Assembly: GCF_018977255.1 (NCBI RefSeq)
Contig: NW_024704742.1
Location: 39,744,001-39,808,000, forward strand
Origin: Callorhinchus milii
Taxonomy: Eukaryota
Reading direction: 5' to 3'
DNA length: 64,000 nt
In this document: one piece after another, positions 1-64,000 of the stretch
How positions within the stretch are numbered: the first letter of the stretch is position 1
Layout: every line of letters begins with the position of its first letter
Notes under the pieces: generated by a model
The model's input: the letters and a program-made list of their open reading frames with translations, nothing else
The model's database searches: none
Told to the model about the DNA's origin: nothing
Translations under genes and position numbers: made by a program

Positions 1-208
1 CACAAAGTCGACAAAAGCTATTGGAACTCTATTTAATTGGATTTGGTTCCTGTCCATCCTTCTGACTGCTTCCTCCCTCTTTCTTTACATCAGTGACATA
101 CTCAAAGAAACTCCTTTATACAGCAATATTTTTAGCTTCATTATAGCCTCACCATCAAAGAGATCTAAGGACCATTATCTTTGTTCATTTATCTTCCATC
201 TATTATAA

Positions 209-270
209 TGGGACATCCTCCCGACGTGACAGGTGCTCTATAAATGTAATTTTGTTGTTGTGTTATTGTT
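209..270 (+). mobile_element. L2-clade LINE 3' terminal fragment
   Basis: gggacatcctcccgacgtgacaggtgctctataaatgtaatt + (ttg)n matches the 3' end of the L2 copy at 13860-13924. Confidence 0.8.
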
Positions 271-1074
271 TAACACAGCTGCAGCATGAGAAGCTAGATG
301 TGCCCCTTTGAATCATTTTTTGAGCAGCGATATCAATGGATCTTCATCACCAATGTCTTGAAACCAACCTAATCCTGTTTCTGTTTCTAACTCACAAACC
401 AATGCTACAATCTGCGAGTCGAAAATCCAATAAGTAGCATGGCCTGCTTCTGTGACACCCACTCTGAGTGAGTGTATGGTAGGTGGGAGGTCTGCCTCCC
501 ACACTCTCGCAGACCAGTCAGTGTGATAATTAATGTTTGGCTGCTTTTTTTTCAACCATGTCTTAATGGGAACCATAAATATTATTAACACATCACTATT
601 TTCACTCTTATTTGTGCAATTGGCTTAAGATACAAACCACATAAGAGCAACAGAAAAGCCAGACAGGTTTCACACGTCACCACTGAGATCTTAAATTTGT
701 CTACTAAAGAAGGGAATATGGTAATACAATACAGTATTTGCATTTGATATAACATAATTATCATATTGAAACGTTTCCAAGCACTTGAAGTAGAGTTACT
801 TTGCATGACTGTTGTCATTCAGGAAAATCCAGTAGCTACTTTATATTAAAAACATCGAACAAGTGCAATGACCAATTATTCTTTTTTGGTAATTTTAGAT
901 GAAGAAATTTTGATCATATCAAAACAATAAATAAATAATCCTTGATTAGGTATTTCGGGAGAATGAATCAAATCACTTCAGAGGATTGATGATAGAGTGG
1001 AGTGACTTGTGTTTTAGTGGGCAATGATAGAACATCCTGATCTTTTAAATAATAATAATTAATAATTAAAATGA

Positions 1075-1749
1075 TGGTAGAAGATCTTGAATCAGCAGAC
1101 CTCAGTTTAATACTTCATCCAAAAACATCACTGCCATAAAATGCCGATGTAACTTTTCCTCAATACTGCATTAGAGTGGTAATCTAGACTTTGTACTCAA
1201 AAGATGAAGTGGGTTTTGAACAACAACAACAACAAAATTACATTTATAGAGCGCCTTTCATGTCGGGAGGACATCCCAAAGCGCCGAAAAGTCAGGTGTC
1301 GGGGCCCGAGTATGAGGGAGGGGTGGTGTAGGGGTGAGGGAAGGCAGAGAGGTGGGAGGGAGACCAAAGGCACGGTCGAAGAGAAGGGTCTTGAAACCAG
1401 TCTTGAAGGAGGCAAGGGAGGAAGCGAGGCGAAGGGACCGTGAGATGGAGTTCCAGAGTGTGAGGGCAGAGAGGCTGAAAGCCCGGCCACCAATGGTAGC
1501 GCGGGTCGGGTGGGAGACATGGAGCAGGCCGGAGCTTGATGAACAGAGGGAGCAGTCAGATTGATAGGGAGTCAGCAGGTCAGAGAGGTAGGAGGGGGCA
1601 AGGCCATGGATGGCCTTAAAGGTGAGGACAAGGATCTTGAACTCGATCCTCTGGGGGATAGGGAGCCAGTGGAGTCGGGTGAGCATGGGAGTGATGGGGT
1701 CGCAGAGTCTGGTGTTGTTCTAGAGCCAAGAGTGCTATCAACTGAGCTA
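1075..1749 (-). mobile_element. Old Deu-domain SINE, interrupted by the L2 fragment at 1219-1714
   Basis: cagcagacctcagtttaatacttcatccaaaa (reverse Deu core) left of the L2; gagtgctatcaactgagcta (reverse A-box head) right of it. Confidence 0.6.
1219..1714 (-). mobile_element. L2-clade LINE 3' fragment (young)
   Basis: ORF 1258-1686 (LHWLPIPQRIEFKILVLTFKAIHGLAPSYLSDLL...GGRAFS...FKTGFKTLLF) is the L2 ORF2 C-terminus; (caa)n tail. Confidence 0.95.
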
Positions 1750-2769
1750 ATACAGCATTGTTCTTGATATCTAAAGCATGCCTCTTCTGAGGGCTACAAT
1801 TCCAGGTGGCATCAACTGGACTGACTGGTTTTGCACTATTAGAATGGAAGAATTCCCAGTTCAGGCCACTATTGACAGTGTTGTTACGTGGAACACTGAA
1901 TTCTAATCCTTAGGATATTCAATCTTCTCTCCCCCTCCCAACCCCCATCCAAAAAAAAGAGACTTGACAAATCTCTTTAATCGATGTCTTTTTAAAATGA
2001 TATATTTTACTGAAAAGGTTTACTTTTCAGTACAGCAGAAGCGCAAAATCAGTTACACATAACATCAACACAGATATATACTGAATATGCACATCAGCCA
2101 GTATCTTCACGGCCAGCCCTGGCTCCCAGTCATTTTTTGCGAAGCAGTTTGAGATATCAACTGGCTCAGCATCCTACCCAGGGAATTTTTGAAGCTTCAA
2201 TTTAAATTTGCTGGGCCTTGGTTGGAGATATGTTTGCAATGCTGAAGTAGTTTGAGACTTTATCTCCTCAAAGTGAACTCACGCTGCTTCTTTTAAATCA
2301 GGTCAGACCCACTTATGTTGTGTCATACTGAAGTTATACTGAAACATATCACTGCAAAGTTGTAATCAAGTTACAACTAATGTAAATACTCTTGTGCATT
2401 GTACAACGTGTACACTCCCCTCCCCATTTAAAAATACTTGGATTTGATATAAAGCCTTTCACGTCAGAATGATGTCTCAAAGCAATTTGAAGGATGTACT
2501 GTAAAATGTGTGACTGGGTATTTTGTGGGCAAACTTGGGGGTATCATGCTAGCCCACTACTAAAGAAGCTTGGGCAATATTAGTGCTGTCACTATCATCA
2601 GATTGCAATTTAATGTATGCTACACGACTGCTGATGGCACGAATATTGTCACAGCCTCAAGTGTTGTTCTTTATATTATGGCATTTAAGAGTGACTTTCA
2701 AATACCATATAGCTATGGATTAAATTTAGAAATAATATTCTTTGTCTTTGAAATACCACCTTATCACAT

Positions 2770-3060
2770 CGTCAATGCATTTCAAGTTCTTCACAGAAAT
2801 TACTGTAAAGCGTAATAACTATTTTGTAGGTGAACGCGGCAATCAATTTGTGAACAGCAATGTGCTACAAACAGCCTTTGAAGTGAACGACCAATTTTCA
2901 TCTAGGGGACTGTTTGCAAAGACACTGGAAAAAACTCCCTGCTCTTTTTGAATAGTACTATGGTATCTTTAACGTCCTCCAGAACAACCTCAATTTAATG
3001 TCCCATCAAAAGGACGGCACCTGACAATGCACTGTGCCCCCAGTAGGACATTGGACTGTA
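2770..3060 (-). mobile_element. Old Deu-domain SINE
   Basis: Reverse complement matches the copy at 47070-47405 (tail, ggtatctttaacgtcc, aatttaatgtcccatcaaaaggacggcacc). Confidence 0.65.
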
Positions 3061-3769
3061 GATTTGCTCCTTTCTTCACACATTAAACCTTTGCTGACAG
3101 ATTTTTCATTTTGACAAGTATTCTCAGTGGCCTTTCATGTCAGCTAAATCTTTTTCTTTGGCTTCCTGTTTGCTACAAAATCCCAGGGAGGAAATGGCCT
3201 TGTTATTCTTACTGCACTGCGTGATGCCATTTGCTCCCCGTTGGCTGCTGTAATTCCATTACTCTGAGGCAAGGCTGGCAGAAACCATGGAACTAACTTA
3301 TTTCAATTTTTTTTCCAGCAGCTGAAACCGTTTTTCTTGCCAGTGAACAAAACAAGACCTTCTACGGCACAACATACACAAAAAGTGCTCAATAGATTCC
3401 TGTGGTTGCAGACACACAAATAATAAAAAGCTCCCTCTAGAATTGTACAAGAAAGAAATAAAATGGGCTCCGCTAATGCATGAAGCAGCCCAGACAGTAT
3501 GAATGGGCTAAGAAATGGAGTGGAGCAATAAAATATATCAGAACAAAATGTATGTTTCTGTTCAATCAGGTGGGGTCATGCTGTCTGAAATTAACAAACA
3601 CAAGTATAATAGGATGAAGAATGGGATGTTTCATAATAGGTTCCATTCTTTAAGGAATGTGTACAGAAACTGCAACTTTCCAAATATTTCTAGCCACTGC
3701 GTAACCCAATCTCAATACAATATTTGGACCCAAAGACTTCTACAATCTTATTGTTTTTGGTGATCATAG

Positions 3770-3960
3770 GATGTAGAACATAGAAACATAGAAACAGGAG
3801 TAGACTTATCAGCCCCTCGAGCCTGTTCCGCCATTCTATAAGATCATGGCTGATCTGTACCTCAAGTCCAGTTACCCGCCCTTGCCCCAAATCCCTTAAT
3901 ACCCTGACCAAACAAACACCTATCTACCTTCATCTTGAAAATGTGAATAGATCCAGAGCA
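3770..3960 (-). mobile_element. CR1-clade LINE 3' end
   Basis: Reverse complement of the 3' end at 33200-33374 (aggagtagac..cagcccctcgagcctgttccgccatt..agatcatggctgatct). Confidence 0.85.
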
Positions 3961-4012
3961 TGGTATTTCAGTGCCTCAATGTGGAGGCGCATGACTGACT
4001 CACTTACTATAA

Positions 4013-4255
4013 AAATAATAATAATAATCCTTGCATTTGATTATAGCTCCTTATCATATTGTTGAGACGTCTCAAAGCACTTCACAGAATATATTGTAAA
4101 GTGGATTGACTCTGTATTTTTGTGTGCGGAACGAGGCAGCCAATTTGCACACAGCAGTGTCCCACAAACAGTTGTGGATTGAGTAACCCAATTTTTTTAA
4201 AGAATTATTACTCCCGGAAAGCGACTCACAACCGGGTTCCTACTTACTGCTAGTA
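4013..4255 (-). mobile_element. tRNA-derived SINE, 3' part (long variant)
   Basis: (taa)n-ccttgcatttgat tail, gcagccaatttgcacacagcagtgtcccacaaacag body, gggttcctacttactgctag segment shared with 8640-8660. Confidence 0.85.
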
Positions 4256-4395
4256 TACTGTGAAGCAGCAATGGAATACTGGCTCCTGGGTTGTGGGCAC
4301 CAAAAAGAAGCCAAGATGGTGGTGGTGATGCATACCAGCAGGCACATTTTTGTGATAGTCAATTGCCATGTCTTATATGGATTCTCTAACACCTT

Positions 4396-4405
4396 CCATA
4401 TAAGG
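4396..4405. promoter_or_regulatory. CArG box (SRF-type site), paired with an inverted near-CArG at 4371-4380
   Basis: CCATATAAGG fits CC(A/T)6GG; function not shown. Confidence 0.3.
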
Positions 4406-7109
4406 CAGAAAATTCCACTGAGTCTGTAATATTGTTTTGTCTTAAAATTTAAGATCATACAGAACTAAGGAAATTCCTCAATTCAGCCTTCATTTGTAAA
4501 CTGTTTTTTTGCAGTTCAAGTACTTTAAAACAAACTGGCTTCCAGGTGGTCCTATAGGTTGAGACTGTTTTTTCCTTACAGAGTAAAAGTGGTTGGAAAT
4601 ATGAAATTGAGCATGCTATGTCTAATTTAGTAGAGCATGAAAAATTGCAGTGATTCATGAAAAGCAGTGTAGTGGTACATCATGTTGGAGCATCAATGCA
4701 TTGAGTCACATACGAGTTGCTGGCATACTGTTCCGTATGCCCAGGTTTGCTTCTTTGCTGGTTTGAGTGGCAGCACTGTGGAGACACATTGAACAGATGC
4801 CAGGTGCTCACAGAGAGCACATGAAAGTAACCAAAATATTTCTTCCTAACAGCTGGGTTACAGAAACATTGTAGCAAATTTGATAGATCAGGGAAAGATA
4901 GCTGGGAGAAAAGGATGTTTTTTTTCCCTTATAAAAGAGGCTTAGGGGGCAGAATGATCAGAAAGCTCAATTTCATATTCGAATTGTTCCATGCAGGGTA
5001 TAGCATTTTCTTAGCTTCAGTAAGCTCAGTCGCAAGAACACCCTGACACATTCAATTCATTGCAAAGAAGGATTAAAGCTGATGTATCTGCTTTCATTTT
5101 GTGTGTGTGTGTGGGGGGGGTGGGGGCACAACTTGTATTCCTGTTACTCCTGTAGAAAGGGCGGTAGGTTAATGAGTTACATTATTTTATCGTAATGAGA
5201 TTTTCCATTGACAATTAAAAGCCTCTGGGGGTCTTTTTTGTGGTGTTCATACTATTGCCTACTTTGAGAACCGAGTATAATACTGTAAATTTCCTGATGA
5301 GAATCCAGTCGTCTCATGATTGTCTTTGACTAAACGGAAAAGATCACTAAAATCAGCCACCCAAACATTAGTGAAACCTGAAGGTTAATTACAACAGGGC
5401 ACAAAATAATTTGCTCTTTGTAATACTGGTTATCTCATTGCACAGCTGTTCCTTTCACTGTGCAGCATCCCATTAATCACACCTAAGTTTGCACCATATC
5501 ATATGATTCATCATTCGTTTTTTCTCCCCACAGCTACTTCCATCCTCTCTGATTCAGATAAACTACTAATTTAACATGGCAGCATCCAACCTTGAATATC
5601 ATATCAGCTCACATGGGATTTGAGGGTCAATGAAATATGCACAGAACCTGTTCTTTTAGAAAGTGAAGTGATATTTCATCAGACTCCTCGAGATATGGAA
5701 TATGTCAAGCATGGATCCTTCTGTTCATACCGGGAATGACAGGACAGGATGACAAATGAGGCCCTTCAATTTCAGAACTGCACACGCAGTTCCAGTGCTG
5801 AGAGTTGTAGTTGATTGACACATAGTTACAGGTCCTCGGATCAGGGGTACACATTACAGACTCCGTTTAAATCATAAGCCATTTATTCTGTTATAATATG
5901 CTTCGAATTATTTTTGTTGGAACAGTTTATCTTTGTTGCACAGGCTCACAACACATTCATCTGTAAGCTGGTGGAACTTCATCAGTGGTTATAATATAAA
6001 AACACAACACAATGAACATTTCCCATCTGCTATAGCTCTTAGGATAAGTACACTTGTATTTGTAATAGTTAACATAGATTTTAAAAACGGAATAATTTAC
6101 ATTTTATTTTGTTAGTTCATATGGTTAAGGAAATATGCAAGCCATAAATCCAAGCTGATTTAAATTTAGTCAATTGAGATGTGCAAGGAAAAAAAGCTTA
6201 GCTTGTTTCTATCTTGAATATGCAATTTTTCCCACTATAGAATTTGCCACAGTCAGAGCCAAATTGCAAATTTAATGCCAACTTGTGCTGAATTATAGAC
6301 AGCTTGGTTCCATGAAGGCACACCCAATACAATCAGCTTGAAATCACCCAGAATTAATTAGGGTGTTTTAGTCAATGTAGAAATAACGTTTTCAATCCAT
6401 CAATACAGTCTGGATTTAAACCAGGTACTGGAAGTGGAAGGGCAAAGTGTAAACTCTAGTTTATTAACAGGACAGGTTTTAAAGTAAGTGTTTTGAATAA
6501 GTTGATTTTTTTGTTGTTTGTGTTTTTTAAACTTTTATTTAATTTATGTTTTTTTTCACACAATAATCCAGAGACAATGCAGAAATAGTGCCTCTTTTCA
6601 TTATAGTTCAAGGTCCAGATGGCCAGAAATCAATTTCTGGAGAGGTTTTGCCTGTTCTCACCTCCTTCTTAAGGCTTTCTGATAGAGCAACATATTGGGG
6701 AGAAAAAGGCGATGTTTCCTAACAGATTCAATGTGACAATTATGAAATGTTATGAAATGTTGTCTTTCCCACTTCATTGCTTTATTTCCTATGTGGATTT
6801 GAGTTCTAAGTATCCCAATTTTATTTTGTCTATATGAACTATATCCATTATATAGGTCATATAATATATAATCCTTGCATTTGATATGACAATAATCATT
6901 TTTGCATTTGATATATTTTCACATGAGGAGGACATATCAAAGTGCTTCTTAAGATTTACTGTGAAGTTTAGTGACTTTGGAGACATGAGATCCACTTCCA
7001 CATTTATATATATGGCACCCAATTCTATCTCTCTGCCTCTACCCTCGATTCCAGGACAGTGATTGTTCTAACCAATTGCTTGTCAAACATTGCTGATGCA
7101 TTAATGATG

Positions 7110-7955
7110 AACTGGATGAGTTTTATCTTTATTTGGGTTAATTTCAGCAAGTCAGAGGCTCCCCTGTTTGGTTTCCGACAGTGCCGTCTCACCTCAGATG
7201 CTGACAACATCAACCTGTACTGGTTCTCATTCCATCTCATCAAAACAATATAAAATCTGAGGATCCTGGTTGACAACAGCAATTTATATAGCCCTCAGAA
7301 TGCTTAATCCCCAACTCTCTTTCAAACCCTATTCCAGGACTCTCACTCACTCAGTTTTCCCTCACCTCACCTCAACAACAACAGCAGCAACTCCATGGGC
7401 TGCTGTGACCCTCATGTTTTTATCAAGTGCAAGCTTGATTATTTCAATGTCCTGCTTGTTGGATTCACCAGCTTCTCCCTACATAAGCTGCAGACTATCC
7501 GGAACTTCTGTCCTCTCCCACACGAATCTTCACGAGCCTATCGCCCCCATCCTCATTTGGCTCCTCCTGCACCCATCCTCCGGTGGACTGAATCCTCTTC
7601 CTCAAGTTCAAAGGAAGTTGTCTATGTGAACTATATCATTATATAGATCATATAATATACAATCCTTCTTGGCCTCATTCCACTGTGACCTCTTGCAACC
7701 CTATCACTTTGGCCTACTTCATGTTCTCCAACCAACCATTGGTGAGTGAGCTTTCAGCCATTCTTCCCCAGCCCCACTCAATCCCGGGGTTCTTTCACCT
7801 CACACATTCTCCCCCCACCTTTAAGGCCTTTCTTAAGACCTTTACACCCCCTCCGCACCCTCCTCAGCTGCCCTTGTCACCTTGGGCTCTAAGTCAGTTG
7901 TGCGAAGTGCTTTGAGATGTCCTCCTAGTGTGAAAGCAGTAAATTGTTGTTGATT
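7110..7955 (+). mobile_element. Degenerate L2 LINE 3' fragment
   Basis: Remnants FIKCKLDYFNVLLVG..SLHKLQTIRN and PPTFKAFLKT; L2 tail gtgctttgagatgtcctcc..tgaaag..ttgttgttg. Confidence 0.85.
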
Positions 7956-8299
7956 TTATTGTAAACCTCTATCTTCTTTGATGATAGGCTGTTGAATAAC
8001 CATAGGTTTGACTATCATTTGACTAACTGATTCTATAATTTGATTATTATGTTTAGTCTTCTTCTATCTAACTTATACTCTTCTCAAAAGCATATTACAA
8101 TGCTTATTTTGACTGCTGCCAAAGCTTGATTTTCACACATTACATTCTTACAAGAAACATTTGATTTATATTACCAAAACGATTACGGGGAGGAACATAG
8201 GGTAAATGATACAATCTGGTCATAAGTACCACATAATGGAACATTCCACTCCTGGAAATATCCCACTTAGTAACTATAATAATAATAACTATAATATTA

Positions 8300-8423
8300 A
8301 GCCTCGTTTCACCCACAAATATACTGTCAATTCATTTTACAGTCTATTTTGTGAAGCACTTTGAGACATCTAGAAGACATGAAAAAGCGTTATATCAAAT
8401 GCAAGGATTATTATTATTATTAT
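8300..8423 (+). mobile_element. tRNA-derived SINE 3' tail
   Basis: cacaaatatactgtcaattcattttacag...tatatcaaatgcaagg(att)n. Confidence 0.85.
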
Positions 8424-8432
8424 AGAGCCTAA

Positions 8433-8772
8433 GCATGTCTTTAAGATGTCTCAAAGTGCTTCATAGAATAGACTGTAAAGTGAATTGACTGTATATTTTG
8501 TGTGTGAAACACGGCAGCCATTTGCGCACTGCAGTCTCCCACAATTAGTCGTGGGTTGAGTGACCAAATTATTTATTGATTTATTTAGCTTAAGGTATTA
8601 TTCCTTGAAATGTGATCCGCCAATTGATTAACAACTGGGTTCCTACTTACTGCTAGGTAAACAGAGGCGTAACAGAGTAAGGAAACTTGCCTAATGTTTC
8701 ACCCTGCTAGGAATCAAATCCAGGTCTTCTCACTTGCTAGGCAAGTGTTCTAACCACCAGGTATAGGACTCC
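8433..8772 (-). mobile_element. tRNA-derived SINE (long variant)
   Basis: Reverse head (aggaaacttgcctaatgtttcaccctg...gtgttctaaccac...taggactcc) plus body. Confidence 0.85.
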
Positions 8773-8924
8773 ACTGTGGAGAAACACCACAATTCCCCTC
8801 CTCCCCATCCCCACCCCACTTCACTGGAATAGTTTTCTCAAAAACATAGACTTATGAAAGTGGCCACCTGGCCACCACAGTTGTTAAGTTGTTATCACAT
8901 CACACACTACATTTTTCATTCCTG

Positions 8925-9134
8925 TTTTGCTCCCTCCCTTGTTTCCTTCAAAGCCCTTCTCAAGACCCTCCTCTTCAACTTTGGTCTTTGGTCATCCTCC
9001 TACCCTTCCTGTCCTCCACCCCTCCTGATCCCAACCCCCAGCTCGGGTCCAAATCCCTGACTGTCCAGCATCTTGAAATGTCCTTCCGACTTGAAAGGCG
9101 CTATACAAGTCTAATTTGTTGTTGTCATTGTTGT
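8925..9134 (+). mobile_element. L2 LINE 3' fragment
   Basis: APSLVSFKALLKTLLF; 3' UTR and gaaaggcgctatac..(ttg)n tail. Confidence 0.9.
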
Positions 9135-9253
9135 AGATTTAAAAATCCATTCATCCGTCCGTCACCCTCACACACACCACCCATCTTTTCACATGTTATT
9201 TTGCTCCAAATTTTGAAGATGGAATGAAATTAGTTACAATTGACTCTAACAAT

Positions 9254-9470
9254 GGGAGAAATTCCACCTGGGTCAAGAGATTACTCTATTTCCTTACATT
9301 TCAGAGTGTGCAGAATTTGGCAAACTCTTCAATACATTTTAAAAACAAAGTACAGAAAATTACAAGGCACAAAGTGCAGGCTCCAAAATTAAGAATGCAT
9401 TTAGAATTTGCCAAACTCTGCACATTCTGAAATGCTAAGAGTAACTTTAGACCCGGGTGGAATTTCTTCC
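9254..9470. mobile_element. Palindromic MITE-like element (~85-bp inverted arms)
   Basis: gggagaaattccacctgggtc..catttcagagtgtgcagaatttggcaaact vs aatttgccaaactctgcacattctgaaatg..gacccgggtggaatttcttcc. Confidence 0.8.
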
Positions 9471-10360
9471 TCTTGAGTTTTGCATGAAAGGCGCAATGAT
9501 TATGGCTGGCAATAGTCATAATTTTTGAGAACCTGCACTTTGTTAGTTTGGCAACCTCCAATGAAATTACAGTCCTAAACAGAATATTCATGACTGGAGT
9601 TGCACAAGATTTGTGAATGTTCAATCCTGTTGGTAATCAAACGTGTGTCAGATCAACCCGATAGAAACCCTTTCTGATAGGACCTGAATTATAGTCTCTG
9701 TGCTATAGAACAGTGTTCCCATGTGTAGCCATGACACAATTCCGTTTATCAGCAAGATTTATGATATGTGAATCTTGTGTGACTCCAGTTAGGCATGTTG
9801 TGTTCTTGACCCCATTGTTCCAAATACATTTCAGGCAATTTGTGTGTGAGAGGAATCTGAGCATGAAGTAGCAATCATTAACATACATTAGCATCTGATT
9901 TCCACATTTGGCAGAGATTTATATCTGTTTCCTGATTTGTGTAGCTTTTTGTAAATCTTCATGCATTAATGAAAAATTTATAAAAANTACTCAAATCTTG
10001 CCTAGGCACAAATTATTCATAATATCACCTTTCAGGATAAAATGAATAAATCATCTGTTTCACTGTAGAGACTTTCTGGTATCAGCAACATATAGCATTA
10101 AGTGTCTAACATTACAAATCACAATAATTCTTTTGTGACAGCTATTGCTACGAGCTGTAGCAGGTTTGGGGGATATAAGGGAAAAAGTACAAATATCCAG
10201 ACACTATTACATTGATAACACAACTTTTTATTTGACAATTATTGTTGGGATGATCACTCAAACTGGCACGATGACAGTTGTTGTAATCCAGTAGCTGCAG
10301 TCTGGGCTCGTGACTACATGCTTACACATCCAGGGTTTTGTTATCCATATGTAGAACTCT

Positions 10361-10452
10361 CAGCCTGGTTTTGGATACTTTTAAGCATAGTGATGGTTTC
10401 CATGTGCCCCAGACACCCAGCTGACCAACACAAAATCTAAAATCTTCTGCTA
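10361..10452 (+). repeat. Unclassified ~80-bp dispersed repeat (copy 1 of 4; others at 17391-17470, 33373-33440, 44249-44345)
   Basis: Shared tttggatactcttaagcat-gtgatgggtttc...cagacacccagctgacc. Confidence 0.75.
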
Positions 10453-10675
10453 CTAAGGAGTTTTGACACTGATGTTGATATATTTCCAATTATTCTACCT
10501 TGTTTGCTGAGAATCGTTTAAAATATCTCGATAATTATTGATGGTGGAGAAGCTACTCCACAGTCCCAATTATCTGGGTGACCCCATTTAGTTGTTTATT
10601 GTCCAGATAACTAAAAGTTAAAACAAGTTTAATTTTAGGTACTTCAGAAGACTTTCTTATTTGTTACAAAGAGTT

Positions 10676-10830
10676 ACATAGAATGATACAACACACAAAC
10701 TTGTCAGTTGTCCCAACTAGTCCTTGCTGGTGTTTATACTCCACAAGCTCCCATCCTTCCTATATCCCTCACCGATACCCTTCTATTCGCTTCTCCCTCA
10801 TGTATGCATCAAATTTGTTTATGGAGAATG
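10676..10830 (-). mobile_element. CR1-type 3' tail, older family
   Basis: catagaat...cccaactagtccttgctggtgtttatactccacaagct matches the tails at 34590-34680 and 53840-53890 in reverse. Confidence 0.65.
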
Positions 10831-10875
10831 ACCAGATACTTACTATAACTGTAAAATGTGTATAAATCTTAACCT

Positions 10876-10995
10876 AACAACAACACAACTTGCATTTATA
10901 TAGCACCCTTCACGTGGGGAGAGTCCTGGAGCGCTTGACAGTGGTGGAGTCTGATACCAAGCCGGGGGAGAGGGAGTGGGAAGGTGACCATAAAC
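10876..10995 (-). mobile_element. L2 LINE 3' tail
   Basis: aacaacaac..acttgcatttatatagcacccttcacgtgggga. Confidence 0.8.
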
Positions 10996-11418
10996 ACAAT
11001 CAAAAAGAAACGTTCATTTGCAGGAAGTTTTGCTCCTGTAAAAATATATACAGAGATTGCATTTTATTAAAATGCCCTTTGGAATGAACAAAAACACTCT
11101 TGTGTCACTAATCTGCAACAAATCACACTTGTAAAAACAAAGAACTATGGCCCACTGTTCTACACTGCTTGATTTTTATTGTAACAGCATGTACTAATTC
11201 ACTTGGCAGATACACAGATACACAGCTCTTGTACCTGCAATAATCCCTGTGTTTGGAAGAATAGAGAACGTCAGCAAGAGGAGATTTTTTCTTGATTTTC
11301 CATTGACTCCCTCAACAATTATGGCCACTAATGTGAAGGCCTACACCATAAGGGATGGAATGAGTTTAGGAATTGTAACCTCTATGTCATACATTTCATA
11401 CCACTTAATATATGTCCA

Positions 11419-13924
11419 CGGGGGGCGGCGGCAGGACAGCACGGGGAGGAGCCTGGGCCAACCTACCCAGGCACTTAAGCTCGACGCGGCAGAGAGTGCA
11501 GCTATAGGGGGTGTGGGGCTGAGAGGGAACAGGTGGGGGCGGAGCGGTGGAACCGCTGACGTCATAGTTTAGTTTTCAGGAGTGTGCGCATGCAAAAAAC
11601 AAACAAAAAAAAAAAAACCTCTGTGCCCCCCACCCCCAGCGCTCAGAGCCCACCATGGTCCTGTTGGGTTGGCTGCCCCAGCCCCAACCTACGGGATAAT
11701 GCCTTAACGGAAACCTGGCTCACCCCAGGTGACACCTTCCCCCTCACGGAGGCCACACCACCCGGCTATACCTCCCACCACATCCCTCGCCCCAACCGCC
11801 GCGGCGGTGGTGTAGCCCTTATCTCAAGGACACCACTTGCCCTATCCCCCTACTCCTCTGGCTCTTTCCCCTCTTTTGAGCACCTCACCCTCTCCCACCC
11901 CTTCTTCCTCTCGCTCAAAATCCTCCTCCTCTACCGGCCCCCTAAAACCTCTCCCACCTTCATCTCCGATATTTCGACACTCCTTACATCTCTCTGCCTC
12001 TGCTCTGATCGCCTCATCATCCTGGGCGACTTTAACCTGCACTTCACCCCCTCCTGCTCCATCTCCTCAGACTTCTCTTCCCTGCTCTCCTCGCTCAACC
12101 TCTCCCTCCACATCAACTTCCCCACTCACAGTCACGGCCACCCACTCGACTTGGTGATCACCCGGGGCCTCAGTGTCTCGGATGTCACTATTACCGACAA
12201 GGCCGTCTCCGACCACCACTTCATCTCCTTCACCACCTCCACCCCCCTCCCCACCTCCACCAGACCCACCACCATCTTCTACCGCCCCTGGAAGAAGTTA
12301 CCCCCACAATCCCTAACCGCTGCCTTGGAGTCCTCTGAACTCCTCTCCCTCTGGCCTTCAACCCTCACTGACCCCTCTTCTCCTCTCACCCTCCTCCACA
12401 ACACCCTCTCCTCCACACTCGATACTCTTGCCCCCATCACCTCCCGTACTGTCTCCTACTCTCGCTCCTCCCCCTGGTTCACCACCTACCCCCGCTCACT
12501 GAAATGCCAGGTGCGGGCCGCTGAACGCACCTGCATCAAATCTGGCCTAACGGTCCACAGACAAATCTGGCTGGACCTCCTCAAAATCTACCGCTCCACT
12601 CTAGCCTCGGCCAAGTCGTCCTTCTACTCCAGGATAATCCTGGAGGCGAAGAACAACCCCAGGCTACTGTTTTCTACCACATCCCGACTCCTCCGTCCCC
12701 CCGCCACCCCGCGCAGGTCATCTCCTCCAACCTTCACTGCGAGGAGATGCTGGATTTCCTTGAATCCAAAATCAAGGGAATTCGCTCTGCGGTCACTTCC
12801 CCTCCAACATCCACCCACCCCCACCCCTCCCTCACACACGCCGACTCCTACCCATCCTCCCCTACACACTTTCGTACCCGTTTCCCCACCCTCTGTCACC
12901 AAACTCATCCTATCCCTGAAACCCACCACCTGCTCCCTTGACCCCATCCCCACTCCACTCCTTATCTCCCAGCTCCACCTCCTTGCCCCACATATCACAG
13001 ACATCGTCAACCTGTCCCTCTCCTCTGGCTACGTTCCCATTCCCTTAAAAACTGCCATCATCACTCCCACTTTGAAAAAACCCTCCCTTGATGCGTCGCA
13101 GCTATCAAGCTACCGGCCCATCTCCAACCTCCCCTTTCTGTCCAAGGTCCTGGAACGAGTTGTCGCCTCCCAGCTGCGCTCTTTCCTCTCCAACCATTCA
13201 CTATTCGAACCCCTTCAGTTGGGTTTCCGTGCTGCCCATAGCACAGAAACTGCCCTGGTCAAGGTCACCAATGACATCCTGACCATCTGTGACCAGGGCT
13301 TTATCACCTCAAGGCTGGACTATGGGAACTCTCTCCTCGCCGGCCTTCCCAGCACCTCCCTCCACAAGCTGCAGGTCATTCAGATCTCTGCAGCTCGTGT
13401 ACTGTCCCGCACCAGGCTTCGGGACCACATCACTCCCACCCTCGCTCGCCTCCACTGGCTTCCCATCCCCCAGAGGATCGATTTCAAGATCCTCATCCTC
13501 ACCTACAAGGCCACTCACGGCCTTGCTCCCTCCTACCTCTCTGACCTACTATCCCCCTACCTACCTGCCCGTACCCTCCGTTCCTCTCGCTCCGGTCTGC
13601 TTCACATCCCCCGCCCCAACCGCCCTACCATCGGTGGCCGGGCCTTCAGCCTCTCAGCCCCTAGGCTTTGGAACTCTATCCCCCAGTGCCTTCGTCTTGC
13701 TTCCACCCTTTCCTCCTTCAAGGCCGATCTCAAGACCTTTCTCTTTGACTGTGCCTTCGGCTCCCCTCTTGACTCTCTACCCCCTCCTCGCTCCCTCCCT
13801 TCCCTCCCCTCACCCTGACCATTTCTCCCCTGCTCAGGTCCTGACCCAACTGTACAGTGCCTTGGGATGTCCTCCTGATGTGAAAGGCGCTCTATAAATG
13901 GAATCTTGTTGTTGTTGTTGTTGT
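11419..13924 (+). mobile_element. L2-clade LINE derivative: APE endonuclease plus ORF2 C-terminus, RT core deleted; flanked by tgtcca direct repeats
   Basis: ORF 11584-13818 has APE motifs (ALTETWL, RRGGGVAL, LLYRPP, ILGDFNLH, GHPLDLV, SDH), YRPISNLPFLSKVLE and HSTETALVKVTND, then jumps to FITSRLDYGNSLL; (ttg)n tail; tgtcca at 11413-11418 and 13925-13930. Confidence 0.95.
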
Positions 13925-14649
13925 TGTCCAAGATGCTATCCTCTCTGAAGACACTATGTAAATGAAAGTAATGGCAATTTTGCTATTTTTGTTACAAAAA
14001 AGGTTGAATGAAATGAACTGAGTCCATTTGAGACATTTTGAATATAAAAAGTTTTGTTTTCAAGAACATGTCAAGCTGACCACAATTTAAAACATTTTTT
14101 AAAGTTGCTTTCAGACGACTGCAATCAGACAAATTTTGCCAAATAAAGCGAAATATGTTTATTTGCAGATGAAGCAATTCATTAATGGCAAATGGATATG
14201 ATGCATTGAGGATTAATGCTACAAACTGGTCTGGGATCTGCTGATAAATCATTTCCTAATTCTCTACATATTGCATTTGAAGTTTGGGGTTTGATTTCAT
14301 TTTATAATTTGAGACGGTTTGACCAAAACTGTCAAAAATTTGCTTTGAAGCTCTGTTAACCAAAGCCAGAGATCAAAGAGAATTGGACATATTTAAGTGG
14401 GAGCTTTCAGTCCACTCATTCCTTGATTGGACTGAAGAATATCTGTAATGGACATTTATTCCCCGGAAAGGAAACGAGTGCAGTTATATGAAGAGTTTTC
14501 ATCAGATAGCTTTCAAAGACATGTCACTGCTAATAGTTACTAGGTTAACATTTGTATAGTTTTATTTTCAGCTTCTATTCTTTAATTTTTGTCTCTGTTC
14601 TATAAACAGAAATGTCCCAAAGTAGCCATGGAGTGACTAATTCATTTTA

Positions 14650-14810
14650 TTTGGAGGATTGTTGCCCAGGGCACCTACAATAATGCAGCATACCTCCAGC
14701 ACTGCATTGGAGTGTCATATGGACTATGTGTTCCAAGTCCCACTGTGGAGCTTGAACCCGCAAACTTCTGACTCAGAGGCAAGCGTGCTTCCCATTAAGC
14801 CAGACTGACA
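14650..14810 (-). mobile_element. Old Deu-SINE 5' part
   Basis: ctccagcactgcattggagtgtca..cttgaacccgcaaacttctgactcagaggcaag (reverse head with B box). Confidence 0.65.
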
Positions 14811-14869
14811 TATGTCCCAAAAGTAGAAGTTCTGCTAATTAAAAGGGACTAGATATTAAAAGCTTATGA

Positions 14870-15062
14870 TTGATATATTTGTTAAGATCCCATGATACCA
14901 CTCAAAAGGAAAAACATTTCTCCTGGTCTGCTGGCCAACAGTCTTCCAGATAAAATTTTGCAAACACTTCCAGGACATTTGTGGGACATTATTGTGTGCA
15001 AAATTGGCTGCTGCATTTTCTTGCGAATACACAGTCACTACACTTCACAGTAAAATCCTGAG
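14870..15062 (+). mobile_element. Old Deu-SINE core and 3' part
   Basis: gttaagatcccatgatacc..ctggccaaca..gtgggacattattgtgtgcaaaattggctgctgc. Confidence 0.7.
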
Positions 15063-16849
15063 GGGAGCACTGCAGTCAAGGCAGATCCTGTCTTTATTCA
15101 AACTCTAGACACCTTCTAGCAGGGAATCTCTGAATGGCAATCAGGAGCAGGAATCAGCCAGGTTCCTCACCATCTTTTAGACTTTGACAATTTGGGATTT
15201 GGGATTCATTGATTATGATTCTTGAAATTCAATATTCACAAAACTGGCAATTAAGTGCCTTTCATCATAAGGTCATAAGGCGAACTTTCTGAAAATATTT
15301 ATATCAGTCTTTATTCATTCTAAGAAAGAGCAATGCAGGGACTGACAGTAGTAGTCAGAGATTTCCATTACAAAGCAAAGATTTAACATACATTAGCATT
15401 TGAACTTAGGGAATCATGTAACAAATGATGGTGAGCGGAAACCTTCAAGACCGGCAAACTAAGGAAATAAGGATCAAACAAACTTTATTCCTAAGGGAAA
15501 GACTAATTGGGTTGCTGAAGAATTTGGAGAAAAATGCTGTTAAAATCCAGCATTTCCACCAACACCTGCCCTGTTTTGGAGATAGCCTTCAATATAAAGG
15601 AAGTGGCGCTATTGTGACTGATGTTCCCTTTAATCCATTGTGTAGCATTGTGAATATCTACAACATCAATGTTCTCCCCATAAAATCTAAACCTGAAAGT
15701 CTGTATGCATAGCTCTCGTGGGAAGCCAAGTTATGAGATACACAGCCTGAGGAACCTCTAGGAATTGGTCTTCTCCTAGTTGTATAACTGGACCTTATTT
15801 AAGGAATGTTGTAGACTGTAGGTAGAGATTAAGGTCTAGTCCAAGTGTCCCTTAGAATTCTGGAGAATACATCACAGAATAGTTTGGAATTTGTTGTGTT
15901 ACGCATATTAATGATACGGATTAGATGTGATTTTGAGAATGCAGAATAGATTGCTATCATTCTGCATTGGGCAGCTCCTAATAACTCAAATATTTCTGAT
16001 ACATAAAAGTTACATGAAGAACAGGAAGAAAGGATGTAAGTAAAAACATTCTGAGGACTGACATAAAACCTATTGACACAATGCACCATTTCTTGTGTTA
16101 ATGAACACAAGGAATGCATTATGAAATCTTGCAAATTGTATCCCTGTCTTTGTGGAATCCAATTGATATGGGTACAATAGAGTTGGATCCACTAAATTTG
16201 GTAGATATTTGTTTACTTTTAAGGGTCAAAAAAGACATTCAAGAGAGTTAATTCATCATTCTAGATATTTTAGCTCTGTTTATCATATTAAATGTATTGG
16301 GCAAAATCAATAATAATGTAAATCGTAGCTAGTCTGTGGAAAGGGTTGATGGTCAAATGATTTTTTCTTGTTCCATACTTTCTGAAATTGGATGGAACAC
16401 AAGAATATATTTGTCAGTCAGCAAACAGAAGAAAATAGTTCTGTTGCTAAAAGATGTGACGTCTGGATGGGTGAACACAGTCCTCGCCCTGAGATCAATT
16501 GTATCCTTCCCAACTGCCTGCTTAAAATCTGCTTGCGGGTGTCGGTATTCCTTGAATGTCACTACCTTACAAGGTGAAAATATAACTGTCAATGGGAAGA
16601 ATGAACTTCTCTTAATGTTTTGTCAGCCACTATTCCCACTCTTCAAACCTGACCTGCTTCCCTCCACAAGCCACATGTCTCTCTCCGTACACATCAGTCC
16701 CTGCATCATGTGTCTTTTCAGGCTGCACCTATTCCGTTATCCTCTAAAATGTTTTCAAGTAAATCTGTGTGCATGTATTTAATGAAAGAGATAATTGTAG
16801 CAGTATTAAATTGTTATGTTTTAGAATTTTACAGAAATTCTACATCTTC

Positions 16850-17202
16850 ACTACCTGACTATCTTCTGGGAGGGTCCTGGGGGCTAAGCTTATTCCCCAC
16901 CCCACCACCCAGTGCCTCCGCTCAGCTGGCTCCAGCCTCCTAATTATCCCTCGTGCACTCCGTTCCACAATCGGTGGCTGTGCCTTCAGCCACTAAGCCC
17001 TGAAACTCTGGAACTCTCTCAGTCGATCCTTCTGCCTTCCCCGTCCCTCCCCACCTTCAAATCCCATCTGAAGACCTGCATACAGTCACTTCCTCCCTCC
17101 CTTTCCTCTTGGCTTGTTGTTAGACTCAGTCATTATGAAGCGTCCAGGACACTACCCCGAGTGAAGAGTGCTATATAAATGTAAGTTGTTATTGGTGTTG
17201 TT
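16850..17202 (+). mobile_element. Degenerate L2 LINE 3' fragment
   Basis: caatcggtggctgtgccttcagcc..ctctggaactc, LPTFKSHLKT, gtgctatataaatgtaagttgtt tail. Confidence 0.85.
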
Positions 17203-17924
17203 GGAAGCTTGCTGGACAATGGTAAGGTACGATTTTAACTGGTTAGCTTTCAGCAGTACCCCAATGCGCACTCTGATGTCCCAAAGCCTAGCTCTTAGAT
17301 GACACACTCATACTTCCCGCTTAGGAGAGAGTGTACATTCCATTCCAAACACAGGAGTCTTCATGTGTAGGTAGGATGCCTGCAACCTTCAATCTAGTTT
17401 GGATACTCTTAAGCATCGTGATGGGTTTCCCGATCCGTCAAGTACCCAGCTGACAAAAAACAAAAGTCGACTTGGTGAGAACATGTTACCCATGGTTTAA
17501 GCAATTGCTGTCTGTGGACAAAGTTACAGCACAGGATATTTTAATGTAATTTCAACCTTGGTAGAATAGATGTTCAAGACCCACATCAGTACTTTGAACT
17601 CACATAGTCTCTGCTGACAATCCACTTTACTGCAGGGGTACACCACATTGTTGAAAACGTTGCCTTTGGATCAGACGTTAAACCAAGACATTAAAAATCC
17701 CATGGCACATCTCAAAAAGAGAAAACAGTTTCTCACAGTGTCTTGAGTAAATTTATTTTCTTTATAGATCCTCTGAAAGAACACTCTTTCCTCTAAAACA
17801 ATGTAGCAACTTTTACAGAAAATTATTTATTTTTGTTTCATTCGTGTACATTTTTGGTCCTTTGTTCATTATTTTAAAAAAAGTTTTGAGTTACAGCAGA
17901 ATTGCTGACTGCATAAAAAAATCG

Positions 17925-18147
17925 AGGAACCCAGTTGTTCGTCAATTGGCGGATTGCTTTCCCAGATTAATACTTCTTTCAGAGAAAAAAATTGGTCACT
18001 CAATCTATGGCTGTTTGTGGGACACTGCTGTGCGCAATTGGCTGCTGCGTTTTGCCTACAAAATATATAGTAAATGCACTGCACAGTATATTCCATGAAG
18101 CGCTTTGAGAGTTCTATATCAAATGCAAGGATTATTATTATTATTAT
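17925..18147 (+). mobile_element. tRNA-derived SINE, 5'-truncated long variant
   Basis: ggaacccagttgtt..aattggtcactcaatctatggctgtttgtgggacactgctgtgcgcaattggctgc..(att)n. Confidence 0.85.
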
Positions 18148-18302
18148 CTTCAGGGGGATTGTTGGCTTGGAGACCAGGAGAAATGCCTTTCAAATACTGC
18201 CATGAGACCTTTAACATCTGAACAGGCAGCCAAGAGCTTGGTTTAATGTTTTATCTTAGGAACGGCCCTTCAAACAATGCAGAGTTCCTCCAAATCCTGG
18301 GA

Positions 18303-18398
18303 GCTGTTCTGAAATTACCCTTTACAAACTTAAACCTGTGCCCTCTTGTACTGCTATCTTCACATGCCTGAAAGTATATATTGGGGTTTACTTTGACC
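18303..18398 (-). mobile_element. CR1 ORF2 C-terminal fragment
   Basis: Minus frame VKVNPNIYFQACEDSSTRGHRFKFVKGNFRT (TRGH motif). Confidence 0.8.
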
Positions 18399-20590
18399 AG
18401 ACAATCTTGGAGGCCAAGGACAACCCCAGGCTCCTCTTCTCCATCACCATTTGGCTCATCCATTTACCCTCTCATGCCTCGCCCATCCTCATCTCCAATG
18501 GCAACTGTGAGGCGATGCTGGACTTCCTTGATTCCAAAGATGAGGAGATTCGCTCAGCTGCCTCTGCCCTTCTGTCTTCTATGCACTTCCCGTCGACCCC
18601 TCTCACCCCAGCCCCTACCCATCCCTCCCTCCACACCTTCGAACCTGTCTCCCACTCCTCTCTCATCACCACTATAACCCACATAAATCTGACCACCTGC
18701 TCCCTCGAACCCATCTCTAGTCCTCCGTTTACCTCCCAGCTCCACCTCCTTGCCCCTGAGCTCACAGACATCATAAACCTCTACCTGTCCACTAGTAGCA
18801 TTACCACCCCTTTAAAAATGGCTGACATCACTCCTATGCTTAAAAACCCTCCCTGGACGCATTCCTGTTCTCAAACTACCACCTCATCTCCAACCTCTCC
18901 AAGGTCCTGGAACGAGTCATTGCCTACCAGCTTTGCTGGTAGTCCTGTAGCTCAGTGATTAGAGTACTCGCCTTGCAAGTGAGAGTCCTGGGTCCAATTC
19001 CAGGCAGGACAAAACCTTGGGCAAGTTTCCTTACTCCCACACTTAATAATAAACCCTCCAAAATGAAACAATAATAAATTGGTCATTTTCAATCTATGAC
19101 TATTTGTGAGACGCTGCTGTGTGCAATTGGCTGCCGCGTTTCGCCCACAAATATATGGTCAATTCACTTTACGGTCTATTCTGCGAAGCGCTTTGAGACT
19201 CCAAGAAGACGTGAAAAGCACTATATCAAATGCAAGAATTATTATTATTACTATTATTATTTGCTTCTTCTTTTTCCACCATTCCCTTCACGAACCCCTC
19301 CAATCGGGTTTCCGTGATGCCGACAGCACAGAAACAGCACTGGTCAAAGTGATAAATGACATTCCGACCAGGGCTCCCTCTGCCTCCTCGTCCTCCTTGA
19401 CCTCTCTGCTGCCTTTGACACCATTGACCACTCTATCCTCATCCACCACCTCTCCTCTCAACTTAACCTTTATGGTTCTGTCCTTGACTGGTTCAGATCG
19501 TACCTCTCACACCGCCTTCACTTCATCTCCACAAATGGTTTCTTCTCTAGCCCCACACCATCTAGTTTGGCATTCCTCAGGTCTCTGTCCTTGGTCCCCT
19601 CTTCTTCTACAACTATATACTCCTTCTTGGTGACATCATCCGCAGACATGGGGTCAACTTCCACATGTATGTGGATGACACCCAACTGTACCTCTCTGCC
19701 TCCACCTTTGACTCCAGGGCCACTGCTGTCCTGACAGAATGACTGTCAGACATCAAGTCCTGGATGAGAGCTAACTTTCTTTAGTTGAACATCAATAAAG
19801 ACTGAGGCCCTCCTGATTGGAGTGTGCATCTATGGATGGTGATGTTGTCAGTGCCTTCACACCTCAGGTAGCACCTTACTAGGCCAGTCTTGAACCCTTT
19901 GACCCTCAACTATTCTTTCTATCCCACTTCCGTGCCATGACCCGCTCTGCCTTCCCCGAACCTCTGCAACATCACCCGGCTCCACCACTGTCTCACACCA
20001 CAAGCCACTGAAACCCTCATACACACATTCATAACATCAAGGCTTGACTATGCAAACTCTGTGCTTGTCGGTCTCCCCAACTCTTCCCTCCATAGGCTGC
20101 AGATCATCCAGAACTCTGCAGCCCTTGTCCTCTCCCACACCAGGCTCTGTGACCCTATCACCCCCATCCTCACCCGACTCCACAGGCTTCCCATCACACA
20201 GATGATACAATTCAAGATCCTGATCCTCACCTTCAAAGCCCTGCATTGTTTTGCTGCCCCCTACCTCTGAGACCTCCCAACCCCCTACCATCCTGCTCGA
20301 TCCCTCTGCTCAGGGGGCTCCAGCCTGCTTCACGTCGCCCGCCTCACCCACCTCACCATTGGTGGACTGGCCTTCTGCCACTCTGCCTCTACCCTCTGGA
20401 ACTCCATCCCATGGTCCCTCCTCCTTGCCCCTCCCTTGCCTCCGTCAAGAACCTCCTCTTCAACCGTGCTTTTGATCACCCTGCTTCCCCACCCTCACCA
20501 ATCCCAATCCTGTGTCCGAAACACTGACTGTCCAGGGCCTTGGGAAGTCCTCCCAATGTGAAAGTTTTTTTGTTTTTGTTTTTTTGTTTT
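18398..20590 (+). mobile_element. 5'-truncated, decayed L2 LINE with nested SINE
   Basis: ILEAKDNPRLLFS, STETALVKVIND, ctcttgacctctctgctgcctttgacacc-type RT motif (LDLSAAFDT), GIPQ region, atgtatgtggatgac (YVDD), LHRLPITQMIQFKIL; 3' tail. Confidence 0.95.
18938..19259 (+). mobile_element. Full-length tRNA(Ala-like)-derived SINE with tttgct direct repeats
   Basis: A box tagctcagtgattagag, anticodon arm ctcgc-cttgcaa-gtgag, B box gggtccaattcc, (tta)n tail; tttgct at 18932-18937 and 19260-19265. Confidence 0.92.
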
Positions 20591-20593
20591 TTG

Positions 20594-20869
20594 CAGGCTC
20601 CGGCCTGCTCCACATCCCCCGACCCACCCACCCACCATTGGCGGGAAAGCTTTCAGCCACTCTTCCCCCAACCTCTGAAATTCCATCCCCCAATCACTCC
20701 GCCTCACCCCCTCCTTAGCCTCCTTCAAGTCCCGCCTCAAGACCCTCCTCTTCGACCATGCCCCAGCTCCGGTCTGAAATGCCGTACTGTCCAGTGCCTT
20801 GGGACGTCCTCCTGACGTGAAAGGCACTATACAAATGTAATCTTGTTGTTGTTTGTTGTTGTTGTTGTT
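20594..20869 (+). mobile_element. Second L2 3' fragment in tandem
   Basis: AGSGLLHIPRPTHPP..SFKSRLKTLLF; tail gtgccttgggacgtcctcctgacgtgaaaggcac..(ttg)n. Confidence 0.9.
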
Positions 20870-21562
20870 TCTCAATCTTGTTTAACATTTTATTTACATC
20901 TGGAAGGATCGTTCTGGGTCATCTTGTTTCAAATCTAAAGATCGTTGGACTATGTTTTGTGTTGGTCCAGTGCTAGTTATCCTTTGTGGTTGAGGGATTA
21001 ATTCTGAGCTTTAATGCCAGAGTATGAATCCTACAGCTGCTTGTTAGTTGTAATTGTCCCATTTTAGCTTAGTTTTGTGAATGGATAGTTACAAGGAACA
21101 TCAAGAAGAGCTGGGATGTTCTACCTCACAGGAGAAGGAAGAGGCGGGACATCGCTCTCTCCTAATGTAACCAGTACATTATTTGCTATAACTTTTTAGC
21201 CAAACATTGGGTTGCTAATTTTGATCCATAGTAACCCTCGGGTTTCTTTCCTGACTGATCGTATTCCATTTCCCATCCCTGCTTGCTTGTGACAACACCA
21301 CAAAGTGAAATTGTGGAGACATCAGTGACCCTGGTGTTAACTCACTCTTGGAGGAGAATCATGAGGTCATGAGGTACAAAAAGGTAGAAAAAAAATTATT
21401 TTGATGATAAAAAAGTAATTTCTAAGCACAATACTTTTCCCATTTACTTGGAAATTGAAATATATTCTCTAATACGAATCTGTAAGTTAGTCTTGAAAGC
21501 CTCAATGATATATAAGTACACAGGGGTTCAGAACAAAGAGAAGGGAAGATACTAATGTGCTG

Positions 21563-21670
21563 ATAATAATAATAATAATCTTTGCATTTGATAGAGCACC
21601 TTATTGCATCTTTGAGATGTCTCAAAGCGCTTCATAGAATATACTGTAAAGTGAATTGGCTGTATAGTTT
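21563..21670 (-). mobile_element. SINE 3' tail
   Basis: (taa)n-ctttgcatttgatagagc..ctcaaagcgcttcatagaatatactgtaaagtgaattg. Confidence 0.8.
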
Positions 21671-21979
21671 ATGCGTGATATATTTACAAGGTGTATTATC
21701 GTACTTAGAACCCTTCAATGCAAAGTTATATAATATGTGCTCCAACAATACAGGTCCAGGTAGAGCTGAGAAGCAAACCACATTCTGAATCCCCAATGAT
21801 GAGAATTAAACACGTTTAGGTTAATTTCTGAACATGGTGCAATTTGGACATTTTGGAGCTGAAATTCTGGTTGACTTTATATTGTCAACATTTTAAGCTA
21901 AACTTTTGATGCAGTCTTTTCATTTACAATATGTTAACTTAATATATTATTACTTAGTAATTAAATAATTATTAATCAC

Positions 21980-22083
21980 TTCAGTGAGGAAGACTATATA
22001 GTATTATGTGCCAGATGATTCCATCTGGCGCCTGCCCCAGTTCTGACTCCTCCAAAAACAGATATTGATTCAGTCTGATTTCA
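21980..22083 (+). repeat. ~100-bp local direct duplication (second copy 22451-22553)
   Basis: tcagtgaggaagactatatagtattatgtgccagatgattccatctgg... vs tcaatgaggaagactatacagtattataggccagatgaatccatctgg... Confidence 0.85.
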
Positions 22084-23714
22084 ATATAAATATCAGCCAA
22101 TGCTGACTGGGCTAATGGGATTGCTCCATTGCCAAAGCAATGCTTTGCTATAAGCAATGCTAACCAGAAAATCAATCCATTTGGATTTTGTTCATGTTGA
22201 TTAAAAGCAGTACCCAGTTTTTGTAAATCTGGCAATGCTCTTGGCAATTTCTAAAGACAACTAACAGTATCCAGAGAGATAGGAACACGCACTGGTGTAA
22301 ATGCCTGTACTGTCATGATATCTGTGGATTAAATAGTTGTCATCTATGGACAGAGCTACAACACAGGAAGTTTTAAATGTAAGTGCAATCTTGGTAGTCC
22401 ATTAGGGAAAAGACGTGCAATCTCATGGTGGGCATGATTTTATCTGGCATTTCAATGAGGAAGACTATACAGTATTATAGGCCAGATGAATCCATCTGGT
22501 TCCTCCCCCAGTTCTGACTACCCCAAAAACAGATCTGGACTCGGTCTGATTTCCGCACATTCCGTGCTTAGGAACAACTTGCTGCAATGAAAGCTTGAAA
22601 TGGAATCAATTACATGATTTGTGGAGTCCCATAGAGAAAAGGTTAAAAATAATTCTGTGGGATTTAAATATTTCCAATATTATTTATTTTTGACATTAAA
22701 TGAATGATCTTCCTTTTTTAAAATAAAGTAATCTTTTTATAGAAAAGGACAATATTCTAAACTTTGAGAGGCCATTGAGGGTCATCGACTTTTACCAAAT
22801 GTGAAGTGTGTGAGTGGCACTTCAGTAAAACCTTTTACTCTTTGACCTGATGTGCCATGAAATGAAGATCACTGTATTAGACTTCTAATGTGATTTGTGT
22901 TAGATTCTTTGTGAGCAGAATTCTTGCTGCTAAGCATATGGTTCTGTTTGACTTGGTCGAATGGCTTTGGATGCCTTCTGGAAGCTTTAGGACATTGGAG
23001 AGTTAAATCTGACATTTCTCAGTCTGCCTTCAATTGATTTCTCTTGTCTGCTTGCAGCCCTGTAACTAAGATTTGCCGGGGGTTCTATGTGTATAACTCG
23101 TTCATTCTATTGCCAGTAGACAAGCACTCTGCCACTCTCTATTCAGTTTACACTGCTTTTAGTGGAAGTGAAATGCACATCTCTAGTTTAAGCTTTTGTT
23201 ATACAAACAGGTCAAAGGAAATCAATAACCTGAAGCAAGCTCAATATCTGTCTTGCAGACTCTTATCTCTGGGGTTAAATGGTGTCCCAGGAAAGTATTG
23301 AATAAGCTAGTGTCCTCAGAAGGAAGAACAGGGAGCGATATCATGCATGTAAAACTGTGGTTCTGATTTCTCAGGGGATCGGTATGAAAGGTTTCTGTCG
23401 ATGAATTATTTTGATGAAAAAGCTAAACTTTTGATGCAGCCTTTTCATTTACAATACGTTCACTTAATATATTTGAAAAACATCAAATACTACTTTTTGT
23501 TACAAATTCTACATTTCAATATGGCTGTAGCTTACTAGTTAATTAATCTTGTAGGTATTCCATACTACTTTTAATCCATGTCAACAAAAAAATAAACAAA
23601 AAATATAAAAAAATGTTCTACTACTTATAGAGAGATAAATACCCATGTAACTGTTAAATTTCTTAGACTTTGTTTTTTTTAAATTAGCTAATTGAACTAA
23701 ATATTACAGTATTC

Positions 23715-23930
23715 AACAACATTTCACAATTATATTTCATGTAGAGACATCTCAAAGAGCTTTACTTGGAGTGGGAATCCAAATAAGATTGGAGATAGAA
23801 GTAAGAGGGAGGCGATTGAACACATGATCAAAATTTGGGTTTTTAAGCATTTTGAAAGCAATAAATTCCAACAGAAAGGGATTTGGGGAGAGAGTTCCAG
23901 AGATCAGGAACTATCTTGGCAGAAAGGCTG
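23715..23930 (-). mobile_element. Old L2 3' fragment
   Basis: ttcatgtagagacatctcaaagagcttt tail and gggagagagttccagag (reverse LWNSLP). Confidence 0.55.
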
Positions 23931-25156
23931 CATTCACATGACAATTTATACACAGCTTTTGATTCTTTCCTCCCATCCTTGGAGATAGTAGGCCAAGGTA
24001 TAAGCATGTTTTCAGCAAGTTCCCATTGACATGAAACTGTCTGTGCATTGACATATTTTGATATTCAAAAATCTGGTTCACTGGATAATGTCATGCAATG
24101 GCAAAGAGTTGGAGTTGTTCATTTGCTTTTCAGTCACCAAGATTGCCAAAATATTTAGATCGTGCGGTGCGGAGAGAACAATTCAAGCTGTTTTTAAAAC
24201 AAAAAATCCTGAATACACAAGACTAACACATAAATTCAAAAAAAAATTGCTCTGTGTACAAAAAACCGCACTGGTGTGCACAGCCCATGCTGGTTCTGTC
24301 TTTCTCTCTAGCAGAACCATTCTGACTGACATTTTCTCAGAAGAAACTCTCCAGAGCATTCATACTAGTCTGCACTTCTGCTGCTAAACAAGCACGAAAA
24401 TATAGTAAAACAAACATGTTTGAGAAATAAATTTGATCTGATTTCCATCAACTTCAGTGTTCAACTTCGAAATTAGCTAATTGAAATATCGGAGTGTTTC
24501 AATATTCCTTCTTTTCTCCCAACAGTGTTAGTGTTGTGTTTGTGTTGTGTGTTTAGTGGTGAGTTGCTTTCAGGAGCCATGTGATTCATACTCACACAGT
24601 ACAGACACAGCGGGTAAACATCACACTGTGCTCATTGACCCGAAGTCCTGTCCAGGTTCTCAGGCTGTCCAAACAGTGAACAAAGCATTTTTAATTTTCC
24701 ACATAATTTATTGTGCGATCAGCTCCTTAATAACCATAAAAAACAAGTATCTGATTTTTGTGTCAAAACTGGGAGTTTGTGAATGAAAGTGGGGTGTATA
24801 CAGTGTATACAGTGTAAACCTGGCTTTCTCCTTTGAATAGCTGTACTGTCAGGAGCAAAGCAAAGCAGCTTTGCTCCCAAAGGAAAAACATTTATAAGAA
24901 ACAACACAACAGCTTCAAACAGATGCACACATCTCTGTCAGGCAACTTTACTCCACATCATTTTTCCGTCAAGGCAGTTAAAATATAAAAATATATTTTT
25001 AGACAATGCATTTAAACATAAGCTTTAAGCACAAAAAGACAACTTCCAAAACAATATTCAATTGCCGAGAAAAATAAAAGATTTATACCACAGCGACTGA
25101 TTTAATGTAACATTTTCCTGTGAAACATCATATGAAATTATGCACATTTCATATAC

Positions 25157-25202
25157 CTGTCAAGTCATGGTTGCCCAAAATAATGATAACGTTCTTGAAA
25201 CG
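25157..25202 (-). other. Candidate 46-nt exon of an unidentified minus-strand host gene
   Basis: Acceptor tgcatttcacacag preceded by ~130 nt with no AG and long pyrimidine runs; donor CAG|gtatat; only one open frame (RFKNVIIILGNHDLT). Confidence 0.35.
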
Positions 25203-26118
25203 CTGTGTGAAATGCAATTCGCATGACATTCATAACCACAGAGCGAACAATAAGAGAAAATAATACAGTACAATGTGAATGGAAACAGATGAAACACAAT
25301 AGAAGAGAAAGAAAAGAGAAAAATGTAGAAAGAAGCCTGTAAAAATAGCTTACCCAAGACAAATGTACGTTTTAATTAGAATACAGCTACAAACAACAAC
25401 TTTTTGCTTGTGTGTGCGAAAAGAGGGAGAGTAAAAGAGGCCGAGCAACTGAGAGAATAAGTATGACAGACTGTTTCTGTGAATAGAGTTAAGCCAGTTC
25501 ATTTCAAATCATCATTTGCAGAGGAGAAACAAAAGGACTAAAACACCCATCCGCTCGAATAAAATGATGCTCCATAAACATATTACTTATACATATACAT
25601 ATACATAATAGACAGTTGAGGAATTCAAAAGAATGGGATACAATAAGGTGTACCTGCCACGTGATAGATTAAAGTAGCCCAGAAGCACAGCAGCTTCAGA
25701 GTCCAATTCATACAGTCTGGGATCCAGTTGACACTTAAATCTGCCAAGTGCAATGATTTGGATCAGACGATGAGTTGGGGGCAGAAGGAAATTAACCTGA
25801 AATTTTTTTAGCCCACAGCACAATTTTCCTTTCCTGGCTGAGTGCCGTGTTGGCACCAAACATTACAGAGAGCTTTTGATTTTATGAGCTGGGGATTTAT
25901 CTTCCAGGTAAAGCCAGATGTATCAATAGGAGGTCACCGAGGAAGCAAATGGAAAACAGCATTCATGTTGTTATGGCAAAATATTTATTTAAAATTTGGT
26001 CCAAATTTGTCCCTTATGTCACCTAATGCCTTGCTGAACATAGAATGAAATGGTTCCTTTATGGCAGACTATGTTAGCATTACTTTCAGCTGTGTGCTTT
26101 TTCTGTTTTTAAGTAAAG

Positions 26119-26670
26119 ATGGCAGGGAAAGAGCAGAGCATAGGGAAGACTGAAGGAGGAGCGGTTATCCTTTCAAGGATTTACAGGCCAAGAATAAACT
26201 GCTTGTCAATGACAGAAGAGCAGTGTCTGCAATGTTGTCACCTCAGCAGAGACACGTTCCCTGATATATGTCATCTGCTAAATCCTGACCTGCAAGCTCA
26301 CTGTTTAATAGCTGCTGTGTTACTAATAGCTGTGAAGGTAACTGGAGAAATGAATTTCTATGCGACAGGCCCCTTCCGGGCAACAGCGAGTGATTAAAGT
26401 GACATCTCGTAGTCTATAACACTGAACTGCACCTAGAAGGTCACAGATGGTAATAATGGTTTTAAGTCTTATTTGTTTTCCAAAAATCTGAGAGGCATGA
26501 TAGCTACACTGTGTGCTTATTCAACTACCTGGTTTCCACAGAGTCTGCGTGACATATCTATGTTGAAATGAATGCACGGTGACAAAAAGGCAAGGCATGT
26601 ATAAATTGGAAAGACGCACCTGGACAATTCCTCTTGACTGTTTAACAGTCTCGATGGTTGTGTGACACGG
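26119..26670 (+). pseudogene. Decayed PIF/Harbinger DDE transposase fragment
   Basis: RIYRPRINCLSMTEEQCL..LSRDTFPDICHLLNPDLQ..IAVKVTGEMNFYATGPFRATASD*SDIS*S..KVTD, then broken GF.RV and INWK motifs, matching the HARBI1-like N-terminal half; stops and frameshifts. Confidence 0.8.
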
Positions 26671-27539
26671 GCCTCAGCCTTTCATCTCACTCTTCAATTA
26701 AAAAGAATGAGTTGAATTGCCAGATATTTACAACTTTTCAAGGTCAACTCCTTGTCCCCTTTCAGTCAGTCCCATCAGATACCGTTTAGGGACATACATA
26801 TTGCCATGTTTATATATAAATATGTATAATATATAAATACAAGTTGTTGCTTAAACTGCTGATTTGAAATTGCTTCAAACATGAAGTGATGCCGAGTGAG
26901 AAATGGGATTTACATTTTCTGCTTCAAAATCGCATTCAATGAGAGTGAGGAAGAGTCTGCACATTTGCCGCAAAGCGTGTGCACAGAATACCACTGCTAT
27001 TTGTTTTTTAATTTTATTAAAGAGCCAATTGTGAGACCGTCTCTTTAACAACATTAACACTGATCTCTTAAAACATCGGGGTGAAAATGAGATATATGAT
27101 TTGCCCACAAAATACAAAGTCACTACACTTTACACTACATCCTGTGAAGTGCTTTGAGATGTCCTCCTGACATGAAAGTCGCTATACCAAATACAACAAC
27201 AACAACTTGCACTTATATAACATCCTCAATGCAGGGAGGTGTCTCAGAGCACTTAGATTAGAATTATTATGTGACAATTAAGACTTTTAAGGTTGAGCTA
27301 TTCCCCGTTTCCCATTTTCAATCACTTTTCTGTTCTCATCCACTAAACGTTGGTTGAAACAAAAGTACTGCCATGGTTCATGTGTGATCAGCCATCAATT
27401 GGGATATATCCAGAAACGGATGTCCCACCATGACGTCAAGATCATAGCATTGTTAGAGCAGCCCACTCCCAGTACTGCACTGGAGTATCAGCCTAAGCTA
27501 TGTGCTCAATACACATAGTTCAGATAAGACATTACATTG

Positions 27540-27800
27540 AGATCCCATCAGTCTGTTTGGGTGAATATTAAAGATCCCATGGCCTTATATTAAATAAAAG
27601 AAGGAAGGTTTTCCATTGTCTTGGCCAACAATCCTCCAGATAAAATTGTTCATTCACTTCATGGTTGCTTGTGGACACTGCAGCATAGCTGCTGCATTCA
27701 CCTACAAAATATATAAGGCATTATACTGTACAGTAAATCCTATGAAGTGTTTTGAGACGTGTTGAAGATGTGATAAGGCACTACACCAAACATAAGGAAA
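27540..27800 (+). mobile_element. Old Deu-SINE
   Basis: gggtgaatattaaagatcccatggcc..tgtcttggccaacaatcctccagataaaattg..tail. Confidence 0.7.
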
Positions 27801-28637
27801 ATTATCCTTATACTTATAGACATTGTTCTATTTTAACATTGAATCACTGTGAAAAGTACAATAGGCAAACTGATAAATTACTTGTCCGGCACTGGACTGA
27901 TCGAGGCCAGTTACCACTTAATTAGAAAAGCAGTTACAATACAGAATAGAAATAATACAAAACTACCATACTAGCAGAAAGAAGTTAACATGGTGATTTT
28001 TTCTTCAGAATTATTGGGACTTAATAATCTTTTAATTTGATACAGCGCCTCATCAAGTCATTGAAAGGTCTCAAAGTGTTTCATAGAATATACTCTAAAG
28101 TGAATTGACTGTATATCCTGTGGGCGAAAACGCGGCAGTTAATTGTACAGAGCAGTAAAGAGCAACTTGATGCTGTGATAAGGGGACAGTGGAGTGTGTG
28201 TTCAGGAAGGATGAGATTAGATTGGGTCAAAGGACCTTCTTCATCCAAACTCATCTTCTGTTATTGTGACCTGAATTCAGCATGATGCACTCTGAGTGGA
28301 GAAAGAACATTGCAAACTGATGAAGGCTGAAAGTCCAGTGTAAAACCTAGTCCTGCCAGTATACTAGTTATCCTTTTAATAGAACCCATTCGTAAAAATT
28401 AAACTACGGAGTGTTTGCAACTCTAGCTTTCAAGCTTTCAGAAGAAAATGAACAGAGTAATCAGCATGACTTCAGTCAAACTGCTCAAAACCTTTTCACT
28501 CTTTAGACACAAAAGAGAAGCTTTAAGACGTCTCATTGACATGATAAGGCTTTGAAACCCTTTGACAAGTCTCAATAACTTGATGAGGAGCTATATCAAA
28601 TGCAAGGATTGTTATTATTAGTAAGCTGCTCATCACA

Positions 28638-29539
28638 ATGAGAGCTAACTTTCTTCAGTTGAACGTCAACAAGACCGAGGCCCTCTTGATTGGCTCCTGT
28701 CAGCGCCTCCTCACCTCAAGCGCTGACAGCCTCACCATCCATGGATACACACTCCACCTTACTAAGTCAGTCCGGAACCTTGGTGTCTTGTTTGACCTTC
28801 AACTATTCTTTCTACTCCACATCAGCCATGACCAGCACTGCCTTCCCCCACCTCCCCAACATCGCCCAGCCTAGATGTTATCAATGCGTGTATGAGTGTT
28901 TCAGCGGCCTGTCTCACACCGCAGGCTGCCGAAACACTCTTACATGTATTCATAACATCGAGATTTGACTTTGTGAACTCTTTGCTTGTTTGCCTCCCCA
29001 ACAATTCCCTCCACAGGCAGGCTGCAGATCATCCAGAACTCTACAGCCCGTGTCCTCTCCCGCACCAGGCTCCGTGACCCTATCAACTCCATCCTCGCCC
29101 GACTCCACTGTCTTCCCATCACCCAGAGGATACAGTTCATGATCACCTCACCTTTAAAGCCTTACATGGCCTCACAGCCCCCTACCTCTGCAACCTCCTA
29201 ACCCCCTACTACTCCCACCGCTTGGCGGGCTCCGCCCTGCTTTACATCCCCTGCCTCACCCACCCCACCATTGGCAGGCAGGTCTTATATTCCCCTAGCC
29301 TCTGGAACTCCATCCCGCAGTCCCTCCACCTCACCCGCTCTCTTGCCTCCTTCAAGACCCATCTCAAGACCCTGCTCTTCGACCGTGCTTTTGATCACAC
29401 TGCTTCCCCCGTTGCCCTCCACCCTCCCAATCCTAACCCTCAGCTTGGGTCTGAAACATTGACTGTCCAGCACCTTCGGATATCCTCCCGACCTGAAAGG
29501 CGCTATATAAATGTAATTGTGTTGGTGGTGGTGTTGTTG
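28638..29539 (+). mobile_element. L2 LINE 3' fragment
   Basis: MRANFLQLNVNKTEALLIG..VRNLGVLFD, FITSRFDFVNSLL, LHCLPITQRIQF, FKTHLKTLLF; tail. Confidence 0.95.
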
Positions 29540-30734
29540 CTCTGCAATAATGGTTATTCAAATCTTTAAGACCACCTTTCTAAATTATTTAACCTTGGCT
29601 ACTTATGGCATACGAGTCAAAATTCTGGTTCTTTGTCTACTAAAATGAAAATCAATGTGAATTACGACAATATTGAGAGCTTTTATAAATATTTGAATAG
29701 ATTAAAAACAGCTTTGAATCAATTGCAAGTATCTGAAACAATGATTTCCCATTGTGAAGGCCAAATGAAAGGATTTGCAGACAGGTAAACAGTCTTTGTA
29801 CTGCATTCAATAATTGTATTGCATTCACAGAGCTCCTATATTGCAGCAATCAAAACATTGCAGTCCTGAAGAAAAATGTCAGGTCAATAAAGATCATAAA
29901 ATGTTATAAAGACTTAAAGACAAGCTAGGTTAAGGTTACTTTTCAGCTAAGAGCATTTGGTTCAAAGAAATCCAAAACACATCAATATGCAGTGGTCACC
30001 AAAGTGATAGGACTCAAATGTTTCTTTCAATGCTTCAGTTGTATTCTACGAATAAAATGAAGGTAAACTGAAGAAAATTTAATGATATGTTATAAGAGAT
30101 GCATATGGATTTTCTGGTGTATGCCAGAATGTCTAAGCTATTTGCTCTCCTCATTCCTCACTCCTTCCATTTCTTTCTACTCAACCTTTAGCTACTTTGC
30201 CCTCTGGAGTTCTCTCCCAAAATCACCTAATGCTGTCCCTCCTGCCTTCTAAAGCTTCAAAGCAATTTTCTTTTTGACTGTGCATTTGGTTAACACTTAT
30301 TACATTTTCCTGTCTCGTCTTCCTATACAGTTCTCCTTATTGTCTCTGTTGAGTACTTTGAGACATTTATCCTGTAAGAAAGGCGCTATATATATGCAAA
30401 TTGTTGTTGTATGAGAGATGGAATGCTTTAGTTGCAACAAGTTTTTCATACAGGACTCTTTCAGGGGTAATGAATACATTCACATGTCACTGACGGGGTC
30501 TGCACACTATTTTCAGCAGTACCGTTTCTCTTTCCACTGTAGTGAAACACGTGAAATAACTAGCTTGAGGCCAGGGATTTTACTAATCGCATCTACGCCA
30601 TAAAATCACTGAATATCTTTGTCAGATGATAAGTGACACATGCATGCTTGAGCTCTTGAAGGAACCAGGAAAATTCAGTCCTCGCAGGATTAAAGCACCA
30701 CAGAATGCCTGGACTGAGCAGTCAAGCAAAATCA

Positions 30735-33374
30735 GAAAATCAGGATGTAGAGTCAGTATGGGTGGAGGGAAGAAACAACAAGGGGCAGAAAACACTAGTG
30801 GGAGTAGTTTATAGACCCCCAAACAGCAGTTACAGTATTGGCTAGGGTATTAATCAGGAAATTAGAGGAGCATGTAGCAAGGGTAATACACTAAGTGGGT
30901 GATTTCAATCTTCATATAGATTGGGAAAACCAAATTGGCAAAAATAAATTAGAGGATGAGTTTATAGAATGCATTAGAGATAGTTTTCTAGAACAATATG
31001 CTGAGGAACCAACCAGGAAACAGGCTATCCTAGATCTTGTATTGTGTAATGAAGCAGAGCTAATCAGCAATCAGGCAGTTAAAGTTCCTCTAGAGCAGAA
31101 TGACCATAATATGATGGAATTTAATATTAAGTTAGAGAGTGATATAGTTGAATCCGAAGCAAGGGCTTTAAGTTTAAATAAAACCAACTTTGCAGGTATG
31201 AGAGAAGATTTGGCTAAAATAGACTGGGAAATTAGATTAAAAAATAGGACGGTAGACCAGCAATGGCAAACATTTAAAGATATAATACATAATTCCCAGC
31301 GATCACATATTCCCTTGAAAACTAAAAATACCACGGGAAAGTGTTCATCCTGGGCTAACTGGAGAAGTTAGGGAAAGTATAAAATTGAAAGAAGAGGTCT
31401 ATAATATTGCCAAAAAGAGTGGTAAACCTGAGGATTGGGAGGGCTTTAGAGAACAGCAAAGGAAAACCAAGAAACTGATTAAGAGGGAGAAAATGGAATA
31501 TTAGGGTAAACTAGCTAGGAACATAAAGACAGATTGTAAGAATTTTTACAAGTACATAAAGAGGAAGAGACTATCAAAAGTGAATGTGGGTCCATTGCAG
31601 GCAGGGACAGGAGAAATTATAATGGGGAATAAAGAAATGGCAGAGTCATTAAACAAATATTTTGTTTCTGTCTTCACGTTAGAGGACACTGAAAACTTAC
31701 CGAAAATAGAGGGGAACCTAGAGGCTATGTTAATGAGGAACTTAAAAGAAATGAACATCAGTAAAGCAATAGTACTAGAGAAATTGATAGATTAAAAATC
31801 GATAAATCCCCTGGACCTGACGGCCTGCATCCAAGGGTTTTAAATGAGGTGGCTGCAGAGATAGTGGATGCTTTGCTTTTGATCTTCCAAAATTCCCCCA
31901 ATTCTGGACAGGTTCCTATTGATTGGAAGGTCGCAAATGTAATGCCGCTATTTAAGAAGAGTGGGAGACAAAAAATGGAGAAATATAGACGAGTTAGTCT
32001 GACATTGGTGGTAAGGAAAATTCTAGCGTCCTTAATTAGGTATGTCGTCGTGGGGTATTTAGAAAATCATAACATGGTTAGGCAGAGTCAACATGGCTTT
32101 ACGAAAGGAAAATCATGTTTAACAAATCTTTTAGAGTTTTTTGAAGATGCAACTAGCAGGTTAGATAGGGGGGAACCAGTAGATGTGGTGTCTTTGGATT
32201 TCCAGAAGGTATTTGATAAGGTGCCACATAAAAGGCTGTTGTATAAGATTAGAGCCCATGGAATCAAAGGTAATATATTAGCATGGATCGGAGAGTGGCT
32301 AACAGGAACAAAACAGAGAGTAGGGATAAATGGATCCTTCTCAGATTGGCAGGATGTGACTAGTGGAGTGCCACAAGGATCAATGCTTGGGCCTCAATTA
32401 TTTACAGTCTATATCAATGATTTAGATGAGGAAATAGAACTTAACATATCTAAATTTGCGGACGATACAAAGATAGGTGGGAGAGTAAGCTGTGAGGATG
32501 ACACATGAAGAACGCAAAGGAAAATAGACAGGCGAGGTGGGTGGGCAGATGGAGTAAAACATGGGGAAGTGTGAAGTTATTCACCTAGGTAGTAAAAATA
32601 GAAAAGCGGATTACTTTCTAGAGTGGGAGAAACTAGGTAGTGTTAGTGTTCAGAGGGATTTGGATGTCCTTTTACACTAGTCACAAAAAGTTAGTATGCA
32701 TGTACAGCAAGCAACTAGGAAGGCTGATGCCATGTTGCTGTATATTGCAAAAGGGTTAGACTACAAGAGTAGGGAAGTCTTGCTGCAGTTGTATAAGGCC
32801 TTGGTGAGACCTCACCTGGAATATTGTGTGCAGTTTTGGTCTCCTTATTTAAGAAAGGACATCCTCGCCTTAGTGGGGGTGCAGCATAGATTCACTAGGT
32901 TGGTTCCTGGGATAAGGGAGTTGACCTATGAGGAGAGGTTGAGTAAACTAGGCCTTTATTTTCTACAATATAGAAGAATTAGGGATGATTTTATAGAAAC
33001 CTATAAGATTGTTAAGGGTCTTGATAGGGCAGATGCCATGAGACTATTTCCCCTGGTTGGAGAATCTAAAACTAGGGATCATAGTCTCAAGATTAAGGGT
33101 CAGCCTTTTTGAACTGAGTTGAGGAAACATTTCTTCACTCAGAGGGTAGTGAACTTCTGGAATTCTCTACCCCAGAAGGCTGTGGATGCTCAGTCCTTGA
33201 ACATATTCAAGACTGAAGTTAATAGATTTCTAAAGGATAAAGGGATTAAGGGATATGGGGATAGGGCGGGTAAATGGAATTAGGTTAGAAGATCAGCCAT
33301 GATCTTATTAAATGGCAGGGCAGGCTCGAGGGGCTGAATGGCCTACTCCTGCTCCCACGTCTTATGGTCTTATG
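30735..33374 (+). mobile_element. 5'-truncated CR1-clade LINE with disrupted APE-RT ORF2
   Basis: [82 protein letters not shown]; 3' UTR ending (tcttatgg)2; several stops and frameshifts. Confidence 0.97.
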
Positions 33375-36300
33375 GATACTCTTAAGCATGGTAATGGGTT
33401 TCTGCATGTTTCAGACACCAGGCTGGCCAAATATATAAAAAATATATATTTAGCTCTGCGCTTGTGAACACTTGAGAAAGCAACCTCTTCAGTGAGAAAT
33501 GATCTGATCAGTTCACTTGAGGATTTTATGATATGCAAGTCGGTCTGATGCCTGTAAAATTCCTATAAGATAGGCCTCCCTCATCCACTCTCCTCTATTT
33601 GCTCCCCATTTCTGATCTGTGGTAGTGCTGTTTACTCAGATGGATAATTGTTCTGCTTGCTGATGCAGCACTCTACAAAGCGAGTCTGTAAAGCAATTAG
33701 AGAACAGAATACTCCCACAAACATTTATGTCGACTTAAAGCAATTAGTTTTTATCAGTCACCATCATGAGCCCTTTTCAAGCAGAATGTTTAATTGGTTT
33801 CAGAAAATGTTATCCTGGAGTATTCAGTTTAAAATATTATGCCTTACTCATTATCTTCTCTGTGCATTGTATCAACTAGAACTGTAGAACGGTGCAGAAC
33901 AATTGGATTTTTTTATATTAAAAAGGTATTCTTTCCAGCTAAATAAATAATTCTGTTGATATTATTTTATATTAAATGAGTGTGTCCAATTATTTTTCTA
34001 TTGTTCTTTCTATTGTTGGACACTGGTTGTCTTCCGGTATCCAAGCTAAGTGGCTATTGCTCATTTGTGAGCCTTGCCAGTGAGTGTCAGCAGGTCACTT
34101 CACTGTGGAGAGCATCAGCGTCGAGCCTGACCTCTCCTCATCCAAGTGCCATACCTGTGCACAACCAGCAGATGGTGCTGAAAAGGGACCAGGTTCATGA
34201 ACCCTGTCTTATGTTACTGATACGAAGGCCCTAACCTCTGCAAATTCCTGTCTCAATCCCTCCAATTCACCACTCTTTCTTTAAGTGCCACATTAAGACC
34301 TACCTCTTTGATGGCACCTAGGTAGAGCATTGTATTGATCAGTTTGATCCTATGATGGGAGGACATGGAGGGATGAGATCAAATGGGCTGAAGGGTGATC
34401 TACATTGAAACCAATCTTGTGATCTTGTGAATTATATTACTAGCATTTACACAAGCTTAAATGAACTGAAGCATTCTCTGTATCTTTATAGAGAAAAAGA
34501 GGCCTGAAATTTCTTAAAATCATTATTTTAAAATTGAAGACAATGAGGGAGAAGGGAACAGAGGGATATGGGGGAGGCTAGAGAGGGGGGATTAGAATGG
34601 ATGGAGGTCAATGTGGAATATAAGCACTGGCATGGACAAGCTGGGCTGAATGATCTCTTTCAGTGCTGTAGAGACAATATAAATTCTACGTAGGGTGTTT
34701 CAGAATTTTGCAAAACAGATAACTTGAAGGCTGATTTGTCACAGTACTTTTGGGTGCTGCAGAAAATTGGTTTCCAAATTAAGACTGAATGTAAGACTAT
34801 TTTTCAATATTCTGCACAATATTAAATGATCTTGATGAGTTGGGAGCTCCAGGCGATTAACAATGCTTTGCAATGATCCCTCCTCGCGTTTCTCCACATG
34901 TTTAACATCCAGTGCTGGCGTTCTGCAGTTCTCAGCCAAATGCCAAATTATTATTATTATGTTATGAATGGAGTTTCAGAGCTACAGACCTGATTGTCTG
35001 TGCTGAGGTAGCCATTCTCAGCTGGATGTTAATGAAAGCAGCATAACAGGCCTCAGTGCCCTTGAGCTGGAGGAGGCAAAAATCAACCTGGTTCAACAAC
35101 AACTTTGCATTTATTTAGCGCCTTTCACATTGCGAGGATATCTCAAAGCATTTATTTCAGATTACTATCTATTGACCACCTCACCAACCCCCTTTACCAT
35201 GCCGAAAATGTGAGTGTGTGTCACTGACATATCTGACATTCAACGTTTTCAAACTCACACACTTAAGCAAAATAGCAAAAGGGTGCCACTGCATTTGAAA
35301 CCAATTCCCAGAATAAGCTACTAACGTCAGGACGAGAGTGTTAGGAATAAAAGAGTGTTAGGGACTGGAAGAGAAACAAAAGATAAGAAATTCAATTGCC
35401 CTGGAATATAGTAAAAAGATTTTCTGGAAAATTGCTGGGTTCTAAAGCGATCTCAGACTGTTTTAATCTGACTAAGTGAAACTGACAGCATCAGTTTGGA
35501 TTATAGCCTGGGCAGGTGGTAGCCGGTTACTGGCAGTAAATCCCTTTGTATACAGTCTTGTGACTCTCTATTACTGCTGGTAAGTGTAAAATGTGAATGG
35601 AGTGACACTTTTATAATACATTTAATGTGACAATTATCACATTGAATGCAGTATGAAACACTGCAAATTTCTTGCCATTGAATAATTATTTTCCATCTCA
35701 GTAACCTTGCTTTCAGTTCTCCTGCATTGAGATCAGTCATTTTATGGCAGTTTAACAACATTGTGTTGCTGTCTTGAAAACTTCCTCAAGTAATGTAATT
35801 TCAGTTGATTTTAATTTTAGTAATTTTAGCGAAACTCCTCAGTTTGAAACTGAGTTTACAGAACAGGGAGTGCTCGGGTTTATTTCTTAACCTGTGCTGA
35901 GTTAGTTGATCTAAACTGCAAACTAAAATTGGCTCTGACTTGCTCTGAGCAAGCAGAGGGAAACAGGCAAGAATCTTGCTTCATATCTAGTAACCTGAAT
36001 CATGTGCATGGGTTGAGGTCAGCGAAAGAAATAATTAGATGAGTCTACGTTGCCAACACTCATTGTTTAAATATTTCAAATACTTAAATTGTTTAAATGC
36101 CCTAGCCCTGCCTGCCTCAACATCAGAGGCAGGTTTTCAGCCTTTCTGCCCCCTTCACTCTGCAACTCCATCCTGGATTCCCTTCACCTCACCCCTTCCC
36201 TTGCCACCTTCAAGGCCCTTTGCTCTTTGACCATGCCTTTGGTCATTTGCACTCAGCAATGTCACACAAACAACAACAAAGTAGATGATCATTGTATCTG

Positions 36301-36499
36301 GAGAATTGTTAGCCAGGACACCAGGAGAAATACCATTTCTCTTTTAGGATAGAAATGTCATGGTTGACAATAATTTGGTTTAACATCTCATCTGAAGGAC
36401 AACACCTCCACCAACTCAGTGCTCCCCCAACACTGCAATGAAGTGGCAATCTAGAGTGAACTTTCTAACCAGAGTAGTACCAACAAAGCCAAGAATGAC

Positions 36500-36727
36500 A
36501 TTGCCTCCCCACTGGTCCCTTCCATCCCCACTCATCCCCTCCCTCTCCACTTTCAAAGCCCACCTCAAGAATTACCTCTTTAACTGTGCTTTTGGTCATC
36601 CTTCTCCTCCCCAGTGATCCCCGTCCCCCACCCCTGCACCTGCTCCGGAGCCCAGCCAGCAATATAAAGCATTTTGAAAAGTCCTCCAGAAGTGAAAGAC
36701 GCGCTATAAATGTGAATTGTGTTGTAT
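36500..36727 (+). mobile_element. L2 LINE 3' fragment
   Basis: ctttcaaagcccacctcaagaattacctcttt and gtgaaagacgcgctataaatgtgaattgtgttg tail. Confidence 0.8.
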
Positions 36728-38004
36728 TCTATTCTTTAAATGGTAGCTCCTTGCTGGCTCTTGAGATGCAATTGTTTCACCATCTGGGCACAGTTACAAA
36801 CAGGTGGGAATCAGTAGGGCAGCGTTCTTCTCTGGATCATCACCTTAAGAAAATTCAGGTTACCATCAACTTGAAAATTGACTATGCAACTTCAGTTTGT
36901 CCATCAGTAATTTTTATCTTTCCGAGTTTAATAAACAATTGAACATATTTAGCGCCATACTGCACTGAAAAATACAAGATCAAAGAAGATATTTAATAAT
37001 AGATTCAGAAATAAGTGGTACTTTTATGATTTGTCACACTTGATATATAATCATTTTGATATTTCCTGTTTCTCAAACACTTTCATGACTGAATGTATTT
37101 GATCTCCATTAGAAACAGTTAAAAGGAAAATGCTTTCCTTGCTCTGATAAAAAAAATCACACAATAAATAATTAAACTAAACTACACCCAATTTAACAGG
37201 CTCTGACTATGACTCTGAATAAAGTGCCATCTCAAATATCTGGTAAATATTTTGTTTTACATTTTTAATTAAAAAATAAATTTGGATTATCATACACTTA
37301 ACAAGTCAGTCAATAGAGTTCAAAAAGTGGTTCAACGGGAATAGCACAGTGGCACAAGAGCTAGAAAAAGCTCCTTAGGACATAAATGGTCCCAAATTTT
37401 ATCTAATTCTAGTCTGTAATGTAAAGAAATGTTTGTCTTGAAATGTAAAGTTGAACAAAATCATGCAAAATTCCTAAATTCTATCTTAATTTGGAAGCTG
37501 ATTCTTTTTAAGAATTGCGGAAAAACGGTTTCTAAATTAAGTCTGGATTTAATAATTTTCAACAATTCTGTGCAATCTTAAAGGTTAAGCCAAATGGTCT
37601 TACAGGGTACAACCAGGTGGAATTTCAAACATTAAGTGTGTCTGACAGCAAAGAACCCCATGGAGAACTCCACTCATTGCCATTAGTACAAGACTTTTTG
37701 GGCCAATCACAAACTCATATGTGAGGGGGACTGGTGGATTTAGAGAATATTTGTTTGGCTACTTGTAATCCAAATAAAGAATAGGGAGACAGAGAAGTCA
37801 GTTTGCAAATATAGGTAAAGTTCCATCTGGGTCTAAATTTACTTTATGTAGAGTTTTACAACATCCAGGCTTTACTTTGAAACAGGTTCTTTGAAGGTTT
37901 TTTTAAGAACTGCAAACAGCTACAGTACTGCAAAGGAAAGTCTGAAGTGCCTAATATACAATAGACCAAGGTTCATCCATGTCACACATGTACACAAAGA
38001 ATAA

Positions 38005-38360
38005 AAATAATATTAACCCTTGTATTTGACATAGTGCCTTTTCACTTTGGAAGGCATCTCACGGAATACATTGTAAATTGCCTGTGACTGTGTAATTTGT
38101 AGATGAATTTTGCACTCAGCGATCTCTACAAGCAGCCATGGCGTGAATTAACTTTATTTTTTTGGGGTGGGGGGGGGGGGTGGGGGGGTGGGAGGGGGTG
38201 CGGGAGAGGGTTGTTGTGGCCTGGACCCTAGGAGAAACTCCCTTCTCTTTTCAAATTGTGCCAAGGGATCTTTAACATCCACCTGAACAGGTAAACTGGA
38301 TCTTTGCTCAGTGTCTCAATGCATATTCCCAGCAGTCTATTGGAATGTCAGTCTACAAAG
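38005..38360 (-). mobile_element. Old Deu-SINE containing a G-rich tract
   Basis: Tail ccttgtatttgacatagtgcc; tgccaagggatctttaacatccacctgaacag (reverse Deu core). Confidence 0.7.
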
Positions 38361-39219
38361 TGTCCACAAAGTCCTCTTACCGCCCTGTCACAAAACAGCA
38401 ATATGAGCCTAATGAGCTGAAACAAGCTGTCAGAGATGCATTTTGCCTCACCACTTACACAACAGTGTCGCATTTTGGCCCACCCATGTTACGGAAGATG
38501 TGGCCGCTAACATGGTGACATGAAAATGATGGTGCTCACACCAATTCTCTGGACGTCTAGATGTCTAAATATGGTTAAGCACTTGAACTGAATATGGTTA
38601 AGTATTCTTCAATACAAGTATCGACATTCTTCCACATTTTTCAGTTGTTGGTCAGTGCCCCGCAGAAAAAAAATACGGGGGTAACAATACCTTGTGGATA
38701 ACCTGTAGATTATGAGCTCCAATTCCCAATGTGGGACTGTAACCCACAGCCTTCTGACTAGAGATGAGAGTGTTACAACTGAGCCAGGCTGTCAAATGTA
38801 AATATTTCCAGCTTGAGCAAAAAGTTTTCAAATAAATTTAAGACTCTGGAACCATAGGAAAACTTGATATTTGTTAAAAATAAACAGTACGAGAAGTAAT
38901 GGATGGAATTTTAACAAATGCAATAATTATTCTCATTTACAAGCAGATGTTAATTTTGTTTCCATTTCACACAGCGTTTACAAGATTGGTTGATCAATAG
39001 TAATTATCTGGTTCTCAGCACATGACAGAAAACAACATTTTTGTAGATGGATTTAAATCAGATCAGTTGCCCATGACTTCACATCCAAATTTGTGCACAG
39101 ACCTGGGGACAAGAAAATACTTTATCAAAGTCTGAATAACATTTATTTAACAATGTATTTTAGTAACCCAGTAGATTAGGATTAATTACCATTCAGCGAG
39201 GTATCAAATACAATGTAAA

Positions 39220-39267
39220 TAACAGATTCGATGTGATAATTATCACACATAAAATCTATTATATCGC
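39220..39267. repeat. Palindrome with perfect core tgtgataattatcaca (related copies at 6720, 35614, 41654)
   Basis: taacagattcgatgtgataattatcacacataaaatctatta is self-complementary; first 24 nt match 6720-6743 at 22 positions. Confidence 0.7.
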
Positions 39268-39549
39268 ACAAAGCAATTTTTATGAAATGTCACATTTTTG
39301 CACTACAATATTGGACTGTTTGATCCTATTCATTTCCATCATTAAATTTATGGAAGAATTGTACATTAGGCTTTATATAACCCATTGAATCATTAATTTA
39401 TGGCAGAAGATTTGCCTAAATATCAACAATATCAGGTAACTGGGCTCCCAGGTAATTCTCTGAACTGAATCCTCATGTTCTCCTGTCTTGTTCTGCTGCC
39501 ATTTCTGAAAGGATTCTTCTGAGTTTACTTTTCCAATCCTCTTTGAGCA

Positions 39550-39920
39550 ACAATTAGACAAGCTAGGGCTCTTCAATCTTGAACAAGGCAACTTATAGGG
39601 GACCTCATAGGAAGTACATAACATTTTACATATGATTAAGCAAGTAAACCAAGATCACTACTTTAGGATGCACCACGATAGTGGAACAAGAGAACATAGG
39701 TGTAGAGCTTAAAGGGCAATTTAAGAACAGGAGGTTTTTATTTACTCAGAGGATAATTAATGATTAGAATTGCTAATTGTTTCCCAGATAGGTGGCTAAG
39801 ACCAGGACACTTGATTCATTTAAAAAGCAGCATGATGTTATGATAGGAGGAACAATAGGATGGGTGTTCTGGAAGGATGAGATTGGATGGGCCAAACCAA
39901 AGTTGTCATTTTGTGATTCA
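39550..39920 (+). mobile_element. Old CR1 3' fragment
   Basis: LDKLGLFNLEQ..GDL, tttactcagaggataatt; tail shared with 28160-28270 and 61530-61620. Confidence 0.75.
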
Positions 39921-39989
39921 AAATCATATATGCCTCTATGAGGTCCCCTCTGAGACATCTATTTTTGGGCCAGAATAGCTTTAACTTGC

Positions 39990-40415
39990 TCTTGCAATCC
40001 TTGGTCAAAGCTCATTCCTCTAACGCCAGGGGTTGTCATTGCTCTCCACTGTATTGTCTCTAGGGCTTGGAAGAACAGAACTGTATACTTTGCAAGCGAG
40101 AGACCTGAGTTCAATTCCAGGCAGGGCGAAACCTTGGGCAAGTTTCCTTACTCCACACGTCTAATAATAATCCCTCCAAAACCAAAAACAATAATAAAAT
40201 TGGTCATTTTCAATCTACGACTGTTTGTGGGACATTGCTGTGTGCCATTGGCTGCTGCGTTCGCCCACAAATATACAGTCAATTCACTTTAGTGTGTTCT
40301 GTGAAGCGCTTTGGGACGTCCTCCCGACGGGAAAAGCGCTATATCAAATGCAAGGATTATTATTATTATTATTATCATTACACAGTATTCAGGTGCCATG
40401 ACTAGAGCATTGTAT
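39990..40415 (-). mobile_element. Old CR1 fragment split by a SINE
   Basis: ALETIQWRA on the minus strand; cagaactgtatac | tacacagtatt rejoin as reverse EYCVQF. Confidence 0.6.
40089..40379 (+). mobile_element. tRNA-derived SINE (head truncated)
   Basis: ctttgcaagcgagagacctgagttcaattccaggcagggcgaaaccttgggcaagtttcc..(tta)n. Confidence 0.92.
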
Positions 40416-42239
40416 CTGACGACATAGCCCAGCACACGTTTCAAAGAAATCTCAACACATATTCCAGCATATGTTCCTATTGTAGTTAAAAAAGAATGTT
40501 CTATTGTTGGTACATGACAACGATCCTTTTACTTGAACAAAAGACAATCATTAGTCATTCACGGCTCTGTCACTCATGTCTAATGAGATTTTTCATACTT
40601 GTCAAAGAACTGCAATACATCAGCATTGCTGCAATGGGGGAACTATTCCTTCTGTCAGCAGGCATAGTCAGTGATGGAAAACTACAGTCTTAAAATCAGC
40701 CTGATTAGTGAACGTGGGAGAAAAGGCAAGACTCCTTGGAGCTTCCAGGCGCTCTCCAAATTTTGCAGAAATTAAGATGCCAAATGGGAAAGACTATTTG
40801 AGGCACCAAGTGGCCTGACCATGAGCAGGTGCACACAGTGGGCACTTTTAGCAATCAGATAATAAGCTTTCACCATTGCTTTCTCCGCACGTAATTTGCT
40901 GTCCACCCACATTTACCTCATTTTCATTGTGTATTGTCTGGTTATTGGGTTAGTTGTTAATGAGCTGCTTTGCATGTTCACACTCAGTGACAAGGTAACG
41001 TGCTTCATGTGAACAGCTACAACAGAGCAGTATATGTTTTACTTTTGGGCAATTAAATATTTTACTTTGGGTGATAAATGAGCCAAAGATTCAAATGGGT
41101 GTCAGGATTGAGACGTCAGAAATATATTATTGAATATGTGAAGCAACTAGTTAAGCTCTGACATAGGAACACAGAAACGTAGGACATTTCTGGCTTCAGC
41201 TTGGTTCTCCATTAGAACAAAGGTAGGTTTTTGTAGGTATACTCATCCATATGAATGGAATGAACACAATGCCTATCTGGATTCTCCTGTCTACAACCAT
41301 GCTGTACAGGTTGCAGCACACTTGCACAGTTTTGGTTACATTGGCTCATATGGAGAATACCACAATCCTGGAACCATCCCCTTCCCCTCTCCTGCTCCCC
41401 ACACCACCCCACCCTCTCCCCAGTATCCCCCACCCAGTTTTGGCGCAGTGCTTCATTGTGAAGATTTCAGTGAGATTTTGCTGAGATCAGTTTCACTGAA
41501 GTGTTTCGCTGGATGCCATCTTAACTCAGTCACTATCCTGTGAAGCAGCAGCAAATGCCAGCTCCAAGGGCGAGCAGTAACCCTAAGATTCTGGCCCAGT
41601 AATTTGAACAATTGAGCAATTCAGGTGAGGTGGTTTACATCTGCAACGAATCAATAATTATCACCCGAAATTCCGCTATTTCTTGACAGGTTCAATGTAT
41701 TTCCCCCCTTTCATTCTCTTCAACAAACAAGTGGAGTTCTCATTGCTCCGAGATACATGGTGCACCTCACTGTAGCTACTTTCTGCCACATTCTGAGGTG
41801 TCAATACAGGTGAGTAGCCAAATGTAGCCCAGATCTACAATCTACTGAGAGCCATCCCTACAACATCTCATCATTTGTAAGGGGAATGATAGGAACTGAA
41901 CAAAGGAATTGTGCATTCAGCATAGGTAATGTGCATTGACTTGAATGATCCTCACTGTGCATTACAGACCAACAGCACATTCATTGAGCGAAACACCTTT
42001 CTGTTCATTTATGCCATCTTGTTGACTGTTGGAGCTCACAATACCACATGTGTCACACTCCTGTCCCTACCGAGCAAGCCTTCTGTCACCTCATGCACAG
42101 AATATGAAACATTGGCTGATGCCCACAAAATTGCTAGCCAGACTCTAAAAATAGACTGACACAAGGCAGCTCAGGACTGTATTAATCTTCAAAGCCACAG
42201 GAAAATCACCCCCAACCTTTATATCCTTCATCCACCAAT

Positions 42240-42330
42240 CAGGTTGCCAACTTTCCAAAATTGTCCTGGATTCTTCAGGAATTAAAGAATAATCTCCTGG
42301 ATAACGCTGTGAGCGACCTGTGATAACATT
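42240..42330 (+). mobile_element. Possible left end of an old hAT-type non-autonomous transposon
   Basis: Begins caggttgccaac, resembling (T/C)AGGGTTGCCA termini; partner end not found. Confidence 0.35.
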
Positions 42331-45300
42331 CACAGGGAATTCTCAAAATGAATATCGAATGGTGAATTAAATTTATCCTATTATCAGCTTCTTGTTTTTT
42401 CATGTACGCCTGGAGAGTCCACAATCCAGTCAGTGTTTCAAATATCAAAGCAGCCACCTTGCCCTCTCTCAACCATCTTATTTATCTACCGATTCTGTGA
42501 CTTACATTATCTAACTACCATAAAGTCAGTCCTATCTCACTTTTTAATAGCAGCCAAACATAACTCTGGTTTGTGAGCAATCACAGAGTTTTGCACTTTC
42601 GAAAAGTACAGAATAATTTTTCCAATTTTTTTTGTTTCACTTTGTTGTGAATTTGTTTTGGAGTAACTTGGTCCTTAACAGTATTTCATCATTTAATTCA
42701 AATCTCCCAGGAATACTTCTAAGCAGAGTTGGCAACTACATCTACCAGTGAAGCATAATTTTGCCACAAAGGCAAGTAAGAAAAAATAAAGGCAGCTAAA
42801 TCCATGTTCCAGAGCTGAAGTGTAGTTTTAACATCTATCTGAAATAGTGAGGAATTTTTCCCGGTATCCTGGCCAACATTCTGCCAGATAAAAATTTGGT
42901 CATTCAACTCATGACTATTGGTGAGACTTTACGGTGTGCAAATTGGCTGCCACATTTGTCCATAAAGACGTTGTCACTTTACTTTACAATAAATCCTGTG
43001 AAATGTTTTGCGATATCCTCATGACACTATATCAAATGTTATGATTATTATTATCCTACATAAAATTCAATTGTGGTAGAATTAACTCCTTCCTCAACTT
43101 GCAGTGGTGCATAACTTATTTTCCTACTTTTTCCTGTGTTTAGCTTGAAAGTTTCTGTCTGTACCAAAGGATGAAGAACATGATGATCACAAAAGATTTT
43201 ATGTGAGAATTATATACAGAATATTATCGACAGTCTTTTTATCTTAATTGATGTACAACAGTGGACAAAATTACCTGGAAAATAAGCAGTACGGTCAACA
43301 TATCTGCTAAAGGCCTGCTGCCCATCTGATTTGGTGTTCATTTCAGCAATACCTCATACTCCTCAGCTCCCCTTCCCAGCTCGGGTGCCCAGTCAGCTGT
43401 ATAAAGTACTTTGAGATGTCTCAAAACATGAAAGAGGGTATATAAATATAAGTTGCCTTTGCAATTTTCTCTCCATAATAATAATATATAATAATCTTGC
43501 ATTTGATATACCGCTTCATCAGGTCGTCACGAATGTGGAATATCTGGTGACGTGAAACCCAAATGGCTTTACAGGGACATGGATAAATACTTGAGGAAAA
43601 TTAATGCTAAAGATTAGGTAAAAATGTGGCTAGCTGCAGAAGCTATCGGCACAGACATGATGGGCTGCATGGCCTGCTTCTCTTCTATAAACTTTCTATA
43701 ACACTATGTTTCTATCCAGCCCCAGCTCGAATGCCAAGCCATTATTTGTTAAGCACCTTGGGACATCCTCCCAACATGAAAGGTGCTATATCAATGTAAA
43801 TTTGTACTGTATTCTTTCTATCCCTTCCACATCTATTATCTACTATTACATGGTCTAAATCTACAAATACATTTGGTTCGACATGTATATGCCAGCAAAC
43901 AACAGTTAATGCAAGAAGTGATAAGGAGAAAAAGGTGATAAGTGGATTTAATTTGTAGTATTTCTTAATTGGATTCCTTAATAAAGAATCTCAGTCATTC
44001 AAATAGGGAATCCTCAAAGTGACCAGTGTGCATCATACCAACCTATGCAAACTCCGCTCCAAAGTCGTCTACATTTGAAGTGTAGTTCTAAGTAAATAGG
44101 AATTCTAATAGTATTTCTTATTAAAATATTAGACTATCTCCTTGGAGTGGGAAGTAGGCAGGATCTCTTTGGACCTGAGCTGGCTCCAATGTGATATGCT
44201 TGCAATGGAATGGTAAAATTGAGTCAATCTGCTTTGCTGGTCTCGGTTGTCTGGTTTGGATACTCTTAAGTAGTCTGATGCGTCAAATATCCAGCTGATG
44301 GGTTTCTGCATCTGTCAGATGCCCGACGGACCAAATAAAATGAGAATTTTTGCATTACACCTAGCTTTATCTTGAATATAATGTACTGACATTTTTAATT
44401 TTTTTGTTCAAAGAGCAACAACCAAGGGGTAAGTAATAAGCTAAATTACTATCTGATCAATTTCCATTTTTTTGTCCTCAAATAAATATACCAGAATATG
44501 TCTTAAGATTCTGTTAAATAGGAGGGGAAGGAAATGGGGAAGATCTCCAGTATAGATTAGATGGAAAACAGCAATGTTCATTTTCCTCTCCTTGTTTTGG
44601 GTAAATAAAGGAGTAAATATAAATTGTAACTTTTTGGGGAGTACTCCTTAAACTACTTTGTGTTGACTTTGTGTCTACCTATTTTATAAATGTAAAGAAA
44701 CTCACCAAAAATGTTATTCTCTTCCCTTGTCTCCAGCCTTTTGGATGAAATGTTTGCATTCTCATAAAACGAAAACATAGGTTGTGGATCTCTTGATATT
44801 TGCAGTATTTGACTGATGCAAGTGGTGCATGTTTTGGTTGAACTAAGGGATTAAATTCTCCAATACTCAGCCTTGTGTACACAATTCTCTGGGAGATCAA
44901 TCTTTTTTGTTAAAGATGACTCTAGCAGATTGCACTTTGTTTTGATTTGCTGAAATAATTGGCCAAACATTGTCAAAGTTATGTCTTTGGGGTGGCGATT
45001 AAATCAAACTCGCGATGCAGAGGCCCTTTAGACACTTATGTGGCCACCTTCTTATATCTCAGCAAAATTCTAATAGACAGATACTTAATACACTGCTGGT
45101 GGTGCATTGAGACCTTCTGTCAAAGGTAAGTTGGAGCTATTCAAAGTGATCTCCTCAGTGAGAAAAATGTAGGCTATTTAAAGGGAAGGAAAGAATAATG
45201 CCTCTTCAAAGCACTTTACTTGATGCAGTAACTTGGGGTAAAAAATCTAATATTTCAGAACAAATAGTGTTAGTTATCATATCAAATCAGTTTTCAAACC

Positions 45301-46792
45301 TTGCATTTTCTCCCTGGTGTCGTGTCACAAAACATTTTTTTTCTGAAGGAGCGAAAATATGGTGGTGAAATTCCTTTTGTCTGTAAGTGTAGTAATTCTG
45401 ACTGTCATATTTTGATATGGGCAACAGGAATTTTCATGCATTGTCTTTAGACCAAAATTAGCTTAAACTCAGTTTATTTGAAAAGATATTGGCTATTCAT
45501 AGAGCAAGGAATCTGTGTTTAATTCTGAGTGAGAAGCATTGTAACAAGCTGCAAATGACCCAAAGACCAACAATAAGCTTGTAGGTTCAACACCCAGATT
45601 GATTGCAGAAGCATTGGTGCCTTTTCCACTAGCAGAGATAGTCGTATTCTTTCTTTTCTTCTCATTGATTTAAGATTGGTATGAGACAAGATAAATTATA
45701 CTTATCCACATATTTTATTGCTGCTTATGTTCACTAAGCAACATATTTTAATCCAGTTATTGGAAAATTCAATTGGTCTGACTAGCCCTGTGGTCTATTT
45801 AGTTATTTTTTCTGAATTATAGTAGCAAAATTGATATTCCATAGTCGGCAGCTTCAAGTTCGAAGAAAAATTAAATTAGATTGGATCAGGGAGTACCTGA
45901 GGGATTGAATCAGCCTAAACCGGTAAAGTTTTATAAACAGTAAGAGCAGAAAACACAGAAAAATTCAATTTACATTTTGTTACAACAGCTCAGTTTTTCA
46001 CACGTACCATAATTACGCACTAAAGAAAATGGTTTGCGATAGACAGGGCTCACATTTATAGAAAGCCCAAAGGCAATGATCTGCAGTTTCTAATAAGCCT
46101 CAAGGCCTCATAAAATTCTTCTGCAAATAACATACAGGTAGAAATTTAGCTAGTGCCTTATTCTGTCAATTAAATATCATAAAAGTACCAGAAATTGGGA
46201 AAAAAATTAAAATGTATTTTGTTGAAAGGCAGACCAAATTCCATTGTTCTACATAAAACATAAAACACTGCTACTAATGAAGCGCTACCCCACATGAAGG
46301 GTGCTAGGTTGTTGTTATTATTCAGTCGTGGTTCACTCCATTGGTCTGACCTGAAGAAGTCAGTGTTTCATTATTCATGGAAATTCCATCAAATAAATAT
46401 ATATTTGAATCATTCCATGGGATAAGACCCAGGTTTCATCCTAAAGGTGGCACCTACAACGACGCAGTGCTCCCCAAGCAGCCTAGGCTGAAAGCTCAAA
46501 GTGCCTACAAGACCCTTGAAGCCACAGCCTTCATGATTCAGAGGAGAGTGCTACAAATCAAACCAGGCTGACACCCTGATTGTCGGCAGCTAATTGTGCC
46601 ACCCATTTATTTTGATCATACAGGTAAATGTCACTTTGTAATTGCTAAGAAAGAGGTGGTTTGTGACAGAGCCTCCAGATTCTGGACACCGAATCACACA
46701 CTTGCTGACATTTATTGAAACAATTGGGAATAAAAGTCCATCTCTCCATACGTTATACTGTTCCAGTGTTTTTGCTACAGGAGCCAACACTG

Positions 46793-46840
46793 GGGACAGC
46801 TCACATCAGGGACAGCTCACACCAGGGATGGCCTACACCA
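46793..46840 (+). repeat. 16-bp tandem repeat x3
   Basis: gggacagctcacatca gggacagctcacacca gggatggcctacacca. Confidence 0.8.
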
Positions 46841-47069
46841 GAGAGTCATTGAGGTTTGATATTTCTCAGTTCAATTGCTTACAAGTTAAATAAAGGTACC
46901 ATAAATTGTGATCTAGTGACACCCAGTGGTCAGGAGATGCATTCCATTGCACAATGCTTTTTTTTAGATGCTTTGCCATCTTAAAGTAGTTGTCCACAGT
47001 CATTTCACATGTATCTCACTCACAACAAATTTGCCTGAAAGTGGACAAGGTATGACAGTTTAGGACACT

Positions 47070-47405
47070 GCTCCAGCTTAGTGGAATTTGTTGTTTTTGG
47101 AGGTGCGGTGCTTCAGATGTGATGTTAAATCGAGGTCTAATCTGCTTGTTCAGGTCAATGTTAAAGATCTCATGGCACTGCTCAAAAAGAGGAGTTCTCC
47201 CAGTGTCCTGGCCAACAATCCCCCAAATAAAATTGGTCATTCGCTCCATGCTTGTTTGTAGGACATTGCTGGGCGCAAATTAGTTGCTGCATTCGCTCAC
47301 AAAAAACGCCCACAGACATTGCACTTTACAGCATAGTGTTTTGGGATATCCTCCTGACATCAAAGGTGCTATACCAAATGTAATGATTAATGTTATTATT
47401 ATATT
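47070..47405 (+). mobile_element. Deu-domain SINE (best-preserved copy)
   Basis: cagatgtgatgttaaatcgaggtc..gttaaagatctcatggcact..ggagttctcccagtgtcctggccaac resembles the Deu core of AmnSINE1/SacSINE1; L2-like tail. Confidence 0.8.
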
Positions 47406-47915
47406 ATTTTATATTTCTCCCTTTTAAAAAATGATCTAATTCCTTCTTAAATGTGAACAAATGTGTAAATCATAGGAAATTGACCACACGGTATCAATAT
47501 TTTCCATAAAAGTGGAAAGAGGTGTCGAAACAATGGGTTTAAAATACTCAGTATCAATCACCATTTACTTTTGTGGTGAATGGACACAGGAATATAAATG
47601 TCTTGATTTCTGCCTTACAGAATCTGCCGGAGAGGCATTGGTTGTGGTTCTTGTTCCCAAGGTTGTACTTATGAGATAAATGGGAAATGCCGTGGAATTT
47701 CAAACCACAGGGAATGTGATAGCCTTTACTGTGGGTCTCTACACTTGTACGGGAATGGTTTACAAAGTACTAGTTGATGGCTACTGCAGTACAAGTCCTC
47801 TGGCTTAGCAGCAGGTTGTTTTACTTTAATATAATTCAGTCTCATACGCCGCTCCCAGACATTATCCTGTGTGGAACAATACAAGTTTACAATACAATAC
47901 AAGTAAGCAATACAA

Positions 47916-48287
47916 GAAACCTATAAAATTCTTAAGGGTCTTGGCAGGGTAGATGCTGTGAGACTGTTTCCCCTGGTTGGAAAATCTAAAACTAGAGGCC
48001 ATAGTCTCAAGATTATGGGTCAGCCTTTTTGAACTGAGTTGAGGAAACATTTCTTCACACAGAGAGTAGTGAGTTTGTGGAATTCTCTACCCCAGAAGGC
48101 TGTGGATGCTCAGTCCTTGAACATATTCGAGACTGAGATTGATAGATTTCTAAAGGATAGAGGGATTAAGGGATACGGGGATAGGGCGGGTAAATGGAAT
48201 TAGGTTAGAAGATCAGCCATGATCTTATTAAATGGTGGGGCAGGCTCGAGGGGCCGAATGGCCTACTTTTGCTCCTACGTCTTATGG
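47916..48287 (+). mobile_element. CR1 3' fragment (same young family as 30735-33374)
   Basis: Closely similar to 32996-33368; ends gtcttatgg. Confidence 0.95.
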
Positions 48288-48496
48288 TAAGTTGTTTTTC
48301 TGTCAATATAGCAGCCATTGAAATAAGCCATTTATGCTGACAACTTTTTGTTTTCATTTTGGCCTTTACAGAGTGTGGCAGTTTTTTTTTATTGAATGGC
48401 TATTCTCTGGAACTCATCTGATTAGGTGCGGTATCCGTCCAGAAAATAGATTGTCATGTTCAAAACGGAGTCTTTTGGCCTCGCAGAGGAAGAATC

Positions 48497-48510
48497 TGCC
48501 ACCTGCTGGC
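48497..48510 (-). promoter_or_regulatory. Candidate CTCF site
   Basis: Minus strand GCCAGCAGGTGGCA matches the CCASYAGRKGGC core, in non-repeat DNA. Confidence 0.5.
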
Positions 48511-48629
48511 TATGTAGTGTATTTTAATGTATTGCAGCAAGTCAGGTTCAGTTTAAATTACAACGTTCACAATGAACACTGCAAATTGCAGCACTAATCT
48601 AACCCTGGTGCTGATCAAGGAATACAAAT

Positions 48630-48950
48630 TATAATAATAATCCTTGCATTTGTTATAGTGCATTGGAAGGACGTCTCAACGCAGGATTCACTGTGAAATG
48701 AAGTGATTGTATTTGTAGGCAAATGCGCAGCCCAATTGCGCACAACAATGTCCCACAAATAGCCATGAACCAAATGACCAATTTTTTTTATTTTGGTGGA
48801 TCGTTGGCCAGGATACCAGGAGAAACTCCCCTCTTTTTTTGATTAATGTCATGTGATTTTTATCGTCCACCTGAACAGCAGATGAGACTTCAGTTTAACA
48901 TCTCATCTGAAGGATGGCACCTCCGATAATTTAACACAACCCCAGCGCTG
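48630..48950 (-). mobile_element. Deu-domain SINE
   Basis: (taa)n tail; ttggccaggataccaggagaaactcc; gtccacctgaacagc; cagtttaacatctcatctgaaggatggcacc. Confidence 0.8.
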
Positions 48951-49355
48951 CAGTTTCCTCACAGAAAACTCTCTCTTTCCACAGTGCGAAACTCCTTCAT
49001 TCCCCCTGTTCCCCCTCCTCACTGTCCCACCTCTGCATCCTCCCAACCTGGCCATTCTCTTTGCAGAGCAACACCAGCTCACTTCATATCCCTCCACCTC
49101 ATCTGCCCCACCATCATACTTATGTGTGCTACAGAGAATTGCTTTCAAGGATTATTTAAACTTATATCTAGTTGAGTTCATACTATATCTCCATTATATA
49201 ACAAGAATGTTTCACACAATCCTACCATATAGCTACTACATATGAAAGCACTATGATACACACAAGGCTGTGTTGACCAAATGCAGAAAGCACATGTAAA
49301 TATGCCATTTAATGCTTCTTTAAAAAGCAACTGTTAACTTCAGCACTGCTTATAT

Positions 49356-49677
49356 AATAATAATAATAATCCTTGCATTTGATATAGTGCCTTATCACGT
49401 GTTCAAGACGTCTCAAAGCGCTTCACAGAATATACTGTAAAGTGAATTGACTGTATATTTGTGCGCGAACGGGGCAGCCAGTTGCGCACAGCAATGTCCC
49501 ACAAACAGTCATGGATTGAAAATGACAGATTTATTATTGTTTTGTTTTTTGGAGGGATTATTATCAGGCTCTGTGTGGAGTAAGGAAACTTGCCCAAGGT
49601 TTCGCCCTCTGCCTGGAATTGAACCCAGGTCTCTCACTTGCAAAGCGAGTGCTCTAACCACTGAGCTACAAGACTCC
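49356..49677 (-). mobile_element. Full-length tRNA-derived SINE (short variant)
   Basis: Reverse complement of 55280-55598. Confidence 0.93.
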
Positions 49678-50061
49678 TATCACAAGTTATTTGAAGTAAA
49701 ACTTTGAAATGAGGTTTTAGTGACAGAGTCACCCTCAGAGAAATGGCATGTGAACCACAATGGCACTTGAAGCACTTTCAAAAGTCCATCTAAACACATC
49801 ACAGTTGTCGAGGAAAAACTGAATGGTGATATCCTTGAATTGCATTCCTTTGGTGGAGAGTCATTGTGGGCATTTCGCTCACAAAATGTACAGTCAATCC
49901 ACTTTACAGTATATTCTGTGAAGTGCTTTGAGACGTCTCGAAGACGTGATAAGGCACTATATCAAAAGCATGGATATTATTATTATAAACACTGTCATAG
50001 ATTAGTTGGGTTGAAGTATTTGGGATTAATTGCTGAAAGATCTATGTAAATCCACACATAA

Positions 50062-53000
50062 TATAAGTCCCCCATGAACAACCACGAGAGTCAATTCTTG
50101 ATTTATCTGGGGAGGAGTGGGGAGGGTGTGGTCAAATAGTCTTCCTTTAACGTCCGTCAAATTCCAGACACACCGAAGCGTGGCATAAATCGGGTGACTT
50201 GCACGGGTGCGAAGCAGGAGAGGAAGCAGTGAGGGTGAGGGGTCCGAAGTTTTTGTTTTCCAGGCAACAGAGACGTGTTTTCAAATTCTCCCGCCTGGAC
50301 CAACGCCGAAACCACGTTCGTGACATCACATTCGTATACCATTTTTTTTTCAAACCCTCCGCAGACTGAGTACTTTTCATTGTTTCTATTTCCGTGCACC
50401 ATTTCAAACTCAGGTCAATTATAGTTTCATTTTTATTCATCTACTTCCCTTTCTGTCCTCTCTCACTTCTCTCTTTCTCGCTCTCTACAAATTCTCTCTG
50501 AATTACTTACCAAGTCGAGCAACATGTAAATAACATTATGAGTGCCCTCCTACCTCTCTCCCCTCTGCACTGTCTCCTCCAGCCTCCCACACCCGCCATG
50601 CCTACGGGTTGATGATGCCCATTGATCACTCTGCTCCCAGTCTCGGCTTGTGTGTTTGGCTGCCGCCCCTGACCCAGCCATCCCCTCCACAAATGCCCCC
50701 ATTCCTATTCCCCAACCTTCATTACTCCCACTCAGTCCTTCTCTTCAATTGCCCTCCCCATCTTTTCTTCCTCCTGGACCATCTGTTCCAGCTCAGGCAT
50801 CCTCTGTCGGGCTTACCACGGAACTCAGCGATGGTTGTCCCAAAGCAGCCAGCCCAACTGACCTACTCCACTCACCTACTCCTCAAGGCCCGCCTCCCTT
50901 ATCTCCGACAGGTAAACTCCCCTTCCCTCATCCACATCCTTCCCAACTATCCCCCCGCGTACTCAACAGTCGTTCTCCCTCACAATCTACAACCATCTCC
51001 CAAACCCTGCCCCACCTGCGCCCCCACTAGCATTGGCCTCCAAAATGTCCACTCCCTCTCTACTAATGCACAACTTCATCCTGGACAAGAAATTAGATAT
51101 CCTCGGGCTCACGGAAACCTGGCTAAACCTCTGGAGACCCCATCCCCCTCATCGAAGCCTCTTCCCTGGTTACAATTCTCAATACACACCCCGCCCCACC
51201 CCTCTCATCTCCCAAACCTCCCTTGGTCTAACACCCTATTTCTCTCACTGTTTCCCCTCCATTAAGCACCTCACCCTCTACCATCCCTCCTCTCACTCCT
51301 TCAAAATTCTCCTAGTTTACTGCACCTCCCCTCCCCCCACCTCCTGGCTCCTTCCTCGCATTGATGTCATCTCACCCCGTCTCTCTGCAGAAAACGCCTG
51401 CTCAAAAAGGGGGGCAAATTCCCCTGCCTAATCTCCTTGGACCTCCTCCATACCCTCTCTCAAGCATACTCAATCCTCATTGCAGATGCCAAGCGCTCTG
51501 AGACGCCGTCCAGCGTGGAGGGCGCTATATAAATCCAAGTTGTTTTTGTTTTTGTTTTTGTTTTGTTGATAGATAACATCCGCCTGGCTGTGTCCTGTAC
51601 CTCCAATGCCTCCTTGATCATCCTTTCCTCCTATCACGGCTCCTATTAAGGACTCCACCCTACACTCCTTTGGCGCCATCTCTCCGGCCTCCCTTTCCTC
51701 CACCATCACCAAGACCTACTGCCTTGAACCACTGAAGGAATCAACCAGACCCTCTAACTGAGGCTCTGTCCCACTCCCTCTCAAAATTGCTATCATTACT
51801 CCACTTCTTAAAAAAACCTACCCTGAATCCCACCAACCTCAGACCCATCTCGAACCTGTCCTTCCTGGCCAAAGTTTTGGAATGCTCATTGGAATCAACT
51901 TCGCTTATACCTCTCCTTCCACTCCCTACTCGAACCCCTCCCATCTGCTTTTTGCCCTGCCCACAGTACAGAGACAGCACTTGTCAGGTAACAAATAACG
52001 TCCTCTCTCTCTATGACTAGGGCAGTGACACAATCGATCCTGCCATCCTTCTCCACCGCCTCCACTTCATCATCCACCTTAGTCGGACTGCACTCTCTTT
52101 GTTTGTGTCCTACTTAACAAACCGCCAACAATACATCTTTGTTTTTTCCTCCCACCTACGCCCAGTCACTTGTGGGGTACCCCAAGGCTCCATCCTTGGC
52201 CCCCTTCTTTTCCTTATCTACATGCTCCCCCTTGGCGATGTCATCTGCAGACCTGGGGTAAGTTCCACCTGTATGCAGATGACACCCAAATCTACTTCTC
52301 CTCCAGCTGCAACTCCTAGTCCACTGATGTCCTATCAGCTTCTTTGACAGACATCAAAGCCTGGATGAGCGCAAATTTCCTGCAGCTGAATGTCGGCAAG
52401 ACAGAAACCATACTCTTTGGCTCCCATCAACGTCTTCTCCTCAAACTCCTCGGGCTCTCCCTCAGACTCTATGAACCTGTGCGCAACTTAGGCATAAGCT
52501 TCAAACCCCAGCTTTCCTTTCTGCCCCATATCCTTTCCCTGACTAGGACCACTTTTTTCCACCTTCGTCACATTGCCCACCTCTGTCCATACCTTACAAC
52601 CAAAGCAGCCAAAACTCTTGTCCACGCCTTCGTCACTTCCCAGTTGGACTATTCCAATGCCCTCCTCGCAGGTCTCCCTAACTCCACTGTACACAATATT
52701 CAACTAATTCAAAACTCTGCCACCCGGATACTCACCCACACAAAACTCTGTACCCGCATCACACCAGTCCTTGCCAGGCTCCACTGGCTCCCAATTACTG
52801 AACGGATCGATTTCAAGATGCTCTCACTCCTTTCAAATCCCTTCATGCCCTTGCACCTCACTACCTATTCGACTTGCTTACCCCCCCATGCCACTACCGC
52901 TGCCTCTAGTTGGCTGGCTCTGGCCTCCTGCTTGTCCCTTGTTCCCTCCACTCCACCATTGGGCTGTGCCTTCACCTACTATGCCCCGAAACTCTGGAAC

Positions 53001-53188
53001 TCTCCCTCAATCCCTCCGCCTTGCCCCATCCCTCACCACTTTCAAATCCCACCTAACCACCTTCCTTTTTGATCATGCAGAGTCATCTATCACCTCACTC
53101 TCCCCCTGACTCAGTGTCAGACTCTGCCACTGTCAACCAGGACACTATCCCGCGTGCAGGGCACTATATAAATGCAAGTTGTTGTTGT
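50062..53188 (+). mobile_element. Long decayed L2 LINE block with CpG-rich 5' region, acataa direct repeats and an L2 tail nested at ~51485-51567
   Basis: [52 protein letters not shown], tatgcagatgac (YADD), LQLNVGKTE, LHWLPITERIDFK; tail; acataa at 50056-50061 and 53189-53194. Confidence 0.88.
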
Positions 53189-53284
53189 ACATAAAGGTTT
53201 CAGGTGGCAAACTCATACATTCATGAGATTGATGAGATAGCTTAACAACAGTGCCAAAATATCCAACATTGTCAACCATTTTCA

Positions 53285-53683
53285 GCAGTACACATCCCAC
53301 ACAACATCTATGAGATGACCAATATTCTGGAGGATTGTTGGCCAGGATACCGAGAGAACTTCTCATCCATATGCAATAGTTTCCAATGATATCCAACAGT
53401 GCCCATGCCTATAAACCCCCATGTGATGACCAATAAATTACGATGATTGTTGTTCAGGACACCTAGAGAAATTCTTCTTTAATAGTGACAAGTGATCATT
53501 TATTTTATCAGAAGAACAGCCACATGTACCTTGGTTTAATGCCTCATCTGAAGGATACCACCTTGGATAATGCAGTGCTCTCCCAGTACTGGATTCGAAT
53601 GTCAAACTTGTGAATTTTAAGTCCTGAGCTTGAACCCACAACCTTCTTTTCCAGAGGCAAGCTATAAACTGAGCCAGGCTGGC
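53285..53683 (-). mobile_element. Old Deu-SINE
   Basis: ggattgttggccaggatacc; ttggtttaatgcctcatctgaagg; cttgaacccacaacctt..aactgagcca. Confidence 0.7.
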
Positions 53684-53830
53684 AATTATGCTATCATTAA
53701 TATTTTACACTAGGAAATATGATGAATGTTACGAACAAGAATCAATAATTCAATTATATTCTTGTTTTTGGGCATGAAGAATATTTCCTGAAAGAAATAT
53801 TAATTTTAAGCTTCACTGAGATTACTTATA

Positions 53831-54068
53831 TGAATTCCTTTGGTGGAGACTCATGCGGAGTATAAACACCAGCAGACTAGTTGGGCTGAAGTATTTTGGA
53901 TTAGTTGCTGAACAATCTATATAAATCTATGCGTAAAGGTGTCAGGTGGCAAACTCATACCGATTGATGAGATAACTTAACAGTAGTGGCGAAATATCCA
54001 ACATTGTCAAGCCATGTTCTGCAGTGCTCATGCCATAAAACAGCCATGAGATGATTGACATAAATATT
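53831..54068 (+). repeat. Uninterrupted paralogue of 49840-50061 joined to 53195-53326
   Basis: Shared cctttggtggaga..ttgggYtgaagtatt..tctatRtaaatc and aaaggtKtcaggtggcaaactcatac..aatatccaacattgtcaa. Confidence 0.85.
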
Positions 54069-54249
54069 GTGACTTAAATCATGAGAGACCTCTAGACGTG
54101 TTCTGTTTATATGCTCAGCAGTTAGATAGAGAAGGGGAAAAGAAACAAATTCATAACAAAAAAAATTGACAAATTTAAATTTACCGATAAATTTTGACAA
54201 AATACATGCAACTTTTAGATGTTAAACCAAGGTTCCATTTTCCTTTTCC

Positions 54250-54431
54250 ACTGGAACTCCATCCTACATTCCCTTCGCCTCGCTCCCTCCCTTGTCTCCT
54301 TCAAAGCCCACCTTAAGATCATCCTCTTTGACCGTGCCTTCGGCCACCCTCTCTCCCCTCCACCTTTCCTGATCCCAACCCCCAACCCCCACCTGCTCCC
54401 CCCACCCAGCTCGGGTCACAATTCCTGACTG
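54250..54431 (+). mobile_element. L2 3' fragment
   Basis: WNSILHSLRLAPSLVSFKAHLKIILFDRAFG. Confidence 0.9.
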
Positions 54432-55060
54432 TATATATTCTTCACCAGCTTCTATCAACAGTGGAATCTGTGAGTAATGGTTTACAATGTTTTATTCATA
54501 GATCTAACTCACTTCATTTAGATTTAAGTTATATGAAATCTGACATATTTTGTTCTTTTCAACCCGCAAGCCTATTGCGAGAGGGGTGTGAGGCTTTGAT
54601 GTGAGGAGCATCTTGCAGCTAGTTGCTTTTTACAGCTTGAGAAAGTTGCAGAGACGTTTTCAAAGTCCCTGTTAATATATTCCAATTCACTATCATTCAT
54701 TCTAGCTGTAGCAATTCCTAGTGTTCTTTTGGTTGTGGATACCTTTGTTCCTTGATAGAAACTGCAGAGAAGTGTCAAAGTGGTGAAACTGCAGCAAACT
54801 TCAGCAGGAGGACTGAAATATAGCTGCAGTTTTCAATGCCTGAAACATATCCCTCCACTCATAGGATATCCTCAACTCTTCAATGGACTTTGCTTAGCAT
54901 TACATGGAATTAAGATAAAAATTGATAAGGCTCCAGAACAAACAACAACTACTATATGACTTTCCACTACTGAATGTATAGCACAATATAATGACTAGTA
55001 TTCACAAAAGAATAATCAAAGAGTTTCCCTGTGCTGTGCCCGTAAAATGTTTATATAATA

Positions 55061-55276
55061 CTAGCTGTACCCGTTGCAGCTACACTTGCAACCAGTTTCA
55101 TTTAATTGGCCTTCTCTTTTTCGTCTGGCATTTTTATTTGTCCTTGAAAGGCTTGATCTTTGCTTCTTAGGCATCTTTATCCCTTAAGATTAAGACAATG
55201 TGCTAATATATTTGCATACATATCCTTTTGGATACTCCTGACACACAGACAGACATTTTGTCTTTATTGGTATAGA
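55061..55276 (-). mobile_element. Non-autonomous Helitron (216 bp)
   Basis: Minus strand starts a|TCTATACC, ends GGGTACAGCTAG|t; hairpin GTTGCA-N8-TGCAAC 12 nt from the 3' end; A|T target and no TSD. Confidence 0.85.
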
Positions 55277-55279
55277 TAA

Positions 55280-55598
55280 AGTCCTGTAGCTCAGTGGTTA
55301 GAGCACTCGCTTTGCAAGTGAGAGACCTCAGCTCAATTCCAGGCAGGGCGAAACCTTGGGCAAGTTTCCTTACTCCACACACCTAATAATAATCCCTCCA
55401 AAAAAACACACAATAATAAATTGGTCATTTTCAATCTATGACTGTTTGTGGGACACTGCTGTGCGCAATTGGCCGCTGTGTTCGCCCACAAATATACAGT
55501 CAATTCACTTTACAGTATATTCTGTGAAGTGCTTTGGGACGTCTAGAAGACGTGAAAAGCGCTATATCAAATGCAAGGATTATTATCATTATTATTAT
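55280..55598 (+). mobile_element. Full-length tRNA(Ala-like)-derived SINE (short variant)
   Basis: gtcctgtagctcagtggttagagcactcgctttgcaagtgagag; L2-like tail with (tta)n. Confidence 0.95.
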
Positions 55599-55802
55599 GT
55601 ATCTCTCAAGAAGGGTGTGTGACCTCTGTCACTACCTTATTGCAGAATACCATGCAAACCTTTTTGGGGGCTTCATTAAAGTATTTTTTAATAAATGTTT
55701 TAATATAGCTCATCAACAATAGGATAGCCCCCTAAAAAATATATCTACGATGCTCCCCCATGCAAGACCTTTCCGATGAGGTATAAATCATTTCTCTACG
55801 TC

Positions 55803-56500
55803 AACAACAGCAACAAAATTAGATTTATAGAGCGCCTTTCACATTGGGAGGACGTCCCAAGGCACTGGACAATCAAGGGTCAGGACCCGAGCATGGGGGA
55901 GAGGTGGGGTAGGGGTGAGGGAAGGCAGAGAGGTGGGAGGGCGACTGAAGGCACGATCGAAGAGATGGATCTTGAGACCAGCCTTGAAGGAGGCAAGGGA
56001 GGAAGCGAGGCGAAGGGACTGAGGGATGGATTTCCAGAGTGTGGGGGCAGAAAGCCCAGCCACTGATGGTAGAGCGGGTTGGGCAGGAGACATGGAGCAG
56101 GCCGGAGCCCGCTGAATGGAGGGAGCGGGCAGGTTGATAAGGAGTCAGCAGGTCAGAGAGGTAGGAGGGGGCAAGGCCATAGATGGCCTTGAAAGTGAGG
56201 ACAAGGATCTTGAATTCTATCCTCTGGGGGATGGGGATGATAGGATCATGGAGTCTGGTGCAGGAGAGGACACGAGCTGCACAGTTCTGGATGATCTGCA
56301 GCTTGTGGAGGGAAGAGTTAGGAAGGCCGACAAGCATGCATAGTCAAGCCTAGATGTAATAAATGCATGGATGAGGGAAGAAGCAGTGGCAGAGCTGCGT
56401 GATGTTGTGGAGGTGGGGAAGGCAGAGTGTGTCACGGCATGGATGTGAGTTAGAAAGGACAGTTGAGTTCAAGCAAGACGCCAAGGTTCTGGACGCGCTC
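55803..56500 (-). mobile_element. L2 3' fragment
   Basis: LIHAFITSRLDY, LHKLQIIQNCAARVL, RIEFKILVLTFKA; (caa)n tail. Confidence 0.95.
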
Positions 56501-56569
56501 AGTGAGATGGAGCAGCCAATTGCATGAAGCAGTGTCCAACAAACCCTCAACTAATGAAAATGGTACCAA

Positions 56570-56725
56570 TATCCTGAAGGGATTATTACCCCTTGAAAGC
56601 GATCCATCAATCGACTAACAACTGGGATCCCACTTACTGCTAGGTAAGGAAACTTGCCTAAGGTTTCACCCTGCCTAGAATTCGAACCCGGGTCCTGTTG
56701 CTTGCGAGGAGAGTGCTCTAACCAA
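56570..56725 (-). mobile_element. tRNA-derived SINE 5' part (long variant)
   Basis: aacaactgggatcccacttactgctaggtaaggaaacttgcc..ttcgaacccgggtc..gagtgctctaacca. Confidence 0.85.
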
Positions 56726-57631
56726 TACATTGAAGGATTCCATGAATTACAGTGATTATGTGATGAGGGATGACTGCCAGGTGGCTGATGCGACAAGTTA
56801 TTGTTTTTCAGATTTAAGATAATGAGGATTTTTGGATCTTAACCTGATAATTTTTTTTTATTTTCCTACTGCTGAACAATACTGCTCATTTTCCACTGTT
56901 TTACACATTTTCCAGTTTCCACTGCCTGAAACATATCTCTCCTCTTTTACCAATATCCCCATAAATCTGAGATCATTACAAGTGACAGCCTAGACTATGA
57001 ATCTGGACTATCTTATCCATTCTGTGTGTGAACCTGGAAAGTGAGTGTTGATAGCTGATTTGAATGGGTTGGGCCAAGTCCAAGACAGTCCTCATCTGAT
57101 ATACATTGACATGTACAGAGTGTTCTCAAGTCCTGTTACCCCTTGTTTTTTTCTACAGTGCACTGACCAACCAATGAAACATCTTGAAGTATGATATTGA
57201 TTGTATTTAGAAGTATTTAATTGTAGTCAGTACAATTGTTTGACTGTATTTATACGTCCAGAGGATCAGTGTGTGCACCATCATTTTCATGGCAGATAAT
57301 AAATGATCTTTTGATGCAACATCTTCTGGATGGAGTAACAAGCAAGTTACTGGTACAGACATTGTTACTTCTCAACACAATACGGTGTAGGGAGTGGGTG
57401 TTGGGCAGGGGGGAGCTTTGTAAACACTCTGTACTTTAATTGCAGCAGGGATCATATCAGAGTTGGAATCCTGAATGAATTATCTGTTGCCTAGCCTGGG
57501 GGCCACTTATTGAGCCCATTACAATCCTGGCTGAAATCTGGAGTCTGGAGTCAATCTAGGAGCTTCCTGATCTAAATAGCTATTTCATACTGGACAATTA
57601 TTTTACCAGCATCAAGAATTCTATATATATA

Positions 57632-57766
57632 AAAATAATCCTTGCATTTGATATAGCGCCTTATCACATCATTGAGATGTCTCAAAGCGCTTCACAGGAT
57701 AGACTGTAAAGTGGAGTGACTGCATGTTGCAAGGGTAAAATGCGGCAGCCAATTGCACACAGCAAT
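57632..57766 (-). mobile_element. SINE 3' part
   Basis: aataatccttgcatttgatatagcgcc..gcagccaattgcacacagca. Confidence 0.85.
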
Positions 57767-58069
57767 TCTGGCTCTTTATGTGGGGCATGATACTAATCAT
57801 TGAGATAACAGTGAAATAAAAACAAAATAAAGCCAATCTACTAAACCCAAAGTACAGGAACTCTTTAATAAAGTCAGCAAATGGCCTGAGAAGTTTTGAC
57901 CACTTCAACTGGTTGATCACCTCAGTGAGTTTGAATGATTGTACTATATTTGCCTTCAAGAAGCAGTCACTATATTTTACAGTCAAATTCTGTGAAGTGC
58001 TTTGAGACTTCCTCTTGACATTAAAGGTACCAGAGCAAAATCAAAAGGAAGCATTATTATAATATAATA

Positions 58070-58564
58070 CAACACAAAATTACATTTGTAAAGCGCCCTT
58101 CACGTTGGGAGGATGTCCCAAGGCGCTGAACAGTGAGGGTCATTAGGACCGGAGCGGGTGGGGGTTGGGATCAGGGAGGGTGGAGGACAGAGAGGGTGGC
58201 CGAAGATATGGTCGAAGAGGAGGGTCTTAAGACATGCCTTGAAGAAGGCAAGGGAGGATGTGAGGTGAAGGAATTTGGGATGGAATTCCAGATGGTGGGT
58301 CAGGGAAGCTGAAGACCCGACCGCCGATGGTGGAGTAGGCTGGGCGGGGGACATAGAGCAGCCTGCTGAGCGGAGGGAGTGGACAGGTTGATAAGGGGTT
58401 AGCAGGTTGGAGAGGTGGGAAGGGGCAAGGCCTTGGAGGGCTTTGAAGGTGAGGATGAGGATTTTGAACACAATCCTTTGGGGGATGGGGAGCCAGTGCA
58501 GCCAGGCGAGGGTGGGTGTGATGGGGTCAAGGAGCCTGATGCGGGAGAGGACACAAGCTGCAGA
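58070..58564 (-). mobile_element. L2 3' portion (continues at 59921-60238)
   Basis: FKILILTFKALQGLAPSHLSNLL; tail near 58070. Confidence 0.92.
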
Positions 58565-58567
58565 AGG

Positions 58568-58770
58568 ATGATTGCCGTCTTTAAGATTCTAAAGGGGCGA
58601 GACAACCAGAGGACAGGGCCTGCGATTGAAGGGGGTAAGTTCAGAACAAATCTACACAAGCACTATTTCAGTGAGCGAATAGTGAACCTGTGGAACACGA
58701 GGGAGATGGTTGAAGCTGAAAGTGCTGAGTCTTTCAAACACAGATTAGATAGTTTTGATCATTTCTGACT
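58568..58770 (+). mobile_element. CR1 ORF2 C-terminal fragment
   Basis: MIAVFKILKGRD..GGKFRTNLHKHYFSERIVNLWN..VEAESAESFKHRLD. Confidence 0.88.
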
Positions 58771-59147
58771 CTTTTACTTGATTTTCCATGTCATCTGAGT
58801 TAAGCTATTGGAAAGGCATTCAAGGTGTCTTGTGCAGATTGGAAGAAATTTGAGTTATAGTATCCTTGCCTGGAGCCTCCTGGATACACAACATGTCAGA
58901 CATGTTTGGCACGGAACCTGTCAGCTGTCGTCTGATGGTGGATTATCAGGTGTTTCACAGCACCAGCACAAGTTTTCTGGCCTTGGACTGTAATTGGGAG
59001 GCATCAGCAGCTCTGAATCTCAGCTTGTTGCTTGGAATGCAGTGACCCGAGAGGAGGTAACCTACCAACTGACACCTTCTCAATTGAAACTGGTGCTTAA
59101 AGCAATATCTGAAAAGAGAATGAAGGATGTTCAAAAAGCCAGCCATT

Positions 59148-59473
59148 GAGTCCTGTATCTCAGTGGTTAGAGCACTCGCTTTGCAAGTGAGAGATCTGAG
59201 TTCAATTCCAGGCAGGGCGAAACCTTGGGCAAGTTTCCTTACTCCACACGCCTAATAATAATCCCTCCAAAAAACAAAAACAATGATAAAAATTGGTCAT
59301 TTTCAATCCATGACTGTTTATGGGACATTGCTGTGCGCAATTGGCTGCTGCGTTCGCCCACAAATATAGAGTCAATTCACTTTACAGTATATTCTGTGAA
59401 GCACTTTGGGACGTCCTCCCGACGTGAAAAGCACTATATCAAATGCAAGGATTATTATTATTATTATTATTAT
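59148..59473 (+). mobile_element. Full-length tRNA-derived SINE (short variant)
   Basis: Closely similar to 55280-55598. Confidence 0.95.
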
Positions 59474-59519
59474 TGTTCCAGATTGGGTCTGGACCAAAGG
59501 TGGCCAACCTGTGGGCCGG

Positions 59520-59922
59520 AAGAGTGGGCACCTTCACGCTGCAAAAGAAAAGATTGAGAGGTGACATGATTGCTGTCTTTAAGATTCTAAATGGGCGAGA
59601 CAATATAGATCATGACAGGCTGTTTCATCTTGTCCAGAATAGTAAAACCAGAGGACACGCCTGTGAATGATGGGGGGTAAACTCAGAATGAATGTACAAA
59701 AACACTGTTTCAGTGAGAGTATAGTGAACCTGTGGAGCAGGCTCCCTAGTCAGATGATTGAAGCAGGAAGTGTTGATTCTTTCAAACATAGTTAGGAAAT
59801 GACTTTATGGGATGCTACATAGGTAGTTTGGAACATATGTGCATGCGACCGCCAGGAAGGTGGAAGGCGAACTAGATAGACCTTGGCCTTTTTTCGTCTA
59901 ACATTTCTTATGTTCTTATGTT
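59520..59922 (+). mobile_element. CR1 3' end with (ttcttatg)n tail
   Basis: FTLQKKRLRGDMIAVFKILNG..SKTRGH; tail ttcttatgttcttatgtt. Confidence 0.9.
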
Positions 59923-60238
59923 GTGGAGGGAAGAGTTGGGGAGGTCGACAAGCAGGCAGTTGGTACAGTCAAGCCTAGATGTAATAAAGGCCTGTATGAG
60001 GGTTTCAGTGGCTTGAGACAGGGGTGAGACAGTGTCGGAATCGGGCAATATTGTGGAGGTGGGGAAAGGCAGAGCAGGTCATGGCACGGATGTGGGGAAG
60101 AAAGGACAGTTGAGGGTCAAACAAGATGCCAAGGTTTCTGACTGGCTTGGTGAGCTGGAGTGTCAATCCATGGATGCTGATACTTCCAGTGTCTCGGGTG
60201 CGGAGGGAGGCGCTGGCACCAGCCAATCAGAAGAGCCT
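59921..60238 (-). mobile_element. L2 upstream portion matching 58070-58564
   Basis: LTKPVRNLGILFDPQLSFLPHI. Confidence 0.92.
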
Positions 60239-60714
60239 GAAATTAATGAAAAAGCCTGCGAAAAATGACCACAATAAATGACTTGACCACATTAGTGGGG
60301 TGACCATAGGTGAGCTTCCACTGTCTGTTATCAATTCTAAAGAATGAGGATAATTATAAGCCAAGAATACATGAGTTAGACAAGAGTTAAAAACTGAAGT
60401 GTTTGTGGTTCATCAAACTATGTCTAGCCTCAGCAAAAAGCTTTGTGTAACTTTCTTTTAAATACATGAAGCCTATTCTGTGAATCTGTATGAAATCCAA
60501 CGTAGTCGCTGTTCATCTTGAAAACTCACAACAGATGTATTTCCCAGTTACGTCACTAGGTGGTGAACATCTCTCACTATTGGATAAATATCCAAATTCA
60601 CAGCAGTCAGAGCAGATGTGTGTGCAAGCAGTTTGATATTATTGGGGAATATGATCTTGACTTCGTAACATGCAAAATCCAATCATTTGACATACAACAG
60701 TGGCTGAAATATGT

Positions 60715-60975
60715 GAGACAGCACTGAAACAGGCCATTTGGATAAACTTGTCCATAGCTTGTGTTTATACTCCTGATGAGCTTCCACCCATCCTAATTTT
60801 TCTCCTGAGTTTTCTGTTTCATATATTAATGTTTTCCATATTCTCACTACACTCTGTGTAAAAATGTTCCTCCTAAAGTCTCTTTTAGGTCTGCTAATGG
60901 CTATCTTATATTTATGCCGTCTTATTATGGAGTCACAAACAAGTAGAAACAACCAATTTATATCCATCTTATCAT
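60715..60975 (-). mobile_element. Old CR1 3' fragment
   Basis: RRHKYKI..RRNIFTQSVVRIWKTL on the minus strand plus tail. Confidence 0.75.
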
Positions 60976-62671
60976 ATCATATTTATTTCAGCTCCCTTGG
61001 AGTGTCAGTTTAGATGATGTGAGTCCAAGTCCCGACTTGGGATTTGAACCCACAACCTCCTCTTAACAAACTAAATCACTTCACATTTCTCAATATGAAA
61101 CTTCATCTAATTCAAATGATGTGGATCTTTATCGCAGGTTTCAGTGGATGCAAATACCCTGTTGTTATACAACAAAATATCAGCAGATAATATACATGGC
61201 AGCTCAGGTATCACAATTTCAGCTACACTTCAAAATTCCACGACACATTAACCTACATGTTAACCAACATGTTCTTGTTGTCAGCATCAGACAGTATTAG
61301 GATATAATATTGTAACATGTAAAATGGAAGAGACTAAAATATGGAGATTGTACACAGATTCAATAAAGACTTATCGCAAACAGTGATTGTGTCCAGTAAC
61401 AGAAAAAGAGTACATAGGTTTAGAGTTGTAAAAGAAAATTTTTCGACAGATTCCAAGAAGTTTTTTTACTCAAAGAGTAATCAATGACTAGAACAGGTTA
61501 CTTGGAAAGTTGGTTGAGTCCAGGCTCTTTTAAAAAACAGCTTGATGCTGTGATGGGGGACGATAAGGCGGGTGTTCTGGAAGGATGAGATTAGATGTTT
61601 ATCCAAACCAATTTTGTAATCCTCTAAGAAGCACAACCAAACAACCTTTTCCCCCCAAGAACTCCACTCTGACACAATCTACTTTCAGAGCAGAGTTCCC
61701 GTGGGTCTGCTTGACGTGCTTCTAGTTACCAGAAGGAATCGTTATTTGTGACCTAGGGTGCTTATTTATGAAATACTATCTGAAAACCCTGCATTTAAAA
61801 TCCCAATGGCTGTATGTTCCCAGATACCAAGGTCTGAAAAGTGAACACACAGAAAGACCAACTTCAGGCAGAATGGCACTGAACTGATGCATGAAACCAG
61901 AGATTATATTTGGAGCCTAACTTTTCTTTTATTTTTAAATTGGACATTCTGATGCAGACTTGGGCTCCTGCTATTTAATTGCAGCATAACTTTAAAACAC
62001 ATCAGTTATGTTGCTCACAGCTCAGACATTTTTTTTTGTTAGTTCAGTCTGTTTCAACGTCTGACAGTATTTAAGGTTGCCTTATTGAACATCATAAGTC
62101 ATGTGGCACATTTATGATGTAATTTAAACTGCTCCTGAACTACATATGTCAAAGTGGACCTAACCTTGGGGAATTACTATGTGATCTTAGGCTTCACCAA
62201 GAAAGTGATTAATTTCACACAATAATGAGAACAATAACAGTTTGGAACTTAACTCTCATTATCACTGTGGTGTGGTATTCGTATTTCTGATTACTTTCAT
62301 CAGAAAAAATGTTACTTGTATTCCTGTATGTTTATTTGCACCAACATCTTAAAATTTAATACAACTTCATGAATCTTCAATAATATGCCTCGTAATTATG
62401 AATTGAAAATTGCTCTTCACTAGAACATCAATCAATAGTGGCAATCCATTTGGCATCTGCCATTATAATTGCTCCCAGCACTATAAAGCATTAGATGCCA
62501 TAGTTTAGATTCCATACAGTGAGGAACAACATAATCCCTGAGGGAACTGAGGTGTGTGACATCCCAGTGTAGGAACCTCTCCAGTACAACATGACCAATG
62601 GCAGAAAATGCAATACAATAGAATACAAGTTACATTTACAAATGCCTTTCAGGATAGGAACAATGTACAGT

Positions 62672-63043
62672 GGAGTTGTGTAGCTCAGTAGTTAGAGCAC
62701 TCGCCTCGCAAATGAGAAACCTGGGTTCGATTCCCGACAGGGCGAAACATTAGGCAAGTTTCCTTACTCCACAATGTTTACCTATCAGTAAGTGGGAACC
62801 CTGTCGTTAGTTGATTGGTGTATCGCTTTTCCGTGGGTAATAAATTCCTTAAAATAAATAATAATAAAAAATTGGTCACTCAATCCACGACTGTTTGTGG
62901 AACACTGCTGTGTGCAATTGGCTGCCGCGTTTCATCCACAAAATATACAGTCAATTCACTTTACAATATATTCTGTGAAGCGCTTTTAGACGTCTTGAAG
63001 ACGTGATAAGGGCTATATCAAATGCAATGATTATTATTATTAT
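62672..63043 (+). mobile_element. Full-length tRNA-derived SINE (long variant)
   Basis: Intact B box gggttcgattcc; extra segment gtttacctatcagtaagtgggaacc..; (tta)n tail. Confidence 0.92.
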
Positions 63044-63399
63044 GATGATGTCTCAAATGGTTAATACCTCAAAGCACCTACAAAGTAAGAAGCCTATTAG
63101 CTTTGGTAATCAGGACTGCAATGACAGCCACACAACAAAGTGGTAGTCCAGCAAGGAACACAATTGAGAAAATATTTACATCATAATGTATCATCAGTGA
63201 GTCAAATGGGCTGGACAATCGTCAATTATACCTTCACTAGCACACCTTCTTGGAATCAGTTTAGCGATCCCACTCACCTTTCCCATTTTGTTTTCCCTCT
63301 GTTTTATTTTTAATCCATCTTGTCCACACTCAGCTGGAATAATGGGTCTAAAATGTATTGATCTGAAACAAGTGTTTTACCTTAGGAGTAGTATAATAC

Positions 63400-63660
63400 A
63401 ATACAATAATAATCATAATTGCATTTGAATTTTTACCTCGTCTTGAAAGGTTCCACAAAGAGCCAAAGAGTGAATAATCATTTTTCTTAATCAGGAGTAC
63501 AGTCGGCCAGGACAATGAGAGAAACTCCTTTATCTGTTCGAAAATCCTCTTAAATTCCATCTGAACAAGCAGCCAGGACCTTGGTTTAATGTTTCATTAG
63601 AAGGATAGCACTTCCGATATTGCAACCCTCTCGCAGCCCTGTATTAGAGTATTAGATGCT
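63400..63660 (-). mobile_element. Old Deu-SINE
   Basis: ggccaggacaatgagagaaactcc; catctgaacaagc; ttggtttaatgtttcattagaagg. Confidence 0.6.
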
Positions 63661-64000
63661 AGGAATATGAGTGAGGACTTTCAGTAACCAAAAGAATGTC
63701 ATGTAAGTTTTGCTAACGCACAGGAACTTTGCATGGAATTTTGTATTGTAGTGAAGGAGAGTTGGCATTTCATACTTCTGGATTCTTTAAGAAAATTCCA
63801 TTTGAAATTTTTTTGTGCACAAATCTATTTTTACTGTGTTCTGATGTAATCTTTCTCACACTTTCTATGATACAATCTATGTAATATATCCAGAGTTCAG
63901 TCAAACTGAATCAAATTGGAATCTTGCTGCCCAAGTAATGTTGAGGAAGCAGTTTCAGAAGCAATGTGATCTGCAACATTGCAGGGAAAAAATAAAATGG

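Follow-up and report, generated by a model that had tools for sequence, protein, structure and literature searches.

A copy of an L2-like LINE in the genome of Callorhinchus milii that is missing two internal segments, with each deletion junction found at a single locus

The element found on the forward strand at positions 11420-13926 of the window is a single copy of an L2-like LINE that is abundant and has been active recently. Here ‘window’ describes the whole stretch of DNA that was analyzed, i.e., 64,000 nucleotides of Callorhinchus milii (assembly GCF_018977255.1, contig NW_024704742.1, positions 39,744,001 to 39,808,000), while ‘window copy’ describes the element itself and ‘sisters’ other copies of its family. 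The window copy very probably is one dead copy from which two internal segments are missing, each joined at a short, imperfect microhomology, and does not represent a subfamily. Coordinates of its features are collected in Table 1.

Both ends of the window copy are complete, with the family's 5' terminus and an intact 3' tail, the latter as the initial annotation had it. Homology begins coincident with the 11420 end in all nine sister loci compared (9/9), each with an unrelated flank. At the other end, 26 of 28 sisters finish at the matching place with at least three TTG repeats, and the flanks beyond are unrelated. Also within the 5' UTR is a palindrome, TGACGTCA, at 11557-11564, which is found in eight of nine sisters. 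As to target-site duplication, there is just a possible match of 5-6 bases (GTCCA / TGTCCA) flanking the two ends, which is too short to count. The hairpin predicted for the 3' UTR, at -21 kcal/mol and z = 0.05 versus shuffles, does not exceed shuffled sequence in stability. Its arms do pair, and two CpG-to-TpG changes preserve that pairing as G-U.

The family encodes an APE-type endonuclease (EN) and a reverse transcriptase (RT) in one long ORF, as seen with complete sisters and, in the window copy, with an EN match (E 3.3e-10) plus an RVT_1 stub; taken alone, however, the window copy has an incomplete RT. Members of the CR1/L2 superfamily characteristically have a 3' end made up of short tandem repeats rather than of poly(A), and this element ends in (TTG)7. 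The assignment to L2 is a putative one, based on motifs reported by the initial annotation, with CR1 and Rex1 as alternative clades. Among the protein matches listed for the ORF, the best is a 547-aa protein of Callorhinchus milii itself, with 87% identity, the others being fish EN plus RT proteins of 32-59% identity which carry generic names only.

Table 1. Positions within the window of the features of the doubly deleted element.
Feature	Position	Strand	Observation
5' UTR	11420..11654	+	Element's 5' portion, extending to the 5' terminus typical of the family
In-frame ATG of the long frame	11590..11592	+	Within the 5' UTR; private to the window copy (0/9 sisters have an ATG there)
Short upstream ORF, 14 codons plus TAA stop	11655..11699	+	ATG kept in 9/9 sisters
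Deletion 1 junction (between 11703 and 11704)	11701..11704		About 502-511 bp missing; parent sites share GCC exactly
APE-type endonuclease remnant without its N-terminal part	11701..12216	+	Pfam Exo_endo_phos, E 3.3e-10, profile positions 35-225 of 225
Out-of-register stretch between the -1 and -2 indels	12697..12820	+	Alignment with 19 sisters
RT N-terminal stub, up to ..ICDQG	13075..13300	+	Pfam RVT_1, profile positions 2-59 of 205, 28.2 bits
Deletion 2 junction (between 13300 and 13301)	13299..13301		RT core lost over 672 bp (224 codons), SLCLLVLLDLSAAFD to ..AAETLVHA
ORF C-terminal part, FITSRLDYGNSLL.. to stop	13301..13818	+	Translation, tblastn
3' UTR with predicted hairpin, then (TTG)7 tail	13819..13926 (tail 13906-13926)	+	Sister comparison

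The larger of the deletions, deletion 2, is the one to which the initial annotation had drawn attention. Its claim that the RT core is missing is borne out, as the RVT_1 profile is matched only in its first part, with a score falling below the Pfam cut-off of 29.6 bits, and as residues 126-347 of a sister RT, used as a tblastn query, are absent from the element. By way of comparison, the profile is matched over positions 2-202 of 205, at 127 bits, in the ORF of one sister (L032). Those same residues are present at window positions 19366-20333 and 51817-52829, i.e., in the two sister copies for which decayed RT segments had been described. At the site of the deletion, 11 sisters have 656-672 bp of intervening sequence (672 in sister L003), and in 26 of 29 sister loci the two flanks stand approximately 650-670 bp apart. 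The parent sites share CT exactly, that is, two bases, within an imperfect match of six of eight positions, and the letters that had been quoted for this junction are those of the sequence. The ORF reads ..VKVTNDILTICDQG directly into FITSRLDYGNSLL.. across the junction.

The initial annotation had the element starting at 11701. This actually is the junction of a second deletion, deletion 1, which that annotation missed and at whose site five comparable sisters possess an extra 502-511 bases. Lost with this segment are the presumed start codon (MAAA..), a pre-EN segment of about 150 aa, and the first EN strand; the sister stretch ..LHIGLQNVRSLCNK..VDIM is deleted. The lost strand presumably, i.e., by analogy with L1 and APE1, would carry a catalytic Asn. 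The ATG that opens the EN frame in five of 20 sisters falls inside of the deleted part, and in two sisters the Exo_endo_phos match begins at profile position 4 versus position 35 in the window copy. With these parts lost to deletion 1, including the beginning of EN, what had been described as a long endonuclease ORF therefore is itself truncated. Searching with phmmer of PDB sequences, using a sister EN ORF and the window ORF, gave no matches at E <= 0.01. Describing deletion 1 as ‘in frame’, it should be noted, would be meaningless, as the sequence upstream consists of 5' UTR plus a short ORF in another frame.

The long frame nevertheless is real. The initial annotation had claimed an ORF of 744 aa, and indeed a frame runs from stop to stop over 11560-13818, or 752 codons, with its sole in-frame ATG, at 11590, giving 742 aa; it is as an intact endonuclease ORF that the claim fails. 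The translation contains a single M, and that portion of the ORF which is upstream of 11701 is a read-through of 5' UTR. A Kozak ATG at 11655, context CCACCATGG, belongs to the short upstream ORF, and as the start of the long ORF it is ruled out by being in a different frame. An intact APE-type endonuclease ORF, that is, one possessing a complete domain, a conserved and usable start, and a frame that is in register, thus is not what is found here.

Register is lost, and then regained, further downstream, as had been reported and as alignment with 19 sisters confirms. The -1 indel is a run of six Cs (12697-12702) in the window copy versus seven positions in 14 of 19 sisters, the six-C state being common to three of the 19. 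The -2 indel is a two-base shortfall near 12818-12820 that is seen in none of the 19. With the most common sister state, the upstream frame continues via MLDFLESKIKGIRS into FVPVSPPSVTK. In the window copy, though, the conserved MLDFLESKIKGIRS motif lies within the out-of-register stretch, i.e., in another frame, with approximately 39 codons read in the wrong frame and without a stop being encountered.

The window copy also is young. Relative to 58 sister loci it carries 14 private plus 24 rare-shared substitutions over 2,224 sites. Of those that are private, 13 lie inside of the ORF, where they are spread 4:5:4 by codon position. The CpG observed/expected ratio is 0.55 for the element versus 0.20-0.25 for its flanks, in keeping with the earlier statement that CpGs have been retained, and is 0.37 for two old copies. 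From composition alone, a frame of 752 codons would be expected to contain about 15 stops, and the other two forward frames carry 14 and 19. In simulations, however, the frame has no stop after 14-38 random substitutions in 39-76% of trials. The long open frame has been inherited and is left over in a young copy, the sequence of which is C/T-rich and stop-poor, and does not represent a maintained gene. That is, it stays open because the window copy is young.

Whether the doubly deleted form is found elsewhere was addressed by searching one assembly, of 991 Mb. A 26-mer spanning the deletion 2 junction has one match, both with no mismatches and with up to three, whereas the undeleted left-hand parent 26-mer, serving as control, has 2,064 exact matches. 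Allowing for a gap at the junction, of 0-24 nt for deletion 2 and of 0-30 nt for deletion 1, still results in one genome match for each. In DNA searches across the two junctions, scoring the best 40 of 2,059 and the best 40 of 2,514 candidates, the window alone spans each, with other scored matches, of 97-100% identity, stopping at the junction. As pattern searches allow three mismatches at most and DNA searches score the best candidates, these results apply to copies other than old and strongly diverged deleted ones, which could escape. Among predicted proteins of 396-1,260 aa (8,000 candidates scored; 720 with E <= 1e-10, of which 120 are listed), none of those listed extends over >79% of the ORF. 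Both ends of a LINE having been retained about an internal deletion, it is thus a shared junction at several loci that is lacking. The initial annotation had offered two alternatives and had proposed a genome search for the junction, with a single locus to be read as a private deletion; one locus is what was found, favoring the alternative of a deletion that took place once, at a short microhomology. Within this assembly, then, the form with both deletions has not been copied again, and therefore is not a subfamily.

The other alternative, of a non-autonomous, EN-only L2 subfamily that is mobilized in trans, would have a deleted master element, possessing 5' UTR, endonuclease, and 3' tail, being copied by the RT of full-length relatives. 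Such a reading could draw on the retention of the family's 5' end and 3' tail by a copy that is young, on the plentifulness of full-length partners, and on spreading internally deleted non-LTR derivatives (SIDEs) being on record (PMC3414825, PMC6740152). It nevertheless is extremely unlikely, as each junction is found once versus the thousands of undeleted sites, as the EN domain is truncated, with its start codon deleted and part of the ORF out of register, and as a protein of the same architecture is absent among the matches listed. An assembly artefact, with the true locus undeleted but collapsed by the assembler, is very unlikely as well. The insertion itself is real: in all four resequenced samples (4/4) a contig covers unique 5' flank and continues for 35-38 bases within the element. 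For a repeat of more than 2,000 copies a collapse is conceivable, and among the listed Logan contigs (four runs, X15-X18, of one study, representing four independent samples and containing 65-69% of sampled words) none bridges either junction. Those contigs, however, fragment inside of the repeat and so are too fragmented to speak for either side; their loose ends, at 13299/13300, agree with the parent sites as found in full-length copies, which must be the case given many such copies. What an artefact would not readily produce are two separate, clean junctions, with microhomology at each, in a family having sisters that are deleted in the same style. Least credible, and extremely unlikely too, is a domesticated host gene, with selection keeping the frame for a new, EN-derived protein. 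The openness of a frame expected to contain many stops, along with a 672-bp deletion that is a multiple of three, could suggest as much. Private changes, though, are even over codon positions, one of the conserved motifs has lost its register, EN is without its catalytic N-terminal part and the family's start codon is gone, and youth alone accounts for the open frame. Selection holding the frame open is rejected on account of that motif, the 4:5:4 spread, and the stop-free simulations. The divisibility of 672 bp by three and the cancelling of two small indels are judged to be chance plus ascertainment, though selection would have given rise to the same.

If the window copy is a one-off, then there is the matter of when its deletions arose. 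Both may well have arisen together, during copying, by RT template jump, with the enzyme presumably having skipped ahead along the RNA to a short match. A real possibility also, if not quite an even one, is that both are microhomology-mediated deletions made in the genome after integration, separately or in a linked manner, through replication slippage or end joining, these readings differing in timing alone. Short microhomology at both junctions is as post-integration deletion would have it, as is the occurrence in eight of 58 sister loci, of similar or greater divergence, of single deletions of a like kind, such that ordinary decay could suffice. Microhomology, it may be observed, suits template jumping and genomic repair equally. 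The sisters' own deletions range over 82-1,765 bp, are found at other positions, and at most junctions involve a few shared bases; three of the junctions were searched for, each of which occurs just once in the genome. The rate among sisters, eight per 127,576 surveyed positions, was obtained with identity of at least 85% required, such that deletions in the variable 5' region are under-counted; given this rate, finding two in one element has P = 0.022. Two deletions of >500 bp in a copy with just 14-38 substitutions speaks in this way against the post-integration reading, though weakly, because the window copy was picked for looking odd. Retention of both termini, too, is in favor of a joint origin at insertion. 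More tentatively, and somewhat less probable than either timing, a single retrotransposition event could have given rise to both deletions through an RT that readily jumps at matches of 2-8 bases, with this family doing so often.

A splicing origin is ruled out for either deletion, as neither missing segment, however it is placed, has GT at its start and AG at its end, which agrees with the earlier remark of there being no obvious splice junction. Depending on placement, the deletion 2 segment starts CTCCCT, TCCCTC, or CCCTCT and ends ..ACGC, ..CGCC, or ..GCCT, while the deletion 1 segment starts GCCATC, CCATCA, CATCAA, or ATCAAC and ends ..CATG, ..ATGG, ..TGGC, or ..GGCC.

Among known systems, one-off, internally deleted L1 insertions, as seen with retrotransposition assays in cultured cells, resemble the window copy in consisting of a single insertion with normal ends, with an internal piece missing, and with no lineage founded. 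The window copy differs in being L2-like with a (TTG)n tail, in being germline and present in four of four sampled individuals, and in having two deletions. HAL1 (half-L1) is a multi-copy LINE derivative that keeps ORF1, i.e., partial coding capacity. Partial coding capacity has been kept by the window copy too, but as a single copy rather than as a multi-copy, ORF1-retaining family. Eel UnaL2 and zebrafish ZfL2 are stringent L2-clade elements, recognized by way of a stem-loop at the 3' end and a tail of short tandem repeats, an arrangement that would permit trans mobilization. Versus these, the 3' hairpin of the window copy is no different in stability from shuffled sequence, and there is no sign of trans mobilization.

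SIDEs (short internally deleted elements) include R2 and R2/R1 SIDEs, Ag-Sponge, TbRIME, and Persaeus, the last from the CR1 element Zenon (PMC3414825, PMC6740152). As there described, they too are internal deletions of an autonomous LINE with 5' and 3' ends kept, and microhomology and RT template jumps are discussed as a possible origin (PMC6740152). They differ in being multi-copy and in spreading in trans, with the copy number of Persaeus given as 245 to 40,029 (PMC3414825, PMC6740152), whereas the window form exists once, is 2.5 kb long, and retains most of an ORF. L1 twin-priming deletions likewise are internal and created during insertion, but, as presented in bioRxiv 10.1101/2024.08.27.596794, are found at the 5' inversion breakpoint and are short, with a median of 14.5 bp; the window copy is without inversion and its deletions are of approximately 500 and 672 bp. 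With SpIREs (spliced integrated retrotransposed L1 elements), an internal segment has been lost from the RNA by the time of copying or in the course of it, which is comparable, though these deletions are bounded by splice sites (PMC5860796), while the segments missing here are not GT..AG.

As an internally deleted, dead LINE copy, the window copy is an ordinary one rather than a new kind of mobile element; such copies are to be expected in a genome that has thousands of young copies. In young LINE sequence that is rich in C/T and poor in stops, chance alone can leave a frame of about 750 codons open despite deletions and frameshifts, and therefore ORF length alone should not be taken as function. 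Comparing the count of a junction with that of its undeleted parent (1 vs 2,064) provides a quick and decisive test for a claimed non-autonomous subfamily. Should the tentative reading, of one retrotransposition event in a family whose RT often jumps, be true, then the window copy would show, caught in the act, how the making of a non-autonomous LINE derivative begins, and the genome would be a natural collection of ‘proto-SIDEs’, bearing promoter and tail, which keep being formed yet hardly ever take off. Why mobility should be rare among internally deleted non-LTR derivatives is a question raised in PMC6740152 and PMC3414825. The rate of unique deletions found here, eight in 58 sister loci, could help in asking why such derivatives so rarely turn mobile.

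The element is a private, doubly deleted and non-functional LINE copy, retaining an APE-type endonuclease (EN) remnant, a reverse transcriptase (RT) stub, and a conserved C-terminal region. Its 3' terminus reads ..AAAGGCGCTCTATAAATGGAATC and then (TTG)7, an ending shared with 26 of 28 sister loci (other genomic copies of the family); the 3' tail is intact, as initially annotated. Tandem-repeat tail and domain order agree with those of the CR1/L2 group, of which the element is a putative member ('L2'). Among the protein matches listed, the top named relative, at 87% identity, comes from Callorhinchus milii (547 aa); the remainder are fish EN+RT proteins (32-59%). CpGs are indeed retained: observed/expected is 0.55 in the element, as against 0.20-0.25 for its flanks and 0.37 for old copies. 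In a genome of this kind LINEs and SINEs predominate (PMC4350176).

Coordinates of the element, its family's features, and other LINE sequences
Feature	Position	Strand	Remarks
Single LINE copy (the element)	window 11420-13926	+	EN remnant, RT stub, C-terminal region, tandem-repeat tail
Conserved upstream ORF, MVLLGWLPQP..	window 11655-11699 (loci L069-L077)		14 codons; 5' UTR
TGACGTCA palindrome	window 11557-11564		5' UTR; kept in 8/9 sisters
Tandem 5' UTR start, another copy	C63:271159-271397		
Left breakpoints, sister loci L040 / L041	L032 element positions 1521, 1525; ~window 12540		at ..GTCAAATC(TGG)..
Older L2-like fragments	window 1219-1714, 6975-7505, 18400-20865, 28641-29539		
Older L2-like fragments	window 51222-54352, 55802-56512, 58069-58564, 59914-60226		
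RT fragment, different LINE lineage	window 31840-32475	+	33% identity to sister RT

The long ORF described in the initial annotation is real, running stop to stop over 11560..13818 (752 codons), with 14 and 19 stops in the remaining two forward frames and ~15 predicted from composition. Over the junction 13300|13301 (deletion 2) it reads ..TICDQG|FITSRLDYGNSLL.., and the RT core is absent as had been claimed. Pfam RVT_1 is matched only from profile position 2 to 59 of 205 and, at 28.2 bits, falls short of the 29.6 cut-off; the ORF of sister locus L032 matches at 2-202 of 205 (127 bits). By tblastn, L032 RT residues 126-347 are missing from the element and, as likewise had been noted, are found decayed in older copies at window 19366-20333 and 51817-52829. 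The absent segment is 672 bp in sister L003, whose RT frame is open over it (224 codons), and 656-672 bp in the 11 sisters measured; both flanks lie ~650-670 bp apart in 26 of 29 sister loci, and of the remaining three, one is truncated at its 5' end and two have lost other pieces themselves. The parents, ..CCAGGGCT|CCCTC.. on the left and ..CCACGCCT|TTATC.. on the right, give ..CCAGGGCT|TTATC.. in the window, having two exact bases (CT) in common and 6 of 8 positions matching.

The stop-free, out-of-register stretch also stands upon comparison with the 19 sisters fully spanning it (6 partial rows left out). The window has C6 at 12697-12702, where sisters occupy seven positions (14/19), six (3/19), or otherwise differ (2/19), and is short by 2 bases near 12818-12820, a shortfall common to 0/19. 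The modal sister frame is unbroken via MLDFLESKIKGIRS to FVPVSPPSVTK, and the window therefore reads ~39 codons out of frame, its -1 and -2 indels cancelling each other. The poly-C differs in length between copies (6, 7, 8 or more), with an extra C at 12696 seen at minority k-mer depth in contigs of 4 samples; this homopolymer is either hypermutable or error-prone.

Position 11701, previously taken as the ORF start, is instead the junction of a second deletion which had been missed (deletion 1; 11703|11704). Five comparable sister loci have 502-511 extra bases between ..GGGATAATGCC and TTAACGGAAACCTGG.. (three further loci, with alignments ending elsewhere, were left out). As this deletion took the entire pre-EN segment plus the first EN strand (..LHIGLQNVRSLCNK..VDIM), the EN match to the 225-position Pfam profile begins at 35, versus 4 in sisters. 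Of 38 loci scanned, 20 sisters have both anchors, and five of these keep the EN frame open as far upstream as an ATG (MAAA..); that ATG lies 83-89 nt 3' of a conserved Kozak ATG and falls within the deleted piece. The Kozak ATG (11655) is in a different frame and starts a 14-codon upstream ORF (stop TAA, 11697-11699), and the long frame's sole ATG, at 11590, is within the 5' UTR and missing from 9/9 sisters. With the one ATG deleted and the other private, the ORF 5' of 11701 thus is 5' UTR read-through. The parents of deletion 1 have an exact GCC in common and, if one gap is allowed, ATAATG(G)CC. Neither deleted segment can be placed with a GT start and AG end, which rules out splicing for both losses; the initial annotation had likewise seen no obvious splice junction at deletion 2.

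The test set beforehand was a genome search for the junction, uniqueness indicating a private deletion. The deletion 2 junction 26-mer has one match in the eukaryotic 991-Mb assembly, at zero and at up to three mismatches, as do gapped patterns for each deletion (0-24 nt for deletion 2, 0-30 nt for deletion 1), versus 2,064 exact matches for the undeleted left parent 26-mer. In DNA searches over each junction, the window alone spans among the best 40 of 2,059 and best 40 of 2,514 candidates, subsets in which a spanning copy would score above a half match; the other scored matches end at the junction, at 97-100% identity. ORF coverage is 79% or less for every protein among the matches listed. 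The doubly deleted form is not a family, that is, and while the original observation is confirmed and extended, its reading as an EN-only mobile subfamily is refuted.

Substitutions were surveyed by projection on 58 sister loci, among them at least one pair (L011/L046) overlapping the same element, over 2,224 positions each with 10 or more sisters. Fourteen changes are private and 24 are common to a minority of sisters; the copy is young. Thirteen private changes are within the ORF, their codon-position spread of 4:5:4 being, with numbers small, that of neutral decay. When 14-38 sites are substituted at random, 39-76% of trials keep a frame free of stops. The frame thus is open because the copy is young; a family with copies in the thousands should contain a few long ORFs by chance, and this one was singled out for its length.

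Eight of the 58 sister loci have an internal deletion of their own (82-1,765 bp), elsewhere than the window's and mostly with a few bases in common at the junction; each of the three junctions checked (1,765, 971, 718 bp) occurs only once genome-wide. The family therefore keeps making one-off deleted copies. The sisters have 8 deletions over 127,576 positions surveyed; at that rate the post hoc P for an element with two is 0.022, which along with the very few substitutions inclines us toward one event during copying. RT would here have jumped forward on its template at short matches, a mechanism discussed for the origin of SIDEs (short internally deleted elements) in PMC6740152, and we consider it marginally probable that both deletions arose at insertion. 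Later, microhomology-mediated genomic deletion is just as compatible with the junctions, and the evidence from P is weakened by being post hoc; we rate this alternative as somewhat less probable.

An assembly artefact is highly improbable. A contig from the unique 5' flank reaches 35-38 bases into the element in 4/4 resequenced samples (one possibly the assembled individual), and the insertion therefore is shared; of the contigs listed, which break up within the repeat, none bridges either deletion junction. Separately, the independent deletions of L040 (971 bp) and L041 (1,765 bp) have left breakpoints no more than 4 bp apart, a region which may be a hot spot.

The element is akin to one-off internally deleted L1 insertions of cell-culture assays (PMC3414825), and its anatomy is that of a SIDE precursor (PMC3414825, PMC6740152). 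Multiple copies are, however, the defining feature of SIDEs, one that the element lacks. L1 twin-priming deletions (bioRxiv 10.1101/2024.08.27.596794) go with inversions and are short, and SpIREs (PMC5860796) require splice sites.

At least eight older, related fragments on both strands align with the young copy at 64-84% DNA identity. Within its 64 kb, the window therefore preserves traces of several waves of one superfamily. The RT fragment of different lineage has FADDTK instead of YADDTQ. A single N is present, at 9987.

In some family copies the initial ~88 bp of the 5' UTR is repeated in tandem at the very start, e.g., in sister locus L077 at 1558-1819 (G000:C1, about 120.05 Mb; 3.0 copies of an ~88-bp unit, 91% matches), reminiscent of mouse L1 promoter monomers. 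The 5' UTR palindrome is CRE-like in look and could be a component of a putative internal promoter. The upstream-ORF ATG is in strong context, CCACCATGG, in 9/9 sisters, its stop sits within GGGATAATG, and the presumed main start (MAAA..) follows after ~30 nt in another frame. This upstream ORF may have a bearing on translation of the main ORF.
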